Part shown: in pieces, positions 1 through 64,000 of the stretch | Numbering within the stretch: the first letter of the stretch is position 1 | Layout of the letters: each line of letters opens with the position of its first letter | Source: Escherichia phage vB_EcoM_G17 | DNA length: 64,000 bases | Sequence record: MK327931.1 | Strand: one strand, 5' to 3' | Notes under the pieces: model-generated | What the model saw: the letters and a program-made list of their open reading frames with translations, nothing else | Database searches by the model: none | What the model was told of the DNA's origin: nothing | Position numbers and translations under genes: made by a program

Positions 1-1998
1 TGCACCATATAGACTGTTTAGAAGAATCTTACGAATCTGTTGGTTCTGTTTCCAGAAAGCACTACGTTGTTTGAAGTAATCTTTTTCTTCTTTAGGACAG
101 AAAATACGACCATCTTTTAGTACTAAACCATTTTCTACAATCAACTTAGCAACTTCATCCCATTGTCCTTTACCAATTTCTTTACGAAGTAAGTATACAG
201 GATCATTATCATGAATATTAGTTCTAAACATTGTACCAGGGGTATAGTTTGATAGTAGTGGTTCGACTTTTTCATAGCCATTAAACTCCCAACCATCAGT
301 ATACATATGTTTATAGTCAATGACCATTTTTTGCTGTGCTTTACGTTCAGAATACCATTGAGTTAGAATGTCAGGAATTACACCAGACTTAGACTTATCA
401 AAAAGTGTTCCGTTTGCACTAAGTACAATAGTACTATCTTCTGCAAAAATAATATCATATAGCTCTTTGCCCGTTGCTTTAAAAGAACTCCCATCTTCTA
501 AATCAACAATCAATGTTTCTTCTGACTTTTCATGAACCATTGTAAATTCAACAGCAGCAAATAAACCATGCCATGCCGCAGTCCAATCTGGTTCAAATGA
601 TTTAGATTTAGATTTGTTCTTCTGTTCTTGGATTTTAGCTGCAAGATACGCATCGGTGTAATCTTGACGTAATTGACCAAGAATACATTCAGTACTCATA
701 CCCAAAGTACGTAGAACAGTAGGGTAAAGAGAGTTAAAGTCAGTACACCCAAGGTCACTTACAAGTCCTAGTACTGGATCTTGTACCCATGCACCTGCTG
801 CTTTTGCACTAATTTTCTCATCTTCATCTTCACCATCTTCACCATAATATTCCATTTCTGGATCAAACTCAAGATCATCTTTAGGTGCTTTGTTAAAAAC
901 AACTTCACCACGAGTATGTGCTAAGTTGATAATAGCAGTGTCGATTAGTGCTACTGAACCCATTGTTGTGCTGATAAGTACACATTCTTTGTGTGCAAGT
1001 CGATTGTGTAGGTTGATATAGTCACATTTAGCATCAATCTTTTTAAGAAGAATACTATCCTGTTTAGAATAACGCAAGAAAGTAATGTAATCCTCTCTGT
1101 AAAGTTTATCCAATGAACCTTCATATGATACTTTATTTTCTTTAGTTACTTTTTCAGCAATATAATCTAGTTTATAAGATTGTTCAACTTGACCAGCATG
1201 TTTCTTATACAAAGCCAAATAATCAAGATGGACGCGACCTACCAGATCATATGTTTGAACAGTTTTACCAAAGTTGTCTGCTTCACGTGAATTTGGTTTT
1301 TTATTCCATAAACACCAACGAGCAGTTGTTGCTTCATTGAAGATTTTTTTAGTTCGATTGATCATATATGGAATATCAAAGAATTCACTATTCCATCCTG
1401 AAATAACATCAGAATCATCAATTAAACTAAAGAATTCCATAAACATTTCCTTTTCGTCTGTATATAAAATTACAGTACTGTTAGGATCGTTTGTTTCTTC
1501 ATTTAGTTGGCGAACAATATCTTGTGCTTCATAAATTTCCATATCAGCAGGTGGTAAAGTAAGTACATAATCCTTTCCAGTCCACGATTGATATAGAGAA
1601 ATAGCGGTTACTCGGTTAAACGGGTCTGATGGTGGAGCATAACCAAATTTCTTATGGAAATCAGTCTCGATATCGAAGAACACGATGTTCAAATCGGGTG
1701 AACCTTTTCCCATATATTCTTTAGCTAATGTTTTAAATGTAATGTTACAATCACTTTCAAAAATACGTAGACCTTCACTTTTGTGTTGCTCTACACTTTT
1801 ATTCATTTGAGCTTGAGTTTGAAACTCAAAATGTTTAGCCATTGTACCATAAACAGTTTTATGTGTTCCTTGTGGGGATTCAACATAATATTCATATACT
1901 GGATCTAATTCGCGTAGAATACGTTTACCATTCTTACGTTCAACTACATGAAGAATATCACCAGTACGTTTACGTTCCATATAAGCATCGATATACAT
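1..1998 (-). CDS. Family B DNA polymerase (T4 gp43-like), partial: N-terminal ~666 aa, 3' end lies beyond window start
   Basis: Reverse-strand translation is open from ATG at 1996-1998 to position 1; contains exonuclease motif FDIETD, polymerase motif DFNSLYPT (DxxSLYPS-like) and ends in RKILLNSLYGA (KxxxNSxYG motif B). AAGGGA Shine-Dalgarno 8 nt upstream of ATG. Not in ORF track because the stop is outside the window. Confidence 0.9.
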   Translation of the reverse strand, partial: MYIDAYMERKRTGDILHVVERKNGKRILRELDPVYEYYVESPQGTHKTVYGTMAKHFEFQTQAQMNKSVEQHKSEGLRIFESDCNITFKTLAKEYMGKGSPDLNIVFFDIETDFHKKFGYAPPSDPFNRVTAISLYQSWTGKDYVLTLPPADMEIYEAQDIVRQLNEETNDPNSTVILYTDEKEMFMEFFSLIDDSDVISGWNSEFFDIPYMINRTKKIFNEATTARWCLWNKKPNSREADNFGKTVQTYDLVGRVHLDYLALYKKHAGQVEQSYKLDYIAEKVTKENKVSYEGSLDKLYREDYITFLRYSKQDSILLKKIDAKCDYINLHNRLAHKECVLISTTMGSVALIDTAIINLAHTRGEVVFNKAPKDDLEFDPEMEYYGEDGEDEDEKISAKAAGAWVQDPVLGLVSDLGCTDFNSLYPTVLRTLGMSTECILGQLRQDYTDAYLAAKIQEQKNKSKSKSFEPDWTAAWHGLFAAVEFTMVHEKSEETLIVDLEDGSSFKATGKELYDIIFAEDSTIVLSANGTLFDKSKSGVIPDILTQWYSERKAQQKMVIDYKHMYTDGWEFNGYEKVEPLLSNYTPGTMFRTNIHDNDPVYLLRKEIGKGQWDEVAKLIVENGLVLKDGRIFCPKEEKDYFKQRSAFWKQNQQIRKILLNSLYGA

Positions 1999-2025
1999 CG
2001 TTTGTATTCCCTTACGTTTATTAAG

Positions 2026-2055
2026 TTAAAAAGAAAGCCTCCGTCATTGGAGGCT
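2026..2055 (-). terminator. Putative rho-independent terminator between small acidic gene and DNA polymerase gene
   Basis: Inverted repeat agcctcc/ggaggct (2036-2042 / 2049-2055) followed on the minus strand by a T-rich run (plus-strand aaaaagaa 2028-2035). Confidence 0.45.
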
Positions 2056-2077
2056 ATTTAATATATTTTAGTACTAA

Positions 2078-2380
2078 TTAGTAATCATCTGCTTGTGGAA
2101 GATTATTAGTAACACTAAGAATAGTTTCGATATTATCGAGTTTATTTTGTTTGTCAAAGTAATCACCTTTGTACATACGTTGTGCAGCTTGTTTGATATC
2201 AGATGCATCGATACCAAGTTCATCAGAAACACTAGAAACAAAATCAGATAAGGATGCTTTGGTATCATCAATGAAAGTTAGTTGTACAACAATGTTGTTA
2301 AGTGCATCGCCGAGACGTTTACGTTGTTCATCGTTTAGATCACGAATTTCAACTTTAACTTCTTTTTTAGATTTAGCCAT
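2078..2380 (-). CDS. Small acidic hypothetical protein (~100 aa)
   Basis: ORF track 2078..2407; the track start is TTG, the internal ATG at 2378-2380 (MAKSKKEV...) is preceded by GGAG with 9 nt spacing. Product is Asp/Glu-rich. No recognisable family. Confidence 0.55.
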   Translation of the reverse strand: MAKSKKEVKVEIRDLNDEQRKRLGDALNNIVVQLTFIDDTKASLSDFVSSVSDELGIDASDIKQAAQRMYKGDYFDKQNKLDNIETILSVTNNLPQADDY

Positions 2381-2470
2381 TTTGTATTTCTCCATGTGTG
2401 TTTTCAAAAAAATGTCACCTCACCACAATCGGTGAGATGACTTAATTGTATCACGTCTTTACGTGTTGTC

Positions 2471-2986
2471 TCATTTTTTTTCCGGTTTAACTGGAAATGA
2501 AAATGTTTTCTTGATCATGTCTGCTGGTTTGATTGAATTCAATTGCGTTACATAATCTTTCAATTTTACAAACAATACAGCTTCTTCATCAGTTGCTAAC
2601 TCAAGATCCATAGCAGTTTTTAAGTGTCCAAGTTCTTGAATTGCAATGTATTTCAAATTAGATAATTCATTTTTTAGGCGTTCAATTTTTTCTTCTTTAG
2701 TTTCAATATAGTCATGAATAGTATTTCCATCGTAAACCATACCATAAAGTTTGTTAATATCACCATCATATTCAATTTCAGAAACACTAAAACCTAAAGG
2801 TACTAGATCATAAATGTTATATGATGCTGAAACAATTAAACCATTAGTATCATACATAAATTTTGCTTTATTAATGTCAAACAATTCACGAGATTCATAC
2901 CAATCCATACCTTCATCGGACATCATATACAAAGAATTAGGATTACCACCTTCTTTTTCATACATCTTAAAATTTGTTAGTTGCAT
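2471..2986 (-). CDS. Tail fiber assembly chaperone (lambda Tfa / T4 gp38-like class)
   Basis: ORF track 2471..3028; ATG at 2984-2986 sits just after the fiber stop with TAAGGA Shine-Dalgarno overlapping that stop. Protein resembles Tfa-family chaperones in general pattern (N-terminal WY.SR.LFD, C-terminal KDYV..LN.I.P.D) and lies immediately downstream of a fiber gene. Confidence 0.55.
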   Translation of the reverse strand: MQLTNFKMYEKEGGNPNSLYMMSDEGMDWYESRELFDINKAKFMYDTNGLIVSASYNIYDLVPLGFSVSEIEYDGDINKLYGMVYDGNTIHDYIETKEEKIERLKNELSNLKYIAIQELGHLKTAMDLELATDEEAVLFVKLKDYVTQLNSIKPADMIKKTFSFPVKPEKK

Positions 2987-2996
2987 TACACATTCC

Positions 2997-4607
2997 TTAT
3001 TGTTGACGTACTGTTTCCCAGTTACCATTTATTTGCATTTGAACATAGCGATAACTAATTCGTTCTAAGTGAGTGCCTGAACTACCATTAACAGAAATCC
3101 ATACGCCATCCATAAATGCACCTTCTGGTGTATATGTCCATGAAGAATCAGGTATTTTACTTGTTTCAATACGTGCACTCAAACGAATACTTTGTACGTT
3201 ATTAGTACTAATTTGCAAAGTAACGTTGCCACTAGCATCAGCAGCAGTACCGTTAATTGAACGAACAATATTTTTACCACCAACAGTAGCTGAGTTGTTA
3301 GAAACAGTTAATGATGGAGCAGCTAACGTACCAGAAGAGTTTACAGTAACTTCTGCTCCACCGGAACGTAATCTCAATGTATTATTTGAAGAGTTATGAT
3401 ACACTGCCGCACGCTCACCACCGCTTGCGTTACGGAAATATAGAACTAATGATGTATCATTTGACTTAATTGACGCACTGTTTGCAATAGTCAATGAACC
3501 AGTCATTGTATCACCAGTTTTTAGTACATAACGAGTGTTTGCAACTTTTTCACTCAATGCGACGTTAGATTCAGCAATGTTATATAGATATGCAACGTTA
3601 AAGTGTTCCACATCAATGTTACTAATACCATGATAGTGTGGTTGGTTTCCACCAAGTGTGTTAGTGTTTCCACTAAATGAGTGAATGTGGTCTGGTGCTT
3701 CGTTAATGTTATTGATTACAGTTGGTATACCGTTATCATTACTTGAAGTTAACGCATTTAGACCACTACGGTCCATACCTTTTAGTGCTTGACTATGACC
3801 ATGACGACCAGCAGCCCCTGTGGTCCCACTAAAACTAAATGAGTGTGATGGTAATTGGGCAACACTTAATACTGTGCCGCTAATATTACCGCTACTACCA
3901 ATAACACTATCAGTTTTAGTTACACCTGATGTGGATATCCCTTTTAAGTACGCGTTTTGGTTAAGGTTTGGTACTTGTTTGGTAATTGTACCATTTTCCC
4001 CCTCCCATTGCCACCACATACCATCAGCAAAACACCAACCGTCAGACGTTTTCCACGGAGCACCTTGTGAACCGTTTCTCCCACTTTGTCCATTCGATTG
4101 TCCTGACATTTGTTCACGTATACTAGCAACAGATTGACCAGAAGTCAATGAATATTGTGTAATAGCACCAGGTTTAAGTGAAGTGTAAAGACCAGTTGGA
4201 CCAGAACCACCACTAGAAGCAGTAGGGAATACAATGTTTAAGTTTGTTCCACTAATACTTGCACTAGGAACAGTACTACTACTATAAGTTACACTTTCTA
4301 CTTTTAAATTTAGTTTTCTATTTACTTCATCAAGTGAAATTCTAATTGGTTCTAAAATGGTATCAGTATCGTATACTGCAATCCAACTAGTACCGTTATG
4401 ATACTTCAAAACTAACTCGTTTCTATCAAAGACCATTGCACCTTGTTCACCAGTTGGTAAAGTTTGTACTGGTATGATAACTGATGACGAGTTAAAACGA
4501 ATAGGTCTTGGGTTAGTTGGTGTACCACCAAGCACTATTAGTTCTAAAGATCCATTAGCACCAGTACTGGTCATTGTATCCAATGGGTTATTAAAACTTA
4601 TGCTCAT
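2997..4607 (-). CDS. Tail fiber / receptor-binding protein with His-x-His motifs
   Basis: 536-aa ORF, Ser/Thr/Gly/Asn-rich, contains PDHIHSFSG and QPHYHGISN (HxH motifs as in metal-binding fiber tips such as T4 gp37/gp12), followed by a Tfa-like gene; AAGGGA RBS. Confidence 0.7.
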   Translation of the reverse strand: MSISFNNPLDTMTSTGANGSLELIVLGGTPTNPRPIRFNSSSVIIPVQTLPTGEQGAMVFDRNELVLKYHNGTSWIAVYDTDTILEPIRISLDEVNRKLNLKVESVTYSSSTVPSASISGTNLNIVFPTASSGGSGPTGLYTSLKPGAITQYSLTSGQSVASIREQMSGQSNGQSGRNGSQGAPWKTSDGWCFADGMWWQWEGENGTITKQVPNLNQNAYLKGISTSGVTKTDSVIGSSGNISGTVLSVAQLPSHSFSFSGTTGAAGRHGHSQALKGMDRSGLNALTSSNDNGIPTVINNINEAPDHIHSFSGNTNTLGGNQPHYHGISNIDVEHFNVAYLYNIAESNVALSEKVANTRYVLKTGDTMTGSLTIANSASIKSNDTSLVLYFRNASGGERAAVYHNSSNNTLRLRSGGAEVTVNSSGTLAAPSLTVSNNSATVGGKNIVRSINGTAADASGNVTLQISTNNVQSIRLSARIETSKIPDSSWTYTPEGAFMDGVWISVNGSSGTHLERISYRYVQMQINGNWETVRQQ

Positions 4608-4647
4608 GTATAAATCCCTTTATGATTAATATATACTATATTTATTC

Positions 4648-4956
4648 CTATAGCAAGTCGTTATCCATATCATCCCATACGGAATCAATAATGTTGGCTG
4701 CTATCTTTTTAGACATTTTAAACCACTCGGTATTGGGTTGTCTAGTTGCATTCATCTGCTTAAGCCTTTTATGTATTTCTTTTTCAGCCAAACGTGCATC
4801 ATCAAAATGAACTTCATGATATACTTCAAAGTCACGAAATGGTGTAGCAGTCTGATACGTTCTTAGACGTTCTGTCATTTCTGATTTTGAAGTAAAACCA
4901 ATTTTAACATACTCAGGCCATGCAGAATTTATTATAACATAACATATCTGTGACAT
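4648..4956 (-). CDS. T5orf172 / GIY-YIG-like domain protein
   Basis: ORF track 4648..4974; probable start ATG 4954-4956 (GGAG 9 nt upstream). Motif CYVIINS...YVKIGFT...RLR matches the GIY...YIG...R pattern of the T5orf172 class. Confidence 0.55.
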   Translation of the reverse strand: MSQICYVIINSAWPEYVKIGFTSKSEMTERLRTYQTATPFRDFEVYHEVHFDDARLAEKEIHKRLKQMNATRQPNTEWFKMSKKIAANIIDSVWDDMDNDLL

Positions 4957-4995
4957 AGATTCAATCTCCATCATTAATATGGAGATATTTATCTA

Positions 4996-5346
4996 TCAAC
5001 TAATAGTGAATTTCAAACCAATATCTATTAAACGTTGAAAAGGATTATGGGGCTGAAATTCAGAAGGTTCTTGTGTAATGTTTAGTACTGGAGCGTCTGA
5101 GTGTAATTGTGACATACGTTCCCTATAATGATCTATGTATTCTTCATATAACATATCTTCAGTATGTGTGTTTAGTATATCTTCTATAAAAGAATCTAAA
5201 CTATAATCCAATCTATCATCATTATAATACAATGTTTCAGTGGCTTCATCATATCCAACTAACGTACCATAAGGAACATTTATTTCTATATTTGAGTACT
5301 GACTCTTTAAGTACTCTTCTTTGTTAAATTTGTATACAGTTAACAT
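4996..5346 (-). CDS. Hypothetical protein
   Basis: ORF track 4996..5355 (TTG); ATG at 5344-5346 with AAGGAG 9 nt upstream. No recognisable motif. Confidence 0.5.
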   Translation of the reverse strand: MLTVYKFNKEEYLKSQYSNIEINVPYGTLVGYDEATETLYYNDDRLDYSLDSFIEDILNTHTEDMLYEEYIDHYRERMSQLHSDAPVLNITQEPSEFQPHNPFQRLIDIGLKFTIS

Positions 5347-5369
5347 CCGTGTCAACTCCTTTAGATTGT

Positions 5370-6293
5370 TTACTTAAAAGTATTTACAATTTCTAAAACA
5401 CTTTCAAGATACTTAGCATCAAATGTTTCAGTAAATCCTGACGGTAACTCTTCAGTACTTACAACACCACTTTCAATGTATTTCTTTATGAACTTTTCCA
5501 ACAGTAATGGTTGATTGCCATCTTCAAAGTAGCGTTCTACAAGTACTTCATGCTCGAACTCAGAATTGCGACTTTGTTCGTTTACACGGCGTTTCATATC
5601 ACCAGTGATTCCATACTTGTACACCGTCTTGTCATTGTTAGTTAGTTTTTGAACATAGAAATATCCAGGTTTTGATGGTTGATAACCATACTCACCACAT
5701 GATGGACATCCTCTTCCTGCCATATGAGATTTGGGTATTTGTTTAAAGACACCATGTTCAGGACAAATAATATCCACATGTTCATCACTAGTCTTGTAAT
5801 CCACCAAGCTATAATCATACTTATGGTTATGGATAGGCGACACAAGTTCAATGAAACGTTCAGTACTTCTTCCACCTTTACCAGAACATATTCCACAACT
5901 AGTTTTTCCTTTTAATAATGTTGCGGCTGATACTTCCCAATCATGCACATCATTCGGATCATTATGACATGTAACGATGACTCGCCCATTACTGTCACTT
6001 TGTTTTTTGTAGATAGTTTTCTCAAATGACAATGTTGGATGGATGGTTTTAACTTTTTCAATAAACGTTTCGGTCGTGTATGCTGTGTTTTTTTGACAAA
6101 TGTTACATCCTTTTGCAGAAGGTCGGACTATTTGCATAGGAGTGATTTTGAAATAATGACAACCTTCTACACAATAAAGTTCAACCTGTTTATGAGCATT
6201 AATATATACCATTTTATCAAACAAATACACACCAGTACCATACTTTTCATTCACTGCATTAATAAATTTTTCTTCATTTGGATTCATTGTCAT
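5370..6293 (-). CDS. Cys/His-rich (zinc-ribbon-like repeats) protein with C-terminal GIY-YIG-like (T5orf172-type) motif; possible DNA-binding or nuclease-related selfish gene
   Basis: 307-aa ORF with repeated modules ending in CxxC (GCNICQ, SCGICSG, GCPSCG) and His-containing spacers, then PGYFYVQKL...YKYGITGDMKRRV near the C-terminus. Confidence 0.55.
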   Translation of the reverse strand: MTMNPNEEKFINAVNEKYGTGVYLFDKMVYINAHKQVELYCVEGCHYFKITPMQIVRPSAKGCNICQKNTAYTTETFIEKVKTIHPTLSFEKTIYKKQSDSNGRVIVTCHNDPNDVHDWEVSAATLLKGKTSCGICSGKGGRSTERFIELVSPIHNHKYDYSLVDYKTSDEHVDIICPEHGVFKQIPKSHMAGRGCPSCGEYGYQPSKPGYFYVQKLTNNDKTVYKYGITGDMKRRVNEQSRNSEFEHEVLVERYFEDGNQPLLLEKFIKKYIESGVVSTEELPSGFTETFDAKYLESVLEIVNTFK

Positions 6294-6347
6294 TTCTCTT
6301 CTTCATTTATAATGTACGCGTATTATTACACAAAAAATGTGACATGT

Positions 6348-6382
6348 CAACACAAAAAAGAAAAGGGACTCCGAAGAGTCCC
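6348..6382 (-). terminator. Rho-independent terminator downstream of major capsid gene
   Basis: Perfect 7-bp stem gggactc/gagtccc (6365-6382) with UUCG tetraloop on the minus-strand transcript, followed by T-run (plus-strand A-run 6348-6364). Confidence 0.65.
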
Positions 6383-6426
6383 TATTGTTTTTAATTTCTT
6401 GATTAAATCTTTTAAATCGATTACAA

Positions 6427-7602
6427 TTACATGAAAGTAACGTTTTTGATAGCGATTTTGCTGTAGTAGTCAGCAGCGTTACCAAGAGAAGAAGTACTAT
6501 CAGTCAATTGTACATAACCATACCTGGTAAGGAAAGTTGTGACCAATTCCCCAGTGTTAGGGTCCATTACAGTACCGGAAGCCATTAGTGGGATGTATGG
6601 GCAATAGAACACACCAGCATCAGTTTCTGCATTACCTTTATAACCAATTAGAATATCTTCTGCATCACTTGCATAAGTATCAACAAAAATACGCATAGTG
6701 CTGTTTAGAGTACCTACAAACTTAACGTTAGTTGGGGCTTCGAAAGTACCTTCAGTGGTACGTGCAAAGCTAGAAGTAGTAGCAGATTGTAGAATGGTTA
6801 GTGCAGTTGGGGAAACAACAGCCCAGTTTGCAGCACCACGCTTAGTACGACGAGCAACTTCGTTTGCTTGACGGTTAATTAGAGTTGCTAGAGCAGCGTG
6901 CTCATCACCAACGAAGGTTGCAACACCAGTAACTTTAGATTGGTCATAAGTTACAGCAGCAGCACCAGGTAGTGCACGTAGACGGCTTAGTAGCTCTTGG
7001 TCGATTTCTACGGTAACTTCTTGAGCGATTGCAGCCATTAGTTCTGCTTCAACGTCAACACCATGTTGGGATTGTGCATCTTGTGCAGATTCAACAGTCC
7101 AACGTGCAGATAGACGACGAGATTTCGCTTCAACAGTTTCACGTAGAATACGGATGTTAACGCGACGACCCATAGTACCTTCTAGTTGGCTAGTAGGAGC
7201 AGCTTGTGGGTTGCTATTATCCGCATTTAGATCACCAGAGTAAGATTTAGCGATTTTGTATGGAGAAAGCATTTCTTCACCAGCGATTACACCAGGTGCG
7301 TTATCAGCATATTGTACACGTAGGGTGTGGATCTGACCAACTGGACCAGTCATAGGTTGAACACCGATGATTTCGTTAGCAATAACGGTTGGCATTACAC
7401 GACGCATAATTGGTAGAATCACTTTGTTTAGAGTAGCGATGTTACCAGCGGTAGTTGCACCAGAAGTTGCGGATTCAGTTAGCATAACTTTACGATGGTT
7501 ATCAAGAACAGTTTCCATTACAGACTTACGAGTACCCTGTAGACCTTCAACTAGTTTCTCTTTTACTGCTACCCATTTGGATTCATTTAGTAGTTGTGAC
7601 AT
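6427..7602 (-). CDS. Major capsid protein (T4 gp23-like)
   Basis: 391-aa ORF; segments IANEIIGVQPMTGPVGQIHTLRVQY, IEAKSRRLSARWTVESAQDAQSQHGVDVEAEL and GYKGNAETDAGVFYCPYIPL align with conserved gp23 blocks; AAGGAGA RBS; TATAAATA box upstream. Confidence 0.9.
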   Translation of the reverse strand: MSQLLNESKWVAVKEKLVEGLQGTRKSVMETVLDNHRKVMLTESATSGATTAGNIATLNKVILPIMRRVMPTVIANEIIGVQPMTGPVGQIHTLRVQYADNAPGVIAGEEMLSPYKIAKSYSGDLNADNSNPQAAPTSQLEGTMGRRVNIRILRETVEAKSRRLSARWTVESAQDAQSQHGVDVEAELMAAIAQEVTVEIDQELLSRLRALPGAAAVTYDQSKVTGVATFVGDEHAALATLINRQANEVARRTKRGAANWAVVSPTALTILQSATTSSFARTTEGTFEAPTNVKFVGTLNSTMRIFVDTYASDAEDILIGYKGNAETDAGVFYCPYIPLMASGTVMDPNTGELVTTFLTRYGYVQLTDSTSSLGNAADYYSKIAIKNVTFM

Positions 7603-7647
7603 TATATATCTCCTTAAAGATGTTATATTCGTTTTTCAGTATGATAT

Positions 7648-7655
7648 TATTTATA
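7648..7655 (-). promoter_or_regulatory. T4-type late promoter box TATAAATA upstream of major capsid gene
   Basis: Plus-strand tatttata at 7648-7655 = TATAAATA on minus strand, ~45 nt upstream of the MCP ATG; a gp55-like sigma factor is encoded in the window. Confidence 0.6.
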
Positions 7656-7693
7656 GAACTGAAAAATTTGATTATTAAAATGCTTTAAAATGT

Positions 7694-8809
7694 TTATTTT
7701 TTATTGATACCTGAAAGAACATCTAGTTCTTTTAGGAATGCCATATCGTCAGCGGTCATTTCTTCGCTTTCAACAATAGCCTGACGGTTGCCAGTGATTA
7801 CTTTACCTTCTGCAAGAGTTTTCTTAGCGGAAGACTGAACTGCTTGACGAGTGGTAGCAGATTCATTTACTTTAGTACCGTTAAGTACTGACTTATGGTA
7901 CTTGCTGAAATCTTCTTTAAGCTTTTCAGTAGGTGAAGTAGCTAGAAGGGATTCCATAATTTGTTTTTGCTGTGCAGTTAGTGGTTTTACTAGTTCAGAC
8001 ATAATCGCATTACGTGCTTGTGCATCTTCCATAATACGTAGTTTGGTTTTAGCAGCTTTAACGGCATTAGCAGTTTCATGTAGTTCTTGCTTAACTTGAG
8101 CAATTTCATCTTCTTTAGATTTAATTGATTCAGTTAGGGAACGTAGCAATGAGTTTTCATTAAATTGTTTGACATTAAACTCTTGAGCAAATGCTTCAAA
8201 GATTTTACGACCAAACATATTTTGTTTTGCTTCCACTAGATCTTGTTTCAACGCATATAGATTCTTCTGAGTGGTTTCTGCAATATATTTAGCAGCACTT
8301 TCAGATGTACGTTTGATGAAGTTATTACGAGCTTCAGCAATTTGACGTGAACCTTCAGCAAGTAGTTTAACGCGAGTTTCTACTAGTTGGCGTTTTTCAG
8401 TGTGGAATTCTTTTAGCTCTTCTGCTAGGATACCGTTAGAAAAATTAACGAATTTACCCATGCATTCATGAAGATGCTTACGTTCTTTACGCATTTGTTT
8501 AACTTCTTCAGCCAAAACAGAGTTTGAAAACGCAGAGAAATTGCTTAGTGTTTTACGTAGAGTTACACGATCTTCAACGAGACGTTTTTTCTCTTCATAT
8601 ACAGCACCCATTTCTTCAGCAATGACTTGAGTAACCATCGTGTTCAAACCTTCGGTTAGTTCAGCCAAATCTTGCTGATAACGGCCTTTCATTTCTTCAC
8701 GCATCTCTGCGGCTAGTGTATTCTTTTCTTCATTCCATGCTTCCTGAATTAGCTGTTTTGCCTCATCAGAAAGAGATGATTCTTTTAGAAGCTTTTCTAA
8801 TTTAGACAT
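7694..8809 (-). CDS. Prohead scaffold / core protein (gp22-like)
   Basis: 371-aa highly charged, predicted helical/coiled-coil protein (EEMKGRYQQDLAEL..., many E/K/Q/L) located between protease and MCP genes as in T4; GGAGAG RBS. Confidence 0.65.
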   Translation of the reverse strand: MSKLEKLLKESSLSDEAKQLIQEAWNEEKNTLAAEMREEMKGRYQQDLAELTEGLNTMVTQVIAEEMGAVYEEKKRLVEDRVTLRKTLSNFSAFSNSVLAEEVKQMRKERKHLHECMGKFVNFSNGILAEELKEFHTEKRQLVETRVKLLAEGSRQIAEARNNFIKRTSESAAKYIAETTQKNLYALKQDLVEAKQNMFGRKIFEAFAQEFNVKQFNENSLLRSLTESIKSKEDEIAQVKQELHETANAVKAAKTKLRIMEDAQARNAIMSELVKPLTAQQKQIMESLLATSPTEKLKEDFSKYHKSVLNGTKVNESATTRQAVQSSAKKTLAEGKVITGNRQAIVESEEMTADDMAFLKELDVLSGINKK

Positions 8810-8856
8810 TCGTTCTCTCCTTTAAGTACTGAAATATCTGTACTTCAACATACAGA

Positions 8857-8864
8857 TATTTATA
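8857..8864 (-). promoter_or_regulatory. T4-type late promoter box TATAAATA upstream of scaffold gene
   Basis: Plus tatttata 8857-8864 = minus TATAAATA, ~48 nt upstream of ATG at 8809; overlaps a 9-bp inverted repeat (atatctgta/tacagatat, 8835-8862). Confidence 0.55.
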
Positions 8865-8875
8865 TTTTTAAAATG

Positions 8876-9499
8876 TTAACCTTTTAATTTCTTGAAAAAA
8901 TCGTATATTTCAGAATCTAAATTATTTACTTTTTTAGATTCAGTGATTTTTTTAGAACTATTACAAGGTGATCCGTACTTACTCATCAGAGATTCAAATA
9001 CCGCTGTTGGGTATGCTTCTGGAGCACTAGGTTGAGCAACAATATCAATAGTGATAATTTCAAAATCAGAAACTATTCCATTATAATCAACGTTACCGGA
9101 ACCGCGAGAACTTACACCAAGTTTTACACCAGCCTCTAGCATTTTACGGATATTCTGACCATGTGCAGTATCAAGTAGTTTGATTTCTGCCATACCATTA
9201 GCACCTTCCATCCAAACCTTAGTAATCATTGCTGCTACACGGTCTAGGTTAATAGTTAGTGTTTCTGGATGGTCACATTCAACAAGAATGCTTTCACCTT
9301 TAGCTAAACGCTGGTTCATGTTATTTACTGCCCTTGTAATTTCAGATAAAGGGTAAATTCTCTCGTTCAAATTTCGTTGGTCGGCTTGAATAGCAATACC
9401 ACGAAGATAGCAGTCACGCCCACCAAATCCATTATCACGATGTTCCAAAACAACTTTAGAATCATTGAATGAAGACCATTCACGAATCATACTACTCAT
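8876..9499 (-). CDS. Prohead core protease (T4 gp21-like)
   Basis: 207-aa ORF; pattern RNLNERIYPLSEITRAVNN...ILVECDHPE...GVSSRGSG parallels gp21 (RNKRLYPKRIL...LNHP...GVSSRGLGS); position between core proteins and scaffold; AAGGAGA RBS. Confidence 0.8.
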   Translation of the reverse strand: MSSMIREWSSFNDSKVVLEHRDNGFGGRDCYLRGIAIQADQRNLNERIYPLSEITRAVNNMNQRLAKGESILVECDHPETLTINLDRVAAMITKVWMEGANGMAEIKLLDTAHGQNIRKMLEAGVKLGVSSRGSGNVDYNGIVSDFEIITIDIVAQPSAPEAYPTAVFESLMSKYGSPCNSSKKITESKKVNNLDSEIYDFFKKLKG

Positions 9500-9519
9500 A
9501 ATGATCTCCTTTCAGATAT

Positions 9520-10368
9520 TTATTTTAGTTTAGGTTGTGCTTTGCTTAGTGGTGATTTAGAATTAGATGCAGTAGTTTTTGGTGCTTTAACATCTTTCAT
9601 TTCACCGCGAGCATTTTTACCAAGATCTAGGCTATCTTTTGGTAGAACAGATTTATCATCTAGGTCTAGTAGTGGGGCTTGGTCAGTTTTCTTAGCGAAT
9701 TTAACTGGCTCTGCTCCTGCTACTGGAGATTTAGCTTCTGGTGCTACTGGAGATTTGGAATGAGTGCCAGCTTTTTCTTTCTTATCAACTGGAGCAACTT
9801 TTTCTAGTTTGAAGGATTCACCGAATTTTTCATCGCCGAATTCAACATCAGCAAATTCGTCGTCACCGTCAACACCAACTTCTTCTTCGCTATCTTCTAC
9901 TTCTTCTTCAGAATCTAGATCAACTTCACCGTCACCGATTTCATCAAACATTTGTTGTAGGCCACGGAAAGCATCTTGGATTGATTCCCATTGGTCTTCG
10001 GAAGGAACATCAGCATCAGCTTTCACTTCAACGTCAACATCGTCTTCACCGTCACCATCTGCATCAGCAGAGAATTCAACTTCTTCTTCTGCACTTTCAT
10101 CTTCTTCACCAAGGGTGTATTCGATTTCAGCATTTAGACCTTCGTCTGGTTGTACATCAAAATCTTCGTCAAGCTTTTCTTCATCTTTGACTTTAACTTC
10201 GACTTCACAATCTTCATCGTCGTCTTCATCTTCCATGCTTTCTTCTAGTTGTTTGTTAATTTCTTGAGCTTGCTCAACGAAATACTTACGCATTTTTTTA
10301 TCAGCAATATCTTGTTCGCCATTTGCAAACGCCGCAATTGCTTCTTGTAGTAGTTTTAAATTCGCCAT
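9520..10368 (-). CDS. Acidic prohead core / internal protein (gp68-position), with basic Lys/Pro-rich C-terminal tail
   Basis: ORF track 9520..10380; ATG at 10366-10368 preceded by GGAGG (6 nt). Long Asp/Glu runs then KSPVAPEAKSPVAG...KAPKTTASNSKSPLSKAQPKLK tail. Occupies the gp67/gp68 position between portal and protease. Confidence 0.55.
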   Translation of the reverse strand: MANLKLLQEAIAAFANGEQDIADKKMRKYFVEQAQEINKQLEESMEDEDDDEDCEVEVKVKDEEKLDEDFDVQPDEGLNAEIEYTLGEEDESAEEEVEFSADADGDGEDDVDVEVKADADVPSEDQWESIQDAFRGLQQMFDEIGDGEVDLDSEEEVEDSEEEVGVDGDDEFADVEFGDEKFGESFKLEKVAPVDKKEKAGTHSKSPVAPEAKSPVAGAEPVKFAKKTDQAPLLDLDDKSVLPKDSLDLGKNARGEMKDVKAPKTTASNSKSPLSKAQPKLK

Positions 10369-10469
10369 TATATCCTCCATAGATATATTACATTCGTATA
10401 AAGTATGATATTATTTAGTACTGAATAAAATCGCCTTTTTTAAAAGCTTTAAAAAGTGCGATTTTCGGT

Positions 10470-10697
10470 TTACATTAACCCAGAACCGTCACCTGTTGGT
10501 GCAGCGGCATAAACAACTGCAACCACATTTTTGCGGCGTTGTTCTTCATGTGCTTTAAATTCACGGTACTTTCTTAAGTTGTTTAATACTTGTAATGTTA
10601 GTTTCGGTTTTCTGGAATCAGTAATTTTATATACGTTCTGATCATCTTCAGGGTCGTACATTGAATCACTGCTAGATTCAAAGATGTCCTTTAACAT
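10470..10697 (-). CDS. Small protein in gp67 position (putative prohead core protein)
   Basis: 75-aa ORF with AAGGAG RBS directly downstream of portal gene; assignment by position only. Confidence 0.4.
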   Translation of the reverse strand: MLKDIFESSSDSMYDPEDDQNVYKITDSRKPKLTLQVLNNLRKYREFKAHEEQRRKNVVAVVYAAAPTGDGSGLM

Positions 10698-10723
10698 TTG
10701 ATCTCCTTGAAATATGCATTATA

Positions 10724-10749
10724 AATGAGGGTAAAAATAAACCCTCATT
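10724..10749 (-). other. Stable hairpin downstream of portal gene (possible weak terminator or processing site)
   Basis: 9-bp inverted repeat aatgagggt/accctcatt (10724-10732 / 10741-10749); not followed by a clean T-run on the minus strand, TATAAT hexamer immediately downstream. Confidence 0.35.
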
Positions 10750-10770
10750 CTTATACATTGTTATTTATGT

Positions 10771-12510
10771 TTAAAAAGAATTGCCTAAATTATTAGGGTC
10801 GAAACCACCACTTCCACTCTGTTGCTCTTGGTATTCGGCATCAGCACTTTCCAAATTACCTTCTCCATCAATACCAAGATCCATTCCAGGATCATTTGGA
10901 GCATCAATACCAACAGACTGCAATCCTGCGGAATCTTCTTCACCACCAGAAGGTTGGGAACCATCTTGTGGATTCTCTTGTAACCACATTTGTTCATTCT
11001 TAACAATATCAGCTTTAGAAAAGCCCATTTTTTCAAGAATTGTTTGTTTTGCCATATAAGGCAAGTCATTAAGAGGAAGATATGTATTAATTAGTTTAGC
11101 ATCTAGTTCAGCTTTACGATAAGAAGCTAAGTTAATAGGTGGATTCATAATAACTTCAAAAGATGAAGTACTAATGTTATATCCATTTTTAACCATAAAT
11201 CTTTTGAATTCAGCATCAAAATGTTTTGCAACTAAACGTTGATAACGCATACATTGATTATTGAATCGCAATTCACTTGCCATAGCTTGTGTAGCACCAT
11301 CACCAAATAATGAAACACCACCATCATCTGGACCTTGTGGTAGATATGAAGCTGGTATTTGAAGACCACGAATCAATTTATTATTGAAATAACGTAAGTC
11401 ATCAATTTGTCCTAAGTTATCACCGCCTGGTAATGTTTGAACATCTGAACCACGACCTTCAGAAGTTTGTGGGAAAAAGTAGTCTTCTAAAATGCTTAAT
11501 GGATTATACGCTGCATCCATTAGTGAAGTACTTCCACCTTTGTTTGAAGGTATTCTACGCTGGTGGATTTCATTTTTAAATCTTTCAACATAAGCCATCG
11601 CTTGGTGTGCTTGCATATCACCAACATCAATTTTAAATACACGACGCTCAGGTGCACGTTGTACACGATAAATTATGATACTATCTTCCAGAAGTTCTTT
11701 TTGCTTATAGACTTTAAATACGTCCTCAAGTATACTAGTACCAAAAGGCCATACCCCATCTTGTCCTGTATTTAGTGTTAGATGAATTACGTGTTCTGCA
11801 CCAACAGGAATAACGTCTAATTGACCGTTAGTACTGAATGGGTCAGCCGTATTTCCTTGACTTGTAAAACCAGATGCACCACCAGCAGCTACTGAACCAC
11901 CACCACCCATTGTTGTTGGAATAGCTCCTGGATAAGCGGTTTTATCAAATCCTACTTGAAGGTTACTAAAAACTTTATCTTTCAAATTTAATGATACGTC
12001 ACGTATATAATAAATTACTGGTGTTTTACCAGTGGCTTCGTTAACAAATACTTGCTCAACATTTTTGGGACTTACCCAATACCAATCGAATGTTTCTGGA
12101 TCTCGAATGAAAAATTGATCACCATATTTCAGAAGACCACGCACAATTTCATACATTCGTGTTTTAAAATCATTTTGTTCAGTCCATGCATCTAAACGAT
12201 CTTCAATAGTCGTTACTTCAGTATCACCAATATCATCTTTATATTTGATTTTATATGGTAAACCAAAATCTTCAGTACTTTGAGTACAAAAGTCAGCAAT
12301 TATATTCAATGCAGTTCTAATTTCAGGATCTTGGTCCATTTGCTCATACTGACTATAACGCTCAGTACGATTTGCCAATCCATTATATACAACAGGAAGA
12401 TAGGAAGCGAAATTTGTTTTCGTTCCTGTTGATTTATTGCTATTACTGGACTGATTTGGGATGGTCGATAGTTTAGACCTTCCCACTGTCATATGTCGTT
12501 TCCAACTCAT
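10771..12510 (-). CDS. Portal vertex protein (T4 gp20-like)
   Basis: 579-aa ORF; block IIIYRVQRAPERRVFKIDVGDMQAHQAMAYVE matches gp20 block [31 protein letters not shown]; AAGGA RBS; position upstream of gp67/68/21/22/23 homologues. Confidence 0.85.
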   Translation of the reverse strand: MSWKRHMTVGRSKLSTIPNQSSNSNKSTGTKTNFASYLPVVYNGLANRTERYSQYEQMDQDPEIRTALNIIADFCTQSTEDFGLPYKIKYKDDIGDTEVTTIEDRLDAWTEQNDFKTRMYEIVRGLLKYGDQFFIRDPETFDWYWVSPKNVEQVFVNEATGKTPVIYYIRDVSLNLKDKVFSNLQVGFDKTAYPGAIPTTMGGGGSVAAGGASGFTSQGNTADPFSTNGQLDVIPVGAEHVIHLTLNTGQDGVWPFGTSILEDVFKVYKQKELLEDSIIIYRVQRAPERRVFKIDVGDMQAHQAMAYVERFKNEIHQRRIPSNKGGSTSLMDAAYNPLSILEDYFFPQTSEGRGSDVQTLPGGDNLGQIDDLRYFNNKLIRGLQIPASYLPQGPDDGGVSLFGDGATQAMASELRFNNQCMRYQRLVAKHFDAEFKRFMVKNGYNISTSSFEVIMNPPINLASYRKAELDAKLINTYLPLNDLPYMAKQTILEKMGFSKADIVKNEQMWLQENPQDGSQPSGGEEDSAGLQSVGIDAPNDPGMDLGIDGEGNLESADAEYQEQQSGSGGFDPNNLGNSF

Positions 12511-12521
12511 TATTTTCGTCC

Positions 12522-14726
12522 TTAACTGTTTCTCTCACCTTGAGTGTTTTCAGAGATAGTTCTTAGATAGTTATTTGTCTGTTGCACAGCAGATAGAGAT
12601 TGCTCATTAACATCAGCAAGTTTTTTAAGTAACTCTTTCATGTCTTCTGATATTGTGGCATTATTATTAGCATTTGCCATACTACTACCACTATTTATCA
12701 TCGCTTTCATGGACTCATAATCGTCCGGTTCAGCTTGAATTGGTAGATCATTTGGTCCCCATGCTGATTTGTCAAATGTTTTTGGAGTTATCGTTACATA
12801 TGGTGCAACATGTTCAGATTTTTCAATTCTCGCAGTAGCTCTTGGCTTATTTTCAAGACCACTACTAATAAGTTTTTCAGCAACTGATTCATCAAGGGGT
12901 TTTGGTTGTTTAAAGTTTCTACTTGAATTCCATTTTAAAAAACCATCAAATGAACTAGAAATATAATCACCAAATGAATTCATTTTTTCTTCAAAATAAT
13001 TATTAACTTTTTCTGCACCATCGGTAACAGAATTGTTTTCTACTTTTACTTTGTCGTCTGAACCACCAAACCAACCTTTAACAGAATCCCAAAGTTTACC
13101 AGGAAGATCCATTAGGTTATTCATAAAGCTATCAAATGCTTCTGAAACTTTATTATATCCACTACCAAAAATTTCAGTACCTAACCCTTCTAACCACTGC
13201 TCAAACTCACCACCAATCCTATCCAAATACGCAACTGCATCTTTCGCAATAGGAACCAAACCAAAACCATCAAGTGCTAACTCTCCGATAAATTCCCATG
13301 CACCATCAGTACGGTCTGCAATATCAGTAAGGTAATCCGCAATAGAATTTTGTGTATCTGCATACATTTTATTAAATGGTTCAGTAAATTCTTTACTAAT
13401 CCATCTATTGAATCTATCCGTGAATTGTGTTAGTTTATCTGCTGGTTGACTCTTAGGATCATTAATCGCAGCTTCCATATCAAGTAGCTGTTGGTTGAAG
13501 GTTGCTGCTGTAGTGTTTCCTAATTGTATCTGATTTAATAAATCTTGCTTTATTAGTTCTTTGTTCTTTTTAACAAATTCCAATTGTTGACGGCGAATTT
13601 CTTGTGAATCAGTAACACCACTACGTACCAAGTTCTCACCTAAATCAGCAAATTGGTTCAGTACTGGAGTCAATAAATCATCTGGTACTCCACCAATAGT
13701 TAAACGATGTGAAATTAAACGTAGAAAATCTGCACCAGCATCACCCATACTGGCAGCCGCTTCGTTAAATGCTTTTGATGTTGCAACTGCTGCTTTACTA
13801 GATAATCCAGAATAGTTTTGTAATGCGATTTGCATTGAACGTGTGTCTAATGATTTATCTAAGTTTTGTGTTTTATTTAATAGTGCATCAACTGACTCAC
13901 CCATGCTTTTACTGAACTTAGTCATGCTCATGATAAACTGTTCAGTACTTTTTGCTTGATCCATACTACGTAACATTTCTCTTCCACCAAATTGCTTTTG
14001 GAATTTAATATTACGTGCAGTTAAATCAGTTAATGTTTTTTGTGAAACACCATATAAACCTAATTGATTTTGTGCTTGTTGCACAGTACCCAATAATTTA
14101 CCAAATGTAGAAACACCATCACCATATGCACCATCTAATTGTGCAACAACGGCACTATGAGTTTGTAATGCTTCACCAAATGCATCAATACTCATCATTG
14201 ATGCACCAGCACCTTTTAATATGGAGCCGTAACCTTCAGATAGAGCGACACCAGCACTGTTTATTCTATTATAAACTTCAAGCTGTGCATTTAACACATT
14301 ATAAACTGCTAAACCAGCGTCAGCAACCAATTTGAAGGCAGATGCTGCTGCACCAACTGGACCTGGGATCATTGCTAATGAACCAGCAAATGAAGATGCA
14401 CTCATTCCTAGTGAGTTTACAACATTGCTAACGTTTGCAGACGTACTCATCATAGTTTTGCCGACATTCGATACTTCAGATGATAATGATTTAAATATTT
14501 TTCCAAATTCTTTACCATCATCAGCTTTGTTATTTGTTCGAGAGCCACGGTTTCCAGTACTTGATGAATTACTTCCATTACGTTTTCCACTTTTAGAACC
14601 GGATTTCTTTCTATCATTTTTTATATTTTCAGCCAATAACTCACGTATAGCACTCAAACTATCGTTGTTATCTTTAGTTTGATTAACCAACTGCTGGAGT
14701 AGGTAATCACTTGTATTTCCAGCCAT
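12522..14726 (-). CDS. Large virion protein, tape-measure-like or internal/ejection protein (tentative)
   Basis: 734-aa ORF; basic Ser/Gly/Asn-rich low-complexity segment, hydrophobic Ala/Gly-rich segment (SLAMIPGPVGAAASAFKLVADAGLAVYNV), long helical regions; AAGGGAA RBS. No firm homology. Confidence 0.4.
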   Translation of the reverse strand: MAGNTSDYLLQQLVNQTKDNNDSLSAIRELLAENIKNDRKKSGSKSGKRNGSNSSSTGNRGSRTNNKADDGKEFGKIFKSLSSEVSNVGKTMMSTSANVSNVVNSLGMSASSFAGSLAMIPGPVGAAASAFKLVADAGLAVYNVLNAQLEVYNRINSAGVALSEGYGSILKGAGASMMSIDAFGEALQTHSAVVAQLDGAYGDGVSTFGKLLGTVQQAQNQLGLYGVSQKTLTDLTARNIKFQKQFGGREMLRSMDQAKSTEQFIMSMTKFSKSMGESVDALLNKTQNLDKSLDTRSMQIALQNYSGLSSKAAVATSKAFNEAAASMGDAGADFLRLISHRLTIGGVPDDLLTPVLNQFADLGENLVRSGVTDSQEIRRQQLEFVKKNKELIKQDLLNQIQLGNTTAATFNQQLLDMEAAINDPKSQPADKLTQFTDRFNRWISKEFTEPFNKMYADTQNSIADYLTDIADRTDGAWEFIGELALDGFGLVPIAKDAVAYLDRIGGEFEQWLEGLGTEIFGSGYNKVSEAFDSFMNNLMDLPGKLWDSVKGWFGGSDDKVKVENNSVTDGAEKVNNYFEEKMNSFGDYISSSFDGFLKWNSSRNFKQPKPLDESVAEKLISSGLENKPRATARIEKSEHVAPYVTITPKTFDKSAWGPNDLPIQAEPDDYESMKAMINSGSSMANANNNATISEDMKELLKKLADVNEQSLSAVQQTNNYLRTISENTQGERNS

Positions 14727-14814
14727 AACATTCCCTTTTAATAGATGTATTATAGAAATATTTATGAAACTATAGAGAATATAAAAATTAGTTTAATTTA
14801 ATCTTTTTTGGTCT

Positions 14815-14822
14815 TATAAATA
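14815..14822 (+). promoter_or_regulatory. T4-type late promoter box TATAAATA
   Basis: Exact tataaata at 14815-14822, ~35 nt upstream of ATG 14857. Confidence 0.55.
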
Positions 14823-14856
14823 CTAAAACACATTTATTACATGGAGATTTAATAAA

Positions 14857-15693
14857 ATGGCTATGAATCCACTTGCTAAGTACACTAAAATTGAAGAGAT
14901 CAGTACTAAGTTAGTTACAAACGGCGTTATTCCTTATAAAGAAGGAGTTCTAGGTCCAAAAGGTGTCAAATGTGGAGTTTGTGCACGTAGTGCACGTGAT
15001 GAAATGACACTTAATACCCCCGATATGTTACTAAACGGAGATGCAGTATCCCGTGTTATTGAAAACTGTGTTCCTAATGTAATTGACGCTGATGAGTTGT
15101 ATGTAAATGACGTTGAAATGCTTCTTATTGCTATTAAAGTTGCTTCCAAAGAAGAAACATATGATATTAACGTTGTATGTCCTGAATGTGAAAAAGAAGG
15201 TCGATTTGAGCGTAATCTATCATATCTTCTTGAAACTGCACAAGCATTTGAAGAAATCCCATCAATTGATTTAGATAATGGACTCCGTTTAGAATTTAGA
15301 CCACTGACATGGAAAGAATATTCATCGTTTGCTGAACGCATGTTCAGTGAGCAGCAGAAGACTAAGTTTCTTGAAACTGCTGATATTGATAAAGATGAAA
15401 AAGTAAAAATATTTTCTGAAGTATTTGAAAACATGGCTCAACTTAACTTCGACATGATCGGTGGAGTTATTGCAAAAATTATAACACCAGATGGTGATGA
15501 AGTAGTTGAAAAAGAATTTATTAATGAATGGCTTGGACAACAATCGAAGGGAGTACTTAAACTAATTCGTGAAAAAATGGATGAAGTACTTGAAATTGGA
15601 GTATCACATAGTATGGAAGTAGAATGTGATGGATGTAATCATCAATGGGAAATTGATGGACTAAAATATGATCCTAGTCATTTTTTCGAGTAA
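14857..15693 (+). CDS. Hypothetical protein with three CxxC pairs (zinc-ribbon-like); possibly a baseplate hub assembly component
   Basis: 278-aa ORF, GGAG RBS; CxxC pairs KCGVCA, VCPECE, ECDGCN. Late promoter upstream. Functional assignment uncertain. Confidence 0.45.
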   Translation: MAMNPLAKYTKIEEISTKLVTNGVIPYKEGVLGPKGVKCGVCARSARDEMTLNTPDMLLNGDAVSRVIENCVPNVIDADELYVNDVEMLLIAIKVASKEETYDINVVCPECEKEGRFERNLSYLLETAQAFEEIPSIDLDNGLRLEFRPLTWKEYSSFAERMFSEQQKTKFLETADIDKDEKVKIFSEVFENMAQLNFDMIGGVIAKIITPDGDEVVEKEFINEWLGQQSKGVLKLIREKMDEVLEIGVSHSMEVECDGCNHQWEIDGLKYDPSHFFE

Positions 15694-15902
15694 TGCTTCT
15701 CCAGTCATCTCCTGAAGAAATACAAGAAGTACTGAAGGAGATAGAACTGAATAAGTCAGAAATCAAAAATGCACTAATGGAATGTTCTGTATATATGGAT
15801 AACATTGACTATGGAACACTCCTTAATATGCCATTAATAGATAGAGACTTATTAGTTAAGTCTTTTAATAAAAAAATTAAAAAACAAAACGAGAAGCACT
15901 AA
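15693..15902 (+). CDS. Small hypothetical protein, translationally coupled to upstream gene
   Basis: 69-aa ORF whose ATG overlaps the preceding stop (TAATG). Confidence 0.4.
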   Translation: MLLQSSPEEIQEVLKEIELNKSEIKNALMECSVYMDNIDYGTLLNMPLIDRDLLVKSFNKKIKKQNEKH

Positions 15903-16737
15903 TTTTCATATAGCCAGCACATTGTTGCTGGTTTTTTTGGTTTTAAACTACAGAATTATTTGAATTGAATTATGAAAGGATTAATTTTAATATTATTGGA
16001 TTCATCTAACTCATTTCATTCGTTAGCTGAAGAATATTCGTTACTACGTAACTCATATTCATTTAATTAAATTAATTATAAAGAACTTTAAAAGATTTAA
16101 TACTTGACGGGATTTGTTGAGGACATTTTCATCCCCCCGCAGGGGAATGAAGACAATAAAAAAGAGACAATGAAGTCTCTATTTCTTGACGCTGATGGTT
16201 TCAGCATTTATTGTATTGCGAATTTCTTAAAAATATATTAAGAACGAAAGCGGGTTGCTCTGTTTCTCTCTATCGCAGTCATGTGCAACGGTCGTCAGTC
16301 TTAATCATCCTGACACTCACCTGAAAGTCTATACAATCAAACTTCAGGCTGTTTATTAAAATCACTTAATAAACTCCCTTAGCAAATCTGGTAAGGTGCG
16401 ATCCTTATATGTCTATCGAGGAACTCTCTGTATGCTTATCGGAGTTCTTTATTGAGCCGCATTGCCGTGAGGGGTTCAAACTATGCCCACATCTAACGGG
16501 TTTCTTTTGCTCATCGCACTGTTGAACTGCTCATCTGCCATCTACATTTTCGATAGGATCAGGTTCTAATTTATATGCATTTCTGCATTCAACAGGATTG
16601 TCATTACTACAACAAACATTATAGCACAAACTTTAAAGTTGTCTCACTATTTTTATAAAAATATTCATTAAGTACTTAAAATATTGCAAATAACTAATCT
16701 ATAAATATTTTGATAACAAATAGTTTGGTGAGGAATT
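15903..16737. other. ORF-free ~0.83 kb intergenic region with multiple hairpins; candidate structured ncRNA, origin or regulatory region
   Basis: No ORF of 60 aa or more in any frame across 835 bp in an otherwise tightly packed genome; composition looks less AT-rich than flanks (by eye, not counted); hairpins at 16128-16151, 16163-16180, 16191-16205, 16320-16348; 12-nt palindrome aactttaaagtt near 16630. Confidence 0.4.
16700..16707 (+). promoter_or_regulatory. T4-type late promoter box TATAAATA upstream of endo VII-like gene
   Basis: Exact tataaata 16700-16707, ~30 nt upstream of ATG 16738. Confidence 0.55.
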
Positions 16738-17229
16738 ATGAAAAAAAGATTAAAAGATAGTAAGGATGCTGCAAACTATCGAAACGAATTACTAAAGAAA
16801 CAAAATGGAATAGATCCTATAATTAAAGAACCAATAACTAAACCAGTACTGGATCACTACCACTATGGTAACCAACATTGTAGACAAGTTCTTCAAAATG
16901 AAGTCAATGCTTGGGAAGGAAAGGTACAAAACAGCTTCAATCGATATATGAAGCACTTAACTGATAAACCATTATATGAGGTACTCAGAAATCTTGCTGA
17001 TTACTTAGAGCGTAATAACAGCATTCCTGACGATGAACAAGTTATACATCACACTGCACTAACTGTGGATGTTAATAAGTTTAAAAGGCTTCCAGCAACA
17101 CAGCAAAACGCGATTCTGGAAGGGTTAGGAGTTGTCCCTGGTAGTAACACTACTGCTCGTGTAAAGCAAGCCAGAAAGCTGATTAAGGACGGTAAATTAA
17201 ATATGGTTGATATAAAAAAAGGGAGCTAA
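16738..17229 (+). CDS. Endonuclease VII-like protein (T4 gp49 family), cysteine-less variant
   Basis: 163-aa ORF; VLDHYHY and VLQNEVNAWEGKVQNSF align to the endo VII catalytic region (HLDHDHE ... LLCNLCNAAEGQMKHKF) but the four zinc-ligand Cys positions are replaced; GGTGAGG RBS. Confidence 0.6.
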   Translation: MKKRLKDSKDAANYRNELLKKQNGIDPIIKEPITKPVLDHYHYGNQHCRQVLQNEVNAWEGKVQNSFNRYMKHLTDKPLYEVLRNLADYLERNNSIPDDEQVIHHTALTVDVNKFKRLPATQQNAILEGLGVVPGSNTTARVKQARKLIKDGKLNMVDIKKGS

Positions 17230-17247
17230 GGCTCCCTTTATCTTTAA

Positions 17248-19395
17248 TTAGAAAACATCGTCAAGGGTTGCATATTCAACAGTACTGAAACCGTCCTCTT
17301 TAACAACTTTGAGGATTTTTTCAGTCTTAGATAGTAACTCTTCTCTGTGGGAAATAGCATAAACGTTCTTACCACGTACAGCAGCCATATCTTGGAAGAT
17401 AGACCACACACGTAGAACACCACTTGAGTCAAGACCTTGGTCAATCATCTCATCAATGATAAGAATATTAATACTTTGGTATAATGACTCATATGTATCA
17501 CGGAAAGCACAAGATAATGCGATGTTTACCCTTGTACGCTCACCTCTACTAAGCTGTTTATAGTCAAAGTACTGTCCACTCTTCTCAATTTCAACACTCA
17601 AATCATTCAAAAACACAACATTATGCTCAGAACCGCACATATCGATATAGTACTGAAGTCGTGTATTCAAATATGATATATTTTGCTCAATAATACGTTT
17701 ACGGACATAAGAATCCTTGTTTAAAAGTAATTTAACCAAGAAATCTTGGTGATTTGACATTTTATCAAGATTATTATAGTCGCTATAATCAATTGGTACT
17801 AAAGAATCAGTCTTCAGGGTATTAATTTGGCTAATAAATGTGTTAGTAGTCTTCAATTCACGATCTAATTGCTGTGATAATGAATTTACAGTCATTTCTA
17901 ACTCTTTAACTTCATATTTGTTTAATGTATCTGGAACTTCCATTAGTTCATATGAGTTAAGTTCATCATATGATGACATAAGTTCATTTGCATAGATGTT
18001 TATTTGTTCTTCTTCACTCTTTCTGACCAATTCTTGAAGCTTATGTTCATGCATTTGTGCTTCTGAAAGTGTATTATAATATGTCACAGGCTTAGGTGGC
18101 ATATCAAAAATCTCAATACTATCAATTTCTTGAAGTAATGTTTCAATTTCAGAAGAAGAACTATCAATTTTAGCTTGAAGATCATTAATAGTACTTTGGA
18201 TTTTGTCTTTAATTGAAGAAGTATGTTCGTTATGTTCCAATTCAGACATACAAAGTGGACATTTGCTGTTTTCAACTGTTGATAATTTGTCAATTTCAGC
18301 ATTAATTGAACATTCATATCCTTTTAAAGCTATTTTTAGTGAGTTTAGTTTTTGTTCTTTGAAACGTTTTTGGTTATTATTCTCTTTTAGAATACCCTCT
18401 AACTGTTTCCATATCTCCAACTCATTATGATTTTCCAATTCTGCACTAATATCAATAGTTTTTAGCTTATCAATGCTTAGATTTAATGCTCTTTTAGATC
18501 TTTCAAGTTCACGGTCATATGCATCAAATTTTAAAGCCAACTCTTGTACACGGCGTTCGATTTCACCACGCTTTGCGTTATGAATAAGAGCTTTCTCTTT
18601 TATGTCCGCAGCTTCATAGAGGTCATTAAAGTCTAAAGTTTTATATATATTCAACTCTTCATTTAACTTATATACTCTATTATTTTTATCAATTTCAAAC
18701 TGGTTTGCCTGTTCTTGTAGTGCCTCAATACTTTTTTGAATACGTTCATTACTTGCAGCTACAGTTTCATTTTTGAACTTTTCTTGTTCGGCTAAACGTT
18801 TAGTATCCTTATACATCTCCTTTAGCATTTCAGCTTTTTCCGTCAACTGTGTTATTCCAAGAAGTTCTTCTATCATATCACGTTGTTTTTGTGTGGATAA
18901 AGCTAAGAAAGGTTCAACGTTAGCATTCAGTACTACAATATGTTCAAATAATAATTGAGATATACCAAGAATTTCATTCAAATCTTCTTGTGTGTCTTTC
19001 TTTTCTCCCCTTGATTCATCTTCAATTTTATTATCTTTCCCTAAAGTAACAAAATTGAAATACGTGGGACTTCTCCCACGTTCAACCAGATATTGTACAC
19101 CATCTTTTTCAAACTCTACAACTACTTCACAATTTTTTCCATTAGTTTTATTGACTAGGTTAGGAATTTTAATATCGTTACCAATACTTTTACCAAATAA
19201 TCCAAAAACTAATCCTTGAATAATAGCACTTTTCCCTACACCATTTCGACGTCCGGTACTGTCACCACCTTCAATAACTGCATCATTATTTTGACCCAGT
19301 ACTAATGAAATGTCGGAACCATTCAAGTCAATTGATTGTGGTGCATTACCAAATGAAAAGAAGTTCCTCATAGATATACGTGTAATGTTTAGCAT
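17248..19395 (-). CDS. Recombination-related exonuclease subunit, Rad50/SbcC-like (T4 gp46-like)
   Basis: 715-aa ORF; N-terminal Walker A (GRRNGVGKS), central coiled-coil with CPLC zinc-hook motif, C-terminal ABC signature/D-loop region (LSRGERTRVNIAL...LIIDE); AAGGGA RBS. Confidence 0.85.
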   Translation of the reverse strand: MLNITRISMRNFFSFGNAPQSIDLNGSDISLVLGQNNDAVIEGGDSTGRRNGVGKSAIIQGLVFGLFGKSIGNDIKIPNLVNKTNGKNCEVVVEFEKDGVQYLVERGRSPTYFNFVTLGKDNKIEDESRGEKKDTQEDLNEILGISQLLFEHIVVLNANVEPFLALSTQKQRDMIEELLGITQLTEKAEMLKEMYKDTKRLAEQEKFKNETVAASNERIQKSIEALQEQANQFEIDKNNRVYKLNEELNIYKTLDFNDLYEAADIKEKALIHNAKRGEIERRVQELALKFDAYDRELERSKRALNLSIDKLKTIDISAELENHNELEIWKQLEGILKENNNQKRFKEQKLNSLKIALKGYECSINAEIDKLSTVENSKCPLCMSELEHNEHTSSIKDKIQSTINDLQAKIDSSSSEIETLLQEIDSIEIFDMPPKPVTYYNTLSEAQMHEHKLQELVRKSEEEQINIYANELMSSYDELNSYELMEVPDTLNKYEVKELEMTVNSLSQQLDRELKTTNTFISQINTLKTDSLVPIDYSDYNNLDKMSNHQDFLVKLLLNKDSYVRKRIIEQNISYLNTRLQYYIDMCGSEHNVVFLNDLSVEIEKSGQYFDYKQLSRGERTRVNIALSCAFRDTYESLYQSINILIIDEMIDQGLDSSGVLRVWSIFQDMAAVRGKNVYAISHREELLSKTEKILKVVKEDGFSTVEYATLDDVF

Positions 19396-19403
19396 ATAGT
19401 CCC

Positions 19404-20435
19404 TTATAACGATCTGTAAATTTGGATTAGAAGATTTTTATCAAACATTGGTGAATCAATTTCCATAATTTGCTGCAAAACTATCTCATCAACTGATTCA
19501 GTACTTTCAAAACTAACACCATCTTCGATTAATTCTGAAATACTTTGCTTGCTTGTCACAACATTAAACTCTCTAATGTTATAAAGTTTAGTAAATGTAT
19601 CACGAATAAAACTAATCTCATCAGTTGTTATTGATATATCAACTTGAACTTTTGATATTGTGTTATCTTGTAGATAATAGCTTGGATCAGTCAACAATTC
19701 AGAAAGTGTGAATGTTCTATATTTTGGTGCATTATCCCATGACTTGAAAATAGGTTCTTTGCCATGTTCAAGAATCATCACACCTCTTGCATCATCCCAT
19801 GTATCGGAAAAATTATGTGGAAAACAATTACCAGTATAAACTACACGAGTTCCTTTTGAAGTTGTTTTTGACTGTCGTTTATGAAAATGTCCACTAAAAA
19901 CATACTCACATCCACCAAAAGAACCTTCTGTTTCTTTTCCATGATCAGGCATTTCTACCATCTTGTTAAGCAAGTAACCTGGTAACTCTAAGTGACCAAA
20001 AACATACTTACTTTTTAGTTGAGGTAACAACTTATATTCATCTTCAATCATAAATGGAATGAAAGTACAATCATCAAAGGTTGTAATTTCATTAATGAAT
20101 TCTATATTTTCATAAACTTGAGCCATATTGATACTTGTTATATCACGTTTGTTTTTATGATACATATCATGGTTGCCGACTAAAAAATATACTTTTTCAA
20201 AATTATCATTTAATAATTGAAGAATTTGTAAACCATAGTTTAGTGTTTGAATATTGATATTACTTCTATTATGAAAATAATCTCCCATAAAAACACAAAC
20301 TTTGATATTATTTTTTTTAGCTACATCAATCATGAATTTAATGAAGTTTAAACAATCTTCATTGTGTTGCTTGCTGTTATTCTTTAAACCTAAGTGAATA
20401 TCAGTGAATGTAATTGCTTTATCAAACAGAGCCAT
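19404..20435 (-). CDS. Recombination-related nuclease subunit, Mre11/SbcD-like (T4 gp47-like)
   Basis: ORF track 19404..20453 (TTG); probable ATG at 20433-20435. Calcineurin-like phosphoesterase motifs (TDIHLG, GDYFH, GNHD, GHLE, GHFH); adjacent to the Rad50-like gene. Confidence 0.8.
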   Translation of the reverse strand: MALFDKAITFTDIHLGLKNNSKQHNEDCLNFIKFMIDVAKKNNIKVCVFMGDYFHNRSNINIQTLNYGLQILQLLNDNFEKVYFLVGNHDMYHKNKRDITSINMAQVYENIEFINEITTFDDCTFIPFMIEDEYKLLPQLKSKYVFGHLELPGYLLNKMVEMPDHGKETEGSFGGCEYVFSGHFHKRQSKTTSKGTRVVYTGNCFPHNFSDTWDDARGVMILEHGKEPIFKSWDNAPKYRTFTLSELLTDPSYYLQDNTISKVQVDISITTDEISFIRDTFTKLYNIREFNVVTSKQSISELIEDGVSFESTESVDEIVLQQIMEIDSPMFDKNLLIQIYRSL

Positions 20436-21261
20436 CTTCATTTTTCCTTTCAATCATGTTCAATTCAATTTCAATTTGACGTGTATGTGATGGCGTAAAG
20501 CCATGCATTTCAAGTAAATCATCACGTATATTTCGAACATTTTTCTCACTATTCAATATAGAACGAAAACTATTGTTTACGAATGATGTATAGTAAGAGA
20601 AAGGATTTAGCTGAACTGCTGGTTTATCTTTTTTATAAAGAATGCTCTCTTTAAAGAGAAGTGCGTTTTTAACTAATTGTATTCTTGCATCACCCATCAT
20701 TTCATCTAAGTATGTATAGTTTCTGTAATTAGATTTATGAGAGATTTCCTCAGCAAGTTTAATGAACATCTTCCCTAGTTCATTTGTAATTTTACCATGA
20801 ACAGTACTGAATTCACCAGTTTCAAGATCTCCTTTCCAATGAGAACGACATACTTCATAGAGAATTCCTTCATTATCTACAATGTAATGCTTGAATGGTT
20901 CAAAGTTAACTCTAGTGTCGGGTGGAATATGTTCATCAGTGATAACACGAATAACAACTTCATCGATTGGAACATCAGTGATAACTAAATTATTTTCATC
21001 TGCATATTCTTTAGCTTTTTTAGCACTCATACTTTCCTTTTCACGAATACTATCAAGCATTTCATTGTTTAGTCGTTTGATTCGTGCTGCTTTGGCTTTT
21101 TCAAGTAACTCAGTAGTAATTTCTGACTCATGAAAAACAATATAATCATACATACTATATGATTTGTCTAATAACCAGCAGTATGAAATCTTACTTTTTT
21201 GTATTTCACGAAGTAAATCAGCATTATTGAGATACTTTTTACGCTTTGGCCTATTTGTCAT
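20422..21261 (-). CDS. Late-transcription sigma factor (T4 gp55-like), extended
   Basis: 279-aa ORF; KKYLNNADLLREIQKSK resembles the gp55 N-terminus, with further similarity in two later blocks; about 90 aa longer than T4 gp55; located next to gp47/gp46 homologues as in T4; GGAGAG RBS. Confidence 0.6.
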   Translation of the reverse strand: MTNRPKRKKYLNNADLLREIQKSKISYCWLLDKSYSMYDYIVFHESEITTELLEKAKAARIKRLNNEMLDSIREKESMSAKKAKEYADENNLVITDVPIDEVVIRVITDEHIPPDTRVNFEPFKHYIVDNEGILYEVCRSHWKGDLETGEFSTVHGKITNELGKMFIKLAEEISHKSNYRNYTYLDEMMGDARIQLVKNALLFKESILYKKDKPAVQLNPFSYYTSFVNNSFRSILNSEKNVRNIRDDLLEMHGFTPSHTRQIEIELNMIERKNEDGSV

Positions 21262-21349
21262 TGTATTTTACTCTCCATGTTTAAATCCAATAGGTACAAT
21301 CCTTGTACCATCAATGTTATTATAGCACCAAAAAGCATTTTGTCCCACG

Positions 21350-21357
21350 TATAAATA
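21350..21357 (+). promoter_or_regulatory. T4-type late promoter box TATAAATA
   Basis: Exact tataaata 21350-21357, ~36 nt upstream of ATG 21393. Confidence 0.55.
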
Positions 21358-21392
21358 CATCAAATGTTCCCTTATTATGGAGAATCAAAAAG

Positions 21393-22124
21393 ATGATTGA
21401 TCGTAGAATTCGATTACGACCTAAAGCCGCAGGTGCTAACTATGTATATGGTGATTTCGGGGATAGCTCCGAACCAACACTACTTTCGTTTCTGCGTCCA
21501 ACTAATGGGTTGGTTTGGACTGTAACACCAACAATTACTGAACAAAGGTCAATTCAGTATGAAACACAGTCTCCTATACATACCAACAGTAACTATAACA
21601 ACTATAAGAACACTACTAATACAGTTTTCACTATTCAGGGTGAATTTTATGCAAATACAGCAGCAGAAGCTATGTATGCGTTGGCATGTGTTCATTTTAT
21701 ACGTTCTGTTTCATTGATGGATTTTGGTAGACAAGCTGCTTCGGCTAATAACCCCGAACTCGCAATTGCGGGTGCACCACCACCAATCTTACTTCTAAGT
21801 GGATATGGTCGTTATACATATAATGATATTCCTGTTATTTTAAAATCTTATAATTTTACTTACCCAAATGATGTTTCTTATATTCAAGTTCCATTGAATA
21901 GTAGCGATAGTACTTTTAATTTATCCGACATGGATAGTAGAAAATTCTTCGAACAACTTAGAAGTACTGGATATATGAACCCACAAGATGAAGTTTGGGT
22001 TCCACAAAAAATCTCAGTTATGTTACAACTTGAAGAACAACCAACATCGGATTATATGACTAAAACGTTCAACCTCAATGCATTCAAACGTGGTGAACTA
22101 TTACGTAAAGGAGGATTCATTTAA
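21393..22124 (+). CDS. Baseplate / tail-tube associated structural protein (tentative)
   Basis: ORF track starts at 21303 but that lies upstream of the late promoter; ATG 21393 (MIDRRIRL...) has a GGAG RBS. Assignment from position in baseplate block only. Confidence 0.45.
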   Translation: MIDRRIRLRPKAAGANYVYGDFGDSSEPTLLSFLRPTNGLVWTVTPTITEQRSIQYETQSPIHTNSNYNNYKNTTNTVFTIQGEFYANTAAEAMYALACVHFIRSVSLMDFGRQAASANNPELAIAGAPPPILLLSGYGRYTYNDIPVILKSYNFTYPNDVSYIQVPLNSSDSTFNLSDMDSRKFFEQLRSTGYMNPQDEVWVPQKISVMLQLEEQPTSDYMTKTFNLNAFKRGELLRKGGFI

Positions 22125-22438
22125 TGTCCAACTATAGTCAATACTCACCTTACGCTAAGGTGAAACAAACATGGTATCTTGGGTATAATTTACCACGTGA
22201 TATTGTTCCGGCTGATACTGATGATTTTTATGAGATCCCATTGAAATATGAATATCAACCTTGGCGTTTAGCATACGAAATGTATGGTAATGAACGCTTA
22301 TATTATATTTTCGCATTGTTAAATCCAGACATACTAGGAGAAGATCCTATATATAATTTTAAAAGTGGAGTAACAATTAGAATACCAGCAAATCAAAGAG
22401 TACAGAATTATCTTAATGGTACTCGAAACATAGGCTAA
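22124..22438 (+). CDS. LysM-like baseplate protein (T4 gp53 / P2 gpX-like)
   Basis: 104-aa ORF; YEIPLKYEYQPWRLAYEMYGNERLYYIFALLNP resembles the LysM-like segment of gp53-class proteins; GGAGG RBS. Confidence 0.45.
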   Translation: MSNYSQYSPYAKVKQTWYLGYNLPRDIVPADTDDFYEIPLKYEYQPWRLAYEMYGNERLYYIFALLNPDILGEDPIYNFKSGVTIRIPANQRVQNYLNGTRNIG

Positions 22439-22449
22439 TGGAGTAACGT

Positions 22450-24699
22450 ATGGCAGATTTACGAAGTACAGTTGATAATTTTCAAAATGATATTACAAGT
22501 ATTACTGGTAAGGCTAAAACCACCACATCTAATGCACTTGATAGTTTGAAAGCTACAGCAAATACATTACAAAATGATGTAAAAACTATTACAAAAAATA
22601 ATTACAAAGCAAATGTAAGTAATGTAGTATCATTACCAAAACAAAGTGCTAGTGTTGATCAAGTTTATGAAGATCTCGATTTAAGTCAGTTTGTAATACC
22701 GTATGACAATAAATTATTGAAATATGATAACCCAACTTGGCACTTTTGTTTATTTGCCTTAGATAAAGATGATTTTAAAAACTTTTGGCTTTACCCAGAT
22801 GCAGAAGTGCAACGACATGTGATATCAGAAAGTGGTGTTACTGGCAAATATAATATCACTAGTGTACAAATGACACAAGCTGGACCTTCAACACCAGGAA
22901 TGACAACAAACTATTGTTTTAATACAGCAGTACTTAATATGTCTGAAAATAATAGTATGAGTCTATATGATGAATTAATTTCGTTAAGTAACAAACTTAG
23001 ATATCATAAATTTATGGACTTGCCATTGATCTTGGAATTAAAGTTTATTGGCTTTAATAAAAATGGAATACCTGAAATTATCCCAGAAACAACAAGACGC
23101 TGGTCAGTTAAAATTAATAGTGTTACTGCAAGTGCTTCACAAAGTGGTAGTACTATGATGTATACTATGAACTTAGTTCATAATAGAGCAGCTTTAGTTG
23201 ATAACATTGAATGGACCTTAAAAGAACCATTCAATTGTACTGCTGAAAACTTTGGTGACTTCTGCTTTGATTTAGAAGATAAATTAAATCAGATGGCTGA
23301 CCAACAATATGGTTATCTTAGATATAAATTTGGTGAATTATCCGAAGGTAAATTTTTCGAATTTAAAGTAGCACCTGATTTGCAAGATTTGTTTATAAAC
23401 TATGATTCTAAACAAATGGCAGAGGCCGGAACAACTAAAAGTGGTGCACAAGGTTCTAAAAACTTTTCATGGAACCCAAGTACTCCTATATCTCGAATTA
23501 TTGATGACGTTATTGATACATGTACTGTACAAGCCGATGATAGTACTAGTGTGCGTCAATTTGTAAACATTATACCAGTTAAACAATACGTTGGTTTTGA
23601 TAATTATCGTAATACTTCTGTGTATAAAGTAATTTTTTATATTGTTAGATTTAAAATAGGTGATATTGTTCATGAATCGGATTTACAACCTGAAAATTTC
23701 ACATTTGAGTACTTTTTTGAGAACGCAGAAAAATACGTAGATCCTAATGATCAAAAACCAAAAATAAACATGAAAACTTATAATTATCAATTTAGTGGGC
23801 TTAATAGTGAGATACTTGATTTGGATTTGAAATTTGATCAGCAATTTTTCGTAGCCACTACACGTAACCCTGGTCCGATACAAGATGTAGCGAACCATGC
23901 AGGTACACATACATCCCAAGAACTCAATATTCAAGGTGTACAATACAATAGTATACCAGACGCATGGGCAAAAACAAGTGATTTACGTGTAACTCGTGAT
24001 TTAGGAGGGATGTTAACACAAGCCCAACAACAATTGTTAACTGAAGTTGAAACTTTAGCAAAAAATCAAATGCAGGTTGGTAACGCAGAAGAACAAGACC
24101 GTTATAATAACTATCAAGTCAATGTTTTACCTCAATATATTGAAGATTATGTAACCACTTATGAAGAAAACGATGGTGGCACTGATGGTGTTGGTCACCG
24201 TTATGGTGAAGTGTTCACAATGCCAACCGAAGCAACTAACAATGAAACAACTTTATCCGCTTCGTTAAACGATAACAGCAGCACATATGAAATGGATAGA
24301 CGTAAAATACGTGACAACTATTACAATAGACCTTTTTTGTGTAAACTCGATATGCGTGTAGTAGGCGACCCGTACTGGTTAGGGTGGAGTGATTACTCTT
24401 ACTTACAATATCTAGAACAAGTAATTAATGGTGAAGATATGGAAATTAACCCAGATGATTATCATGTAGCAAATTATATAACATCTGAAGCGTATCTATT
24501 ACTAAAATTACAACCAGTAATATCAATAAATGATAACACTGGTGTTTTGGATATTAATACACCAACCACATTTAACCAAACAATTTATCGTGTTAATAAA
24601 ATTGTTCATGATTTTGGTGCAGGTGGTTCTTTTACACAACAAATTCAAGCTGCAATTGTAATTCGTGCACTCAAACGTCACGATAGTATAGTTGATTAA
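22450..24699 (+). CDS. Large baseplate structural protein (possible hub component, gp27 position)
   Basis: 749-aa ORF immediately upstream of and coupled to the gp5/gpV-like spike gene; no firm motif. Confidence 0.4.
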   Translation: MADLRSTVDNFQNDITSITGKAKTTTSNALDSLKATANTLQNDVKTITKNNYKANVSNVVSLPKQSASVDQVYEDLDLSQFVIPYDNKLLKYDNPTWHFCLFALDKDDFKNFWLYPDAEVQRHVISESGVTGKYNITSVQMTQAGPSTPGMTTNYCFNTAVLNMSENNSMSLYDELISLSNKLRYHKFMDLPLILELKFIGFNKNGIPEIIPETTRRWSVKINSVTASASQSGSTMMYTMNLVHNRAALVDNIEWTLKEPFNCTAENFGDFCFDLEDKLNQMADQQYGYLRYKFGELSEGKFFEFKVAPDLQDLFINYDSKQMAEAGTTKSGAQGSKNFSWNPSTPISRIIDDVIDTCTVQADDSTSVRQFVNIIPVKQYVGFDNYRNTSVYKVIFYIVRFKIGDIVHESDLQPENFTFEYFFENAEKYVDPNDQKPKINMKTYNYQFSGLNSEILDLDLKFDQQFFVATTRNPGPIQDVANHAGTHTSQELNIQGVQYNSIPDAWAKTSDLRVTRDLGGMLTQAQQQLLTEVETLAKNQMQVGNAEEQDRYNNYQVNVLPQYIEDYVTTYEENDGGTDGVGHRYGEVFTMPTEATNNETTLSASLNDNSSTYEMDRRKIRDNYYNRPFLCKLDMRVVGDPYWLGWSDYSYLQYLEQVINGEDMEINPDDYHVANYITSEAYLLLKLQPVISINDNTGVLDINTPTTFNQTIYRVNKIVHDFGAGGSFTQQIQAAIVIRALKRHDSIVD

Positions 24700-24712
24700 G
24701 GAATAAAATATT

Positions 24713-27376
24713 ATGGCAGATACAAGTAAAAAGTATGCACAACAGCAGTTGGGTCGTTTTGACCCATCTTATCCGCAGTTAGCAACTGTTATGGATAACA
24801 GAGATCCAACTAAATCAGGAAAACTGAAAGTTTGGATACAAGGTTCTCAAAGTGATAAAAACTCAAAAGAATCATGGATAGAAGCATCTTACATGTCTCC
24901 TTTTGCTGGTAAAACACCAGGTATTCCAAGTGCTGATGCATATGGTCAATATCCAAAAGGATACGGTTTTTGGGCAGTACCACCAGACGTAGGGTGTACA
25001 GTTGTTGTAATTTTTGCACAAGCCCGTACATTCCAAGCATATTGGATTGGTTGTGTATATGACCAGCGTATGAATACTATGGTTCCGGGTATGGCAACTG
25101 AAGTAAGTAATTATGGTGGAACTGATATGCCACTTCCTGTTACTGACTATGATCGTAACACTATCACTACCGATATGCAAGACAAATATGCTAACGTTCC
25201 AATCATCGCAGGTCTTAAAAAGCAAAACCTTTTATATGACGAAGAAGCTGGGTTGGCGAATCGTAGTAGTACTCGACAAACCACAAGTACTGTATATGGA
25301 ATGTCATCACCACGTGGAAATAGTTTCATTATTGATGATGGATATACTGAAGAGGAATTAACTGCACCCACATGGGATCAAGACCCAGATGGATATCAAG
25401 ATACGCAATTTAATAACCCAGTAAACGATACCCGTGTTGGTTCTCGTAAAAATGAAGGTGTTGTAATAAAAACACGTAGTGGTGCACAACTTCTTTTATC
25501 AGAAGCAACTGGTGATGTTCTTTTAATTAACCGTGACGGTACTGCACGTATTAAATTCACTGGTGAAGGTGATATTGACATGCATTGTGACAAGAATATC
25601 AATATTCGTGCAGGACAAGATATTAATATTACGGCTGGACGTTCATACAACATTGAAACCGGACAAGATTTCAATGCACGCGTTGGTGCAAATACTAAAT
25701 TAGATCTAATTGGTGCTCTTGATGCAAAAGTTGGTGGACAAGTGGTGGTTAATTCAGGTGCTGACCTTCGTTTAGTTACGGCTGCATCATTACGTATGCA
25801 AAGTGGTAGCAGTACTGATATTACGGCTGGTTCAAATGCTTCTATTTCTGCCGCAACATCTGCAAACCTAATTGGATCATCATCAGCAATTATTAGTGGT
25901 GGTGGTCAAACATTAACAGTTAATAGTGGTGGTAATAGCGGTACTGCTGAATTTACTGCACCAAACTTTAGAACACCATCTGCTGGTCTTAATGAACACA
26001 TTCATGATATCGCTGCATGGGTTAACGCTGAAAATCATGGTAGTTATGTTGAACCACCAAGACAAGGTGGTGGAAGTGGTTCTAGTGAATCACCAGTACA
26101 ACCACAACCAGCAAATGATGTATCACCAGAATTACCCGTAGCACAAGACACTGAAGCTGTTCAGTTTGTTAACTATACATCAGAAACTGAACAAGTTCAA
26201 TCACAAGATTTGATGACATCTGATCCTGGGATGACTGGATATAGTATTACATATGAAGGTTTACATATGTTAATGCCATGTAGCGGTACTATTCGACAAT
26301 ATGGTTACTGGGGGAAAGGTGTTCCAACACAAAGTGGAGGAAAGGCAGACCGTTCAGGTTGGGAAATACAATGTAAAGGTGATGTAGTTGCACCAGATGG
26401 TGGTGTGGTAGTAATTACTAATGGTGCTCTTTTAATACAACATAAGTCTGGATATAAATCTATTTTTTATAATATTCAATCTGATTTATTAAACAAAGAT
26501 GTTGTTCAAAAAGGTCAAGTTGTTGGAAAAGCAAATGGTGTCATACAGTTTGAAATTCGTGTTACATCAGCAAATGTTCTTGGATTCAGTGGTTCTGTTG
26601 ACCCAGGATTATTTTATGCTTCACAAACAGGAACAGGGTCTGATGCGGCGAATAAAACATTAATTGGTGGTCAAGCAACTAATCAATCTGCTCCAAAAGC
26701 AGTTGTACAACCTTCAGTTGATAGTGATGAATTGGTAGTTACAACAAAAATCAAAACGATAGGTACTGGATATTCTCAACGTGGTTCTCGTCATGTGCCT
26801 CGTAGGAGAAGAACACAGAGAAGTGGAGCTTCAACAACTCCGGTGGAGCAACCTACCTATAATATTGGAAATGTTGATAAAACTGCAATCGATTGGAAAG
26901 TTGTTCCAGGTGATGCACAATTTATTTCTGAATTAAAAGAATATGAAGGTACATTACAATACCAACAAGCAAAAGGATATTATCGTAATGGTAAATTCTG
27001 GCGTTATTTGGATAGTCGTGGGTATCCAACTATTGGTTATGGTCACTTGATTATTAGTGGTGAAAACTTTTCAGATGGAATAACTGAACAGCAAGCCAAC
27101 GATATGTTAGTTCGTGATAGTAGTAAAGCTATATATGATGCTAAATCAATTTATGCTTCATATAACATGAAAACACCTTATTTGGCTCAACAAGTACTAT
27201 GCCAAATGGTATTCCAGATGGGTAAAGGTGGGGTACTTAAATTTAAAACTATGTTGTCTGAATTAGCTAAAGGTAATTATAAACAAGCTGCTGCTCAAAT
27301 ACGTAATTCAGCTTGGTATCGCCAAACTACTCGCCGTGCTGAGTTAATGGCTCGTCGTTTAGAGGCATGTCAATAA
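24713..27376 (+). CDS. Baseplate central spike (gpV / gp5-like OB fold + beta-helix) fused to a degenerate M23/LytM-like domain and a C-terminal T4-type (GH24) lysozyme domain
   Basis: 887-aa ORF. N-terminal WIEASYMSPFAGKTPG...YGFWAVPPDVGCTVVVIFAQ matches the gpV/gp5 OB-fold consensus; residues ~280-400 are short beta-helix repeats; a mid region has M23 spacing (LLIQHKSGYKSIFYNI...KGQVVGKANGVIQFEIRV) but VIQFE replaces HLHFE; the C-terminus (EGTLQYQ...TIGYGHLI...QMVFQMGKGG...WYRQTTRRAELMARRLE) is a T4 lysozyme fold with Glu/Asp/Thr at catalytic positions. Confidence 0.75.
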   Translation: MADTSKKYAQQQLGRFDPSYPQLATVMDNRDPTKSGKLKVWIQGSQSDKNSKESWIEASYMSPFAGKTPGIPSADAYGQYPKGYGFWAVPPDVGCTVVVIFAQARTFQAYWIGCVYDQRMNTMVPGMATEVSNYGGTDMPLPVTDYDRNTITTDMQDKYANVPIIAGLKKQNLLYDEEAGLANRSSTRQTTSTVYGMSSPRGNSFIIDDGYTEEELTAPTWDQDPDGYQDTQFNNPVNDTRVGSRKNEGVVIKTRSGAQLLLSEATGDVLLINRDGTARIKFTGEGDIDMHCDKNINIRAGQDINITAGRSYNIETGQDFNARVGANTKLDLIGALDAKVGGQVVVNSGADLRLVTAASLRMQSGSSTDITAGSNASISAATSANLIGSSSAIISGGGQTLTVNSGGNSGTAEFTAPNFRTPSAGLNEHIHDIAAWVNAENHGSYVEPPRQGGGSGSSESPVQPQPANDVSPELPVAQDTEAVQFVNYTSETEQVQSQDLMTSDPGMTGYSITYEGLHMLMPCSGTIRQYGYWGKGVPTQSGGKADRSGWEIQCKGDVVAPDGGVVVITNGALLIQHKSGYKSIFYNIQSDLLNKDVVQKGQVVGKANGVIQFEIRVTSANVLGFSGSVDPGLFYASQTGTGSDAANKTLIGGQATNQSAPKAVVQPSVDSDELVVTTKIKTIGTGYSQRGSRHVPRRRRTQRSGASTTPVEQPTYNIGNVDKTAIDWKVVPGDAQFISELKEYEGTLQYQQAKGYYRNGKFWRYLDSRGYPTIGYGHLIISGENFSDGITEQQANDMLVRDSSKAIYDAKSIYASYNMKTPYLAQQVLCQMVFQMGKGGVLKFKTMLSELAKGNYKQAAAQIRNSAWYRQTTRRAELMARRLEACQ

Positions 27377-27388
27377 ATATTTTAGTAC

Positions 27389-27396
27389 TATAAATA
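27389..27396 (+). promoter_or_regulatory. T4-type late promoter box TATAAATA upstream of endolysin gene
   Basis: Exact tataaata 27389-27396, ~17 nt upstream of ATG 27413. Confidence 0.5.
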
Positions 27397-27412
27397 AAAC
27401 GAGGATATCTTT

Positions 27413-27901
27413 ATGAGTAAATGGGAAATTAAAAATACAGATGAGCAATTTTTTAAGGAAATTAAAGAATTTGAAGGAACTATTGCTTATCAGAAAAAAC
27501 TTGGTTATTTTAAAAATGATAAGTTTTGGGTATATAAAGACAGCTTAGGTCTTGATACAATTGGCTATGGTCACCTAGTTTTACCTGGTGAAAATTTCAA
27601 GAATGGTTTAACAGAAGCACAAGCTGACCAACTTCTTCTTAAAGATGCTCAAACTGCGTACAATGATGCAAAATCAATTTATGAACAATTTGGTATGACC
27701 GCACCTATACAGGTTCAACGTGTATTATGGTTGATGGTATTCCAGATGGGCAAAACCAAAGTTTTAAAATTTAAAAAAGCAATGACCGCATTAGGTAAGG
27801 CTGATTATAAAACTGCTGGTAAGGAATTGCGTGATAGTACATGGTATAAACAAACCACTTCAAGAGCGGAAAAGATGGCACGTATTGTTGAATCCGTATA
27901 A
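27413..27901 (+). CDS. e: Endolysin, T4-type lysozyme (GH24)
   Basis: 162-aa ORF; EFEGTIAY...DSLGLDTIGYGHLV...LWLMVFQMGKTKV...WYKQTTSRAEKMARIVE matches T4 lysozyme catalytic Glu/Asp/Thr and core; clearly paralogous to the C-terminal domain of the upstream spike protein; GAGGA RBS. Confidence 0.85.
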   Translation: MSKWEIKNTDEQFFKEIKEFEGTIAYQKKLGYFKNDKFWVYKDSLGLDTIGYGHLVLPGENFKNGLTEAQADQLLLKDAQTAYNDAKSIYEQFGMTAPIQVQRVLWLMVFQMGKTKVLKFKKAMTALGKADYKTAGKELRDSTWYKQTTSRAEKMARIVESV

Positions 27902-27916
27902 TAAAGGAAATAGTCA

Positions 27917-28312
27917 ATGGCAGTTGTTTTTAAAGGTTTTTCTACCCCAGTAGTGGGTAGAACTGAAACATTGTATGATAGTGAATTGGTTCGCCAAGAT
28001 TTAATGAATCATTTCAATACAAAAAAAGGCGAAAGAGCATTTGATGCTGACTATGGTTTTATTGCATGGGATTTGCTGTTTGAATTGGAAGGTTATAATA
28101 CTATCAACCTTTTGGAAGCAGATGCCCGTAGAATAATTAGCTTAGATCCACGCTTAAATCTTAAGAAATTGCAAATTTCAAGAATAGAATATGGATACCA
28201 AATGAATATTGTATTACAGTACGTAGTATTGGATACATTAGAAGAACTTACTATTGTATTCGATGCAAGAAGTAATAACAGAATGGCAACATATTCAGTA
28301 TCGTCTTTATAA
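27917..28312 (+). CDS. Baseplate wedge protein gp25-like (GPW/gp25 family)
   Basis: 131-aa ORF; GERAFDADYGFIAWDLLFE parallels T4 gp25 GSRPFDPEFGCDLSDQLFE. Confidence 0.7.
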   Translation: MAVVFKGFSTPVVGRTETLYDSELVRQDLMNHFNTKKGERAFDADYGFIAWDLLFELEGYNTINLLEADARRIISLDPRLNLKKLQISRIEYGYQMNIVLQYVVLDTLEELTIVFDARSNNRMATYSVSSL

Positions 28313-28316
28313 TTAC

Positions 28317-28345
28317 AAAAGCACTCTTCGGAGTGCTTTTCTTTT
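28317..28345 (+). terminator. Rho-independent terminator after gp25-like gene
   Basis: Stem agcactc/gagtgct with UUCG tetraloop (28320-28337) followed by ttttcttttt. Confidence 0.65.
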
Positions 28346-28413
28346 TGAATAAATATTTCTATATATAATTCCCAGTACTGAACTAGTACTTTACTGATTT
28401 AAAGGAATAAATT

Positions 28414-31400
28414 ATGTCACAACAAAAAAGGCAATCAAATTTATACGCTGGTGAGGATTGGACTCAAGTATATGAAAGTTTTTATAAAATCAATCTTACA
28501 GCTTATGACTTCGATACTATCCGTCAGAGTATGATTGATTATCTACGTGCAACTTACCCAGACTCATTCAACGACTGGATCGAAAACGACCAGTTTATTT
28601 TTATTTTAGATACGATTTCTATGCTAGGGCAGAACTTGGCATTTCGTATGGATTTGAACACACGTGAAAACTTTTTAGATACTGCAACTCGTCGTGCATC
28701 AGTACTAAAACTAGCTAAAATGATTTCTTACTCACCACGCCGCTCATATCCAGGTCGTGCAGTTGCTAAATTAACCGAAATTAAAACAAACCAAGATGTT
28801 CGTAATAGTTTTAATGAATCATTAAAAGATAAAATCATTCGTTGGAATGACCCGATGGATGCTAACTGGTATGAAAACTTCATTCTAGTAATGAACAGTT
28901 CATTTGTCAGTACTAACCAATTTGGTAATCCAGTCAAGCGTATTGATGTTAATGGTGTCTCTCGTCAACTATATCGAATGAACACCATCCCAATGACAGC
29001 ACCCAGTATTCCATTTATTGCAACTGTCAATGGTGAATCTATGACATTTGAAGTAGTGAATCCTGATATTACGTCTGTTGGTGTTGAAGAACGACATCCA
29101 GAACCACAAGAGCAAAAATATATTGTTTATCAAAATGATGGTAATGGATTTAGTTCACCAAATACTGGTTTTTTTGTATATTTCGTACAAGGTACATTGA
29201 CATATCAAGATTATCAATATGCTATCCGTGAAGAGAACCGTATACAAGATATTAACGTTGATAATATCAACGAAACTGATGTATGGGTTCAAGAAATAAA
29301 TGAAGATGGTATTGTTCGTACCAAATGGACAAAAGTTCCATCAATGGAAAGTATTGCATATAACACTGTTAATCGTCAATTAAAAACAATTTTTGCTGTT
29401 ACTACTCGTGATAAAGATCAAATAACAATTAAGTATCCAGACTCAAGAAGTGGTGTTGTTCCCCGTGGGACGTTCCGCGTATGGTATCGTGTTAGTAATG
29501 GTAAAACATATAACATTAAAACTTCTGAAATTCAAAACAAAAGCGTAAAATATACATATCGTACAAAAACACAGTCAAGTTATGAATCTAGTACATTGGA
29601 TATACGTTTTTCATTACAATATGAGTCCGACCGTGCACAAAGTGCAGAGACTATTGAGCAGATTAAAGCACGTGCACCACAAATGTACTATACACAAAAC
29701 CGTTTTGTCAATGGTGAAGATTATAATATTGCACCACTTAGTTTAGGCAATACTGTACTTAAATCTAAAGCTATTAATAGAATTTATAGTGGACAATCAA
29801 GATTTATTGATATTAATGATCCTACTGGTAAGTATCAAAATACCGATGTTTTTAGTGATGATGGTGCATTATATCAAGAAAACACACAATTTAATAGATC
29901 ATTATTGCTACCAACTACAAAAACAAATGCTAGTATTGTTATTGACAATATTCAACCATTGATTGGTGAAAATGCGGTAATACAACGTTACCAAGCGTTT
30001 CCATCAAATACAATTGGTATTGAAATACAACAAGCATGGACTCCGGTATACAATTCAAATTATACAACTAACACATATGGTAGAATTTTGGGTTCATCTG
30101 GTACAGTTTATGGTTCATATCAGGTTGGTACTCTAATTAAATTTTCTAATTCTGGAACTACTATATGGGCTAGTGTAGTTAGTGTATTGGATAATGGATT
30201 TTATGTACTGAGTACATCGGTTCCAAGTGGAATGCAAGCCATAGAGTACATTTTACCATATAGAACTAGATTTAACTCGGTTGAAGTTCAAGCAATTTCT
30301 GCTATGCTAGATAAAAAAACTGATTTTGTTATTGTACATGACAAAGAAACGACATCATGGGTTCCTATTGAAGTAAGTACCAATGATGATACTATTGTAT
30401 ATAATGGTAATGAAGTTTTAATTATAATTAATGTAAAATATACAGCAGAAACTTGGGAATTTGATGCTAACGGTATTGAATATATTTTTGTGGGTGGAGA
30501 AAAAGTAAGATTTTACTTTGTATCATCTAAAAAAATTACTGATATTAGTACTGGTACAGTTCAAAGTGATAAGATTGAAATTTTATCATCTAACACTACT
30601 AGTAGTAGTAATTCAGGATTGACAAGTAATATAGATTTTCAAATTTATGACACAATTCAACAAGAGAATGGCTATCTAGATGGTTCTCGTGTTATTGTTA
30701 CATCTAGGAAAGTAGATAGTAATGGTATACCATTGGAACCAAACCAATTTAAAGAAATTGTTCCTACTTGGACTGGAACCGATGCATTAAAATATGGTGG
30801 TATTTTGGTATTTCAGGAAAATAGTGATTTCACTATATCAGTACTGTCGTTACCAAATGATACCTTCACACTTCTTGATTCATCGTGGTCTTATACAATG
30901 GAACAAGCCTTGGCAGAGCCGAATGCATATAAAAGAACTGAATTTGTTAGAAATAACGCAATTCGTTCAACCACATTGAGTGGATTATATAGTAAAGGTT
31001 CTGGATTTTTAGTTGGTTTTAACTATGATGGTAAATATTATTTTATTGAACAAACAGTTGGTAACAACAATGATCGTTTAGGACAGCTAATTAGTAATTT
31101 AACTTATTCCGATGATACTGGCACTGTTAGTCCTGAATTGGCTTTTTATCGTGCAATTAATAACATGGGAACTAATGCTGACGAGAATCAGAAGCTAGAT
31201 TATTATGGATACAAAGATGTTACTTCACAGTACACTGTTAAAACTAATGCACGTACTAGTATAGACTTCCATTGGAAACACTATGCACCTGACGACAATC
31301 GCATTGATCCTAGTAGAACAAACTTAATTGATATGTATGTATTAACCAATTCATATAAAACTGAAGTTGACGTTTGGTTGAAAAATAATGCTGTTGGTAG

Positions 31401-31875
31401 TATTCCTAAACCACCTACATCGGTTGAATTGAAAGATATGTTCAAAGATGTTGAACAAAAAATAGTCATTAGTGATAGTATTATTTGGCATAGTGCTGAG
31501 TACTTACCTTTATTTGGCAACAGTGCTGCTGAAGATTACAAAGCTGATTTTAAAGTAGTGAAATTACCAAACAGCACAATGAGTGACGATGAAATTCGTC
31601 AAAATGTTATAGCATTAACTAATGAATACTTCAATGTTGACAACTGGGATTTCGGTGAAAGTTTCTATTATACTGATTTGTGTACTTACATACACTCACA
31701 GTTAGGTAGACATATTAGTACCATTGTTATAGTTGCACAAAATCCAAATTCAAAATTTGGCTCTCTATTTGAAATCCCTTCACGTTCAGACCAAATATTT
31801 TTGAGTACTGCATCTGTTGAAAATGTTCAAATTGTTAACTCACTAGCTAAAAGTAATATTAATATCGGTTCTTAA
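28414..31875 (+). CDS. Baseplate wedge protein gp6-like (baseplate J family), extended
   Basis: 1153-aa ORF; the N-terminal region (DFDTIRQSMIDYL...ILDTISMLGQNLAFRMDLNTRENFLDTATRRASVLKLAKMISYSPRRSYP) follows the gp6 / baseplate J N-terminal pattern; AAGGAA RBS. Confidence 0.7.
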   Translation: MSQQKRQSNLYAGEDWTQVYESFYKINLTAYDFDTIRQSMIDYLRATYPDSFNDWIENDQFIFILDTISMLGQNLAFRMDLNTRENFLDTATRRASVLKLAKMISYSPRRSYPGRAVAKLTEIKTNQDVRNSFNESLKDKIIRWNDPMDANWYENFILVMNSSFVSTNQFGNPVKRIDVNGVSRQLYRMNTIPMTAPSIPFIATVNGESMTFEVVNPDITSVGVEERHPEPQEQKYIVYQNDGNGFSSPNTGFFVYFVQGTLTYQDYQYAIREENRIQDINVDNINETDVWVQEINEDGIVRTKWTKVPSMESIAYNTVNRQLKTIFAVTTRDKDQITIKYPDSRSGVVPRGTFRVWYRVSNGKTYNIKTSEIQNKSVKYTYRTKTQSSYESSTLDIRFSLQYESDRAQSAETIEQIKARAPQMYYTQNRFVNGEDYNIAPLSLGNTVLKSKAINRIYSGQSRFIDINDPTGKYQNTDVFSDDGALYQENTQFNRSLLLPTTKTNASIVIDNIQPLIGENAVIQRYQAFPSNTIGIEIQQAWTPVYNSNYTTNTYGRILGSSGTVYGSYQVGTLIKFSNSGTTIWASVVSVLDNGFYVLSTSVPSGMQAIEYILPYRTRFNSVEVQAISAMLDKKTDFVIVHDKETTSWVPIEVSTNDDTIVYNGNEVLIIINVKYTAETWEFDANGIEYIFVGGEKVRFYFVSSKKITDISTGTVQSDKIEILSSNTTSSSNSGLTSNIDFQIYDTIQQENGYLDGSRVIVTSRKVDSNGIPLEPNQFKEIVPTWTGTDALKYGGILVFQENSDFTISVLSLPNDTFTLLDSSWSYTMEQALAEPNAYKRTEFVRNNAIRSTTLSGLYSKGSGFLVGFNYDGKYYFIEQTVGNNNDRLGQLISNLTYSDDTGTVSPELAFYRAINNMGTNADENQKLDYYGYKDVTSQYTVKTNARTSIDFHWKHYAPDDNRIDPSRTNLIDMYVLTNSYKTEVDVWLKNNAVGSIPKPPTSVELKDMFKDVEQKIVISDSIIWHSAEYLPLFGNSAAEDYKADFKVVKLPNSTMSDDEIRQNVIALTNEYFNVDNWDFGESFYYTDLCTYIHSQLGRHISTIVIVAQNPNSKFGSLFEIPSRSDQIFLSTASVENVQIVNSLAKSNINIGS

Positions 31876-31881
31876 TATAAC

Positions 31882-31906
31882 GGGCGTTCTTCGGAACGCC
31901 TTTTTT
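31882..31906 (+). terminator. Rho-independent terminator after gp6-like gene
   Basis: Stem ggcgttc/gaacgcc with UUCG loop (31883-31900) followed by tttttt. Confidence 0.65.
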
Positions 31907-31924
31907 ATATCATAAATAAATCAA

Positions 31925-34900
31925 ATGAATGAACGAATTATATGGAGTCCAAAAATGACTAATAATTTTAAGTTTCAACCTACACAGATGGCTGAAGCAG
32001 TACAGAAGAAGCTTTTTATTAAAAGATTGCCTGAGTGGATGCAAGGCTTAGAAGATATTCAAAAAGTCAGTGATGATGTTATTCAACAATGGTTTAATCC
32101 GGCTGAAAACGAATTAGTTGACGGCTATATTGGTGATATGGGTTCTCCTGCCGCTGCTGGTAATATCTTCTTACATGAAAGTACTGTAGCACGTCAACTT
32201 TATCAGTTGTCCACTGCTTACGTCTCAAAAAATGATGATTCGACAATTCGTTCAATTCAATTTTATGATGATCTAGTTGGATACATGAATCATTATGGAG
32301 CACTAACCGATAATGAAAGCCGTTTGTTCAACGGTAAGTTTTATGCATGGACTCCAGCTATTAACCCAAATAAAATGAACAATTTTAGCTCATATCTTTG
32401 GGATACTAAAAACTCTTATAATATTACTTCACCTGATTACATTGTAATGGAACGTGGAGCACTTAATGGTAATACATGGTCACTACAAAACTTTTGGTAT
32501 ACTTTAGGTGAAACATTAGAAGATGGCTCAATATTAACTGAAGAATTAATGCAAGATTCACGTTTTATTCGTGCACGTGCACCAATTATTGAATATAATA
32601 AAAATATTGAGCTAATTAACTACGGTACAAAATTCCGTGGAACTGTTGATCTGTTCTCTGATATTATTAAACCTGAAGATATCGTTCAAAAAGATATTAA
32701 TAGTGGTATACGTATTGATGGTATTATTCCGCAAGATGGAATGCGTATTCTATTCACCAGTATTGGTAACAATGGTGAAAACAATAGAATTTATAATGTA
32801 TATGTGAAAAAAATGCAAGATGGTACTCGTGTTTATGGTTTAGCACTAGATCCAGAAGAAGAAACCGAATCACGCCCAAGTGGTGAACCTCAAGATGGTG
32901 ATGTTGTTCTAATCACTAAAGGTAATGAGTATGGTAATAGTTCTATGTACTGGAATGGATCTTTGTGGGTTCGTGCACAATCAAAAACTAGTGTTAACGT
33001 ATTCCCTAAATTCCAACTTTATGATCGTAATGGTATCAAACTTGACAACAGTACTACATATCCATCAAGTAACTTTAAAGGTTCAGAGTTGTTTGGTTTT
33101 AAAATAAATTACAACTATGCAACTGATAGTGTATATGGATATAACATTGAACTTGGTGATTATAATTATTACATTTATGAAAACTTTTTACAATCCCAAC
33201 GTTATACCTATGACCATCTTGGAAAAGAAGTTGAAATTGATGGTTTATACTATTATAACATTATTGATGAAAATAATGAAATGAATCTTCAAACCGATTG
33301 GGTTCGTTCAGAAGAGTACTCTAAACAATTTGTAAAACAAACTCCACAAGTCCAACGTACTGATATGTATCGTGTATTCAGTACTGTTTATGATATGGAA
33401 GTTTTTAAAGAACCAGTTGATGGTATGTATGCATATGTTATTGAAGTTGATAGAACATATCAGTACTATAAAGCTGACCGTGAAACTTATCTAGATTGGC
33501 ATCCAATTACTGGTGATGGTGTTCAGATTGTAAAATATGACCATACATTCGAATTGGCACAAAAAGTTTTAGATAATGATTCTGATATTATTGAAGTTGT
33601 GGTTGATGGTGTTGATGTGTCCAAATATACCAAAAATGTTTCAAAAGGTCAAGTACAAAGCATCACTCTAGATAGTACTGTAGAATTGGATGAAGATTCT
33701 GTTATTCAAATTAGAACTTATAGCAGTACTGTAACTCCTAATAAAGAATTAGGTGCATATGAAGTTCCAATCAACCTACAAAATAACCCATATAATTCTA
33801 ATATTATATACATTAACCAAGGTGACTACACTTTACATTTTCAGGATATTATTCAAAAGAACATTACACGTGGTTCTTCTGATGATTTCAATGACTATGA
33901 AGAACGTTTGGCTAAAGGATTGGTTAATAATGGCGTAGGTACTAAAATTATCCAAAATGAAGCATCTATGCTTCCATTGATGGCACATACTGCAAATGAA
34001 GATATTGATTTGTTTGAAGCAACTATGTTTATGCAATCTGAATATTTTAGATTCATTAATAAATTTAATACACAAATGCTTCGTATGTATGATGAAAATC
34101 CATCAGACTTTTTACAAAATAGTGCTGCAAACATTGTTGATGCAATTTTAACTACTATTAATATGGGACGTGATAGTTCATTCCCATTCTATTATGATAA
34201 TGTTGGAAGTACTTCTGGATTCATTCGTGCATTTATACCACCAACACCACAGTTCTTAGGTATTCTTCAAGCATATGTACCAGAAAAAGCGACATTCCTC
34301 ACTGCTGGTAGTAAACCAAGCTGTTATAACATCAGTCATACTGGTATTATTTCCAAAGCATACCGTGTTATCAATGGTGTTGATAAAATGGATGATGTTG
34401 TATATGAATTAGAAAATAGAATTTTTAATAGTATTGATAATAAATTCAAAGATGTTGATTACGTACCAGTATTGAATAGTGATGACCTTTTCCCTACACC
34501 ATATTTCACTAAAACTGAATATAGTGCTGAAGAGAAACAAACATTATTACTACGTGGATACATTAACTTCACCGCAACTAATGGTATCAGTAATAGTACA
34601 CATGATTATGATCCTAACAATTGGAGAACTTGGAACTATACTGGCACTTATTATGTAGTTAATGGTCAAAGTACTGAAATTCCTGCACGTGGTTCATGGC
34701 GTGCCATTTACACTGACCAATATGGTACATATCGCCCAGCTACCCATCCGTGGGAAATGTTTGGCTTTACACAACGTCCAACTTGGTGGAACCAAGAATA
34801 CGAACCAACGGCTGTTCAAGTTGGTGAACGTGATAGTGATGTTGTATATGTATATGAAGCACTTGTTATGAATGAGCAAGGTGATTTAGTTCCTAGTGGT

Positions 34901-37900
34901 CTTTGGGATATTGACGGAACTATTGGAGATAGCAGTACTGGAACTATTTTATTTGGTGATCGTCGTGGTCAATATGACAAATATAAAAGATTTGGTGTAC
35001 AGCCATTCAAAATTACAAAAACTGGAAATAAAACATCTTCTGGTATTGATATTTGTGTGGTTGAATATATTGCACCTGAAATTTTAGGTTTAGTGTCTGG
35101 ATCTTTAAATCATAGAGCAGAACCTTGGACATATGGTGATATGGGTGACATGGAATTTACATACATGAACACTACATTGTTTGCATATGACCAAATGATG
35201 CTTTTGTATAAAGCTAAACCAGCACAATTTGCTAACTATTTCTGGGATACCCGCAACGATAACTTAAAAGAAGTATTCACTGATGGTTCACAATTCCTTT
35301 ATGGTGATACACGTAAGCGTATTAATTTTGATAAAAATACAGTAGTTCATGGTGAAAATAGCACAAGAACAATTGGTTATCAAATGTTTGTAAGTGACCA
35401 TTTGATGTATCAAAATAAAAATATTACCACCAAGTATGGGGATGTAGTTCGTTCTTCTTATATAAATGTTGGTCATAAAATTGGAGGATTTACTAAAGCA
35501 GATCAGCTAACATTCAATGCTAAATCTTTCGGTCTTATTTCACAAGAAAACCAAACCATTGGTCTTGTTCGTTCTAATAATATCCGTGATGAGCAAATGA
35601 GTGCGATCAAAATTACTTGGAATGGTAGTGCATATCAGATTGATGGATATGATCTAGTTGGTGCTAAATTTAAATATAAACTTCCAGTAAAAAATGGTAG
35701 AAAAGTAACTCTTAAATTGGAAAACCGTAATGTTGTTCATTATAATGAATGGAAGTCTGAAGCTTCAATTGAATATGGTAAAGTTTTCAATAGTTACCAA
35801 GAAGTTTATACTTTTATTTGTGGATATGGTGAATATCTTAAAGAACATGGTTGGATTTTTGAAGATGTAAATGATAGTGGTGCTCAACAAGATTGGAACA
35901 CTATTGCTAAAGATTTCGTGATCTGGAGTCAGAATTCTCTAGTAACTGGTGAATTTATTTCTTGTACCCCAAGTGCTGCAAACGCTAAATTTGGGGCAGA
36001 CTTTGGTTCAGTACAATCTATTACGCAAAATAATGGTGGTGTATGGTCATTACTTGATGATAATAACCAAGGTATTCGCCAATATGAAATTGAAACTTCT
36101 CGTATTGGAAATATCTTCACTGTTAGAACTTTAGAATCTAATAAACGCATTGCATTGATTCGTTTAAGTTTGTGTTCATATGAACATGCTGTTATTTTTG
36201 ATGATAAAACTATTTTTGGTGATTACATTTATCAGCCAACATATGGTTCTATTCAAGAACTAATTAAAATGTATGGATATATTACTGGTTCATGGACTGG
36301 TCGCCTACAAGCTCCTGGATTTATTATCTTGGAAGCTGGAACACTACCATCATTTGAAAAATTAGTGTCGGATTTCCAACATTATTATGATAGTGAAACT
36401 CCAGTAAGTGATGTACAATTACAAGAGTTGTCAAACCATTTGATTGGTTATCAATCTCGTGATTATCTACAGCGTATGATTAGTAGTGATGTTAGTCGTG
36501 TTGATTTCTATAAAGGATTCATTCACGATAAAGGTACTAACCAAGTTTTAGAACGTGTACTTCGTGTTTCTAAATCATATGACACTGATGAATATAAAGC
36601 ATTACAAGAATGGGCATTTAAAATTGGTACATATGGTAATATTGATGGTAAGAAAAACCTTCAATTTAAACTAATCAATGACCAATTTAAACAACAACCT
36701 CAAATGGTTTCTTTTGATGTAAATGCAACTTCAAATGGTAATGGTAATCATATTGTATACTTCGGTGAGCAAGGTAAAGATCCTCGTTGGATTACACGTC
36801 CAAATGGTAAGTTCTCATTCCCAATGCGTAGTGGAAGAAGTGAAAACATCCAACTTCCAGATATTGGTCCAGTAACATTGGATGAAGTATCGTACACAAC
36901 AAAAGATTTCAGTACTGCATATAATGACCGCATAACTTATACTAATGGTAAAGGTGAAAATCCTGAATCTGTGTGGATGTTTAAAGACGGTAATGGTTTG
37001 TGGAACATTTTTGAATTGGTTGATACTAATGTACAAATGGTTTCTATAACACCTATTGAAAATACCGATGTGTATGCTGAACAATTTTGTAAAGTAACTT
37101 TAACTGATAATGTACCACTTGAAGATGGTGATTATTATTATTTTGTTGATGAAACTAACTTTATGCCAGATACTTTAACAGTAGAAAGTCAATATTATAC
37201 TGCTGGTTCTGATCCTAAAGTTATGGTAGTTCCATTTGACACTTCTATTGATATTGAATTTACTGATCCAGATACACGTCCACGTTTGTATCGTTATGTA
37301 TCACGTTTTGCCAGTACTGATGATCGTCAAGCTTACATTGACAAGAAATATAGTTTTAAAGCACCACAAAGTACTTTATTTGATCGTCCAACGACATATG
37401 ATGAACGTACTAACATTACTGAGCTATATCTAAACGTTTATGACCCAATTAATGGTGTTATTCCAGGTGCGGCTATGCAAAACGTAACATATACTTCACC
37501 AGTTGATCCTGCACAGTATAATAGTAATGGAGAGTTAATCCAGGCTTGGGGTGCTGATAAAGTTGGTCAAGTATGGTGGAACACTAGCACTGCATTTTAT
37601 TTGGATTATACTCGTGCAATTTATGACGCAGACGGTAATGTTGATATTGATGCAACCAATGAATACAAACGTTACAACTGGGGCCGTTTGTTACCACATA
37701 GTACCATTGATGTGTTAGAGTGGGTTTGTTCACCAGTTGAGCCATATAACTGGGACAAATACTGTAAAGATGTTGCTAAGAAAAACAAAAATAATACTAT
37801 GTATCTACCAAGTGGAACTGCACTTGAAGATAATTATAGTACATTTTTGGAATATGATAGTTCAACTGATAGTTATGTAACAAAATACTATTTCTGGGTA

Positions 37901-40900
37901 CGTGATACAATTTATGTACCACCACTACATACCAGAACGAAATCATGTACTGACATTGCTCGTATTATTAAAGATCCAACACAGCTAAACATTCCTTGGT
38001 TCGCTCCAATAAATGAAAACTCGTTTATTCTTAGTAATATGCAATTTAAAGTGAATGATGATACCAGTATTTTAACTGTTTCTTATTACATGGATAGTAC
38101 TGAAGTTGTTAAACATGACCAGTATCAACTATGTAAAGAAGGTGACAGCTATAACTTTAACCCACTAATTTGGGATTCAATGTGGAACTCACTAATTGGT
38201 CAAGAAACAACTGAATCAGGTTCTGTGATTAATTTATTATATCCAGATGTTGATAACGGTTTAGGATCAAACAAAACTTGGTTCCAAAATGTTATAGAAG
38301 CTCGTAGAAACTTTGTAGAAAGTGCTAATAATTATTATAGGTCACAAAACATAACCACTAATAGTGTTGTTATGGAAGATGTGTTTAATGTTAAAACCAC
38401 TGAAGTTAACCCTAATGAAGTTTCTTTCCGTGTGTTGTCTTACAATAATGAATTAGTTATTGCAGTTGAAAGTGATAAATTTAAAGAAAATGACGCTGTT
38501 ATTTTAAGTACTAGTGGATATCTACCAAATCCATTAACTTCTAGTGCTGTTTATTTTATTCACTTCGACGAAAATGGATATATTCAGTTAATGAATAGTC
38601 CAGCAAACGCGGGTAGTGTTGTTACTATAACGTTAGAAAACAAAGGTGAGGGACAACATAAAATGATTAAACAATCTGATTATGTTGAATCACTAGGAAC
38701 CTCATTAGACATGACTCAGTACTGGTCATATGCTGATTGGTATGATGTTGGATATGATAGTAACACGACTTATACTCAAGAGTCAAGCTTAGAAGATGCT
38801 AATACTAAAAACTACCAAGTTGGCGATATTATCAGAGTTACCGATAGTGAAAACATTTGGACATTGTATATTAAATCACAATCACGCGATTCAATTTATT
38901 GGAAAGCGATTGGTCGTGAAAACAGTACAGTTGAACTCAATGATATGCTTTACGCAGATTATAGTGTTCATAATGATAATGGTTCACTAAGCAATCGTGA
39001 AATCAACGTTCGTAAAGCACTAGCTTTACTCAAAAATTCTTTCGATTTACATCAAAGCGAAATTGTTTTTGATATGGTCAAATATGTACATGTTGAACAA
39101 AGTGTTGTGGATTGGGTATTTAAAACATCATATATCTATATTGTTGGTTTGGAACAATCATTAGTTCAAAACTATTCAAACGATAATTTGATTAATCAAA
39201 TTGTTGAATATTTTGAAGAAGTTAAACCTTATAGAACTAAAATTCGTTCACAAATAGAGCAAAAGACATCTGATGATGATTTAATAAAAGGTCTATGTAA
39301 TGATTTAGATCCTAATGGATATATTTTCGTTGATGGTTCTTGGATCAAAACTGAAAAAGATATTTGGGATTATGAGTACGCTCAATTTAATGAAATTACC
39401 CAAAAATGGGAACAGGTAGGTTCACTACCAAGTGATTTCGTTACACCAAATAGAAGATTCCAAGAAATTGATATTATTATGCATTATGATAATATTCAGT
39501 GTAAACCAAATGAAGATTTGGCAAGCATAAATGAATTAGTAAGTGTTAATAACAAATATCAATCCAATGAAAAGGATGCTGTTAGTAACTATGAATTACA
39601 ACGTTATATATATTCTTTCCCAGAATATAGTGAAGAAACTTTCGATCTTCTTATTGCTTATCAAATGCAAATCTACTATCCAGAATTGGATGTAACACTA
39701 GGAACAGCATATGGCGTTAACCAGTGGTATAAAGACCATGCGGAAGATTTAGAAGCAACTGATGAATTCACTGCTACATTGGAACGTGTTTATAAAGAAT
39801 CAACGCATAACGATATGTTTACTGACCTTAGACAATATGTTCAGTATAACACATTGGCAAACCGTTTGAAACTTTATAAAGATATAAGTGATGAGAAAAT
39901 TCACGATGAAGTTGGATGTGGATTTAGTGGACTTACTTATAATGACAATCCTAGTACTAGACTTCCATTAGGCTTTTCTTCTAGTAATGATTATAACTAT
40001 GGATATTTTGAAATAAGCAGTGAATTGTATCAAAAATACATTTCATTAATTAAAGATAAAAATCCTGACGCATCAGACTATGAAGTAAAAGTTAAACTTG
40101 AAGTTGAGTATGGTGTATATGTTTATCGTTATGATGAAGTAGGTGGTGATACCCGTTTCTATACTGATGCTATTCACGTATTAGCAGGTATGAGAGGGTT
40201 ATTCGACAAAGACGCTACTGATAAGTACGAAAAAGCTGAAGAGATTCTTAGTAAGACCCCAATTGATATCTATGCAATTACAATGATTCCACGAAAATAT
40301 GTTTACTTAAATGTTAACGGTGTATATCAAAGTATACCTGATGAACAAAGTATTGATGATTTCATGGAAGATTATTTTATCACAAATGGTGAAATGGTTG
40401 AACTAGCTGAAATAAATCTTGATGATTTACCACTAGATCAAAATAATCCAATGTATTCTGATTATCAATATATACTTGATAGTATTACTGAAGCTAAGTA
40501 CTTCAATGATATGAATGCATTTGATAACCTAGCATTGGAATCTCAAACTTCTTCAATAAAATGGGAAGTTAAAGATGATGAAGTTGATCCTTATATTGTG
40601 GATATATCTGACATAAACCCTTCTGGGCGTGATGTAGGTCAAATTAGATTTACAGTTGATGGATATGGGTTTGACAATGTATCTCTTGTACAATTACGTG
40701 ATAACAGCAGATATCAAACTGAAGGTATGGCAATTATCAATCCATATAAACATACAGAAGCAATTGTAAGTATTCCTTCATATGCTAAGATTGAAAATGA
40801 TATTAATAAAACAACATCGAAGTTTGATGAAAAATATTTCTATCGTGTGAGATCTATTAATAGCTTAACTGAAGCAGAAATAGTTGACAATGACCTATCT

Positions 40901-41926
40901 GATGGTGATAAGGTGATGATTTTCACTCCTGATGGTGAAGATTTTGTGAGATATCAAAATCACACATGGGAAACAATCTTGCGTGTATCTAACATCAAAA
41001 ACAATACAACTCCGATCCTATTCACTGTAAGAAATACAGGTAAGGAAACGATTGAATTGATTGATGAGAGTACTGGTGCAGTTCTCCGTTATGATAACAT
41101 CACTCTTGCACAACAAAATGAGCCAGTACAGCCTCTAGCATTGAACATTGTTCGTGTTAGAACATTTGCTGACCCTGAATTTGTCAAGAATGGTATTAAA
41201 TTGTATGAACAAAATAGAAATTACACCATTGATGTAATTAATTATGATGTTTTCTACGATACTACTTTAAATGGTGGTAAGTACAATGACGGAATAACAC
41301 CAGATGACGTTGACGTTTGGATAATCTCTAATGAAATATTTGATGTTGATGGAATTACTATCGATAACGGTTATAACTTACCAATTACGGGTGCGGGAGT
41401 TCTTAGTGAATTGGCAAGAACTAAAATGACTGATAGTTTAGAAATCAACGTTATCGAATATGATTCAAGTGTTATTCAACCGTTTAGAAATAATGAAGGG
41501 ATATGGGTTTATGGATTCCCAATGGTTGACGGTATGTATATCGGTGTTGTTGGTGGTACTGTTACTAACATCACAACCATTAGTGAAGAAAATACAACCT
41601 ATGTTTCTCAACCTAAATCAATAAGTCCTTATAGTATTAGAAATAATGTTTTATCCGGTTCAGCCGCAAACATGAATGATATTATATCGATTGGATATGA
41701 AAAAGTTGAAGTTAGAAATGCAAATAATTTACTCCGTGGTGTAATGTATAGTGCAGAACATGATTTTAAACTTAATACTACATATTCTTTCAATGGAATT
41801 AATTTAGGTAATTATGATATGTTAAAACGTTACACACAAAATAGTTACACTATAGATCTTTCAGTATACACTGATAGTCTACAAGTTAGTGGTAATGATA
41901 TTAAAAATATATTATTAGTTAAGTAA
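31925..41926 (+). CDS. Giant virion structural protein (3333 aa by ORF track; gp7 position, baseplate wedge or fiber-like)
   Basis: Uninterrupted 10-kb ORF directly downstream of the gp6-like gene. Alternative start ATG 31955 has a GGAG RBS; a near-consensus CATAAATA late box lies at 31911-31918. Asn/Tyr/Thr/Asp-rich, no recognisable catalytic motifs. Confidence 0.7.
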   Translation: MNERIIWSPKMTNNFKFQPTQMAEAVQKKLFIKRLPEWMQGLEDIQKVSDDVIQQWFNPAENELVDGYIGDMGSPAAAGNIFLHESTVARQLYQLSTAYVSKNDDSTIRSIQFYDDLVGYMNHYGALTDNESRLFNGKFYAWTPAINPNKMNNFSSYLWDTKNSYNITSPDYIVMERGALNGNTWSLQNFWYTLGETLEDGSILTEELMQDSRFIRARAPIIEYNKNIELINYGTKFRGTVDLFSDIIKPEDIVQKDINSGIRIDGIIPQDGMRILFTSIGNNGENNRIYNVYVKKMQDGTRVYGLALDPEEETESRPSGEPQDGDVVLITKGNEYGNSSMYWNGSLWVRAQSKTSVNVFPKFQLYDRNGIKLDNSTTYPSSNFKGSELFGFKINYNYATDSVYGYNIELGDYNYYIYENFLQSQRYTYDHLGKEVEIDGLYYYNIIDENNEMNLQTDWVRSEEYSKQFVKQTPQVQRTDMYRVFSTVYDMEVFKEPVDGMYAYVIEVDRTYQYYKADRETYLDWHPITGDGVQIVKYDHTFELAQKVLDNDSDIIEVVVDGVDVSKYTKNVSKGQVQSITLDSTVELDEDSVIQIRTYSSTVTPNKELGAYEVPINLQNNPYNSNIIYINQGDYTLHFQDIIQKNITRGSSDDFNDYEERLAKGLVNNGVGTKIIQNEASMLPLMAHTANEDIDLFEATMFMQSEYFRFINKFNTQMLRMYDENPSDFLQNSAANIVDAILTTINMGRDSSFPFYYDNVGSTSGFIRAFIPPTPQFLGILQAYVPEKATFLTAGSKPSCYNISHTGIISKAYRVINGVDKMDDVVYELENRIFNSIDNKFKDVDYVPVLNSDDLFPTPYFTKTEYSAEEKQTLLLRGYINFTATNGISNSTHDYDPNNWRTWNYTGTYYVVNGQSTEIPARGSWRAIYTDQYGTYRPATHPWEMFGFTQRPTWWNQEYEPTAVQVGERDSDVVYVYEALVMNEQGDLVPSGLWDIDGTIGDSSTGTILFGDRRGQYDKYKRFGVQPFKITKTGNKTSSGIDICVVEYIAPEILGLVSGSLNHRAEPWTYGDMGDMEFTYMNTTLFAYDQMMLLYKAKPAQFANYFWDTRNDNLKEVFTDGSQFLYGDTRKRINFDKNTVVHGENSTRTIGYQMFVSDHLMYQNKNITTKYGDVVRSSYINVGHKIGGFTKADQLTFNAKSFGLISQENQTIGLVRSNNIRDEQMSAIKITWNGSAYQIDGYDLVGAKFKYKLPVKNGRKVTLKLENRNVVHYNEWKSEASIEYGKVFNSYQEVYTFICGYGEYLKEHGWIFEDVNDSGAQQDWNTIAKDFVIWSQNSLVTGEFISCTPSAANAKFGADFGSVQSITQNNGGVWSLLDDNNQGIRQYEIETSRIGNIFTVRTLESNKRIALIRLSLCSYEHAVIFDDKTIFGDYIYQPTYGSIQELIKMYGYITGSWTGRLQAPGFIILEAGTLPSFEKLVSDFQHYYDSETPVSDVQLQELSNHLIGYQSRDYLQRMISSDVSRVDFYKGFIHDKGTNQVLERVLRVSKSYDTDEYKALQEWAFKIGTYGNIDGKKNLQFKLINDQFKQQPQMVSFDVNATSNGNGNHIVYFGEQGKDPRWITRPNGKFSFPMRSGRSENIQLPDIGPVTLDEVSYTTKDFSTAYNDRITYTNGKGENPESVWMFKDGNGLWNIFELVDTNVQMVSITPIENTDVYAEQFCKVTLTDNVPLEDGDYYYFVDETNFMPDTLTVESQYYTAGSDPKVMVVPFDTSIDIEFTDPDTRPRLYRYVSRFASTDDRQAYIDKKYSFKAPQSTLFDRPTTYDERTNITELYLNVYDPINGVIPGAAMQNVTYTSPVDPAQYNSNGELIQAWGADKVGQVWWNTSTAFYLDYTRAIYDADGNVDIDATNEYKRYNWGRLLPHSTIDVLEWVCSPVEPYNWDKYCKDVAKKNKNNTMYLPSGTALEDNYSTFLEYDSSTDSYVTKYYFWVRDTIYVPPLHTRTKSCTDIARIIKDPTQLNIPWFAPINENSFILSNMQFKVNDDTSILTVSYYMDSTEVVKHDQYQLCKEGDSYNFNPLIWDSMWNSLIGQETTESGSVINLLYPDVDNGLGSNKTWFQNVIEARRNFVESANNYYRSQNITTNSVVMEDVFNVKTTEVNPNEVSFRVLSYNNELVIAVESDKFKENDAVILSTSGYLPNPLTSSAVYFIHFDENGYIQLMNSPANAGSVVTITLENKGEGQHKMIKQSDYVESLGTSLDMTQYWSYADWYDVGYDSNTTYTQESSLEDANTKNYQVGDIIRVTDSENIWTLYIKSQSRDSIYWKAIGRENSTVELNDMLYADYSVHNDNGSLSNREINVRKALALLKNSFDLHQSEIVFDMVKYVHVEQSVVDWVFKTSYIYIVGLEQSLVQNYSNDNLINQIVEYFEEVKPYRTKIRSQIEQKTSDDDLIKGLCNDLDPNGYIFVDGSWIKTEKDIWDYEYAQFNEITQKWEQVGSLPSDFVTPNRRFQEIDIIMHYDNIQCKPNEDLASINELVSVNNKYQSNEKDAVSNYELQRYIYSFPEYSEETFDLLIAYQMQIYYPELDVTLGTAYGVNQWYKDHAEDLEATDEFTATLERVYKESTHNDMFTDLRQYVQYNTLANRLKLYKDISDEKIHDEVGCGFSGLTYNDNPSTRLPLGFSSSNDYNYGYFEISSELYQKYISLIKDKNPDASDYEVKVKLEVEYGVYVYRYDEVGGDTRFYTDAIHVLAGMRGLFDKDATDKYEKAEEILSKTPIDIYAITMIPRKYVYLNVNGVYQSIPDEQSIDDFMEDYFITNGEMVELAEINLDDLPLDQNNPMYSDYQYILDSITEAKYFNDMNAFDNLALESQTSSIKWEVKDDEVDPYIVDISDINPSGRDVGQIRFTVDGYGFDNVSLVQLRDNSRYQTEGMAIINPYKHTEAIVSIPSYAKIENDINKTTSKFDEKYFYRVRSINSLTEAEIVDNDLSDGDKVMIFTPDGEDFVRYQNHTWETILRVSNIKNNTTPILFTVRNTGKETIELIDESTGAVLRYDNITLAQQNEPVQPLALNIVRVRTFADPEFVKNGIKLYEQNRNYTIDVINYDVFYDTTLNGGKYNDGITPDDVDVWIISNEIFDVDGITIDNGYNLPITGAGVLSELARTKMTDSLEINVIEYDSSVIQPFRNNEGIWVYGFPMVDGMYIGVVGGTVTNITTISEENTTYVSQPKSISPYSIRNNVLSGSAANMNDIISIGYEKVEVRNANNLLRGVMYSAEHDFKLNTTYSFNGINLGNYDMLKRYTQNSYTIDLSVYTDSLQVSGNDIKNILLVK

Positions 41927-41928
41927 TA

Positions 41929-41966
41929 AAAAAAGGAGAGCATTATGCTCTCCTTTTCTTTTTTTA
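41929..41966. terminator. Bidirectional rho-independent terminator between convergent giant ORF and ClpA-like gene
   Basis: A-run, 8-bp stem ggagagca/tgctctcc (41935-41953), then T-run; works on both strands. Confidence 0.65.
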
Positions 41967-44252
41967 TACTAGTGCTTTATCTACAGCTTTGGTACGTTTC
42001 GGCTTAATATCGATTTTACCATCAATAACATCAAATGTAATGTTACCACCATTCACAAGTGAACCACACAACATTTCTTTAGCTAGTGGTACACGAATGT
42101 TTTGTTCAATGGTACGTTTCATTGGACGTGCACCCATACCAACTTTTACCCCATTTTTCGCAAGCCATTCACGTGCAGCTTTTGTCAATGTAACTTTAAC
42201 ATTACGGTCTTTGACTTGTTCATTCAAACCACCCATGAACTTATCAATGATGCTGTCAATAGCTTCACTGCTTAGGTCTTTAAACGTAACGATACTATCA
42301 ATACGGTTAATAAACTCTGGTGGCAAGAATGCTTTAATTGCCTTGTCCTGTGCAGTGTCACTACCGCTCATACCAATGCTACGCTTTGTTGAATCAGCCG
42401 CACCAAGGTTTGTAGTCATAATAACAGTTACGTTATTAAAATATACAGTTTTACCTTGAGAACCAGTCAGACGACCTTCATCCAAAACCTGTAGGAAGGT
42501 TAGTAGTACTTTACGATCTGCTTTTTCAATTTCATCAAGTAACAGTACTGCATTAGGGAACTGCTCAATTTTATCCAACAGTAAACCGTTACCAGAATCA
42601 TGACCAACATAACCTGGAGGTGAACCAATTAGTTTAGAAACAGTATGTTCTTGAGAAAATTCTGACATATCAAAGCGAATGAGTTCCGCACCAGTTGCGT
42701 CTGCTAATGCTTTGGTAATTTCTGTTTTACCAGTACCAGATGGTCCAACAAACATAAATGCACCCTGAACACTAGATTTGTCACGCAGTCCTGCACGAGC
42801 TACCATCACGTTATCAACTAATTTTTGAATAGCTTCCTCTTGACCGTATACACGTGAGCGTAGTGCATCTGGTAGATTACGCATACGATCACTTTCAGTA
42901 CATGCAACCACGTTGATATCCAAATTGGCAATACCAGCAACAACTTCTTGAATCAAATTGGCAGTAATAAGCTTACTATTGTTGTCACGTGAACGAACTT
43001 TAGCCGCAGCAGCATCCATTAGATCAATTGCTTTATCTGGGAAGTGCTTATTCTTCAGGAATTTATCACTGAGAGAAATTACAGCATCCATTGCATCAGA
43101 TGTGAACTCAACATTATGGAATTTTTCATACGTTGGTTTCAAACCATTAACAATTGCACGAGTTTCATCAATTGTCGGCTCAACTACGTCAATTTTCATA
43201 AAACGACGAGTTAATGCACTATCTTTCTCGATATTTTTACGATATTCATCATATGTTGTTGCACCAATTACACGAATCTCACCACGTGAAAGTGCTGGCT
43301 TAAGCATATTGCTCATGTCCATAGAACCATTACTTGCGGAACCAGCCCCAACCATAATATGAATTTCATCAATGAAAACAATAGTATTTTCACGTTTCTT
43401 TAGTTCTTTTAGCAAATTGTCGATGCGTTCTTCAAATTCACCACGATACTTAGTACCAGCAGTCAATGCACCAACATTTAGTGAAAGAATTTCAACGTCT
43501 TTTAGGTGTTCAGGTACGTTACCATCAGCAATAGCTTGTGCAAGCCCGTCGATGATTTGTGTTTTACCTACACCAGCTTCACCAGTGAGAATAGCATTCT
43601 TTTTGGTTTTGCGAGCAAGAGTCTCAATCAATGCAGACAATTCTTTCTGGCGACCAATCATAGGATCTAGTTTGCCTTCTTTTGCAAGAGCAGTTAGATT
43701 CGTTGTATAGTCTTCCAAACCTTTTTGTTTAGATGATTGCTGCTGTTGGGCCACTTTTTTATCTCCAATCGGTTCGTCATTAATACTTTGTAAGTTGATA
43801 CCCTTATCAAGTGACTCAACGTGTTTCTGTAATGCACGTGCAGCTTCAGTACAGCTAACACCTTCTTCTTTTAACGCAGCTTCTAGTGCTGTGTTAGGGA
43901 AAGACAGACATTCGAATAGAACAAAATATGCATCAATCGAAAAATCATCACTTTTTAGTTGTTCAATAACTGATTTTTTAGAAAGCTCATGTACAACGCG
44001 ATTCACTAGAAGTGAAGTGCGATTCGCGTCTTCATCTTTAACACTTTTTGGTGCATGTGGAACTGTTGTATTTTTAAGATAGTTCATTAGGCGGTTGTGC
44101 AGTTTGTCTGCATCAATGTTCATATCTTCAAATACGTTCTTGATGCTATCAATAGTCAGTACTGTGGCACTTACGTGGTCAATAGTCAAGAATGTATGAC
44201 CTAGAGATGTTGCCAGTTCGTCGCTTTTTTTGAACAATTGAGTAAGATTCAT
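41964..44252 (-). CDS. clpA: ClpA-like AAA+ unfoldase (two AAA+ modules, N-domain present)
   Basis: ORF track 41964..44273 (GTG); probable ATG 44250-44252 with AGGAGA RBS. Extended collinear similarity to ClpA across both nucleotide-binding domains: [22 protein letters not shown], Walker [17 protein letters not shown], second Walker [19 protein letters not shown], and SIGM at the ClpP-docking IGL/IGF loop position. No ClpB-type middle coiled-coil. Confidence 0.85.
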
Positions 44253-44362
44253 GTATTCTCCTATGTGATTCACGTCACTCTAATTAATAAACATTATATC
44301 ACATTCTTACGGTTTGTCTACAAGGTAAATAAAGATATACCCGATTTATTTTGGAGACAATC

Positions 44363-45856
44363 ATGACATATAGAATGTGGAAAAAAGGTAGAACCAATGA
44401 TTACAAGTTCATTGATTCTGCCATTGCTGAACAATACAACATTGGTGGAGTTGACATGTGGCTTTATGCATATGTCGGTCCAAAACAAGTTGCTGACAAC
44501 ACTGACTTATCCTATGGAGGTGATTATACATCTTCAGGATCAGTTGTGTCAAGTATTGGCGATTTAATTTTTGGTGACACACCAAACAGAAACTACAACC
44601 TTGAAGCTATCACACTTAGTTGTGTCTATCAAGTTCAAGAAGCAACTCCAGACTTGAAAATCCCAGGATTGTTCTTTAATTTCAACACTATGGACATCAC
44701 AATCCATTATAATACAATGATGCAGCGTTTAGGTAGAAAAATCATGCCAGGGGATGTGATAGAACTACCAAATTTACGTGATTTTGATGTATTTGGTAAA
44801 GATACAGGTCTAAACCGCTTCTATGTCGTCCAAGATGCATTTCGTACATCTGAGGGATACTCGGTTACGTGGCAACATCACATTTATAAACTTAGAGTTA
44901 AACCGCTAACCGACTCACCTGAGTACTCCGATTTACTCGGTAACAATAATTATCCTGATAATCCAGATGACCCTAATAATGGTAATGGAAATACCGATGA
45001 TGGTTCGTCGGAAAACAGTAACTATGGCAATGAAATGGATATCATGAACCGTATCATCATGCAAGCTGATGATGAAGTACCCTATATTCATTATACAAAC
45101 GAACATTTGTATGATGATCGACCTGATACAGTAGATTTATCAAAATATATGCTTAACGGTTATGATTTTCCAGAAGAACCTGCCGATGGAATGTATTTTT
45201 TGAAAAAAACATACCCAGTACTCAAAGAGTTTGTTAATGATACATGGATTTCTGTGGAAGTCAAGCGTGGAACCATCTTTCCCAGAAAACCAATGGATGG
45301 TGACTTCTTCTTTAAAGAAAATGACGCAGATGTGACAGGTTATACGTTGTATCAATATGATAAAAGTGCTAAAAAATGGTTAAATTGTGATGTAGAATAT
45401 ACTACCAGTGATGTTCCACCAGAAGATGTGGAAGATTTTTGTATTTTTTATAAAGAACCACACATTTATCAGTATAATGATGACAAGTGGGGGGAACCAA
45501 AGGTAACTTATGTCAATGAACCATTCACGTCCAATTGTGTATATGGTAATATTGATTCGCAACAAGATTATCGTCCTAAAATTCCACCAGCACGAGGTAC
45601 AGTCCCTGAAGGAAATATGTTCCCAACTGATGCAGTAGATGGTGACTATTTCTATCGCACCGATTATACTCCAGTTACGTTATGGGAATTCAATGCAACT
45701 AAGAATTCATGGGTTATTTTTGATTATGGTGGAAGAAAACCGTGGGAAGGTGCAGACTTAGCACTTACACAGTTTGTAAATAGTGATAACAAAGTTCCAT
45801 TACATGACGCAGTTAAACCTAATACTGTTTATCGCATACATAAGGACACAGAATGA
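44363..45856 (+). CDS. Neck protein (gp13/gp14-like, tentative)
   Basis: ORF track 44351..45856 (TTG); ATG 44363 has a GGAG RBS. Assignment from position directly upstream of the gp15-like gene; Asn/Asp/Gly-rich low-complexity insert in the middle. Confidence 0.45.
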   Translation: MTYRMWKKGRTNDYKFIDSAIAEQYNIGGVDMWLYAYVGPKQVADNTDLSYGGDYTSSGSVVSSIGDLIFGDTPNRNYNLEAITLSCVYQVQEATPDLKIPGLFFNFNTMDITIHYNTMMQRLGRKIMPGDVIELPNLRDFDVFGKDTGLNRFYVVQDAFRTSEGYSVTWQHHIYKLRVKPLTDSPEYSDLLGNNNYPDNPDDPNNGNGNTDDGSSENSNYGNEMDIMNRIIMQADDEVPYIHYTNEHLYDDRPDTVDLSKYMLNGYDFPEEPADGMYFLKKTYPVLKEFVNDTWISVEVKRGTIFPRKPMDGDFFFKENDADVTGYTLYQYDKSAKKWLNCDVEYTTSDVPPEDVEDFCIFYKEPHIYQYNDDKWGEPKVTYVNEPFTSNCVYGNIDSQQDYRPKIPPARGTVPEGNMFPTDAVDGDYFYRTDYTPVTLWEFNATKNSWVIFDYGGRKPWEGADLALTQFVNSDNKVPLHDAVKPNTVYRIHKDTE

Positions 45857-47196
45857 AAATAGATTATTATTATGACGGTCAATTTCGCAGAGTACTGAAA
45901 CATCTTATCAGAGTTTTTGGTGAATTTCAAGTACAAAATGGTATTGATGCTAATGGAAACCCAAAATACAAAAAGGTTCCATGTCGCTATGCCGATATTT
46001 CAAGAATGGCAGCAGCAATTATAAATGGGAATAGTGAAAATGTTCTCCCATCAGCACCTATAATGACCATAAGTGTTAATCAACTAAAGTTGGATCGTAA
46101 AAATATTCGTTCTAATGCCAACGAAACTATAGTAATGGGGTCTAACAAGTCCCCTGCTATTAATGAGTACACAAAAGATCTTGACACACAATACAAAATT
46201 GTAAGACATAACCCAGTACCTTGGACTTTTACGTTTGATTTGAATATTTGGGTAACTCAAACTCAAACTAAAATGGAATTATTCGAACAAATCTCAACTT
46301 TGTTTGCACCTAGTATACAACTTCAATTATCTGATAACCCGTTAGATTGGACATCGCTTAGTGATGTTGAACTAATAGATTGTCAGTTTTCTACTCGTGG
46401 TTTTCCACAAGGAACTGACCCAGATTTGGATATAATGGTTTTAACATTTGAAACGACAATATGGTTTTCTTTACCAGCTATTGTTGAAAAACCAAAATTA
46501 ATCCAACAGATTACTACAAATATTAAAGGTGCTCGTGACGAATTTGATTTTGAAATGGGAAATTATTCAGATATAATAACAGATGTTTTTACACCCAAGA
46601 ATTTATGCATTAAAGTTGAAGAAATTACTAATTCCAAGTATAATTTACCTGATACATACCAACTTACCTTGGTTAGCCAATCGCTATCTGCGGTTTCTCC
46701 CAACGGTGGAATATATTCATGGGAAAAATATCTTAAATATCTAGAACCAAATTTTGATGACAAAAAAGTAGGGATTAAATTTCAACAATCTATTGAAGAA
46801 GACAACCCACTAAAAGGTCATATAGCGTCGTATGGTGAAAATGAAGATGCCAACAAAATTATAGTACAGCTTGATAATACCAATTATACTGTTGATTACA
46901 CTATACATGGGTTTGTGCAGAAAGATTCAGTACTTTCAAGTGCATTACCTGAACAATATTATGTAAATAACAGTATACATAACATCATTTATAAAGAAAC
47001 CGAAATCCCATCAAATTATTTGTTTAAAATTACAAATGACGGTGCACAATTAATTGATCCATCTACTGTACGAAATTACATTTATAATAAAGAAGACAAT
47101 GGTTATTATAGATATAATGACAAATTTAAATGGCATAAAAGTATCATGCCTGTGTATCGTCAGGGATATTGGAAAATAACTTTCACTGACAAATAA
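45853..47196 (+). CDS. Tail sheath stabilizer / tail completion protein (T4 gp15-like)
   Basis: 447-aa ORF; N-terminus YYYDGQFRRVLKHLIRVFGEFQVQ...YKKVPCRYADISRM parallels gp15 YFYNSSFRRYATLMGDLFSNIQIKR...FIRVPITYASKEHFM; start overlaps upstream stop. Confidence 0.65.
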   Translation: MKIDYYYDGQFRRVLKHLIRVFGEFQVQNGIDANGNPKYKKVPCRYADISRMAAAIINGNSENVLPSAPIMTISVNQLKLDRKNIRSNANETIVMGSNKSPAINEYTKDLDTQYKIVRHNPVPWTFTFDLNIWVTQTQTKMELFEQISTLFAPSIQLQLSDNPLDWTSLSDVELIDCQFSTRGFPQGTDPDLDIMVLTFETTIWFSLPAIVEKPKLIQQITTNIKGARDEFDFEMGNYSDIITDVFTPKNLCIKVEEITNSKYNLPDTYQLTLVSQSLSAVSPNGGIYSWEKYLKYLEPNFDDKKVGIKFQQSIEEDNPLKGHIASYGENEDANKIIVQLDNTNYTVDYTIHGFVQKDSVLSSALPEQYYVNNSIHNIIYKETEIPSNYLFKITNDGAQLIDPSTVRNYIYNKEDNGYYRYNDKFKWHKSIMPVYRQGYWKITFTDK

Positions 47197-47209
47197 AGGA
47201 GGTGTTGTT

Positions 47210-47674
47210 ATGAATGAAGCGGTTGGTGCTATATTTTTATCAAAAAGTACTGGACATATGATGTTAAACTTGCGTTCTGAAAGAAGTACCTATTCTAACA
47301 ACTGGGCATTTGTTGGTGGAAAGCTTGAACATAACGAAACACCACTACAAGGTCTGATGCGAGAAATTAAAGAAGAGTTGGGCAACTCAATACCTAACAT
47401 TATTGATATTATACCGTTTGATGTATTTTGTACAAAAAATGGTAAATTTAAATATTATTCATTTGTTATTGTAGTTGAGAATGAATTTGTACCAACTTTA
47501 AATCATGAAAGCTCTGGTTATGCTTGGGTTAGAATTGGTTCTTGGCCTAAACCATTACACCCTGGTGCTAAAAATACTTTACTTAACACAAACTTAATGA
47601 AAGATTTTTACTCACTATGGGAAAGTATACGTGAAGGTACACAGTTTGTCAACAGTTTACCATATAGATATTAA
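47210..47674 (+). CDS. Nudix hydrolase
   Basis: 154-aa ORF with Nudix box GGKLEHNETPLQGLMREIKEELG (Gx5Ex7REUxEExGU); AAGGAGG RBS. Confidence 0.8.
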   Translation: MNEAVGAIFLSKSTGHMMLNLRSERSTYSNNWAFVGGKLEHNETPLQGLMREIKEELGNSIPNIIDIIPFDVFCTKNGKFKYYSFVIVVENEFVPTLNHESSGYAWVRIGSWPKPLHPGAKNTLLNTNLMKDFYSLWESIREGTQFVNSLPYRY

Positions 47675-47706
47675 AACAAAAAGGAGCCGTGTGGCTCCTT
47701 TTTTTA
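47675..47706. terminator. Bidirectional rho-independent terminator
   Basis: A-run, stem ggagcc/ggctcc (47683-47698), T-run 47699-47706; between convergent genes. Confidence 0.65.
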
Positions 47707-48804
47707 TACTCCAATAATCGGAATACCTGTAATATTTAACAACACGGATGCTTGTAGTTTAACGGATTCACCAGCAGTTAGATTACTAATACTACCATCA
47801 ACTCGAAAACCTAAATTTTTATTTGAGTTTAGAGAATTGATAACCCAATTTTCATAATCAGCTTTAGATGTTCCATTAGGATTTGGGATAGATGGATCTA
47901 CACCATTAATAACAATATTTACGTCCCAGTTTGGGCGACTACTGGTAATAACATCTTTAATGGATTCTAATTGTGTAATCCTACGTGGGTCTGGCATTTG
48001 ACTTGCCCCCACCGAACCAGGAACAAAAGTTCCTTGATTATCTACATAAAATTGCCCTTTTATAAAAAAGGTTTTGGAATTGTATGGAAGAGAAACTATC
48101 TCACCAGAAGAATCATTTACTTCTCTAATCATAATTTTTAATTCATAGAAATAGTTGCTACCAAATTCAAAGACACCTGTACCATTAGTTAATGTTGTCC
48201 AGTTATTTGTATCTACTTGTGAAGTACCACCTAAGTTAAAATACGCAATCGGTTTAGTACTATTACTTTGTGTGAACTCTATATATTTTTTACCATTATC
48301 ATAGTTAATATCTAATAATGATGAATACTCTTTGTTTTCTGGTCTAGATGTTTGAATTTCACGCCATTCTTTGTTTTTCATTAACACACGAAGAGAATCA
48401 CCGTTACTAGTTAATACCATACGACCCATAACACTATTTTCACCATCAGGTACTGTGTTAAAAACAGTAATCATAGGGATAGACGCCCATTCAGCTTCAC
48501 TTACCATATCAGCAGGTTGTCTAGCATTATCAACTAATGATATCAATAACTCACCAGTACTACCAGTGTTTCTATACCAAAGTTGACCATTGACGTTGCC
48601 ACGTGGTGCAGATGCTGAACTGAAATTTTCAACTAAATGTAAAAAGTTTTCATTCCATGCTTGACCGTAACTTACTTTATTTCTACCAACTAAATTTAAC
48701 GGAACTGGGTTACTTCCGGGCTGGTTTGGTCCTAAAATAACATTATTTGGAATGGTAGCATAAACACTACCATTACTTCTATAAATTGTATAATTAACAC
48801 TCAT
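47704..48804 (-). CDS. Virion structural protein (baseplate/fiber-associated, tentative)
   Basis: 366-aa ORF, Asn/Ser/Gly/Thr-rich, in a block of three co-directional structural-looking genes. Confidence 0.45.
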   Translation of the reverse strand: MSVNYTIYRSNGSVYATIPNNVILGPNQPGSNPVPLNLVGRNKVSYGQAWNENFLHLVENFSSASAPRGNVNGQLWYRNTGSTGELLISLVDNARQPADMVSEAEWASIPMITVFNTVPDGENSVMGRMVLTSNGDSLRVLMKNKEWREIQTSRPENKEYSSLLDINYDNGKKYIEFTQSNSTKPIAYFNLGGTSQVDTNNWTTLTNGTGVFEFGSNYFYELKIMIREVNDSSGEIVSLPYNSKTFFIKGQFYVDNQGTFVPGSVGASQMPDPRRITQLESIKDVITSSRPNWDVNIVINGVDPSIPNPNGTSKADYENWVINSLNSNKNLGFRVDGSISNLTAGESVKLQASVLLNITGIPIIGV

Positions 48805-48816
48805 TATATGTCCCCA

Positions 48817-49425
48817 TTATTGTAATTGTACACGAACTGTGTATTTAATTTGTAAGACACGGTTTGCACTTTTCTCAACTGGGTGAAAAATGATATGGGT
48901 TAAAGGAATACCACTATCGCCATCCGTGTATAATCCCAATTCATCAAACACATAAGTTCCATCCATGCTTGTCCCTGAGCTTACACCTTGGTCGGATGGT
49001 TCACCTAACCCTAGAGTACAAATACATACAATATCAGTATAGGACTGTCCTGGTATATGTACAGTTGTAATATTATTGTATTGTGAATCAATACCTGCCG
49101 TAATTCGTGGGTTGATTTTTTTCAAATATGTTTGTGAATACAAACCACCAAATGATGTAACACGTGGTTTTTTATAAGTAACACGACCAGTACTTAAAAC
49201 TACTGTACCACCATTACCAAAACGCATCTCGCTAATAGAACCAATAGGAATACCAGTACTGTCTTGATTATATGCTAACGCATTAGCAATGGCAGTACTC
49301 ATATTTTCAGGGTGAATAGCGTTAGATTTATCTAAAACGATTTTTTGATTTGATGGATCAGTAACGTCAGTAATTAGGACATGACCTTTAACAAATAGTT
49401 TTGGTTGTTCTGTTTCTAATTTCAT
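48817..49425 (-). CDS. Hypothetical virion protein
   Basis: 202-aa ORF with AAGGA RBS; no motif recognised. Confidence 0.45.
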   Translation of the reverse strand: MKLETEQPKLFVKGHVLITDVTDPSNQKIVLDKSNAIHPENMSTAIANALAYNQDSTGIPIGSISEMRFGNGGTVVLSTGRVTYKKPRVTSFGGLYSQTYLKKINPRITAGIDSQYNNITTVHIPGQSYTDIVCICTLGLGEPSDQGVSSGTSMDGTYVFDELGLYTDGDSGIPLTHIIFHPVEKSANRVLQIKYTVRVQLQ

Positions 49426-49434
49426 TTCTAATCC

Positions 49435-49932
49435 TTAGTAGTTAATTAAAATTTGTTCTAACTTCCCAGCTAAACTTTTTTGGACATCTGATGGATACTT
49501 ACTAATATAATCACGGTCTATACCAACTTTAAGGTAAGTAAAATTACCAGTTACTGTTTCAGCAAATGTTCCGGTAGTTCCTTGTTGTCTAATTAAATCC
49601 CCACCATTTGGATTTAAAATAACCATATCAGTAAATTCAAGATAATAATTACAACTTTCAGTGAATTTAATTGGAAACCAATCATCATCAGTAGGATTAC
49701 TAGCTAATGTAGCTAATACATAAATTCTACCAATAAAATTACGTAGTGTAAATGAAATAGTATGTAAACCTGTAGTACAGCCATAGTAGCCACCACTTGC
49801 GAGTGGTAACGTTTGTTCATTCCAGTGATAATCCAAGTTAGCTGGATACCAGCTATCAGATTCAGGAAAATCTTGCCATGAACCATCTTTTGTTTTTCTT
49901 CTGAAGAGAAAGTCTTTTGATCTTAATGCCAT
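49435..49932 (-). CDS. Hypothetical protein
   Basis: 165-aa ORF, first of a three-gene minus-strand block. Confidence 0.45.
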   Translation of the reverse strand: MALRSKDFLFRRKTKDGSWQDFPESDSWYPANLDYHWNEQTLPLASGGYYGCTTGLHTISFTLRNFIGRIYVLATLASNPTDDDWFPIKFTESCNYYLEFTDMVILNPNGGDLIRQQGTTGTFAETVTGNFTYLKVGIDRDYISKYPSDVQKSLAGKLEQILINY

Positions 49933-50042
49933 TGTTTAAGCCCTTTTAGTAGTGAACTTTCATTTATTTATTAATGATAACGAAATGTATTTTGTACTGA
50001 TAAATATTGGTATATGACATTAACTCATACAAGGGAAATATT

Positions 50043-51158
50043 ATGACAATTTCATTTAATGGTTCATGTAATAACTCCGGCATCAAAAGTCTAGTTATTA
50101 ATGGTGCTGGGCATTTAATTGTAACCTATGCAGATAACACAATTCAAGATTTAGGTCTTGTTGTAGGACAGAATGGCGAGAATGGTAAAAACTTTTATCC
50201 TAATGAGATTGGTTTTGAAATTCCTTCCGAACAATTTAAAGTTGGTGAACCACTTGGGTGGTGCTACTTAAGCTTGGCTAACAATACCAGTACTCTATAC
50301 TTTAAATCAAATGATGCACAAGATCCGACAAGTACATGGATTAGTGTTGAGTTTGGTAAAGGTGATACGGGTGAAGCGGGTAAGCCGTTCCACATTGATA
50401 GTGCTGGAACTACTTTCCCAACAACTGGTCTTTTTAATAACTATACATTTTATAATACTCAAGATGGTAAACTTTATTTCTATCAAAGTGTAACTGCTAC
50501 TTGGAGTGATGGTATACCTTTCCGTGGTGAACAAGGTCCGCGTGGTCGTTTCCATATTGATAGCAGTGGTGATCAATTTCCAAGTATTGAAAATCTTCCA
50601 GTTGATTATTGTTTTTATAACAACACTGATGGAAAACTATATTATGTTGATGAAGTAACTACAACTACCCCTCCTTCAAAAGAGTGGAGTGATGGTATTC
50701 TATTCCGTGGTAAAGAAGGTCAGCAAGGTATTCAAGGTATACAAGGCGAACCAGGTGCACCAGGTAAAGATACAATTTCTATTAGAAATACCATAGATAG
50801 CTCATGGACTAACGCACTATTAGTTATTGGTACATGTCCTGCTGGATATGTAGTTTCTAATATTGATGTAAACGTTATACAACCTTATTCTCTTCCAGTA
50901 ACTGATATGTTTGTACGTTTTGGTGGTGAAGCACAAGAAGATATTGGCGGGACGGTAATTGCACCAACTTCCTACTTTGATATCAATCGTCAGATGCGTT
51001 TTATTGTTAATGAAACTAATCATGCAGCATCCGATGATGATGAAATTATTTCATGTGTATTCAACGATTCTGTTAACAACAGTCCTTATGGAAAAATGGA
51101 AATTATTTGTACTCTTTCATGGCAAGCTCCTATCCAACCGATTCAAGATAATATTTAA
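50043..51158 (+). CDS. Fiber-like protein with short collagen-like Gly-X-Y runs and an internal ~50-aa duplication
   Basis: ORF track 50007..51158 starts at TTG; ATG 50043 has an AAGGGA RBS. Contains GEQGPRGRF and GKEGQQGIQGIQGEPGAPGKD; repeated unit HIDSxG..FP...YxFYNxxDGKLYxx...WSDGIxFRG occurs twice. Confidence 0.6.
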   Translation: MTISFNGSCNNSGIKSLVINGAGHLIVTYADNTIQDLGLVVGQNGENGKNFYPNEIGFEIPSEQFKVGEPLGWCYLSLANNTSTLYFKSNDAQDPTSTWISVEFGKGDTGEAGKPFHIDSAGTTFPTTGLFNNYTFYNTQDGKLYFYQSVTATWSDGIPFRGEQGPRGRFHIDSSGDQFPSIENLPVDYCFYNNTDGKLYYVDEVTTTTPPSKEWSDGILFRGKEGQQGIQGIQGEPGAPGKDTISIRNTIDSSWTNALLVIGTCPAGYVVSNIDVNVIQPYSLPVTDMFVRFGGEAQEDIGGTVIAPTSYFDINRQMRFIVNETNHAASDDDEIISCVFNDSVNNSPYGKMEIICTLSWQAPIQPIQDNI

Positions 51159-51172
51159 GGGAGGATGTCATA

Positions 51173-53314
51173 ATGGCAGTATTTTCTAATTTTGAAGGAA
51201 CTATGCAGCCCAAATTCATATTGGGGAAAAAAGGTGCTTCAATAAATTTTATCAATGATTCAGTTTCTATAAAAGATTATCTAGGAGAACAGTTCCTACC
51301 ACTGAAGGTAGGAACTTCATCTGACCCTAATTCAGCAGTTAACGTAAAATATCTTGAAGATAACCCTAATGCATTATTTGGTGTTGTACCCCCTACCGAT
51401 GATGTAGGAAAGAACAATAATACGTATTTTCAAATTGATGAAGATGGTATTGTTGATATTTTTGCAAAAAGTAATGGTACATGGGTAAAATCATTATACA
51501 TTAATAAAAAAGTTCTATCCAGTAAAAATGGTGGCGATTTCATCGGACTTATTACTGGAGGTACAGTTCAACAGGCCCAGTTTTATATAACACCAGAAGA
51601 ATTTGGTGCTAAAGGTGATGGCGAAACTGATGACACTGCTGCTGTAAATTTATGTGCTGCTTATGCTAAAGAAAATAAAATCCAAATTCAGGCTGGTGGT
51701 AATTACCGTATCAAAACTGCAATATACCTAGAAGATGTAACTTGGTTTGGGGGAACTATTACTGGTAACGGTGGTACTATGGTATCTGTTATTAATTCCC
51801 AAATACAATTTGCAACACTTACTGGATGTTATTTAAAATTCTTCGGTGGCGATGGTAAGTTTTATTTTAATAAATTTATAAACATCACAAGTACTGCTGC
51901 ATTTTTAATGCAAGGTATGACACAACCAGGAACAATAGATTTTTGCTTTAATGAAATGACCCAATGTAAGTATGGTGTTCTTCAACAAGGTACTGGTGAG
52001 AAAATGAAGGTTGGTAGATATTCATATAACCATATTCATGATATCTATGGTGATGCAATTGAACTAAACGTAATTAACTCACATTATCCTGATGGTTTTG
52101 TGATTGAAGGAAACGTAATTGAAAACGTTGATGGTTCTAACGCTCCAATCCCACTTTCAAACTGGGGCATTGGTATTGGCGTTGCTGGTTCTGGTCCTTA
52201 TGGTTTAGATGCACCAGATACACAATATGTCAGAAACTTTGTTATTAAAAATAACAGACTATATAATGTTAGACAATGTATACACGTTGAATTAGGAATG
52301 GACTTTAAAATACTTAATAATGAAGTTTATCCATCATCTTTAGTTTCTGTTGGTACTGGATTAACCACTGCTGGTGTTATAACTTATGGTTCGAAAGAAT
52401 TCATTATTGATGGGTTGACTGGTCATTTGCTTAATGATCCTTCTATCACAAATAGAATGGTTTCAATAAACTGGGGTGTAACTTCTGGTCGTTTTGCTGG
52501 ACCACCTAGAAACTTTAAAATTTCTAATCTCTATATTCCAGAGTCTTCTATACTTGTTTATACTTCCGGTTCTGATAATTGGTTAAATAATACAGAATTG
52601 AGCAATATCACTTGTTCTAAAATCCTTTGGCGTGGTTTGCCATCATCATCTAAATTTAGTGATATTAGAACTAAAGAATTAGATGTAATTGGTCAACACC
52701 TCTCTACCGAAGGCGAAGGTGGTGGTATCTATACTCGCTCTAAATATACTTATACTAATTGGACTAACTGTGTTGTTCAAGATGATTGTAATGTTTCAAA
52801 ATATAGTTTTTCTAAAATGTATGTAGACAGAATAGACCAATCATCTAATAACTTTAAAGTTACAACTGCAATCGATGGTACAGGTCACCGTGGCCCAGTA
52901 CTGATACCTGTAGTTGAGCAATATTATATTCCATACGATACTTTTCCTGGGGGACGCTATTTCTCTGAAGGCACGATTATTCATAAACAATCGGGTGGAA
53001 AATATATTGTAACTGTTGGTGGTTCTTTTTTCGGAAAATATGACACAATTAGACAAACGGTAGCAGGACAAACATACATAGAAGCATTGGGTGTGTCATG
53101 GGGTGAAAACCAATATGCAAAAGCTGCTGGTACTGAGATCATTATATCCGGTGCTGGTGAAAATGGTGGTGATTTGAGAACGTATATAACTCGTGCAGTG
53201 TATGTTGTAAACAACGTATATAGAATTGATATTGCAGATCCTATCATAACAGCAACTGCCGCTGGTGCAGCATTAAAAGCTGCCCAACCCGTAACTTACA
53301 TAACCCTACCATAA
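51173..53314 (+). CDS. Tail spike with pectate-lyase-like right-handed beta-helix (putative polysaccharide depolymerase)
   Basis: 713-aa ORF; ITPEEFGAKGDGETDDTAAVNLCAAY is the hallmark N-terminal motif of pectate-lyase-superfamily tailspikes; N-terminal ~100 aa (MAVFSNFEGTM..FILGKKGA) are shared with the next gene. Confidence 0.7.
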   Translation: MAVFSNFEGTMQPKFILGKKGASINFINDSVSIKDYLGEQFLPLKVGTSSDPNSAVNVKYLEDNPNALFGVVPPTDDVGKNNNTYFQIDEDGIVDIFAKSNGTWVKSLYINKKVLSSKNGGDFIGLITGGTVQQAQFYITPEEFGAKGDGETDDTAAVNLCAAYAKENKIQIQAGGNYRIKTAIYLEDVTWFGGTITGNGGTMVSVINSQIQFATLTGCYLKFFGGDGKFYFNKFINITSTAAFLMQGMTQPGTIDFCFNEMTQCKYGVLQQGTGEKMKVGRYSYNHIHDIYGDAIELNVINSHYPDGFVIEGNVIENVDGSNAPIPLSNWGIGIGVAGSGPYGLDAPDTQYVRNFVIKNNRLYNVRQCIHVELGMDFKILNNEVYPSSLVSVGTGLTTAGVITYGSKEFIIDGLTGHLLNDPSITNRMVSINWGVTSGRFAGPPRNFKISNLYIPESSILVYTSGSDNWLNNTELSNITCSKILWRGLPSSSKFSDIRTKELDVIGQHLSTEGEGGGIYTRSKYTYTNWTNCVVQDDCNVSKYSFSKMYVDRIDQSSNNFKVTTAIDGTGHRGPVLIPVVEQYYIPYDTFPGGRYFSEGTIIHKQSGGKYIVTVGGSFFGKYDTIRQTVAGQTYIEALGVSWGENQYAKAAGTEIIISGAGENGGDLRTYITRAVYVVNNVYRIDIADPIITATAAGAALKAAQPVTYITLP

Positions 53315-53330
53315 AGGAGATTATATTAAA

Positions 53331-54227
53331 ATGGCAGTTTTTTCTAATTTAGAAGGAACCATGAAGAAGTCCTTCATTCTTGGGAAGAATGGTGCACAGA
53401 TTACCACAAATGGTAGTGTTGTGCAAATTCAAAACTACTCAGGAACACAACTTCTTCCAATTTCAGCAGGTGAACCAACTGCAAACACACACTTGGTTAC
53501 ATTGGGATATTTAAACGCACACAGTGGTGGTGGTAGTTCTGGTATCTTACGTGGAACAACAGCACCATCCGATTCGATCGGTCTAGATGGTGACGTTTAC
53601 TTTTTGGTTGATAGTACTAATGTTCTTCAAATTTATATTAAAGATCTTGGTATTTGGAAACCATTTAAAGGTAGCTCACCTGGGACTGATAGCTCATATG
53701 TAACTACTGAAATAGTTCCTGTTTCTGCATTTACATTAGTGCCAGATACTACTGATCATTATACTTACACACTACCAGAATCAGTTCATGGTAGAGGTTC
53801 TGATATTATGATCCAACTACAAGGTGACCCAGGTAATGTTGCATTGGAATCAGTATTCCAAACCACAGTAACAGTTAGTGGTATTGGGGATATAACAATT
53901 GATGTGATTGGTCAAATCACAGATTATGCAAGTGTTAAAGTAAACATTATAGGAGCAACAACAATGACAGTACCTTATAGTAAATTGGTAAACCAAGCAG
54001 ATTGGGTTTCTAGTGATGGTGATTTTACAATCACTATTCCTGCATCTGAACACAATCAAACACCAGATAATTTGTATATTTCAATTTATGCAAATAAAAC
54101 ACCTGGGAGTGTTTCGTCATCTCCATTTGAATTGGTAGTGACTGATACACAAATTAGTAGTACTGGTGATGTAATCTTCACTTCTGATATTTCTTTCAGT
54201 GGTAAGATTGTCATCTCTGGTAAGTAA
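53331..54227 (+). CDS. Tail fiber/spike protein sharing the N-terminal anchor module with the upstream spike
   Basis: 298-aa ORF; N-terminus MAVFSNLEGTMKKSFILGKNGA and DGDVYFLVDSTNVLQIYIKDLGIWK parallel MAVFSNFEGTMQPKFILGKKGA and DEDGIVDIFAKSNGTWVK of the 51173 gene; C-terminal part unrelated. Confidence 0.6.
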   Translation: MAVFSNLEGTMKKSFILGKNGAQITTNGSVVQIQNYSGTQLLPISAGEPTANTHLVTLGYLNAHSGGGSSGILRGTTAPSDSIGLDGDVYFLVDSTNVLQIYIKDLGIWKPFKGSSPGTDSSYVTTEIVPVSAFTLVPDTTDHYTYTLPESVHGRGSDIMIQLQGDPGNVALESVFQTTVTVSGIGDITIDVIGQITDYASVKVNIIGATTMTVPYSKLVNQADWVSSDGDFTITIPASEHNQTPDNLYISIYANKTPGSVSSSPFELVVTDTQISSTGDVIFTSDISFSGKIVISGK

Positions 54228-54236
54228 AAAAAATTA

Positions 54237-54268
54237 ACCAGACTTGTTCTAAATAAGTCTGGTTTTTA
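54237..54268 (+). terminator. Rho-independent terminator
   Basis: 9-bp stem accagactt/aagtctggt (54237-54263) followed by ttttt. Confidence 0.6.
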
Positions 54269-54365
54269 TTATATTTGCTTTTGTCAAATAACATATTAAT
54301 TGTTGGATAACAGCATAATAAAACTAAATATATACATATTAACAAGGTTATAATGGAGGGTATAA

Positions 54366-57300
54366 ATGTACTCAATAAAAACTGACTTAGATATTACTGG
54401 TGCTGGTACGGTTGGTAAGGATCTTTTAGTCAAAGGAAATGCTGTTTTCAACAATAACCTAACTGTAAATGGTACTGTAACTTTTGCAAATGCAACTTTT
54501 ACTGCCATTGAATCATCAACTGCCAACATTACATCTACTTTAGATGTAGGTGGCAAAGCAACACTTTCTGGTGGTCTTGGTGTTGAGGGTAATACTACAA
54601 TCGGTAGTGCAGTTGTCGGGTCTGATACAGCAACAATTAATTCAAACGCTACCTTTAACGGTACTGTATCAGTTGGTTCTGATTTTACACAAACTGCTGG
54701 TACAACCACTCTACAAGCAACTAAAGTTAAAAACTTAGAAGTTGCTGAAACAACAGCATTTAAAGGTAATATTACTGCTGATGTTGGGACTACTGCTGCA
54801 TTTGATAAAATTACTGCTAATACCGCAGAAATTACTAATGTAAGTACAACAGATATTAGTAGTACTGGTACTGCTACATTTAACGATGTGACAATTAGTG
54901 GTACACTTGGTGGTGAGTTTAATCTATCTGACTTAAATGCAGTAACATTGAACGTTACTGGTGCATCTAACCAACAAGGTGCAGTAACTTTCGGTGCTAA
55001 CGTAACTGGTATTAACAGTACTGCTACTTTTAAAGACATTCGTATTGGTTCTAACTCTGAATCACAAACCTTCAGATTAAGCTTCCCTTACACTGCTCCT
55101 GGTAAACGCCCAACTGTTATTCTACAAAACGAAATTCAGTCCGAGCTAATGTCACCTGCAAACTTGACAGTATTGACCTCTGCTTCTTTTGGTAATGCGT
55201 CATTATCTTCTTATGGTATTACTGGTAATGGTCTAAACAAATTAGATTATCTAACAGTTTCTGGTAACAATACACAATCACCAGACACACCACTATTAGA
55301 AGTTCAAAAAGGAAAAACTAAAGTTGCTGACTTTGAAGTAACCGGAACTGCAACTATTCCAAATATCGAAAGTACTGGTACTGCTAATTTTAATAACATT
55401 AATGTTTCTGGTCTTCTTGGTGGAACGTTCCAACTAGACGATATTAATGCAGTATCTTTGAACGTTACTGGTGTAACTTCATTAGTTGGTGGTGTTACTC
55501 TTGGTTCTAATATTACTGGTTATAACAGTACTGCATCCTTTAAAGCTATCAGCTTAGGTCAAAATAGTCAAGATGCGGCAGTGAAACTAGGTTTTGGATA
55601 TACTGCACCAGGTCAACGCCCAACAGTTATTCTACCTAACGAAGTTCAATCAGAAGTCGTTTCTCCTTCTACATTGAACGTTCTTAAAACAGCAACTTTC
55701 GGTAACGCTTCTCTTTCCACTTATGGTATTACTGGTAACGGTCTAAACAAACTAGATTACCTAACTATTACTGGTAACGAAACACAAGCTCCAGGTACAC
55801 CATTCCTACAAGTTGGTGGTAAAGCAATTCTTAATGATGTTGAATTTACTGGAACAGTAACTGGACTAACTGTTGATGTTAGTGGGCAGGATCTAACACC
55901 TAATTCTGTTGTCGCGGCAGCAAATATTAAAGGTGCAACACTTGAAAGTACTGGTAACACTACCGTGGGTGCTAAACTAACTGTTACTGGTGATATTGCT
56001 GGTACAACTGCAACTCTTTCTGGTGCATTATCCGCTGGTTCAGTAAGTTCTGGTTCTATTACTGGTACAACTTCTGTATCTGCACCAACAATTAGTGCAT
56101 CTACTGAAGTAACGGCCCCTACTATCACTGCGAGTGGAACTGTAAGTGGGCAAACAATTAACGGTACTAATATTAGTGCAACAACTCTGACTGCACCAAC
56201 TATTAGTGGTAATACTAACTTTACAGAAAATGTTGATATTACTGGTAGCTTAACTGTTGGTTCTCTAGACTTGAGCACTACCGATATTAATGCTAAATCA
56301 ATCACTACTACTGCTGGTGCAACTATTGGTGGTGATTTAGTAGTTCAAGGCTCTTTTGATTTATCAGCAGCCGACCTTAATGTTAAATCATTAACTACTT
56401 CTGGTATTGTTAAAAGTAATGATCTTGTTAATGCTAACGTACTTCCAGTACTTAATAGTACTACCATAACGGCAACTACTGTTAATGCTGATGATATAAC
56501 TGTTACCGGATCTGCTAATTTGGGTACAATTTACTCAAGCTCATCTGTTCTAGTTGGGTCAACTTTAACTGTAACTGGTGAAACTACAACTGCATCGTTG
56601 GTTACCCCAACCATTTCAAATGCAAGTGGTGTCACTATTTCCAATAATACAAATGTAACTGGTGACCTAACTGTTACTGGTGCAGTTATTCCAGGCTCTA
56701 TCGATCTAGCAACAACTGATGTTAATGCTAAATCCATTACTACTACTGCTGGTGCAACTATTGGTGGTAACCTAACTGTTAATGGTACAGTAGATCTTAC
56801 TACGGCTGATGTTACTGTCAAATCTTTAACTAGTACTGGTGCAATTGTTAGTAATGAATCCACAATTAGTAGTGTTCTACCTAAACTTCAAAGTACTGAT
56901 GCAACTATTGCAACCCTTGGTTCAACAACTGCAAATATTACTAATTTGAATGTTACTGGTGCATCTACCGTAGCTGACGTAACTTCTTCAGGTAAAGTTA
57001 AAGCAGTTTCTGTAGAAACCCCAACAATTAGTAACGTTGATGGTGTATCTATTTCCAATAATACATCTATTACTGGTGACCTAACAGTTTCTGGTACAGT
57101 AACACCAGGTGCAATTGATTTGAGCACAACTGATGTAAGTGCAAAATCCATTACTACTACCGCTGGAGCAAATATTGGTGGAGATCTTGTTGTTTCTGGT
57201 ACAGTTGATTTAAGTGGTGCTGATGTATCTGTTAAATCTCTAACAAGTACTGGTATTATTACAGTTAGTAGTGCAGAAGGTATCAACGTTCTACCTAAAG

Positions 57301-59891
57301 TTCAAAGTACTGAAGTTACAGTGTCTGCTCTAAATGCAACAAATGCAGTAGTTTCTGGTGATGTTTCAGCAGCAACAGCTTCAATCTCAGGTGCAATTAC
57401 TGGTGGGTCAGCAACACTATCTGGTGTTGGAACTGCTCTAAATGTAACTAATAACGCAACTGTTGGTGGTGTACTTACTGTTGGTTCTATTACTTCAGCG
57501 GCAGAAAATGTATCCATTACTAAAAATACCGCGATTACTGGTAATTTAGCAGTATCTGGAACACTAACTGCGGGTGTTATTGATCTTAGCACAACTGATG
57601 TGTCTGTGAAGACATTAACTTCTCTAGGTGATGCAACCGTTCAAGGTAACTTAACTGTTGATGGTACTATTAACCTAAGTTCTGCAAACATCGTCGGTGT
57701 AACACTAGAAAGTACTGGCTCCACTACCGTAGGTACTGATTTGATACTAACTACTGGTAACATTACAGGTAGTCCATCTATTTCTGGTAACTTAGGTGTA
57801 ACTGGCACTACAACTTTAACTGGTGCAACAACAGTTTCAAATACATTGAATACTGCTGGTAAACTAACAGTTAATGCTGGTGGAATTCAGGTTGTTGCTG
57901 GTGGTATACAAGTTGATTCTGGAACTATTACTGCTTCTAGTGCTAATATTTCTGGTAGCTCAACACTTAATAGTGCTACTGTAACCACTACACTAGGTGT
58001 TACTGGTGCAGCAAGTATGAATGGTGGTTTAACTGCTTCTACATTGGATGTAACAGGTGATAGTACAGTACAAAAACTAACTGTTAAGGGTGTATTTGTT
58101 CCTGAAGGTGGTTTGGACTTATCCGGTGCTGATCTTAGTGTGAATAGCGTAACTGCGGCAACCACATTAAGTGTTACTGGTGCTAGTACTCTAACTGGTG
58201 GTGTTTCCACTTCAACTGTTACTGCATCCGGTAAGGTAACCGCACAAGAACTAAGTACTGGTACATTGGATGTAACCACAAATGGAACTGTTGGTGGAAC
58301 TTTAGGTGTAACTGGTAAAGCAACTGTTGGATCACTAGATTCAGGTGCAATCTCTGCAACATCTGGTACATTTAGTACTACACTAGATGTGACTGGTGCA
58401 GCGACCTTTGGTAATAATGTTAACATTACTGGTACATTAACCCCAGGTGCATTGGATTTAGCTAGTACTGATGTAGTTGCTAACAGTCTTTCTGTAGCTA
58501 CAACTCTACATTCAGATGGCAACGCAACAATTGGTGGCACATTAGGCGTAACTGGTGCAGTATCTGCTCCATCAATCGCTCTTAATGGTGAAGGTGCTGC
58601 GTTAGCAGTTACTAATAACGCAACAATTGGTGGTACATTAGGTGTAACTGGTGCTACAACTTTAGGTTCTCTAACAACCTCTGGTGCAGTTAAAACTGGT
58701 GCTGATGTTATTATCGGTACTAAAATTGGCGATCAACCAGAGACAGTTCAGATTTTCCCTAATACTTACATTGCTGGCTCCTTGCGTGTAGATGGTGGTA
58801 TCAACGCTGATATTGACGTTAGTGGTCAAACAATTGAACCTTATGCAGTTGTTGCGGCGGACACTATTAGTGCAGCGGGTAATATTACTTCTGGTGCAGA
58901 GTTGATTTCCAAATCAGCAACTATTGGTGATGTTGGTTCACAAAACAACAACTTAACAATCAATGGTAACGTAGTTAACAACGGTAACTTTACAGTAACT
59001 GGTCTACTTAACGCAACACTAAACCAAGCAAACTCTGACGTGGCTGTTAAATCATTAACTGCAACCAACAGTGTTGCTGCTGGTACTAGTATTACCGCAG
59101 GTACAAGTATTACTGCAACTGGTCTACTAAAAGGGAACACCCTTGAAGTAACTACTACTGGTTCATTTGGTGGTGCAGTAACAATGTCAAGTGGTGCTAA
59201 CATTACTGGAACCGTTGGAATTACTTCTGGTAACCTAACTGTTGGTGGTGATATTTCTGCAACAGGTACTGCAACCCTAGCAGCAACTTCAGTAACTACC
59301 ATTACTACTTCTGGTGCAGCAACACTTGCTAGTGCATCTGTTACTGGAGCAGCAACAATCGGTGGTACTTTAACTGTTACTGGTTTAATGACTGCAAATG
59401 GTAGTGTTGTTTTAGGTGACGCTGCTGCTGATACATTAACTGTCAATGCAACATCTTCTTTCAAAGAAAATGCAGTATTTGATAAAGATGTAACTGTAAC
59501 TGGTCAATTAACAACTACTAATGCTGACCTAACTACTACAACAGTAACTACTAAAAAATATGATGTTATTCCTAATCAAGTAACTTCTTCTGTTATCGCA
59601 CCAACTGGTACTTGGACCCCAGACGGTACTAGCAACGTATACTTTATCACTCTAGATCAAGATACCACTCTAGCACCAATCACTGGTCTAATCGGTGGTG
59701 GTAAAGCATCTTCAGTATACATTTATGTGAAACAAGATGCAACAGGTAATAGAAACTTTACTACTGATGGTACTTATGCGGTTGTTGATGGCACACTGAA
59801 CAAAACTGCAAACTCTGTAACTATCTACCAAGTCATTTATGACGGTGTGAGTCCAGTAACAGATATGTTTATTGCACAACGTACTGCTTAA
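54366..59891 (+). CDS. Giant repetitive fiber/adhesin-like protein (1841 aa)
   Basis: Single 5.5-kb ORF with GGAGGG RBS; almost entirely Thr/Gly/Ser/Val/Ala/Asn short beta-strand repeats with several long internal tandem duplications (e.g. the ~145-aa unit YTAPGKRPTVILQNEIQSE.../YTAPGQRPTVILPNEVQSE..., and the ~115-aa unit containing DLxTTDVxAKSITTTAGAxIGG three times). Confidence 0.75.
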   Translation: MYSIKTDLDITGAGTVGKDLLVKGNAVFNNNLTVNGTVTFANATFTAIESSTANITSTLDVGGKATLSGGLGVEGNTTIGSAVVGSDTATINSNATFNGTVSVGSDFTQTAGTTTLQATKVKNLEVAETTAFKGNITADVGTTAAFDKITANTAEITNVSTTDISSTGTATFNDVTISGTLGGEFNLSDLNAVTLNVTGASNQQGAVTFGANVTGINSTATFKDIRIGSNSESQTFRLSFPYTAPGKRPTVILQNEIQSELMSPANLTVLTSASFGNASLSSYGITGNGLNKLDYLTVSGNNTQSPDTPLLEVQKGKTKVADFEVTGTATIPNIESTGTANFNNINVSGLLGGTFQLDDINAVSLNVTGVTSLVGGVTLGSNITGYNSTASFKAISLGQNSQDAAVKLGFGYTAPGQRPTVILPNEVQSEVVSPSTLNVLKTATFGNASLSTYGITGNGLNKLDYLTITGNETQAPGTPFLQVGGKAILNDVEFTGTVTGLTVDVSGQDLTPNSVVAAANIKGATLESTGNTTVGAKLTVTGDIAGTTATLSGALSAGSVSSGSITGTTSVSAPTISASTEVTAPTITASGTVSGQTINGTNISATTLTAPTISGNTNFTENVDITGSLTVGSLDLSTTDINAKSITTTAGATIGGDLVVQGSFDLSAADLNVKSLTTSGIVKSNDLVNANVLPVLNSTTITATTVNADDITVTGSANLGTIYSSSSVLVGSTLTVTGETTTASLVTPTISNASGVTISNNTNVTGDLTVTGAVIPGSIDLATTDVNAKSITTTAGATIGGNLTVNGTVDLTTADVTVKSLTSTGAIVSNESTISSVLPKLQSTDATIATLGSTTANITNLNVTGASTVADVTSSGKVKAVSVETPTISNVDGVSISNNTSITGDLTVSGTVTPGAIDLSTTDVSAKSITTTAGANIGGDLVVSGTVDLSGADVSVKSLTSTGIITVSSAEGINVLPKVQSTEVTVSALNATNAVVSGDVSAATASISGAITGGSATLSGVGTALNVTNNATVGGVLTVGSITSAAENVSITKNTAITGNLAVSGTLTAGVIDLSTTDVSVKTLTSLGDATVQGNLTVDGTINLSSANIVGVTLESTGSTTVGTDLILTTGNITGSPSISGNLGVTGTTTLTGATTVSNTLNTAGKLTVNAGGIQVVAGGIQVDSGTITASSANISGSSTLNSATVTTTLGVTGAASMNGGLTASTLDVTGDSTVQKLTVKGVFVPEGGLDLSGADLSVNSVTAATTLSVTGASTLTGGVSTSTVTASGKVTAQELSTGTLDVTTNGTVGGTLGVTGKATVGSLDSGAISATSGTFSTTLDVTGAATFGNNVNITGTLTPGALDLASTDVVANSLSVATTLHSDGNATIGGTLGVTGAVSAPSIALNGEGAALAVTNNATIGGTLGVTGATTLGSLTTSGAVKTGADVIIGTKIGDQPETVQIFPNTYIAGSLRVDGGINADIDVSGQTIEPYAVVAADTISAAGNITSGAELISKSATIGDVGSQNNNLTINGNVVNNGNFTVTGLLNATLNQANSDVAVKSLTATNSVAAGTSITAGTSITATGLLKGNTLEVTTTGSFGGAVTMSSGANITGTVGITSGNLTVGGDISATGTATLAATSVTTITTSGAATLASASVTGAATIGGTLTVTGLMTANGSVVLGDAAADTLTVNATSSFKENAVFDKDVTVTGQLTTTNADLTTTTVTTKKYDVIPNQVTSSVIAPTGTWTPDGTSNVYFITLDQDTTLAPITGLIGGGKASSVYIYVKQDATGNRNFTTDGTYAVVDGTLNKTANSVTIYQVIYDGVSPVTDMFIAQRTA

Positions 59892-59955
59892 TAATTATAA
59901 TAATAAAGGTGTCACTCATTTTGGGTGACACCATCATAACAAGTGAGGTAGTTAT

Positions 59956-60735
59956 ATGTTCACATATGTGAAAGGAAATTCAAAAGAAAATTATGAATTG
60001 GGAAACATTATTTCCAATCCAATTGGTGTAAAAGGACTTAAAGAACGTCCTGGTGCAACACCAGAAGATCCACAAACCTATCGTTATCTTTATAGTGATA
60101 TTAGAACTCTTTATGGTATTTCAAGTAAAGATGGTTCCCCAGTAGAACCTAATGATGCTGTTAGAAAAGAAGAAGGTTTTTGGTGGTTAGTGTATAAAAA
60201 TGTTGGAAATGTTAATGCTATTGAACAACCGTTGGAGTTTATTAAATTAAAAGATGAAAATCAACCTATTGTTGAATTTTTAGAAGACGCTACCGAAGAA
60301 TATAAAGCACTAACTGTTCTTAAAACATATCATTATATTGATATGCCAATAGCAGATGTTAAAGTTGATTTAAAAGCAAGAACTATATCAGAACGTACAA
60401 ATCGTATGAATTCTGGTTATATGTTCAATGGTCATCGTTACAGTACTGATATGTCTGGTCGTCAAATGCTTCTTAATTACTATACACAAGTCACTTCAGG
60501 TTCTGAAAGTGTTTCTATTTTTCTTGATGACGCAATTGTAAAATTATCTGCTACTGAAATGACACAACTATACACTGGAGCCTTTGCTATGATTGAGCAA
60601 TTGTTTACAGAATGTGACAATCAGTGTGCAGCAATTGATGCAGTTGATGATTTAGATCCTGATGCAATTTATAAGGCACAACAAGCTGCAACTTGGGTAT
60701 ATGAAGGTGTTGATATTCCTGAACGTATACGTTAA
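59956..60735 (+). CDS. Hypothetical protein (possibly fiber-associated)
   Basis: 259-aa ORF directly downstream of the giant fiber gene; no motif recognised. Confidence 0.45.
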   Translation: MFTYVKGNSKENYELGNIISNPIGVKGLKERPGATPEDPQTYRYLYSDIRTLYGISSKDGSPVEPNDAVRKEEGFWWLVYKNVGNVNAIEQPLEFIKLKDENQPIVEFLEDATEEYKALTVLKTYHYIDMPIADVKVDLKARTISERTNRMNSGYMFNGHRYSTDMSGRQMLLNYYTQVTSGSESVSIFLDDAIVKLSATEMTQLYTGAFAMIEQLFTECDNQCAAIDAVDDLDPDAIYKAQQAATWVYEGVDIPERIR

Positions 60736-60741
60736 TTTTTT

Positions 60742-60772
60742 AAGGTCAAGCCTATGCTTGGCCTTTTCTTTT
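60742..60772 (+). terminator. Rho-independent terminator
   Basis: 9-bp stem aggtcaagc/gcttggcct (one G-U pair) followed by ttttctttt. Confidence 0.55.
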
Positions 60773-60819
60773 AACTAAAATAAATACATCATATAAATCT
60801 ATTCTGAGGAAATATTTAA

Positions 60820-62784
60820 ATGAGTATAAATCGAATTAGAGGTGATGGTGGTGTAATTATTGATAGTAAATCTTTTTTAGAGTTACCGAAAGCACCATCA
60901 AAAGAAACCGCTGATGTAATAAGATCAGGGATGATTAGATACAATAAGGAATGGAAATCATTTGAAGGTGTTCTGGATTTTGAAGATGGTACTATGGCAT
61001 ATCGCCGCTTTGCAAACTTAGATGCAAATGGTAAACTTCTTACTTCCCAATTACCAGATTCAGTAACTAGTGGTTTACAGTTTGTTGGTACATACAATCC
61101 TATCCCAGATGATATTGATCCACCTTTAGCACAAACACCACTACCAGCACCAGCAGCATCACTAAATGGTGATTATTATGTTGTTCGTGGTATTATGGAT
61201 GCCGCACAAGCCCATTATGAAGCAAATAATCCACAAACAAGTCCTGTTACATTTACACCTACAAATCCAACTGGACAAGGTAATTGGATTGAAATTTTAT
61301 ATTATGTTGACTCTAATCCAAATATATCTGGTGCTAAACTAGTAACATACGCTTTCGCTAGAATTATTCCTGCATCTATTCCTAGTACTGGTCATGATGG
61401 TCTTAAAAATTTAGCAACAGATGCTGACTTAACCAAACCATTTGCTTCAGGTGTTCCAATGAACCAAACCGCACTATCAGATGGTGATTGGATTATTATA
61501 ACTGAAGATAAAAACATACGTCTACGCCAGTCAAGAACAAGCATTTCCGCTGCTTCAGTATTATATGACAATACTGTAATGATTGCAAATCATCGTCAAT
61601 TTAGGACAAACGCAGGGACCGTTCAAACATCCATAGATAACGTTGTGATTGAGTGTTTACGTAGAACTGGTGATTCCATGTATAATGATGGAACAAGCGG
61701 CTCAGGGCGTTTTGGTGTGGTCTATGGTAGTGCAGCAGCACCAGCATTGACATTTAATAACAATCCATTTGATCCAACCAATAACCCAGGTAATGATCCT
61801 GCAAAATGGTCAGACGCTAATACTGGTATGTTTCATCCAGCAGATGATGCAATTGGTTTCAGTACTGCTGGAACTGAACGTATTAGAATTAATAATTCAA
61901 CATTAACATTATACCAAACAACTTCAACCCCAGCATCAACCCCAGTACTAAGATTTGATAATGCAACCAATACTAATGTTGGACTAAGTGCTAGTAGTAA
62001 TATTATTTCATTTAGTTCAATGAATAAAGTACAAGTTGAATTTAAAAATGGTGAAAGTGCGTTTCATGGTAATATTGTGGTTGATGGTACAAGTACATTG
62101 ACTGGTGATACATCAGCTAGTAATATCACTGCTAGTGGTAATTTGAACATTCAAGGTAATACTACATTAGGCGATGCTGCATCTGATACAATTACAGTTA
62201 ATGGAGTTAGTACGTTTACAGCAAACACTAATTTCAATGGAACAACTAATAAATTTAAAAATATAAATCTATTAGCTAATGGTATAATTACATTAGAAAG
62301 TACTACTAATCAAAGTACAATCCAATTAGTTAGTTCTGATTTAAAACTATCAATGGGTAATTATGCTGATGTAAGTATCTATGATAATGGAACTATAAGA
62401 ACACGTTTTAATAGATATGGTATCCAATTACCAGTACTAGCTACTATTGATAACTCTGTTGGCGTTGATGGTATGATTGCATACTCCAATACCGAGCGTA
62501 CTTCAATGCAAAAAGTTCAAGGTCAATGGGTTCCAATTGGTTCAGGTTCAGTGAGAACCGATGCTTTTACAATTTCATCTTGGGTATTAAGTGGTAACTA
62601 CTACACCCTTACTGTAACAGCCTCAAACATCGTCACAGCAGAGATACAGGAACAGGTTAGTCCTGGTGTCTATACTCGTGTTGAGGTCGATAGCGTTACG
62701 TTTAACGGCACTAACGTAGTGTTTAGTATACCTTCAACTCCTGATGTACGTTTCGACGGAAGAACATTGGTAACAATTAGATAA
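60820..62784 (+). CDS. Tail fiber protein
   Basis: 654-aa ORF with GAGGAAA RBS; C-terminal half contains Thr/Gly/Asn beta-strand repeats similar to those of the 1841-aa protein (NIVVDGTSTLTGDTSASNITASGNLNIQGNTTLGDAASDTITVNG). Confidence 0.6.
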   Translation: MSINRIRGDGGVIIDSKSFLELPKAPSKETADVIRSGMIRYNKEWKSFEGVLDFEDGTMAYRRFANLDANGKLLTSQLPDSVTSGLQFVGTYNPIPDDIDPPLAQTPLPAPAASLNGDYYVVRGIMDAAQAHYEANNPQTSPVTFTPTNPTGQGNWIEILYYVDSNPNISGAKLVTYAFARIIPASIPSTGHDGLKNLATDADLTKPFASGVPMNQTALSDGDWIIITEDKNIRLRQSRTSISAASVLYDNTVMIANHRQFRTNAGTVQTSIDNVVIECLRRTGDSMYNDGTSGSGRFGVVYGSAAAPALTFNNNPFDPTNNPGNDPAKWSDANTGMFHPADDAIGFSTAGTERIRINNSTLTLYQTTSTPASTPVLRFDNATNTNVGLSASSNIISFSSMNKVQVEFKNGESAFHGNIVVDGTSTLTGDTSASNITASGNLNIQGNTTLGDAASDTITVNGVSTFTANTNFNGTTNKFKNINLLANGIITLESTTNQSTIQLVSSDLKLSMGNYADVSIYDNGTIRTRFNRYGIQLPVLATIDNSVGVDGMIAYSNTERTSMQKVQGQWVPIGSGSVRTDAFTISSWVLSGNYYTLTVTASNIVTAEIQEQVSPGVYTRVEVDSVTFNGTNVVFSIPSTPDVRFDGRTLVTIR

Positions 62785-62785
62785 T

Positions 62786-62817
62786 AAAAAAGGGAGAACT
62801 GATGTTCTCCCTTTTCG
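62786..62817. terminator. Bidirectional rho-independent terminator between fiber gene and thymidylate synthase gene
   Basis: A-run, 8-bp stem gggagaac/gttctccc (62792-62811), T-run. Confidence 0.65.
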
Positions 62818-62818
62818 T

Positions 62819-63748
62819 TTATACAGCCATAGGTGCTTTAATTGTTGGCATTGGGTTGTAATTCACTAATTTAAAAGAATCCATAGTGAAATCTTCAATA
62901 TTAGTAATTGTAGGATCAAGCCACAATTCAGGTAATTCACGAGGTTTTCGCTGTAGTTGTTCTTTTACTTGTTCAACGTGGTTTTTATAAATGTGACAAT
63001 CACCACCATTCCAAATAAATTCACCAACATCTAAACCAGTAATTTGTGCAATCATATGAGTTAGTAGTGAGTAACTACTGATATTAAATGGAACTCCTAA
63101 AAATAGATCAGCGGAGCGTTGATGCAGAATACAGCTTAGTTTTCCTTGCACTACACAAAATTGCACAAAGCTATGACAAGGTGGTAACGTCATATCATCA
63201 AGCTCACCAACGTTCCATGCACTTAGAATGTGGCGACGGCCATATGGATCGGACTTTATACCTTTGATTAGTTCTTGTAATTGGTCAGTTGTACGTTTCA
63301 TAACAACACCATGTGAACCAGTATAATCGATAACTTTGTATCCTTTATCTTTTAATTCTTGAATTTCTTCAGTACTGGAACTAAATTTATAATCTTCCCA
63401 TTCACGCCATTGCTTACCATACACTGGACCTAACTCACCATCAGTATAACCAAGAGCAACGCCTTGATTTAGGTAATTATCTGTCCAAATAGTTTTCTTT
63501 TCTGTATCACGAGTTCCATGCAAAATTTCACAAAGGCGACGCTCATCATGGGAACCTTCAATAAACCATAGTAATTCTGAAGTCATTGCTTTCCAAGCTA
63601 GACGTTTTGTCGTCACTGCTGGGAAACCATCTTTAAGGTCAAAACGCATTTGTTGACCGATAAGTTTGATTGTTCCAACACCAGTACGGTCAACGCTTTC
63701 TACGCCTTCATCTAGAATTTTTTGATATAGTTCTTGTAGTTGTTTCAT
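62819..63748 (-). CDS. td: Thymidylate synthase (ThyA/Td type), uninterrupted
   Basis: 309-aa ORF with hallmark blocks GPVYGKQWR, RRHILSAWNVGELDDMTLPPCHSFVQF (catalytic Cys), SCILHQRSADLFLGVPFNISSYSLLTHMIAQ, and C-terminal IKAPMAV. Confidence 0.95.
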   Translation of the reverse strand: MKQLQELYQKILDEGVESVDRTGVGTIKLIGQQMRFDLKDGFPAVTTKRLAWKAMTSELLWFIEGSHDERRLCEILHGTRDTEKKTIWTDNYLNQGVALGYTDGELGPVYGKQWREWEDYKFSSSTEEIQELKDKGYKVIDYTGSHGVVMKRTTDQLQELIKGIKSDPYGRRHILSAWNVGELDDMTLPPCHSFVQFCVVQGKLSCILHQRSADLFLGVPFNISSYSLLTHMIAQITGLDVGEFIWNGGDCHIYKNHVEQVKEQLQRKPRELPELWLDPTITNIEDFTMDSFKLVNYNPMPTIKAPMAV

Positions 63749-64000
63749 TATTCTTCCTTGAAAAATGTAATAAAATGTTCCATATGTTTTTCGGTGGCAT
63801 TGCGTGAACCAATACCAGTCCAGTTACCATGTGGTGCTGGAACGACGAATGTTTGTGTGAACTCTTTCAGTACTGTATCGAAATAAAATACTGAACGTGA
63901 ATTCATATCATAACAATAAATTTCAGGATTTTCAACTGAATCCATATACATCTGTACTGCCCATGCAGTACCACCACTTACCTTAGTTGGTGATGTGATA
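63748..64000 (-). CDS. Probable dihydrofolate reductase, C-terminal fragment (5' end beyond window)
   Basis: Minus-strand frame is open from the window edge to the stop at 63748-63750; the stop overlaps the td start (TAATG). Gly-Gly followed by a hydrophobic/aromatic stretch is loosely DHFR-like, and frd-td adjacency matches T4; sequence evidence alone is weak. Confidence 0.35.
   Translation of the reverse strand, partial: ITSPTKVSGGTAWAVQMYMDSVENPEIYCYDMNSRSVFYFDTVLKEFTQTFVVPAPHGNWTGIGSRNATEKHMEHFITFFKEE

Follow-up and report, generated by a model that had tools for sequence, protein, structure and literature searches.

The genes for the major capsid protein and for an acidic virion structural protein are preceded by two copies of one upstream region, and within this region TAAATAA and, three bases further on, CATAC are identical in both copies of all nine phages that we aligned. 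Probably, the two regions belong to a high-output subclass of T4-type late promoters, characterized by a fixed start-site sequence, an unstructured leader and a strong ribosome-binding site. We call the region before the capsid gene copy A and the region before the acidic protein gene copy B. The window is the whole stretch of DNA that was analyzed (64,000 nucleotides), and all positions refer to it (Table 1).

Table 1. Features discussed in the text, with positions in the window.
Feature	Position	Strand	Basis and details
Late-promoter octamer TATAAATA of the capsid gene, copy A	7648..7655	-	read from sequence; T4 numbering -13 to -6
Variant octamer ACTAAATA, core TAAATA kept, copy B	10412..10419	-	read from sequence
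Extended core TAAATAATATCATAC (TAAATAA-N3-CATAC), copy A	7639..7653	-	predicted -12 to +4
Extended core TAAATAATATCATAC, second exact copy, copy B	10403..10417	-	genome search, alignment
Predicted 40-nt AU-rich unstructured capsid 5' UTR	7603..7642	-	Shine-Dalgarno GGAG 7610-7613; TATAATG at start codon
Predicted 38-nt acidic-protein 5' UTR	10369..10406	-	Shine-Dalgarno GGAGG 10374-10378
AT-rich hairpin and U-tract, intrinsic terminator of the upstream 75-aa gene	10427..10465	-	-12.5 kcal/mol, z = -3.9
Related promoter TAAATAAAGATATAC (GTAAATA, same spacing, TATAC)	44326..44340	+	before 497-aa virion structural gene 44363-45856, phrog_11591
Major capsid protein gene, 391 aa	6427..7602	-	Pfam Gp23 E = 1.3e-89; phrog_138; Sharanji and 121Q annotation
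Acidic virion structural protein gene, 282 aa	9520..10368	-	phrog_15696 'virion structural protein' E = 3e-126
gp55-like late sigma factor gene, 279 aa	20422..21261	-	phrog_12791 'sigma factor for late transcription' E = 2e-154

Two similar regions before two virion genes

Around both copies, 4.4 kb of sequence match Escherichia phage Sharanji (OR545507.1) at 100% identity and phages 121Q, PBECO4 and phAPEC6 at about 99%. These phages are jumbo myoviruses of 350 kb and belong to the genus Asteriusvirus. Positions 175631-210630 of Sharanji correspond to positions 1-35000 of the window (identity confirmed), and the Sharanji annotation was applied to the entire window. On the minus strand the genes follow each other in the order 734-aa virion protein, portal, 75-aa gene, 282-aa virion protein, prohead protease, scaffold and major capsid. 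The acidic protein gene is hence placed between the portal and the prohead protease genes.

An earlier sequence-only reading of this DNA had labeled the two genes as encoding the major capsid and an acidic core protein. These labels are essentially right. The capsid product matches Gp23. The 282-aa product has a pI of 4.06, contains 87 aspartate and glutamate residues (31% of its composition), matches phrog_15696 and agrees in mass with a known virion protein. The 121Q annotation lists its counterpart, gp600, as a virion structural protein. In phAPEC6 the 31.12-kDa protein gp228c was found in virions by mass spectrometry (PMC7247149), and we equate gp228c with the acidic protein via its mass (31.1 kDa) and gene position.

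Both genes had also been described as very highly expressed head genes, a description that is partly supported. In its favor, related versions of the promoter precede further virion genes such as that of the tail sheath, and in phAPEC6 the capsid and sheath proteins are named as the most abundant structural proteins (PMC7247149). Against it, the mass-spectrometry coverage of gp228c is modest (5 peptides, 16.7%; PMC7247149), hence very large amounts of the acidic protein are not proven. An acidic core protein could, however, be degraded or expelled during head maturation.

The block that was reported as common to positions 7603-7660 and 10369-10435 of the minus strand is present there, with the sequence as described. 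On the minus strand, copy A reads TTCAGTTCTATAAATAATATCATACTGAAAAACGAATATAACAT...AAGGAGATATATAATG, with the ATG at 7602-7600, and copy B reads TTCAGTACTAAATAATATCATACTTTATACGAATGTAATAT...GGAGGATATAATG, with the ATG at 10368-10366. An in-frame ATG further upstream (10380), which was picked by the ORF lister, is not the true start of the acidic protein gene. The shared block does reach past the late-promoter octamer, as had been claimed, and it is longer than thought: the local alignment extends over about 95 rather than about 35 nucleotides; it starts right behind the upstream stop codon and ends at the ATG.

This alignment has a score of 69. Dinucleotide-preserving shuffles (n = 300) score 20.2±3.1 with a maximum of 31, which corresponds to z = 15.6. 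The 135 other pairs that can be formed among the 17 late-promoter upstream regions of the window score 20.4±4.0 with a maximum of 34. Exact matches of the 14-mer AATAATATCATACT occur in the window at copies A and B only. Across the whole genome (350,079 bp, hence 700 kb on both strands) a motif search finds the exact core TAAATAANNNCATAC at the same two promoters only.

The similarity between the copies is thus real, and chance is excluded. Admittedly, the genome has a G+C content of 34%, so short AT-rich matches are common, and with two mismatches allowed the 14-mer occurs 7 times in the window when 2.7 matches are expected. But the alignment score and the two exact copies of the core refute a chance resemblance of two AT-rich promoter regions, the probability of which is close to nil. 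Neither a scatter of copies at random positions inside genes nor a similarity at the level of the AT-rich background, both of which would speak against a shared element, is what we find.

In most Asteriusvirus records blastn detects two places per genome. For the capsid leader there is a third place in the Ecwhy_1/BF17 subgroup. We suspect that this third place is the promoter with the near copy ATAAATAATATCATAG, which precedes two virion structural protein genes (phrog_9326). We equate these two genes, by size alone, with gp210 and gp211 of phAPEC6, for which mass-spectrometry coverage is about 70% (PMC7247149).

The conserved core and its promoter class

To compare genera, the upstream regions of the capsid and the acidic protein genes were aligned for nine phages (18 sequences): this window, Munch, EJP2, Hallingskeid, Kaldavass, XbC2, GAP32, BF and fHe-Yen9-03. 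The named genera in this set are Asteriusvirus, Mimasvirus and Eneladusvirus; three phages have no assigned genus. Invariant in 18 of 18 sequences are a short T-run, TAAATAA, CATAC (after N3), part of the ribosome-binding site and TATAATG. Among the nine phages, N3 and the flanks are variable. This pattern supports purifying selection on part of the shared block across genera. The predicted UTR length is 38-42 nt in all 18 regions, and the distance from the octamer to the ATG is 43-45 nt in both copies. Orthologous promoters carry (T/A/G/C)ATAAATA, and at the octamer position of copy B other genera have TATAAATA or AATAAATA. In distant genera the capsid leader is 76-85% conserved (blastn).

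The leaders of neighboring late genes (scaffold and the 75-aa gene) are likewise strongly conserved across genera. Hence, cross-genus conservation alone is not special. The argument is instead that the same motif recurs at different genes.

Outside of the core, the sequence-only reading is not supported by the comparison. It had claimed conservation on either side of the TATA box. Across genera, the upstream side holds the T-run only, and TTCAGT is ancestral in the capsid copy only. On the downstream side, the block ACGAAT.TAA.AT fails in copy B even in the congeneric phage A4, where ACGAAT reads AGGAAT, and it is missing from both copies in more distant genera. ACGAAT is absent from copy B of the other genera aligned, and in the capsid leader it decays to GCAAA in orthologues. 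We also rejected ACGAAT as a conserved leader motif, because it is found in the leaders of the tail sheath gene and of the giant gene (31955) as well and is lost in orthologues. In the tail sheath leader it belongs to a separate small palindrome, CGAA..TTCG. TTCAGT/CAGTAC recurs loosely before a few late promoters and is not conserved among copy B orthologues; as an upstream element it is unproven.

The similarity between the capsid and acidic regions of one genome is exceptional in the window, with z = 15.6 compared to z = 2-6 in the other eight phages. Phage A4 has CAGTAC upstream of both promoters, but its N3 differs between them (TAA in the capsid copy, TAT in copy B). N3 is TAT in both copies here and TAA in the capsid copy of Munch and EJP2, as in A4. 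In the record of isolate SD-1_S14 the copy B promoter is missing. The flanks that are found in Asteriusvirus only (TTCAGT(A/T)C, N3 = TAT and ACGAAT) probably arose by local drift or by exchange between adjacent similar copies. The long similarity is restricted to the Asteriusvirus lineage, and drift or exchange explains these flanks better than an additional conserved element.

Among uncultured relatives, the motif or a TATAC variant that is one base shorter is found in IMG/VR contigs whose capsid identity is 85% or higher. Some of these relatives have TAAATAA-AG-TATAC as their capsid promoter, hence the spacing is not strictly constant. The exact motif is missing in all IMG/VR contigs of 64-72% capsid identity: one contig, at 72%, has CTAAATAA-AAG-TACAA, and nine aligned contigs, at 64-69%, have no TAAATA promoter upstream. 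In Agrobacterium phage Atu_ph07 (59% capsid identity) the capsid gene abuts the upstream gene and there is no intergenic promoter. Hence, the module is restricted to the enterobacterial RaK2-like clade.

The window contains ATAAATA 18 times. Fifteen of these 18 occurrences are intergenic (intergenic sequence accounts for 4.4% of the bases), and none is antisense to genes. In the entire genome the motif occurs 53 times, compared to about 270 expected from base composition (our own arithmetic). The window also encodes a gp55-like late sigma factor, whose residues 125-262 match the late sigma transcription factor family phrog_234 (E = 8e-18). Presumably, this sigma factor reads the two promoters. 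A scan of the coding strand for sigma-70 promoters (-35/-10) found none at either site. There is also no conserved -35 element; the upstream sequence varies between genera except for the T-run. TTCAGT was considered as the -35 of a sigma-70 or phage RpoD-like promoter and rejected, since the scan was negative and a manual spacing check gave 3/6 matches.

Genome-wide, we identified 43 late-promoter candidates, in which [A/C]TAAATA is followed by a Shine-Dalgarno sequence and by an ATG that opens an ORF of 60 aa or longer. Of these candidates, 28 have A and 8 have G at the predicted +1. This purine bias (36/43) supports the T4 register. In T4 numbering, transcription of the capsid gene would start with the A at 7642, and transcription of the acidic protein gene with the A at 10406.

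YATAC at the same spacing is found in 3 of the 43 candidates, compared to 0.54 expected from column frequencies. When T is accepted in place of C at -1, two more promoters with the same spacing are found, those of the tail sheath gene (AATAAATAAGACTATAC) and of the 497-aa virion gene (44363). Two further matches with T at -1 are intragenic, and we treat them as chance. Sharanji, GAP32, RaK2 and CBB all retain the tail sheath version, AATAAATAA-N3-TATAC; in Munch an inserted base changes TATAC to TATAAC.

Leaders, mechanism and rival explanations

The sequence-only reading had suggested that the 5' UTR may contain a structural element. Yet both 5' UTRs fold no better than shuffled sequences. 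The fold of the capsid UTR has an energy of -4.4 kcal/mol (z = +0.9) and its consensus fold one of -0.7 kcal/mol. For the acidic UTR the corresponding values are -4.6 kcal/mol (z = +0.5) and -5.9 kcal/mol. The nine-sequence consensus folds of both leaders contain 0 covarying pairs. The acidic UTR does have a weak, invariant 7-bp hairpin (UAUAUCU/GGAUAUA) that overlaps the Shine-Dalgarno sequence, but its pairs never vary and are therefore uninformative. Neither leader has an Rfam match at E <= 1. With single folds, consensus folds and Rfam all negative, we reject the reading as an RNA element. Structured leaders are detectable in this dataset when present: the leader of the neighboring 75-aa gene has a strong hairpin, the stem of which is kept while the sequence differs between genera. 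For this leader single folds were used, as RNAalifold on the raw, poor alignment gave no structure.

A terminator hairpin lies directly before copy B and is followed by UUUUAUU. Its GAP32 orthologue has an energy of -20.8 kcal/mol (z = -5.9), and the annotation of phage Munch has a terminator at this site. Before the capsid gene, the corresponding stretch shows no structure (0 kcal/mol), and there is no terminator between the scaffold and the capsid genes. Because the hairpin is found in copy B and not in copy A, the shared 'TTTTAAAGC..TTTTAA' stretch is not a common functional hairpin. The upstream T-run of copy B is the tail of the terminator hairpin, which explains the 'TTTTAAAGC..TTTTAA' similarity on the B side only.

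A separate observation concerns an 835-nt gap at 15903-16737. It contains an ORF-free, GC-richer element of about 470 nt (16100-16567), of which this genome has four copies in the same orientation. Among the records of other genera listed by blastn the element is found at 4-5 places per genome with 70-75% identity, and it has no Rfam match. An alignment of seven sequences supports a fold with 15 helices, long-range helices included. In this fold 94.6% of cells are paired, compared to 82.1±0.8 in shuffled alignments and 42-45% with slid partners. Both sides change in 38 of 96 pairs, compared to 18.9±2.5 (shuffled) and 5-15 (slid). The element looks like an undescribed large structured RNA family.

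To explain the two promoter regions, we propose that they are paralogous copies of one promoter-plus-leader module. Host RNA polymerase together with the gp55-like sigma factor of the phage would read each T4-type late promoter. The transcript would then begin with an AU-rich, unstructured leader of 38-40 nt that carries a strong Shine-Dalgarno sequence and the TATAATG start context. Compared to the roughly 40 other late promoters of the genome, members of the subclass would have a longer fixed sequence, TAAATAA-N3-YATAC. The extension would consist of an A at -5 plus the start site itself: a pyrimidine at -1, A at +1 and then TAC. Such promoters would drive the capsid, the acidic head protein, the tail sheath and at least one more virion gene. 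Most likely, the fixed bases from -1 to +4 set one efficient start and favor initiation and promoter escape, leading to high late output. The unstructured leader and the strong ribosome-binding site would add efficient translation.

The conserved stretch from -12 to +4 is contiguous with the promoter, which argues for an extended promoter and start-site element rather than for a separate co-activator site or a UTR structure, although a protein factor may read it. The analysis shows the sequence, its copy number and conservation, the identity of the genes, the presence of a sigma gene and the lack of RNA structure, whereas we infer the start site, the strength of the promoter and the role of YATAC. 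For these phages and their close relatives we found no measurements of transcription start sites, transcript levels or promoter strength in the searchable literature, and '+1' and 'strong' are therefore meant as predictions.

A more far-reaching version of this mechanism takes TAAATAA-N3-YATAC as the mark of a second, hard-wired tier of late promoters in RaK2-like jumbo phages. The N-terminally extended sigma factor, or a stand-in for gp33/gp45, would recognize the start-site pentamer specifically, and capsid, head-core and sheath genes would form a separate class with higher or later output. We consider this version doubtful. If it is correct, then no start-site element with sequence-specific recognition would have been described before for gp55-type transcription.

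Alternatively, CATAC could act at the RNA level, as a 5'-AUAC... end or as a processing site in read-through RNA, and affect mRNA stability, 5'-end chemistry or the translation of abundant late messages. By prediction, four of the five bases of CATAC belong to the transcript, and the narrow range of UTR lengths in all 18 regions would fit such a role. The gap between scaffold and capsid genes has no terminator, so processable read-through RNA is likely. The genome annotation also holds infC (IF3) and a sigma-54 modulation/S30EA ribosomal protein, which are possible reader factors of the phage. However, the fixed distance to TAAATAA and the conserved run from -12 are what a DNA promoter element predicts, and the terminator just before copy B makes read-through processing unneeded there. 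The sequence past +4 differs among the three genes, and the leaders show no structure, covariation or Rfam match. All in all, an action at the RNA level is rather unlikely. Even less likely is a dedicated late regulator that binds at -5 to +4, a co-activator or repressor of the major virion genes only, which is the added regulatory layer of the sequence-only reading. What is fixed are five contiguous bases and one A, without dyad symmetry and with three freely varying bases in between. The DNA at these positions partly melts in the open complex, where an activator site would be unusual, and no candidate factor was identified. It is true that the subclass is restricted to virion genes, and that about 120 residues of the sigma factor, N-terminal to the region matching phrog_234, could contact extra DNA. 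Moreover, homologues of gp33 and gp45 are reported as undetected in the related phage CBB (PMC5259590), so that another co-activator may exist.

Finally, the similarity could be the neutral remnant of a duplication or gene conversion that placed a copy of one intergenic region at the other, with the generic ATAAATA promoter as the only functional part. Such an event would account for the restriction of the 95-nt similarity to the Asteriusvirus lineage (z = 15.6 compared to 2-6), for the derived states common to both copies (CAGTAC in A4, N3 = TAT here) and for the SD-1_S14 record without a copy B promoter. It would not account for the core. TAAATAA-N3-CATAC is invariant in genera where both regions have otherwise diverged to near background, and the otherwise unrelated tail sheath promoter has the same motif and spacing in four of the five phages aligned. 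As an explanation of the whole region a neutral relic is very unlikely. It explains the flanks and not the core, hence we fold it into the preferred explanation, a late-promoter subclass with a fixed start site, as the origin of the flanks.

The late promoter of T4, a box of 8 bp and nothing more, is the textbook case of a minimal promoter. A gene-specific extension that is fixed across several genera of 350-kb phages and marks the genes of the most abundant virion proteins would show that gp55-type systems can grade their output via the start-site sequence. The region would also supply a compact (about 60 nt) module for strong late expression in the engineering of these phages, and it offers a sequence tag to predict which uncharacterized genes encode abundant virion proteins. 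If the motif does nothing measurable, then the finding shrinks to two similar copies of a published promoter type.

Comparison with known late promoters

T4 late promoters carry TATAAATA at -13 to -6, which is recognized by gp55 together with gp33 and the gp45 clamp (PMC2988020, PMC7892883). Beyond the octamer, AT-richness alone is reported as conserved (PMC2988020). Hence, there is no precedent for a gp55-type holoenzyme that reads -1 to +4. As in T4, the octamer or the TAAATA core precedes the predicted start by about one helical turn, a -35 element is absent, the sequence just downstream is AT-rich, the promoters precede virion genes and the phage encodes a sigma factor of the gp55 family. 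Unlike in T4, two further parts are fixed in the subclass described here, the A at -5 and YATAC from -1 to +4. The late sigma factor is about 95 aa longer than T4 gp55, which has 185 aa.

The P23 promoter of the T4 type does not allow a like-for-like comparison. In RB32, a close relative of T4, gene 23 begins 18 nt after gene 22, and the 117 nt upstream of gene 23 contain no TATAAATA. Thus, the dedicated intergenic capsid promoter is not a shared feature.

ATAAATA is already published as 'Promoter 3', the late promoter of RaK2-like phages, for CBB with reference to GAP32, and a gp55-like sigma factor is reported as well (PMC5259590). The promoters here have the same motif, belong to the same phage group and are likewise found before structural genes (PMC5259590). 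In extracts of the CBB supplementary material, the tail sheath promoter is given as Porf_204 ATAAATAACATTAT, and there are CTAAATA-type variants among the late promoters (PMC5259590). Unlike the sequence described here, the 14-mer published there ends, in these extracts, before the AC of YATAC (PMC5259590). 'CATAC' appears nowhere in the text or supplements of that paper, which mentions no start-site extension, no subclass and no similarity between capsid and acidic promoters. In the searchable literature as a whole we found neither the start-site extension nor its limitation to major virion genes described. The promoter type and its place before structural genes are known for this group of phages, and the extension is a modest refinement, not a new system.

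E. coli RNA polymerase prefers to start with a pyrimidine at -1 and a purine at +1, and the initial transcribed sequence affects promoter escape. Strong phage promoters with a fixed initial transcribed sequence are a familiar theme. The subclass agrees with the general bacterial preference in that C or T at -1 with A at +1 is the preferred start dinucleotide. However, the general preference is soft and a property of the polymerase, whereas here five consecutive positions are invariant across genera and at specific genes only. Five invariant positions at specific genes exceed the general start-site rule.

Capsid promoter and the neighbouring units

The promoter in front of the major capsid gene has a limited reach. 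As distant capsid relatives we examined nine IMG/VR contigs at 64-69% identity and Atu_ph07. No TAAATA promoter precedes the capsid gene in any of these ten sequences, and the capsid gene starts about 13-30 nt after the upstream gene. The exact YATAC motif, the extension of the late promoter at predicted positions -1 to +4, is found in no IMG/VR contig in the wider set of capsid homologues (L041-L108, 64-72% identity). Judging from these sequences, having a dedicated promoter for the capsid gene is characteristic of the enterobacterial RaK2-like clade.

On the other side of the capsid gene, a near-consensus sigma-70 promoter comes after the G+C-rich terminator; it has the form TTGACA-17-AATAAT, with a TG upstream. 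This promoter precedes gene 5370-6287, an endonuclease according to the 121Q annotation. Together, terminator, promoter and gene look like an early/middle unit inserted in the late head-tail region.

One record lacks the related promoter of the acidic virion protein gene (copy B). In Salmonella phage SD-1_S14 (OR699183.1, 267601-267750), a 27-nt deletion has taken out the lower stem of the terminator, its U-tract, and the copy B promoter in full, through the CA of CATAC. From TAC on, the leader is intact. The record may represent a natural variant without this promoter or may reflect an assembly error; the SD-1_S14 genome is only 310 kb long.

Coordinates of features in the window and, where a stretch (L013 to L018) or genome is named, in the Sharanji genome
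Feature	Coordinates	Strand	Remark
Two-way terminator, G+C-rich (AGGGACTC..GAGTCCCT)	6322-6383	-	3' of capsid gene
Scaffold gene intergenic leader	8810-8875	-	
Strong hairpin in 5' UTR of 75-aa gene (10470-10697)	10723-10750	-	directly downstream of the gene's late promoter
Back-to-back divergent late promoters	14727-14856 and 49933-50042		ATAAATA on both strands
ORF-free element, ~470 nt	16100-16567	+	within unannotated 835-nt gap 15903-16737
Paralogues of the ORF-free element	L017 30818-31355; L018 36879-37352; L014 30917-31369		
Late sigma gene upstream region	21262-21392		late sigma gene 20422-21261 (-)
Tail sheath upstream region, Sharanji	L017 15660-15716	-	
Array of paralogous genes, roughly 380-400 aa each	Sharanji genome 40.8-50.2 kb		L013 and start of L014
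RpoD-like sigma factor, by annotation	L014 31466-32431		outside window
Translation initiation factor IF-3, by annotation	L015 36088-36591		outside window
Sigma-54 modulation/S30EA ribosomal protein, by annotation	L017 23044-23376		outside window

Leaders of other late genes

The leader of the 75-aa gene folds strongly: the whole fragment with the hairpin reaches -25.3 kcal/mol (z = -4.4). The orthologues of Munch, EJP2 and Hallingskeid retain a 9-bp stem of altered sequence, and those of GAP32 and BF a shorter one. The hairpin is probably a 5' stabiliser or a regulatory stem-loop.

Across nine phages, the scaffold gene leader has a mean column identity of 84%. It contains TATAAATATCTGTA, and a conserved CAGTACTTTAAAGGAG lies immediately 5' of the start codon. 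Promoter and leader of the tail sheath gene are likewise conserved, across GAP32, RaK2, Munch and CBB. At about +4 to +18 this leader carries a small palindrome, CGAA(N2-5)TTCG; its form in GAP32, Munch and CBB is CGAATATTCG.

Promoters of the late sigma gene, divergent genes and a paralogue array

Inspection by eye shows TGCTATAAT, an extended -10 element of the sigma-70 type, in front of the late sigma gene. For the divergent virion gene, at 21393, the promoter is of the late type, TATAAATA. This arrangement fits a late sigma factor that is made ahead of the late genes.

In each of the two divergent pairs, 35-60 nt separate the ATAAATA elements; both lie in short intergenic regions flanked by oppositely oriented virion genes. 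Most genes of the paralogue array, one of which is annotated as an RCC1-repeat protein, share one motif in front of them, TTAAATATAGTATAATGAATAAA. This motif resembles an extended -10 promoter more than the late type.

A structured element free of open reading frames

The ~470-nt element occurs four times in this genome, always in one orientation, and its G+C content is 40-42% compared to a window mean of 35%. Related genera carry it at 4-5 places per genome with 70-75% identity (blastn, among the records listed). In GAP32 and 7t3 the element is syntenic and adjoins the EndoVII gene. One copy directly adjoins the RpoD-like sigma factor gene of L014.

An alignment of seven sequences supports a fold of 15 helices. 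In this alignment pairing holds in 94.6% of the cells, compared to 82% in shuffles and 42-45% when the partners are slid. Both sides have changed in 38 of 96 pairs (19±2.5 in shuffles). The element has no match in Rfam. We propose it as a candidate for a new family of large structured RNAs in RaK2-like jumbo phages. A distant relative, PA5oct, has four ORF-free regions that are transcribed (PMC7318152).

Follow-up and report, generated by a model that had tools for sequence, protein, structure and literature searches.

What occupies the longest ORF-free stretch in the 64,000 nucleotides of the Escherichia phage vB_EcoM_G17 genome analysed here (sequence record MK327931.1; hereafter the window)? 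The phage is an Asteriusvirus, one of the RaK2-like jumbo phages, and at positions 15903–16737 the window has a gap of 835 bp with no ORF of 60 or more amino acids in any of the six frames, as the initial annotation reported; the runners-up are 130, 101 and 89 bp long. The gap is also less AT-rich than its surroundings, as had been noticed, with a G+C content of 0.40–0.42 over 16100–16600 vs 0.23–0.30 in the flanks. It is almost certainly the gene for a large structured non-coding RNA without a match in Rfam or the literature searched, encoded on the minus strand behind its own conserved promoter and consisting of a 5' domain, a pseudoknotted 3' core, a G6 hairpin and a conserved tail. The phage has four such paralogues, whose divergence is ancient, and relatives occur in every RaK2-like jumbo phage sampled and also in small integrative islands of Enterobacteriaceae. 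The conserved element spans only 16105–16646 of the gap. That a large structured RNA might lie here had been one of several initial guesses, and the covariation among 49 diverse homologues now supports it strongly.

That the gap holds a protein gene in decay, or several small ORFs that escaped annotation, is scarcely credible. Several GenBank phage records annotate two to four 'hypothetical protein' entries at the homologous position, and short ORFs of 30–45 amino acids occur on both strands, but each frame holds 7–20 stops, none of the ORFs is conserved, and the substitutions compensate one another in helices and do not fall at codon third positions. Only 59 of 234 distinct indel events are multiples of three, which is no excess, and the distances between invariant anchors drift by 1–2 nt. 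The initial annotation had allowed that homologous phages might carry ordinary protein-coding genes in this interval; they keep it gene-free. A cluster of peptides common to all copies was discarded, as the short peptides resemble each other across copies because the nucleotides are conserved.

The known RNA classes offered initially (GOLLD or ROOL, group I or II introns, tmRNA and tRNA) find no match either. The Rfam scan proposed at the outset, with the Rfam 15 covariance models, gives no matches in the whole window at gathering thresholds, and with E-values up to 10 over 15600–17000 it gives only weak, spurious small-RNA matches aligned to terminator hairpins; eight bacterial loci likewise have no Rfam match at the element. 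ARAGORN predicts no tRNA or tmRNA genes in the window, in agreement with the earlier failure to see any tRNA-like fold. The RNA-seq-defined long non-coding RNAs ncRNA001 and ncRNA002 of the distant relative PA5oct show no similarity to the element and have none of its invariant motifs, and a literature search found no paper describing the RNA. We regard it as new. Likenesses to a CsrA sponge, a Shine-Dalgarno mimic, a hammerhead, the CR-V region of RNase P and, on the plus strand, the tmRNA 5' part were noted by eye and rejected, the motifs being unconserved or on the wrong strand.

Thermodynamic folding (z = −3.5) does not discriminate between the strands (−3.5 vs −3.3), but the pairing statistics do: in representative copies G·U pairs outnumber A·C pairs by 203 to 38, and the RNA is therefore read from the minus strand. 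Its promoter (16618–16646, minus strand) has a −35-like TGAGAC at 16646–16641, a 14-nt spacer and an extended −10 TGcTATAAT at 16626–16618, and transcription is predicted to start near 16611. The consensus TGaAAC-N14-TGnTATAAT lies upstream of the 49 representative copies, islands included, and precedes nearly every copy; in the promoter scan the site scores 10 of 12 matches plus the TG. The Sharanji genome has 18 promoters of this class, all on the strand of the RNA genes and among them those of helicase, RecA, nuclease and tRNA genes. Late transcription, which had been proposed from the flanking late-promoter-driven genes, is unlikely, because this sigma-70-type extended −10 promoter belongs to the phage class of DNA-metabolism and tRNA genes and is not the TATAAATA late promoter; moreover, the flanking genes are on the other strand. 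The RNA extends from about 16611 to at least 16105 (minus strand, about 507 nt), for an overall length of about 455–510 nt, the shorter value applying if transcription ends at an internal terminator-like hairpin (H14).

The folded structure rests on pair counts in the 49 representative copies, for which 78 pairs in 16 helices are proposed. Across these pairs 95.9% of cells are paired vs 37–46% when the partners are slid, and compensatory double changes, sought in a covariation analysis as first suggested, are found in 58 of the 78 pairs; none of 500 shuffles reaches the observed level. All four hairpins listed initially exist and each corresponds to one helix of the RNA: 16128–16151 is H15 (the G6 hairpin), 16163–16180 is H14, 16191–16205 is H13 and 16320–16348 is H8. 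Their conservation is uneven, with compensatory changes in H8 and H15 kept through G-C and G·U pairs, whereas the register of H13 is not kept and H14 is present in about 22 of the 49 copies. Palindromes are also present as stated, but they are sited in the AT-rich flanks and have a low-complexity look.

The 5' domain (16392–16611, minus strand) was derived with RNAalifold followed by pair counts in the 49 copies. Helix H1 (16595-16588 / 16526-16519; 85% paired, double changes in 7 of 8 pairs) encloses two hairpins, H2 (16587-84 / 16579-76), which is variable in length and poorly aligned, and H3 (16562-52 / 16542-35; 93.8% of cells paired). H4 (16513-09 / 16457-53; 100% paired) encloses H5 (16499-96 / 16468-65; 99.5%), and the domain is completed by H6 (16447-42 / 16426-21; 96.3%) and H7 (16407-03 / 16396-92). 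H3, H4, H5 and H6 have many double changes, and the invariant single strands of the domain are GGCAGAUGAG, AUAAAG and GAUAGACAUAUAAGG. Between the 5' and 3' domains lies a purine block, AAGGGAG (16374–16380, minus strand), which is invariant or nearly so in the 49 copies and which a GC-richer, divergent subfamily retains as well; it is followed by a peripheral hairpin that varies (16373-16350).

The pseudoknotted core of the 3' domain (16191–16349, minus strand), defined by pair counts, begins with H8 (16349-43 / 16325-19; 95% paired). The H8 loop forms one arm of a long-range helix of 7 bp, LR (16337-31 / 16216-10), which is 99.4% paired and has compensatory changes at all seven pairs, with two to four pair types each; pairing of this loop with a 5' ACAAUC was dropped in favor of the 3' partner. 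H9 (16314-10 / 16298-94; 96.4% paired) is followed by an invariant GACCG. Three helices are paired in 49 of 49 copies (100%): the pseudoknot PK (16289-85 / 16258-54), whose second arm is in the H11 loop, H10 (16277-73 / 16221-17) and H11 (16270-66 / 16250-46). The core is completed by H12 (16243-40 / 16228-25; 96.6%) and the less regular H13 (16205-01 / 16195-91).

Downstream of the core is H14 (16158–16180, minus strand; arms 16180-75 / 16168-63), a hairpin with a U-run found in a terminator scan, which counted four terminator-like sites where 0.4 are expected. H14 is a variable insert: a hairpin occupies its position in about 45% of copies, with compensatory changes where it is present, and the U-rich tract at the site is kept in all. 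The 3' element (16105–16151, minus strand) comprises H15 (16151-42 / 16137-28) with the invariant G6 run at 16138-16133, AUGAAAAU, and a near-invariant tail, CAAAUCCCGUCA, at 16116-16105; GGGGGGA, CAAA and CGUCA vary little or not at all and are retained in the divergent subfamily. Variation in H15 is one-sided in 6 of 7 counted pairs, G-C alternating with G·U: its 5' arm has only C-to-U exchanges opposite invariant G (79 G·U pairs), a pattern that is an RNA-level signature on the minus strand. A weak candidate for a long-range pairing of 3 bp, without double changes, is CGU at 16109-07 with GCG at 16517-15. Candidate pairings of AAGGGAG with the H15 pyrimidine tract are indistinguishable from chance, those of AAGGGAG or CCCGC with the G-run region are no better than composition predicts, and the search for a helix closing the 5' and 3' ends found no covarying candidate. 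AT-rich DNA follows the 3' tail and not the promoter, with a mean of 29% G+C in the 80 nt downstream of the tail (46 copies). In the present phage it forms a spacer (15936–16104, minus strand; about 23% G+C) that is conserved within Asteriusvirus only and may be untranscribed, a 3' extension or an unwinding region, its membership in the element being uncertain.

The family extends well beyond the window, and its multiple copies and presence in bacterial islands are beyond what the initial annotation could see. There is no second copy in the 64 kb, but nhmmer finds four divergent paralogues in the Sharanji genome, at 81, 192, 271 and 327 kb of 350 kb and all in the same orientation, and BLAST locates the element at two to five places per genome in related jumbo phages. 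Orthologues are 81–87% identical between genera and paralogues within one genome 55–73%; each copy has therefore long been maintained separately at its syntenic site, without concerted evolution. Further carriers are eight bacterial contigs and 77 metagenome loci. Full-length homologues reside in small integrase/CI-repressor islands of Enterobacteriaceae; Serratia fonticola GTA-SR07 and Enterobacter chinensis carry such an island. Among complete E. coli genomes a partial copy is found in 2 of 5,426, in an island near ffs. These islands encode an integrase and a CI-like repressor (a CI/Ner switch), sometimes with ParB/RepB-like genes, and no replication protein; PADLOC and PHROGs searches of their proteins return generic repressors and integrases only, and no partner protein co-occurs with the RNA in the islands. 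An island copy searched against the 72,556 plasmids of PLSDB (blastn, word size 11) has no match, and the element is thus not a free-standing, host-dependent replicon.

A dispersed multi-copy family with a pseudoknotted core, adjoining integrase genes in the islands, might be a ribozyme or the relic of a mobile RNA element, such as a free-standing intron resembling group I or group II, or an RNA that guides a recombinase. We consider this very improbable: the Rfam search with E-values up to 10 returns no intron or ribozyme, the helix topology is unlike that of group I, group II and RNase P RNAs in our own comparison, and the element is not inserted in a gene. The copies are old, sit at fixed syntenic sites and have not recently transposed; no recombinase adjoins the phage copies, and the island integrases are of either the tyrosine or the serine type.

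The surroundings of the copies bear on whether the RNA acts on the genes behind it. All copies are co-oriented with the bulk of genes, and at 51 of 84 phage loci the gene that follows has the same orientation, in most cases at a distance of 9–150 nt. The RNA could be a cis-acting leader, remaining with RNA polymerase or forming the start of the mRNA, that governs how the long arrays of co-directional genes behind each copy are expressed, either by processive antitermination (HK022 put- or EAR-like) or as a riboswitch-like sensor, with H14 as the terminator; U-run terminator-like hairpins do lie inside the conserved unit, past the start site, in many copies. However, the next gene is convergent at the gap copy (15903–16737), at 23 of the 84 phage loci and at 12 of 13 island loci, leaving nothing for the RNA to regulate in cis at those places. 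H14 is missing from half of the copies, H15 and the tail intervene between it and the next gene, and 500 nt far exceeds the size of known antitermination RNAs. A leader function is accordingly improbable, if less so than a ribozyme or a mobile-RNA relic.

Two further readings are each possible, and about equally so. The leading specific guess, offered tentatively and by analogy, is that each copy is a cis-acting pre-primer of a replication origin, resembling ColE1 RNA II or a T4 R-loop, which satellite-like islands exploit. Host RNA polymerase would start at the RNA promoter in the early or middle period, as at DNA-metabolism genes; the folded RNA would place its invariant G-rich 3' segment, GGGGGGAUGAAAAU, for a lasting hybrid with the C-rich template, and a persistent R-loop would form beside the AT-rich DNA. 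RNase H would then cut the RNA back to a primer, at which a T4-type replisome would load. Islands lacking replication proteins but carrying the same promoter and RNA would be amplified, and perhaps transduced, by an infecting jumbo phage. On this tentative proposal, the 500-nt pseudoknotted RNA would confer specificity on several RNA-primed origins in jumbo phages of the T4 superfamily, and the minimal integrase/CI islands would be origin-mimicking satellites of these phages.

Several observations favor such RNA-primed origins. The copies are kept separately at syntenic sites without being homogenized; four of them, co-oriented, are spread over the genome, and T4 has at least five origins. The gap copy adjoins the main switch in coding strand and GC skew, as three T4 origins do. 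The promoter class is common to helicase, RecA, nuclease and tRNA genes, an invariant G6 run followed by an A-rich motif lies near the 3' end (four of the six G6 runs on the minus strand of the genome are those of the RNA elements), the phage encodes RNase H, and the islands have no replication protein. Against this, the R-loop origins of T4 work without requiring any specific sequence or structured RNA, and invariant unpaired nucleotides and a pseudoknot over 500 nt are more typical of ribozymes and RNPs. Cumulative GC skew, which tracks transcription direction, has no inflection at copies 2–4, the 72,556 plasmids show no similarity, and about 45% of copies have the terminator-like hairpin upstream of the G6 segment; the likeness to ColE1 is short and was spotted by eye. 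An origin had also been suggested initially: an iteron-based form finds no support, the searches for iterons and tandem repeats giving only two trivial AT-rich arrays (scores 32 and 37) and that for direct repeats at the gap nothing meaningful, but an RNA-primed form is possible.

The other reading, no more and no less tentative than the origin proposal, is that of a trans-acting ornate RNA or RNP, released as a defined three-dimensional particle (alone, multimeric, or with a conserved host or phage protein) and diffusible in the middle period, where it would, for example, sequester a factor or serve as its scaffold. The paralogues would then provide dosage or specialized variants, and the island copies would be decoys or hijackers. 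RNAs with tertiary folds typically show what is seen here: unpaired nucleotides that do not vary, a long-range helix and a pseudoknot. A hairpin module that recurs at two alternative peripheral sites is like the elements at the periphery of large RNAs. The gene forms a self-contained unit that has a promoter of its own and, in the gap copy, an intrinsic terminator-like hairpin, and GOLLD and ROOL give a precedent for homo-oligomeric large RNAs carried by phages. If the products were diffusible and redundant, however, one would not expect four to five paralogues to be kept at syntenic sites across genera without being homogenized. The 3' segment with the strongest conservation is downstream of the terminator-like hairpin, and many copies lack a terminator and continue into the gene that follows 9–150 nt downstream. 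The islands share no co-occurring partner protein, and the reading names no concrete activity.

New large, highly structured RNAs of bacteria and phages are rare, and every earlier find, such as RNase P, group II introns, OLE, GOLLD and ROOL, has either brought new biochemistry or is still a well-known puzzle. The covariation is unusually strong for a first description, and the hosts are tractable, as coliphages 121Q, PBECO4 and Sharanji grow on E. coli K-12. Four or five separately kept copies point to a function central to the biology of RaK2-like phages, and we know of no account of how replication starts in T4-like genomes of 350 kb. The occurrence of the same RNA with a phage-type promoter in tiny integrative islands suggests a possible, undescribed satellite or defence relationship with jumbo phages. 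If true, the origin proposal would constitute a categorically new replication device, and the ornate-RNA alternative, equally novel, would define a new class of particle common to jumbo phages and their parasites.

Four known systems offer comparisons. GOLLD and ROOL, which are carried by phages and prophages, are described in PMC12286853 as large ornate RNAs that form homo-oligomeric complexes of unknown function. Like them, the present RNA is several hundred nucleotides long, has many conserved helices and invariant unpaired nucleotides, contains no ORF and is carried by phages and mobile elements. It differs in having no match to either in sequence or structure (the Rfam cmscan being negative), in occurring in jumbo myophages of Enterobacterales where theirs are Firmicutes or lake phages, in being present as two to five divergent paralogues per genome that are not beside tRNA genes, and in having a conserved phage promoter class and island copies.

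The HK022 put and EAR antitermination RNAs, of 70–120 nt, are also cis-encoded structured RNAs situated just past phage promoters, in more than one copy per genome and with terminators downstream, but no gene in the same orientation follows the gap copy or the island copies. With ColE1/pMB1 RNA II, which forms a persistent RNA-DNA hybrid that is cut by RNase H and extended by DNA polymerase, under the control of the antisense RNA I, the shared features are a folded RNA of about 500 nt and a G6 run, with an A-rich motif after it, that lies about 500 nt downstream of a sigma-70 promoter. In the gap copy the promoter is at 16646-16618 and the G6 run at 16138-16133, with AUGAAAAU after it, an arrangement like that of the G-run and AAAAA at the ColE1 origin in the pMB1 sequence, but a resemblance only. 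Neither system has an initiator protein or iterons, which would explain elements without replication genes. There is, however, no detectable homology, the RNA is absent from the 72,556 plasmids, its unpaired nucleotides are far more conserved, and it has pseudoknots and multiple copies per replicon.

T4 oriF and oriG consist of a middle promoter and an AT-rich unwinding element, and their transcript is an R-loop primer processed by RNase H; T4 origins are about 100 bp long and share no common motif, no particular RNA sequence or structure being required. The likenesses are a phage of the T4 superfamily that encodes RNase H, several dispersed sites per genome, an early- or middle-class promoter followed by non-coding sequence and, here only beyond the 3' tail, AT-rich DNA, and one copy at a strand switch; the difference is that here an RNA fold of 500 nt is conserved across genera.

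The sequence of the window is identical to that of Escherichia phage Sharanji. Sharanji (OR545507.1) belongs to the genus Asteriusvirus and is a RaK2-like jumbo myophage of 350 kb whose replication and morphogenesis core is of the T4 type; subtracting 175,630 from a Sharanji record position gives the window position. The gap at 15903–16737 is flanked on one side by a baseplate-hub-like gene and a small ORF (14857–15902, plus strand) and on the other by an endonuclease VII gene (16738–17229, plus strand), and at 835 bp it is the longest stretch in the window that lacks an ORF of at least 60 aa (the runner-up is 130 bp). As noted in the initial annotation, it is less AT-rich than its surroundings (G+C 0.40–0.42 in the centre versus 0.23–0.30 in the flanks), all four of the hairpins listed there are present, and neither a tRNA nor a tmRNA was found in it. 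A strong intrinsic terminator of the upstream plus-strand genes lies at 15912–15933 (AGCCAGCA...TGCTGGTT, then a T-run), and endonuclease VII has its own, separate promoter of late type, the T4-like late motif TATAAATA at ~16699–16706 (plus strand), 32 nt 5' of its start codon; the minus-strand RNA gene within the gap is thus placed head-on between two plus-strand units.

The earlier guess that the gap contains a large structured non-coding RNA is borne out by comparison of its copies. RNAalifold applied to 22 copies predicts 66 pairs, and compensatory changes occur in 44 of these. A model of 78 pairs in 16 helices, written down after a search for covarying diagonals, was evaluated on a set of 49 representatives (≤93% identity) drawn from phage and bacterial genomes, metagenomes, and IMG/VR; standard pairs occupy 95.9% of cells, compared with 37–46% when the 3' partners are slid by 1–3 columns, 58 of the 78 pairs change on both sides (712 cells), and none of 500 shuffles attains any of five measures. 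G·U pairs outnumber A·C pairs by 203 to 38 (124 to 33 without the G-run hairpin), and one example pair is G·U in 29 sequences, all of which would be A·C if the other strand were read; the sense strand is therefore the window minus strand. Either strand folds more favourably than its shuffles (z = −3.5 and −3.3), and so thermodynamic folding does not separate the two. What is shown is thus a gene for an elaborately folded RNA, preceded by a conserved promoter. Protein coding was rejected, and with it the alternative of a decayed gene: only 59 of 234 indel events are divisible by three, which is no excess, the spacing of the invariant anchors drifts by 1–2 nt between copies, and there are 7–20 stops in each frame.

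The RNA (all coordinates on the minus strand) is preceded by a promoter composed of TGAGAC (16646–16641) and TGcTATAAT (16626–16618), with a predicted start near 16611. The 5' domain (16595–16392) includes helices H1 to H7 and the invariant strands GGCAGAUGAG, AUAAAG, and GAUAGACAUAUAAGG, and is followed by an invariant linker, AAGGGAG (16380–16374), a variable peripheral hairpin, and a core (16349–16191) containing H8, a long-range helix, H9, an invariant GACCG, a pseudoknot, and H10 to H13. The 7-bp long-range helix pairs the H8 loop (16337–16331) with a segment 120 nt downstream (16216–16210), and is 99.4% paired in the 49 sequences, with two to four pair types at every position. The pseudoknot, within the H11 loop (16289–16285 with 16258–16254), is among the best-supported features, as are this long-range helix and H4, H10, and H11, the last three being each paired in all 49 sequences. 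H14, a terminator-like hairpin with a U-run (16180–16158), is present in only ~22 of the 49 copies. The 3' arm of H15 is an invariant G6 run (16138–16133), followed by AUGAAAAU and a near-invariant tail, CAAAUCCCGUCA (16116–16105); the only variation in the 5' arm is between C and U, facing invariant G, an RNA-level signature which requires that transcription sometimes, if not always, continues beyond H14. A hairpin module of ~45 nt, consisting of a stem and the loop UUUUUACAAUAUA followed by GUCCAAAAUUUGAG/GAUCCGUCCAAAAUUUGAG, recurs among the copies and occupies one or other of two peripheral sites, sometimes both; it behaves like a transposable RNA module. Examples in the RNA alignments A2 and A3 include L001:3049-3206, L061 (Sharanji copy c3), and L006/L023, and the module carries a repeat_region annotation in UE-S1.

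The consensus 5' of the RNA copies is TGaAAC-N14-TGnTATAAT, and the pattern TGRRAY-N13-15-TGnTATAMT matches 18 sites in Sharanji, every one of them on the minus strand, with no plus-strand match. Four of these are RNA copies, and the remainder precede helicase, RecA, nuclease, and SbcD/gp46-type genes and a tRNA-Ser/Arg pair; the window matches are at ~21347 (record 196977) and 16646, both on the minus strand. This class matches the 'divergent RpoD-like' promoter of phages CBB and GAP32 (−35 TGAAACG, −10 TATA), which in those phages is associated with DNA-synthesis genes (PMC5259590). Late transcription had been proposed initially, but since the promoter class is shared with DNA-metabolism genes, the RNA is probably expressed alongside them, at early or middle times. 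About half of the copies have a strong hairpin and U-run immediately 3' of the −10 box (A3 columns 12–60; e.g. Sharanji c4 [L062], L014, L064, and L143), and because the hairpin abuts the box, the predicted start site is inside its 5' arm; such a hairpin would block upstream read-through, yet let promoter-initiated transcripts escape. We also note several unannotated stretches of 0.6–1.9 kb in the Sharanji early region, outside the window (L002:26340-27060 and L002 34817-40487), one of which has small unannotated ORFs 3' of repeated early promoters (AGTACTTGCAA...TATAAT), each promoter being followed by a G-rich 5' hairpin, one with a G8 run.

A BLAST search of 50,697 phage records finds the core (~16096–16565) at 70–77% identity in every RaK2-like lineage, including Asteriusvirus, GAP32, CBB, Serratia BF, Yersinia fHe-Yen9-04, several Erwinia phages, and Xanthomonas XbC2, at two to five places per genome; RaK2 and K64-1 are matched only in part by BLAST. 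A profile search of Sharanji gives four copies, all on the record minus strand: c1, the window's copy, at 191.7 kb; c2 at 80.9 kb, directly downstream of a phage sigma-factor gene; c3 at 270.4 kb; and c4 at 326.5 kb, near dam. The best match of c1 in other genera is often in the context of another copy, and each genomic context is found again in different genera. Orthologues between genera are 81–87% identical and paralogues inside one genome only 55–73%, and the duplications are therefore old, with copies kept separately without homogenisation. The family is wider than the RaK2-like phages detected by BLAST, as a GC-richer, more divergent subfamily is present in other phage-like metagenome contigs (L102, L107, L134, L136, L146, and L159), where its positions are syntenic with those of c1 (baseplate hub) and c2 (sigma factor). 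This subfamily retains AAGGGAG, the entire core, GGGGGGAUGGAAAU, and CAAACCACG, and has an additional conserved 3' extension (GUGUUCGUGCUGCUAAAGCACUCCAC...); its 5' domain is far more diverged, and thus the 3' half is the most conserved part of the RNA.

A pattern of the pseudoknot core with 21 specified bases matched eight bacterial genome contigs, all with full-length homologues (~300 bits): the Serratia fonticola GTA-SR07 chromosome, Serratia sp. 2723, Enterobacter chinensis, Silvania hatchlandensis, Enterobacteriaceae RIT714, two enterobacterial MAGs, and a 2.8-kb 'Clostridium' MAG contig. The bacterial copies sit within small integrated islands (bacterial and metagenome loci L077-L084, L087, L092, L103, L108, L113, L142, L155, and L156), ordered as a tyrosine or large serine integrase, the RNA, a convergent CI-like repressor (HTH and S24 peptidase), a divergent Ner-like gene, a 286-aa membrane protein without a Pfam match, an LprI-like protein, and a small resolvase. 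A second type, with a serine recombinase, two ParB/RepB-like genes, and the RNA, adjoins a duplicated rof gene in Serratia fonticola. Island copies retain the promoter type (TGAAAC-N14-TGTnnTATACT), and no replication protein is recognisable in any island examined. The element was not found in 72,556 plasmids and is almost entirely missing from 5,426 complete E. coli genomes; a partial copy (~70% identity across half its length) lies in the E. coli LR-29-1 chromosome (L162:8830-10259), in a genomic island inserted beside ffs, where it occupies an unannotated gap of 1.4 kb. Other contents of this island are an IS3 element, a fragment of an integrase, and DUF4326/DUF488 genes. The compact Enterobacteriaceae island type is apparently undescribed, and is possibly a jumbo-phage-linked satellite or defence element. 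A role for the RNA as a cis leader or in antitermination would suit the 51 of 84 phage loci with a co-directional gene 9–150 nt downstream, but is unlikely, the next gene being convergent at c1 and in 12 of 13 islands.

None of the GOLLD, ROOL, and intron models named in the initial annotation was recovered: no Rfam 15 model matches the RNA, and a scan of the gap gave no family at gathering scores and none at E up to 10. No such RNA is described in the genome papers on RaK2, CBB, fEgEco12, and PA5oct or in a jumbo-phage comparative review, keyword searches, with non-exhaustive coverage of literature and databases, returned nothing comparable, and GenBank records leave the gap empty or fill it with 2–4 'hypothetical proteins' or a 'repeat_region'. 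For these reasons we regard the RNA as a new class among the large ornate RNAs of phages and mobile elements. It bears no relation to the PA5oct lncRNAs defined by RNA-seq.

We tentatively suggest that each copy could act in cis as a replication-origin pre-primer. T4, the paradigm for the replisome type found here, has at least five origins for early replication, and two of these consist simply of a middle promoter and AT-rich DNA, the transcript giving an RNase H-processed R-loop primer (PMC3016281). The RNA copies are few, dispersed, and co-oriented, each is maintained at syntenic sites, and their promoter class is shared with replication genes. GC skew follows the transcription strand along the whole Sharanji genome (5-kb bins), with the main cumulative minimum at ~195–200 kb (window ~19–24 kb), a few kb from c1; c1 lies at the main switch of strand and skew, as do three T4 origins, but there is no skew signal at c2–c4. 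RNA structure is dispensable at the T4 origins, and the pseudoknot, like the large number of unpaired yet invariant nucleotides, is more reminiscent of a ribozyme or RNP. A role in trans, as an ornate RNA or RNP of the ROOL or GOLLD sort, is a possibility of about equal standing, although this reading names no activity. An origin pre-primer working with host or helper enzymes would explain islands that have the RNA and a phage-type promoter without replication genes, and the invariant G6 and A-rich segment ~500 nt from the promoter are reminiscent of the ColE1 origin, as in the pMB1 sequence.

Follow-up and report, generated by a model that had tools for sequence, protein, structure and literature searches.

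Can an endonuclease VII resolve branched DNA once its structural zinc site is gone? The question is raised by a gene of Escherichia phage vB_EcoM_G17 located in the 64,000-nucleotide stretch of record MK327931.1 that was analysed here (the window). The founding member of the junction-resolving enzymes is T4 endonuclease VII, in which a Cys4 zinc knuckle, described as structurally required, fastens the first hairpin to the N-terminal end of the catalytic helix. An earlier note on the locus had described the product as a homologue that keeps the catalytic residues and has lost all four zinc-ligand cysteines, and had offered two readings of this state, a zinc-independent fold variant or a repurposed protein that is not a resolvase. 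On the evidence given below, we consider it quite probable that the gene encodes an active, late-expressed debranching/Holliday-junction nuclease, the equivalent of T4 gp49, in which the zinc knuckle has degenerated to a metal-free Asp-Pro turn. The elements of the gene referred to in the text are the following:

16738..17229, + strand: coding sequence of the 163-aa endonuclease VII (gp49) homologue, with an ATG start, supported by an intact ORF, homology and predicted fold
16727..16733, + strand: Shine-Dalgarno sequence GGTGAGG, read directly from the sequence
16813..16824, + strand: D26-P27-I28-I29 codons, the putative degenerate first zinc knuckle (T4 C23-L24-I25-C26), placed by the alignments
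16852..16863, + strand: D39-H40-Y41-H42 codons, the catalytic D-H-x-H element (T4 D40, H41, H43)
16882..16884, + strand: R49 codon (T4 R54, the active-site arginine)
16894..16920, + strand: Q53-N-E-V56-N57-A-W-E60-G61 codons, the former second CxxC (Q..V) followed by the catalytic N and E
17047..17052, + strand: H104-H105 codons, where the C-terminal domain begins (T4 H105-P106)

The gene in database records

The 6 kb around the endonuclease VII gene matched Escherichia phage Sharanji at 100% identity, and identity was 99-99.7% to PBECO4, 121Q and further jumbo coliphages of Asteriusvirus type (~350 kb). Most of those Asteriusvirus-type records label the gene 'endonuclease VII', and the same name is given to it in relatives annotated with pharokka/PHROG. 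The identity of the gene is therefore already known from annotation, and both GenBank records and the literature (PMC5259590) already report that it is homologous to T4 gp49. The Sharanji record (GenBank OR545507.1, identical to the window) labels the gene 'hypothetical protein', a label that we ascribe to a sub-threshold Pfam score and to the lack of an NCBIfam model. The score of the protein with PF02945 (Endonuclease_7) was 14.8 bits (E 0.028), below the gathering threshold of 23.6 bits, in an alignment of residues 13-91 with profile positions 13-81 of 82, and the NCBIfam scan of the protein returned no match; both results are attributed to the missing cysteines. A precomputed PF02945 match is present in a few close relatives, such as P0018 and P0044.

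Homology to T4 gp49 and predicted fold

The comparisons were made with a T4 gp49 reference sequence matched residue for residue to PDB entries 1en7 and 1e7d. Homology of the window protein to endonuclease VII is far beyond chance and covers its whole length: residues 1-150 aligned with positions 1-155 of the 159 positions of the PHROG 423 profile (E 1.3e-35), the same profile that T4 gp49 matches end to end (E 5.4e-61). Identity to T4 gp49 is only 24-34%, with a BLASTP E value of 8e-5. Alignment of a 16-member clade profile with T4 gp49 by hhalign gave a probability of 95% (E 3.5e-8, 113 columns), and a search of the PDB with the clade HMM returned T4 endonuclease VII as its sole match (E 5.7e-6). 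The clade profile was needed for this result, as a phmmer search of the PDB with the single sequence gave no match.

The AF2 model, a single-chain prediction in which metals are not modelled, had a pLDDT of 90, with values of 95-96 in the blocks over the former zinc site. The top three Foldseek matches of this model were all T4 endonuclease VII (probability 1.0, TM 0.67, 162 columns). The elements of the gp49 fold are predicted in order, namely an N-terminal helix, a beta-hairpin His-Me finger, a long helix and a C-terminal helical domain, and the C-terminal domain retained in the window protein is of the gp49 type.

Zinc positions and catalytic residues

One and the same register was obtained with five methods (BLASTP, hhalign, the PDB HMM search, a MAFFT alignment with 147-150 homologues, and structure comparison). 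The T4 zinc ligands C23, C26, C58 and C61 correspond to D26, I29, Q53 and V56 of the window protein, and the T4 catalytic residues D40, H41, H43, R54, N62, E65 and G66 to D39, H40, H42, R49, N57, E60 and G61. The claimed loss of all four zinc-ligand cysteines was thus borne out, with D26/I29/Q53/V56 at these positions in every alignment and a single cysteine in the protein; BLASTP, hhalign and the profile searches agree that no cysteine falls at a zinc position, and the comparison of the predicted structure with T4 endonuclease VII, at the pLDDT and TM values given above, returned the same register. The retention of the catalytic Asp, His, Asn and Glu was likewise confirmed (D39, H40, H42, N57 and E60), and the strings quoted in support of both statements (NGIDPII, LDHYHY and VLQNEVNAWEG) are all present in the protein.

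A count made without alignment found one cysteine in the whole protein, C48, so that a Cys4 site is impossible under any alignment. The Cx2-4C ... CxxC signature of the structural zinc site is absent, and the catalytic signature 'DHHRN' is present as D39, H40, H42, R49 and N57. The name DHHRN was given to the family in a 2018 survey, which also describes the active-site role of T4 R54 (PMC6083498). In a 16-sequence sample of the clade, extending to 58% identity, residues D26, P27, D39, H40, H42, R49, N57, E60 and G61 were invariant.

Spread of the zinc-less form among relatives

The clade profile was run exhaustively with HMMER against 1.84 billion representative proteins and recovered 574 relatives at E<=1e-3. 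T4 gp49 and several phage homologues were added to the best 150 of these 574 for a MAFFT alignment, in which 147 sequences were counted; positions are given in T4 numbering. Among these best 150 of 574, H41, H43, R54 and N62 were present in 147/147 sequences and D40 and G66 in 146/147 each, and the first histidine of the C-terminal domain (H104 in the window protein) was kept in 139-141 of about 150. Of the same 147 sequences, 75 had no cysteine at any of the zinc positions, 57 had one, 3 had two, 3 had three (CCHC) and 9 had all four, with none or one in 132/147. The alignment-free count, which used regular expressions for an N-terminal Cx2-4C and a C-terminal CxxCN motif, found 130 of the 150 representatives (best 150 of 574) to be without both CxxC motifs, and also all 120 close relatives (at least 58% identity).

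These sequence counts indicate that a missing Cys4 site is the common state of a large subfamily and is not peculiar to the window phage. The singular loss that the earlier note had implied is contradicted by the 130 of 150 representatives (best 150 of 574), and the sharing of the same zinc-less form by a large phage group makes the window protein a modest curiosity and not a one-off oddity. The zinc-less form was found in slur12 (rV5-like Vequintavirinae) and in BMB50 (Ralstonia Okabevirinae, podophages); CCCC was kept in Vibrio phage Vp_R1, the SP6-like ACG-C91 and Campylobacter CC_R7, and the zinc positions of RIO-1 read CCHC.

The replacements at the zinc positions were restricted in kind. 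Among the 147 sequences (best 150 of 574), position 23 was D (76) or C (68) and position 24 was P in 91; in the same set position 26 was T or L, position 58 was polar (H, D, S or Q) and position 61 was small and apolar (V, A, S or T). This pattern suggests that the knuckle has kept a CPxC-like shape in which Asp stands for the first Cys, with a polar pair (23/58) and an apolar pair (26/61) proposed to replace the tetrahedral site. T4 E65 is usually listed as an active-site residue; its position was occupied by E in 66 and by L in 59 of the 147 sequences (best 150 of 574), and by Ile, Met or Val in the others. In a crude NJ tree built from this short alignment with the four zinc columns removed, the zinc-competent forms were scattered, with a Fitch minimum of 10 changes; from so weak a tree this is no more than a hint of repeated loss of the zinc site.

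As a separate observation, the slur12 homologue (L001 1414-2019) has four cysteines away from the canonical Cys4 positions, at places that correspond to residues 30, 37, 48 and 55 of the window protein. It is conceivable that the metal site has been relocated in that homologue.

Genomic neighbourhood and putative late transcription

The neighbouring genes and putative transcription signals are located as follows:

14857..15693, + strand: baseplate-hub gene, the upstream neighbour
17248..19395, - strand: SbcC/gp46-like gene, convergent with the endonuclease VII gene
20422..21261, - strand: gp55-like late sigma factor gene, according to annotation
16700..16707, + strand: TATAAATA, a T4-type late-promoter consensus 30 nt before the ATG, putative promoter
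17218..17239, both strands: hairpin AAAGGGAGC-TAAG-GCTCCCTTT, overlapping the stop codon and T-rich on either side

The SbcC/gp46-like gene is followed by SbcD/gp47-like and gp55-like genes. The order portal / baseplate hub / endonuclease VII / gp46 / gp47 / gp55 is kept in E9.1, in Pectobacterium phage CBB and in Vibrio phage 2.275.O, with endonuclease VII identities of 63% in CBB and 61% in the Vibrio phage. A tblastn search located the gene at 365 places in 364 records, that is, one copy per genome. Given this conserved order and copy number, we regard it as a stable core gene and not as a mobile nuclease. CBB carries T4-type gp46/47, UvsX, UvsW and gp32 along with this 'endonuclease VII' homologue, and its gene inventory names no other resolvase (PMC5259590). 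No other resolvase appears in the E9.1 annotation of the locus and of the first 100 kb, where almost all genes are called 'hypothetical protein'.

A sigma-70 promoter scan yielded 6 sites against 6.4 expected, no better than chance, and the T4 late motif was sought instead. The window contains 6 copies of TATAAATA, with 11 expected by chance, at 7648-7655(-), 8857-8864(-), 14815-14822(+), 16700-16707(+), 21350-21357(+) and 27389-27396(+). All six lie in the structural-gene region, outside which the motif is depleted, and each precedes by 16-47 nt an ATG on the same strand that has a Shine-Dalgarno sequence; this zone accounts for only ~1.5% of positions. Three copies precede genes annotated as structural or baseplate-hub genes, and those at 7648 and 8857 lie in the structural region. 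Together the six motifs resemble a late-promoter regulon of T4 type in which the gp55-like protein would be the sigma factor, and the placement of TATAAATA suggests that the endonuclease VII gene is most likely expressed late. At the other end of the gene, the hairpin has a GC-rich stem of 9 pairs and was found on both strands; terminator-like sites in the region numbered 6 against 0.7 expected. The hairpin reads as a bidirectional terminator common to the endonuclease VII gene and the convergent SbcC/gp46-like gene. In T4, too, gene 49 is served by a late promoter and takes part in packaging.

Proposed function and alternative explanations

By analogy with T4, the gene product would be a jumbo-phage recombination endonuclease VII, a His-Me-finger (beta-beta-alpha-metal) nuclease whose dimer, domain-swapped in T4-type resolvases, would cleave branched DNA, Holliday junctions included, and so remove the branches left by recombination and replication before the 350-kb genome is packaged by the headful mechanism and while packaging goes on. 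H40 would be the general base, as in T4, D39 and N57 would hold the catalytic Mg2+, and H42, R49 and E60 would assist catalysis. The Asp-Pro turn D26-P27 is proposed to face the polar Q53 and the apolar pair I29/V56 to fill the rest of the former zinc site, so that the fold would be held without zinc. The gene would be transcribed with the late structural genes from the TATAAATA promoter, transcription ending at the bidirectional terminator. We infer the nuclease activity, the substrate, the dimerisation, the packing of D26-Q53 and I29-V56 and the zinc independence, the last from the sequence and the predicted model; for junction cleavage and a part in packaging, the synteny and the late-promoter motif are circumstantial evidence. 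The biological role is most likely unchanged with respect to T4 gp49.

Weighing against this proposal, the T4 substitutions C23S and C61S abolish DNA binding and activity, according to the account of Giraud-Panis 1995 given in PMC6083498, which indicates that the zinc site is not easily dispensed with; according to the same account, C26S or C58S alone is tolerated. A zinc-independent fold variant, one of the two readings of the earlier note, is nevertheless favoured by the confidence of the predicted fold, by the invariance of the catalytic residues and by the search for a conserved alternative Cys/His cluster among ~150 relatives (best 150 of 574), in which none was found.

The result of that search bears on a further explanation, in which a structural metal is still bound through non-cysteine or relocated ligands and the protein is metal-swapped and not metal-free. 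Candidate arrangements are D26 and Q53 with water, a hard cation such as Mg2+ or Ca2+, or the clade-invariant residues C48, H73, H104 and H105. Position 23 is D or C in 147/150 relatives and appears to be still constrained, and the pairs D23+D58 (29/150) and D23+H58 (18/150) could hold a cation (all among the best 150 of 574), but D26, I29, Q53 and V56 would give two weak ligands at most. A relocated site could be seen in the invariance of C48, H73, H104 and H105 in the 16-sequence sample of the close clade, and in the shifted cysteines of the rV5-like homologue. However, C48 opens strand beta2 (DSSP E48-53), five residues before Q53 and ~16 Å from it by strand geometry, and hence would be unable to share a site with D26 and Q53. 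Among relatives (best 150 of 574), position 48 holds V (69), C (51) or I (21), behaving as a core position and not as a ligand, and C48, H73 and H105 occur together in only 4/150 (best 150 of 574). Considering this distance and the rarity of the combination, a relocated zinc site is unlikely in the window protein, and the metal-swapped explanation as a whole is judged unlikely; in some lineages, the D/D (29) and D/H (18) pairs might accommodate another cation. A zinc site made of C48, H73, H104 and H105 was rejected as a candidate, these residues being unconserved beyond the close clade and C48 lying far along the strand from the old site.

The second reading of the earlier note, an endonuclease VII-fold nuclease repurposed away from junction resolution as a homing or free-standing enzyme (F-CphI-like), a host-DNA-degrading enzyme or an anti-defence enzyme, seems quite unlikely. 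The endonuclease VII motif does occur in non-resolvases, such as F-CphI in homing and Hpy99I in restriction (PMC6083498, PMC2699513), but the similarity of the window protein to gp49 goes beyond the motif and spans the full length, C-terminal domain included. In favour of repurposing, a change of substrate could have come with the zinc-site loss, and half of the wider family (best 150 of 574) has Leu or Ile in place of E65. Against this stand the fixed synteny across genera and the single copy per genome, whereas mobile nucleases are patchy, and the position of the gene next to the gp46/47 recombination genes with a late-promoter motif, as expected of a packaging debranching enzyme; moreover, no second resolvase is annotated in the parts of E9.1 examined (the locus and the first 100 kb) or in the CBB inventory. 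We consider it highly improbable that the protein is a remnant of endonuclease VII that binds DNA but has lost catalysis. Some His-Me fingers have become DNA binders, for instance Smad MH1 (PMC5714182), and the structural zinc site is lost here, yet every catalytic residue is kept and is invariant or nearly so over ~150 diverged relatives (best 150 of 574), a signature of selection for catalysis.

Comparison with known systems and implications

With respect to T4 endonuclease VII (gp49; PDB 1en7, 1e7d, 2qnc), which has the Cys4 site, the window protein has D26, I29, Q53 and V56 in its place. Its direct orthologues in Rak2-like jumbo phages (121Q gp594, PBECO4, CBB_248) and in rV5-like phages share the zinc-less D-P knuckle; identity is 99-100% within Asteriusvirus and 63% for CBB, and for rV5-like phages it is ~49%, measured over the catalytic half; the annotations of these Rak2-like and rV5-like orthologues carry no remark on the missing zinc site. 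Hpy99I and F-CphI, of the 'DHHRN' family, keep the CxxC...CxxC zinc site and differ in having their own accessory domains and substrates, whereas the window protein has gp49-type helical domains. In each Hpy99I repeat, one CxxC motif is on the first hairpin and the other on H1, the first helix (PMC2699513). Zinc-knuckle-less His-Me finger/HNH nucleases (PMC5714182, citing phage P1 Ref) offer a precedent for a core that is stable without a treble-clef knuckle, but they belong to other families and scaffolds and are not endonuclease VII-type resolvases. The 2018 survey of 313 homologues reported a 'highly conserved pattern', with DHDH between CX2-4C and CX2C (PMC6083498). No description of a zinc-less endonuclease VII subfamily was found in the literature searched, most subscription journals lying outside its coverage, and the group is apparently undescribed.

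More broadly, we lean towards the view that the structural zinc of endonuclease VII, regarded as a conserved hallmark from the T4 work onwards, is dispensable and has been discarded, possibly several times, over a large phage resolvase group whose members are active zinc-free junction resolvases. The groups concerned would be Rak2-like jumbo phages, rV5-like phages, Ralstonia Okabevirinae and many metagenomic lineages. The zinc would have been substituted by the Asp-Pro turn with a polar residue, or perhaps by a hard cation in the D/D or D/H variants. If this is true, these proteins represent a natural experiment on the replacement of a treble-clef zinc knuckle. The zinc-less subfamily would correct the description of the family in which the two Cys motifs are highly conserved, and would explain both the Pfam and NCBIfam misses and the 'hypothetical' labels in some genome records. 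The significance is limited: other members of the His-Me finger superfamily are already known to have lost the zinc knuckle, and the role is most likely unchanged, so that to a specialist the finding should be modestly surprising and of interest chiefly for structure and annotation. Zinc-free, single-cysteine enzymes of this type might also be convenient reagents for mismatch or junction cleavage.

Other features of the window

The 835 nt upstream of the endonuclease VII gene (15903-16737) contain no ORF of more than 45 aa, and only 'hypothetical' ORFs of 32-45 aa are annotated in this stretch in other records. Rfam and tRNA scans of the window, this stretch included, gave no match. Terminator-like hairpins are present in it on both strands, at 15912-15933 and 16163-16180. 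The structural region of the window also contains two very large ORFs, of 3333 aa at 31925-41926(+) and of 1841 aa at 54366-59891(+).

Follow-up and report, generated by a model that had tools for sequence, protein, structure and literature searches.

Phage T4 gp5 carries an OB fold, a GH24 lysozyme and a triple beta-helix in one chain, in that order, and its gene follows gene 53 and precedes gene 6; a soluble paralogous lysozyme is encoded elsewhere in T4 (gene e). In T4 gp5 and in VgrG it is the OB domain that docks the spike on the hub. The 'evolved' VgrGs of the T6SS, for example V. cholerae VgrG-3, combine a beta-helix needle with a C-terminal cell-wall-degrading cargo that is held on a linker. 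P2 gpV and phi92 have an OB fold plus a beta-helix, with a conserved HxH(xH) and then Gly/Ser-rich sequence at the end of the helix. A further point of comparison is provided by EnvC, NlpD, DipM and SpoIIQ, which have the M23 fold without its metal ligands; in bacteria they act as regulators in the periplasm or forespore and carry coiled-coil, LysM or membrane anchors. Phi29 gp13 joins a tail lysozyme to an M23 endopeptidase. The closest described proteins are the spikes of the RaK2-like phages. RaK2 gp078 was reported to have 'a very unusual domain composition', with a beta-helix and a C-terminal lysozyme (2013), and for CBB_240 an OB fold, a central M23 hit and an HHpred match to VgrG were described (2017), the match to VgrG1 being listed in the CBB supplement at 1.7e-36.

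The window analysed here is a stretch of 64,000 nucleotides from Escherichia phage vB_EcoM_G17 (MK327931.1) and shows 100% identity to an Asteriusvirus of 350 kb, Escherichia phage Sharanji. The gene at 24713..27376 is 100% identical to OR545507.1, and PHROG 13211 covers its product end to end. We consider that this product is probably the central spike in the baseplate of a jumbo myophage of the RaK2-like type, a spike in which an OB fold plus beta-helix is followed by a mid-chain HxH and by a tethered, dead LytM domain and lysozyme. With such a spike an entire clade of 350-kb phages (Asteriusvirus, RaK2-like), which are being proposed for therapy, would breach the cell wall. The features of the locus are as follows.

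22124-22438, + strand: gp53-like wedge gene (Pfam Phage_gp53, E 1.1e-4)
22450-24699, + strand: 749-aa virion structural protein, upstream of the spike, at the position expected for the hub
24713..27376, + strand: whole gene (Sharanji_gp372), an ORF of 887 aa with an ATG start, for a probable central spike of the baseplate that bears cell-wall cargo at its C-terminus
27389..27396, + strand: TATAAATA, a T4-type late-promoter motif within the 36 nt that precede the small lysozyme gene; a GAGGA ribosome-binding site comes after it
27413..27901, + strand: free-standing GH24 lysozyme (Sharanji_gp373, 162 aa), a paralogue of the spike C-terminal domain
27917..28312, + strand: gp25-like baseplate wedge gene, the last of the transcription unit (Pfam GPW_gp25, E 1.2e-8)

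A sequence-only reading of this DNA had placed the spike at 24713-27376 and its neighbour at 27413-27901, and both are exact: the first is an 887-aa ORF with an ATG start on the + strand, the second an ORF of 162 aa. The spike is encoded among baseplate genes, being flanked by gp53-like, gp25-like and gp6-like genes. The order gp53-like, spike, gp25-like, gp6-like is kept in six related phages and mirrors the 53-5-...-6 order of T4. The upstream genes (22124..24699) match PHROG 7145 and PHROG 11190. The orthologue of the 749-aa protein in phAPEC6, gp240, is present in the virion; a PDB sequence search with the 749-aa protein gave no match, and so it is from gene order only that we infer it to be the hub. 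A terminator-like hairpin of 10 pairs and a T-run (28317-28340) lies 3' of the gp25-like gene, while a scan for sigma-70 promoters returned fewer matches than shuffled sequence and was uninformative. The window also contains a prohead protease gene. Spike orthologues show 58-99% identity in the named RaK2-like phages where this was measured and 36-93% identity across the metagenomic ones, with a matching domain order and gene neighbourhood. The protein is divided as follows.

24770..25066, + strand: N-terminal OB fold, aa 20-118 (Pfam Phage_base_V)
25067..25456, + strand: conserved neck between the OB fold and the beta-helix, aa 119-248
25457..25972, + strand: triple-stranded beta-helix needle of the VgrG/gp5 type, aa 249-420 (Pfam DUF2345)
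25973..26050, + strand: HxH region, aa 421-446, with H429 at 25997-25999 and H431 at 26003-26005, a candidate iron-binding histidine cage
26051..26245, + strand: first tether, aa 447-511, which is at first rich in Gly/Ser/Pro, then has a conserved short strand plus helix (478-499) and ends in a hypervariable linker (501-511)
26246..26677, + strand: degenerate (non-catalytic) LytM/M23-fold domain, aa 512-655
26678..26869, + strand: second tether, aa 656-719, comprising a conserved strand 'ELVVTTKI', a basic motif 'YSQRGSRHVPRRRR' and a hypervariable linker (701-717)
26870..27376, + strand: GH24 (T4-type) lysozyme domain, aa 720-887, with Glu745, Asp767 and Thr773

The order OB fold, beta-helix, M23-like domain, lysozyme had been put forward as an unusual architecture. 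Pfam and PDB profile matches confirm the order; its novelty does not stand, and in comparison with the RaK2-like spikes this is the same protein family end to end with no structural difference. Since the unusual architecture was already published for RaK2 in 2013, and the OB fold, the M23 hint and the VgrG match for CBB in 2017, we are dealing with a known family and an incremental gain. The modest new detail that is added to the RaK2 and CBB papers consists of the dead yet conserved M23 domain, the mid-chain HxH, the positions of the tethers and the age of a lysozyme duplication.

Pfam Phage_base_V recognizes the OB fold (residues 23-116, 29.8 bits for a cutoff of 23.8, E 8e-7), which has a mean pairwise identity of 66% across orthologues; by analogy with T4 gp5 and VgrG it would dock the spike on the hub. 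The neck that follows stands where T4 gp5 has its lysozyme. It is conserved, with a mean pairwise identity of 67%, 24% near-invariant columns and an AF2 pLDDT of 57-86, and belongs to no assigned family; the sole Pfam match in this region was weak and sub-threshold (DUF6229, E 0.045). The beta-helix matches Pfam DUF2345, the VgrG beta-helix, at residues 278-329 (34.7 bits against 30.7, E 2e-8). Its profile retrieves P. aeruginosa VgrG1 from the PDB (4uhv, E 9.8e-7), together with 9gtr and 4mtk, and in the AF2 monomer prediction its pLDDT is 80-92. The needle is presumably trimeric. With this match to VgrG1 and DUF2345, and with its plan of a needle plus cargo on a linker, the spike resembles the evolved VgrGs. 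It differs from them in that the protein begins with the OB fold and has no fused gp27-like module, in that the gene lies in a phage baseplate operon rather than in a T6SS cluster, and in the cargo, a GH24 lysozyme plus a dead LytM domain. From T4 gp5 it differs in its order of OB fold, neck, helix, LytM and lysozyme; in T4 both the LytM domain and the HxH are absent, and the tip is a separate PAAR protein (gp5.4).

An invariant HxH, which was missing from the sequence-only reading, stands at the distal end of the beta-helix and would close it. None of the 87 orthologues lacks H429 or H431, and no other column of the segment is near-invariant; 70 of the 87 have His at position 433, and 81 keep H442. 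The sequence context resembles that of the P2 gpV apex 'LHTHKHPGDSGG'. In the literature, HxH is taken as an apex marker when it is near the C-terminus, and its role in spikes has been discussed (10.1101/2023.02.25.529910). In gpV a distance of 12 residues separates it from the C-terminus, and it makes up the tip, whereas 456 residues lie C-terminal to it in the present spike. We regard the motif, from its conservation and context, as a candidate iron-binding cage that would shut the needle. Comparative genomics of jumbo phages indicates that most jumbo myophages have a PAAR tip protein; no PAAR was found among the 10 small ORFs of the window, but one may be encoded elsewhere in the 350-kb genome. 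A tblastn search of phages with the HxH segment gave only the same family and one non-significant 'baseplate spike' match (E 7). One apparent match was discarded: the end of the 4uhv alignment, which seemed to coincide with the HxH, is an artefact of alignment to the crystallization His-tag 'LEHHHHHH'.

The assignment of the middle domain draws on several searches. Pfam Peptidase_M23 (PF01551) scores 22.0-22.6 bits here, below the gathering cutoff of 28.7, and is the top family in seven of seven orthologues (best E 1.2e-6); some orthologues have precomputed PF01551 hits. When a profile of 29 sequences was compared with the PDB, the top 20 chains all had the M23 fold (LasA 2.5e-6, SpoIIQ 6.4e-6), and no chain of a known non-M23 fold was among them. 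The best structural matches were EnvC, DipM and SpoIIQ, all of which are non-catalytic LytM domains. An exhaustive phmmer search with the LytM segment gave nine clusters, eight of them the same spike family or its fragments, and no bridge to active M23 enzymes. In a database of 5.8 billion proteins the middle fragment as query yielded one partial protein, and a full-length query was needed.

It had been noticed that VIQFE replaces the HLHFE motif in this domain; indeed, position 611 is Ile and position 613 Phe, and neither is His in any of the 87 orthologues. The HxxxD zinc motif is likewise absent, with Arg547 ... Glu551 in its place. At the His position of this motif, 71 of the 87 orthologues have R, 5 have H and 4 have N; at the Asp position, 50 have I, 9 have E, 8 have T and 2 have D. 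The catalytic-His position, 587, is occupied by Asn in the present spike and by D, G or N in most other orthologues. Taken with the PDB profile matches, the substituted positions uphold the earlier view of an M23-like region that has lost its zinc and catalytic residues. The mean pairwise identity of the domain is 56%, the same as that of the lysozyme domain. Judged by these residues the domain cannot be a zinc peptidase, yet it is as constrained as the lysozyme. A peptidase with a non-canonical active site, which would make the protein a two-enzyme lysin like phi29 gp13, is an idea to which we attach hardly any probability, given that the HxH of the M23 active site is lost throughout the orthologues (87/87) and that nearly all of them carry substitutions at the remaining zinc-ligand and catalytic-His positions. 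Of the residues that remain, H577 is matched in LasA by a His that is not catalytic (H71), and E614 and R616 correspond to the structural residues usually seen in 'HFE.R', which the dead SpoIIQ domain has as well. Phi29 gp13 itself differs in that its M23 domain is catalytic, it is not a beta-helix spike and its domain order is the opposite.

The most reasonable reading of the LytM domain, by analogy with EnvC, NlpD, DipM and SpoIIQ, is that of a non-catalytic binding or regulatory module, here placed on a phage virion protein. It could keep the lysozyme packed and silent on the virion, or could anchor it to the peptide stems of peptidoglycan or to a partner protein. The same analogy admits a bolder proposal, namely that the dead domain mimics EnvC or NlpD: once in the periplasm, it would bind amidases of the host (AmiA/B/C) or further autolysins and release them from auto-inhibition. 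Host cell-wall hydrolases would then be recruited at the entry site alongside the phage lysozyme, but we think this improbable. We are just as sceptical of the broader notion that the domain, at the needle tip, switches on host amidases or autolysins or gates the phage lysozyme at entry; were it true, a virion protein would be hijacking the control of host cell-wall hydrolases.

The C-terminal domain matches Pfam Phage_lysozyme at residues 765-882 (45.2 bits against 22.3, E 1.5e-11). Comparison with T4 gp5 by hhalign (99.3% probability, E 1.5e-20) pairs Asp767 with gp5 Asp193 and Thr773 with Thr199; the corresponding catalytic Asp and Thr of T4L are D20 and T26. Glu745, which ends the first helix of the domain, is aligned to T4L Glu11 in a global MAFFT alignment only. 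It falls outside the local profile alignment, which starts after it, because of a 13-residue insertion that separates the catalytic Glu and Asp in the spike lysozyme and distinguishes it from T4 gp5. Glu745 and Asp767 are each conserved in 86 of 87 orthologues and Thr773 in 61. Of the Glu/Asp/Thr triad, which had been claimed to be retained, Asp767 and Thr773 are placed by hhalign, and Glu745 is probably the catalytic Glu, as judged from the global alignment and its conservation. On these residues the lysozyme is apparently active.

Both tethers include a hypervariable linker that is predicted to be disordered. Residues 501-511 of the first (pLDDT <50) vary from 5 to 52 residues in length among orthologues, with 29% identity, and residues 701-717 of the second (pLDDT <50) correspond to a linker of 8 to 30 residues with 20% identity. 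The C-terminal lysozyme and the tethers offer natural domain boundaries for lysin engineering. In the basic motif of the second tether G691 is invariant and R690 and S692 are near-invariant, and this tether is a possible processing site. Such processing would imply that the C-terminal cargo is cut from the needle in assembly or infection, either around residues 686-700 in the basic motif or within one of the tethers, and then rides non-covalently or is released. There is a precedent in T4 gp5, which is cleaved between its lysozyme and its beta-helix. The conserved motif, 'YSQRGS(R/K)H.PRR' with its invariant G691, adjoins the disordered linker, and a prohead protease gene is available in the window.

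The data on virions bear on the same point. Orthologues of the spike have been detected by mass spectrometry in phAPEC6 (gp241), CBB (CBB_240) and GAP32, with a coverage of 4-10% and without peptide positions. RaK2 gp078 was not detected by this method, and its absence may be counted in favour of cleavage. Against it, the RaK2 authors found that gel positions equalled the predicted masses for the proteins they detected and reported no processing, and phAPEC6 lists the spike at its full 95.9 kDa, which is a calculated mass. We consider cleavage of the cargo unlikely. The tail map of phAPEC6 is at only ~25 Å.

We prefer a spike whose cargo stays attached. In this mechanism three chains would form the needle, with the OB domains seating it on the hub, and the three HxH motifs would come together as a histidine cage, of the kind known from the apex of P2 gpV or from phage fibres, and so lock the helix at its end. 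Past the HxH each chain would continue as a flexible leash bearing the dead LytM domain, most likely in its binding or regulatory capacity, and the lysozyme. Contraction of the sheath would push the needle through the outer membrane, and the tethered lysozymes would reach the periplasm and open the peptidoglycan locally for the tail tube, which is the job of the internal lysozyme domain in T4 gp5. In distant relatives the same chassis is found with the cargo swapped for GH19 or GH24 domains. A more speculative reading, to which we attach little probability, is that such spikes form a class in which an exchangeable cargo (GH24, GH19) is threaded past an iron-locked apex.

The neighbouring 162-aa protein is indeed a paralogue of the spike lysozyme domain, as the sequence-only reading had it (53% identity over 158 aa, E 3e-57), and in the global alignment the two have in common the 13-residue insertion and the triad. 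Its gene lies between those for the spike and the gp25-like protein, with a gap of only 12-35 nt after the spike gene in four of six related phages. The phylogeny of the two lysozyme copies, which had been suggested as a check, groups them by type and not by phage. The free-standing copies are monophyletic in 146 of 200 bootstraps, and in 191 of 200 the single-copy Vibrio spike falls outside the two-copy clade. Of the proposed local duplication, the duplication itself is therefore retained and a recent date is rejected: as judged from the tree, the sampled enterobacterial and Xanthomonas RaK2-like phages diverged after it and have retained the two copies.

The earlier reading had also called the neighbour an endolysin, so that the locus would couple a structural lysin with a lysis lysin. 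Duplication accounts for the paralogue, but the endolysin label is unproven, and we hold it to be possible though on balance doubtful. In its support, T4 has paralogous lysozymes in gp5 and gene e, and the 162-aa protein is soluble with an intact triad. Its orthologue LysUE1 is muralytic in vitro, with EDTA (PMC12805682), and according to the CBB authors the small lysozyme has not been confirmed as a structural or virion protein in RaK2-like phages; nor is it among the virion proteins listed by the mass-spectrometry studies. The late-promoter motif upstream of the gene is also consistent with a lysis function: TATAAATA occurs six times in the window, always upstream of genes and in the right orientation, and is present upstream of the RaK2 orthologue of the small lysozyme gene, although it is absent in four other genera. 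On the other side, in the sampled enterobacterial and Xanthomonas genomes the small gene has a constant place within the baseplate cluster, with the spike gene before it and the gp25-like gene after it; no holin or spanin gene lies beside it, and the Vibrio relative lacks it altogether. Moreover, every genome of the group keeps a third GH24 paralogue (263027-263896 in the Sharanji record, outside the window), which has a membrane anchor at its N-terminus, together with a LysM-like region, and is predicted by the CBB authors to be the endolysin. The 162-aa lysozyme is an old duplicate that has stayed soluble and is presumably a late product; it may act in lysis or in assembly. In the record and the paper on Sharanji the spike is labelled simply 'lysozyme' and as the lysis protein, which is probably wrong, and the likely endolysin of Sharanji is annotated 'hypothetical protein'.

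The 3.2 kb of the window that we queried are 100% identical to Escherichia phage Sharanji (OR545507.1), an Asteriusvirus from the PBECO4/121Q group with a genome of 350 kb. The spike and the small lysozyme are surrounded by baseplate genes.

22124-22438: gp53-like wedge gene
22450-24699: virion structural protein, 749 aa
24713-27376, plus strand: spike, 887 aa (Sharanji_gp372, record label 'lysozyme')
27413-27901, plus strand: small lysozyme, 162 aa (Sharanji gp373, record label 'lysozyme')
27917-28312: gp25-like gene
28414-31875: gp6-like wedge gene

The arrangement runs parallel to genes 53-5-(5.1 to 5.4)-6 of T4 and is kept in RaK2, GAP32, XaC1, Hallingskeid and fHe-Yen9-04; RaK2 has four small hypothetical ORFs, two per strand, between spike and small lysozyme (locus L002, 5845-7338). 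The marine jumbo Vibrio phage 2.275.O (locus L003, 3022-6056) encodes a complete spike with LytM and lysozyme domains, in which the beta-helix is shorter, the post-HxH segment is longer and the LytM segment is ~31% identical. A 123-aa ORF directly follows this spike gene and a free-standing lysozyme is absent from the phage. Elsewhere in the window, one 9972-nt ORF (31955-41926, plus strand; 3323 aa, 'hypothetical protein') lies directly 3' of the gp6-like wedge gene, and phAPEC6 gp245 (382 kDa), the orthologue of its product, occurs in the virion. A ClpA-like AAA+ ATPase gene (41964-44252, minus strand) falls within the structural region, and an 836-bp stretch between gp364 and gp365 (15902-16738) carries no annotated gene.

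Domain searches recovered the ORF, OB fold, beta-helix, M23-like region and lysozyme described in the sequence-only reading, the interpretation of which was mostly correct: sequence and fold tests support its domain order, its dead M23 domain and its lysozyme paralogy. The OB fold corresponds to Pfam Phage_base_V (residues 23-116) and the beta-helix to DUF2345, both over threshold. A beta-helix profile from seven orthologues matches the type VI secretion protein VgrG1 (E 9.8e-7); the final stretch of this alignment, which pairs with the His-tag of the crystallised construct, was disregarded. The full-length AlphaFold2 model (84 sequences, pLDDT 79.8) contains an ordered OB fold, neck, helix and HxH (pLDDT 80-92), LytM domain and lysozyme.

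From the alignment, an invariant HxH, a feature absent from the sequence-only reading, is predicted to close the beta-helix, which ends in the motif GLNEHIHDI. His429 and His431 occur in 87/87 orthologues, and no other column of the segment is near-invariant; position 433 is His in 70/87 and His442 is kept in 81/87. HxH is the sole universally conserved sequence feature of central spikes, and at the apex of P2 gpV three copies (His197 and His199) form an octahedral cage around Fe (Leiman laboratory; 10.1101/2023.02.25.529910). According to the same laboratory, HxH near the C-terminus denotes a spike with its own apex, spikes without HxH there carry a PAAR tip, and the same His cage is found mid-chain in phage fibres. 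The context is similar in P2 gpV, which ends in GKVLHTHKHPGDSGGTTGSPL, in shorter spike relatives (GLQGHTHKIASGSSAG) and in most orthologues (GLNSHIHYH), but the spike continues for 456 residues past the motif. Most jumbo myophages encode a PAAR protein, according to a comparative-genomics paper on jumbo phages; a search of ten small ORFs in the window detected no PAAR domain, and the slot of T4 gp5.4 is filled here by the small lysozyme and the gp25-like gene.

The M23/LytM fold of the middle domain is secure. Pfam Peptidase_M23 scores 22 bits against a cutoff of 28.7, which alone is a hint, and M23 is the top family for this domain in 7/7 phage orthologues (best E 1.2e-6). Profiles of seven and then 29 sequences place only M23-fold chains at the head of the PDB list: LasA (2.5e-6) and SpoIIQ (6.4e-6), followed by pseudoalterin, zoocin A, DipM, Csd2/TagE, ShyA and EnvC. 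A confident AlphaFold2 model of residues 500-655 was built from 29 diverse homologues (pLDDT 92.1, pTM 0.85); every one of its best 50 Foldseek matches in the PDB is an M23/LytM structure, and the LytM domains of EnvC (3.9e-6) and DipM (6.5e-6) come first. The M23 assignment of the sequence-only reading thus stands, on profiles, Pfam and Foldseek together. We aligned 86 full-length orthologues (36-93% identity) and counted the residues at the M23 active-site positions.

M23 active-site positions in the spike family (Sharanji residue; counts over 87 orthologues)
His of HxxxD: Arg547; R 71, H 5, N 4
Asp of HxxxD: Glu551; I 50, E 9, T 8, D 2
Catalytic His (LasA His81 equivalent): Asn587; D 37, G 31, N 13
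First His of HxH: Ile611; His in 0/87
Second His of HxH: Phe613; His in 0/87

The replacement of HLHFE by VIQFE was read correctly, with Ile611 and Phe613 at positions where no orthologue has His. Residues that are retained include Trp550, His577, Glu614, Arg616 and the D630-P-G-x-F634 motif; His577 aligns with the non-catalytic His71 of LasA, and most of these are also kept in the dead domain of SpoIIQ, being residues of the fold. Cryptic peptidase activity in the middle domain is very improbable, and the M23 domain is, as judged from these substitutions, catalytically dead throughout the family. It is nevertheless conserved equally to the enzyme domain, with a mean pairwise identity of 56.3% against 54.5% for the lysozyme and 14% against 11% near-invariant columns. 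When 1.8 billion cluster representatives were searched exhaustively with phmmer, the spike LytM domain turned up in only nine clusters, comprising seven spikes (~870-984 aa), one 84-aa fragment and one weak repeated match in a 1772-aa protein.

The C-terminal domain matches Pfam Phage_lysozyme (E 1.5e-11), the T4 gp5 and T4L structures by phmmer, and T4 gp5 by hhalign (99.3% probability, E 1.5e-20). The Asp and Thr of the proposed catalytic triad are borne out in the profile alignment, where Asp767 and Thr773 pair with T4 gp5 Asp193 and Thr199, which correspond to T4L Asp20 and Thr26. The local alignment begins past the putative catalytic Glu because both the spike lysozyme and the small lysozyme carry a 13-residue insertion between Glu and Asp. 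Glu745 pairs with T4L Glu11 only in a global alignment; it is kept in 86/87 orthologues and forms the end of the domain's first helix in the AlphaFold2 model. Purified LysUE1, an orthologue of the small lysozyme, is muralytic (PMC12805682) and has the same insertion, which is therefore compatible with activity.

Two tethers separate these domains. Residues 501-511 and 701-717 are disordered in the full-length model and hypervariable (20-29% identity), with lengths of 5-52 and 8-30 residues, respectively. Between the LytM domain and the second tether, residues 676-700 (26738-26812) hold a conserved strand, ELVVTTKI, and then a basic motif, YSQRGSRHVPRRRR, with the consensus YSQRGS(R/K)H.PRR; Gly691 is invariant, and Arg690 and Ser692 nearly so. 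This segment may act as a docking strand or mark a site of processing. Release of the cargo from the spike by proteolysis is unlikely in our view, and we favour a cargo that stays leashed. Some 30 distant metagenomic proteins (P0088-P0117) have only the OB fold and helix in common with the spike; the helix is followed by other cell-wall hydrolases, chitinase-type GH19 in P0100, P0108 and P0111 and GH24 in P0096 and P0116. Needle first and enzyme last is therefore a recurrent design in the lineage, comparable to that of evolved VgrGs. Several distant relatives, including a ~555-aa group, share a conserved C-terminal motif, TYEPCPEHE(N/H).

Starting from the domain content and domain conservation, which are observed, we infer how the spike may work. 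Three chains would form the needle upon the hub, with the HxH motifs locking its distal end, and past the needle each chain would be a leash with two cargo domains, the dead LytM domain and a lysozyme competent for catalysis. On contraction both would reach the periplasm, where the lysozyme would open the peptidoglycan for the tube, like that of T4 gp5. We consider this picture of a locked needle with leashed cargo delivered by contraction to be quite probable. The LytM domain probably serves in binding or regulation; holding the lysozyme on the virion and binding a peptidoglycan peptide or a partner hydrolase are possible roles, proposed by analogy with EnvC, NlpD, DipM and SpoIIQ. That it would activate host amidases in the EnvC manner we regard as decidedly unlikely.

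Over 158 residues the spike C-terminal domain and the small lysozyme share 53% identity (E 3e-57). We built a neighbour-joining tree from seven spike C-termini, six free-standing copies and T4L; in it the copies cluster by type, not by phage, and the spike of the Vibrio phage, which lacks a free copy, falls outside both groups. Bootstrap values were 191/200 for the two-copy clade without the Vibrio spike, 146/200 for the free-standing copies and 107/200 for the spike copies. We read this as a single duplication, which would have come after the Vibrio lineage split off and before the sampled enterobacterial and Xanthomonas RaK2-like phages radiated. Of the 'local duplication' suggested previously, paralogy and duplication hold; the event itself would predate the sampled radiation.

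That the neighbour is the endolysin, as also suggested, is not established; the published candidate is a membrane-anchored, LysM-like third paralogue. According to the RaK2 paper, that phage encodes three lysozyme paralogues, ORF029, ORF073 and ORF078. In RaK2 ORF029 (RefSeq gp506), a hydrophobic anchor at the N-terminus and a LysM-like region come ahead of the lysozyme domain, and Buttimer et al. (PMC5259590) predict CBB_187, the CBB orthologue of ORF029, to be the endolysin. By tblastn, nearly every genome of the RaK2-like group listed has three GH24 places. No third copy lies within the window; in Sharanji it is at 263027-263896 (minus strand; OR545507.1), ~23 kb past the window, under the label 'hypothetical protein', and is orthologous to RaK2 ORF029 and CBB_187. 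The 162-aa lysozyme is not among the entries of the phAPEC6 virion table. The Sharanji paper names the spike (WNN14653.1) as lysis protein, probably a mis-assignment of a structural protein.

The spike family is known, present in public databases and annotated there, and published accounts of its unusual layout date from 2013 and 2017. Simoliunas et al. described in RaK2 a beta-helix between two unmatched regions and a C-terminal lysozyme, and noted the three paralogues; in 2017 Buttimer et al. (PMC5259590) recognised the gp5 OB domain as well, drew the contrast with T4 gp5 and gave an HHpred match to VgrG1 in their supplement. Our literature search found no paper calling the M23 domain of this family degenerate or naming HxH there, and no cryo-EM study of a RaK2-like baseplate; the phAPEC6 tail map reaches only ~25 Å. 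To this we add a strongly constrained M23 domain whose active site is lost across the family, an HxH in mid-chain, a map of the two tethers, a relative date for the duplication, the swapping of cargo among distant relatives and a correction concerning the likely endolysin. These annotations are worthwhile but incremental.

There is no plus-strand terminator between the spike, the small lysozyme and the gp25-like gene, 3' of which lies a strong hairpin with a T-run (28317-28340). A late-promoter motif, TATAAATA, precedes the small lysozyme in Sharanji and RaK2, in the latter 37 nt upstream, whereas GAP32, XaC1, Hallingskeid and Yen9-04 have a gap of 12-35 nt after the spike with only a ribosome-binding site. 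Taken together, the small gene codes for a soluble lysozyme, sits in the baseplate cluster and is presumably a late gene; its product may act in lysis or in assembly. Exact copies of this T4-type late-promoter motif in the window are as follows.

7648-7655, minus strand
8857-8864, minus strand
14815-14822, plus strand
16700-16707, plus strand
21350-21357, plus strand
27389-27396, plus strand

All six are intergenic and lie 17-48 nt upstream of a correctly oriented gene: the major capsid gene, gp357, baseplate gp363, gp365, the start of the spike operon and the small lysozyme. As chance would give 11 +/- 3 copies, the motif appears to be avoided at other sites. The mechanical ORF list begins one gene at TTG 21303, an extension that contains the motif at 21350-21357, which supports the annotated ATG at 21393.
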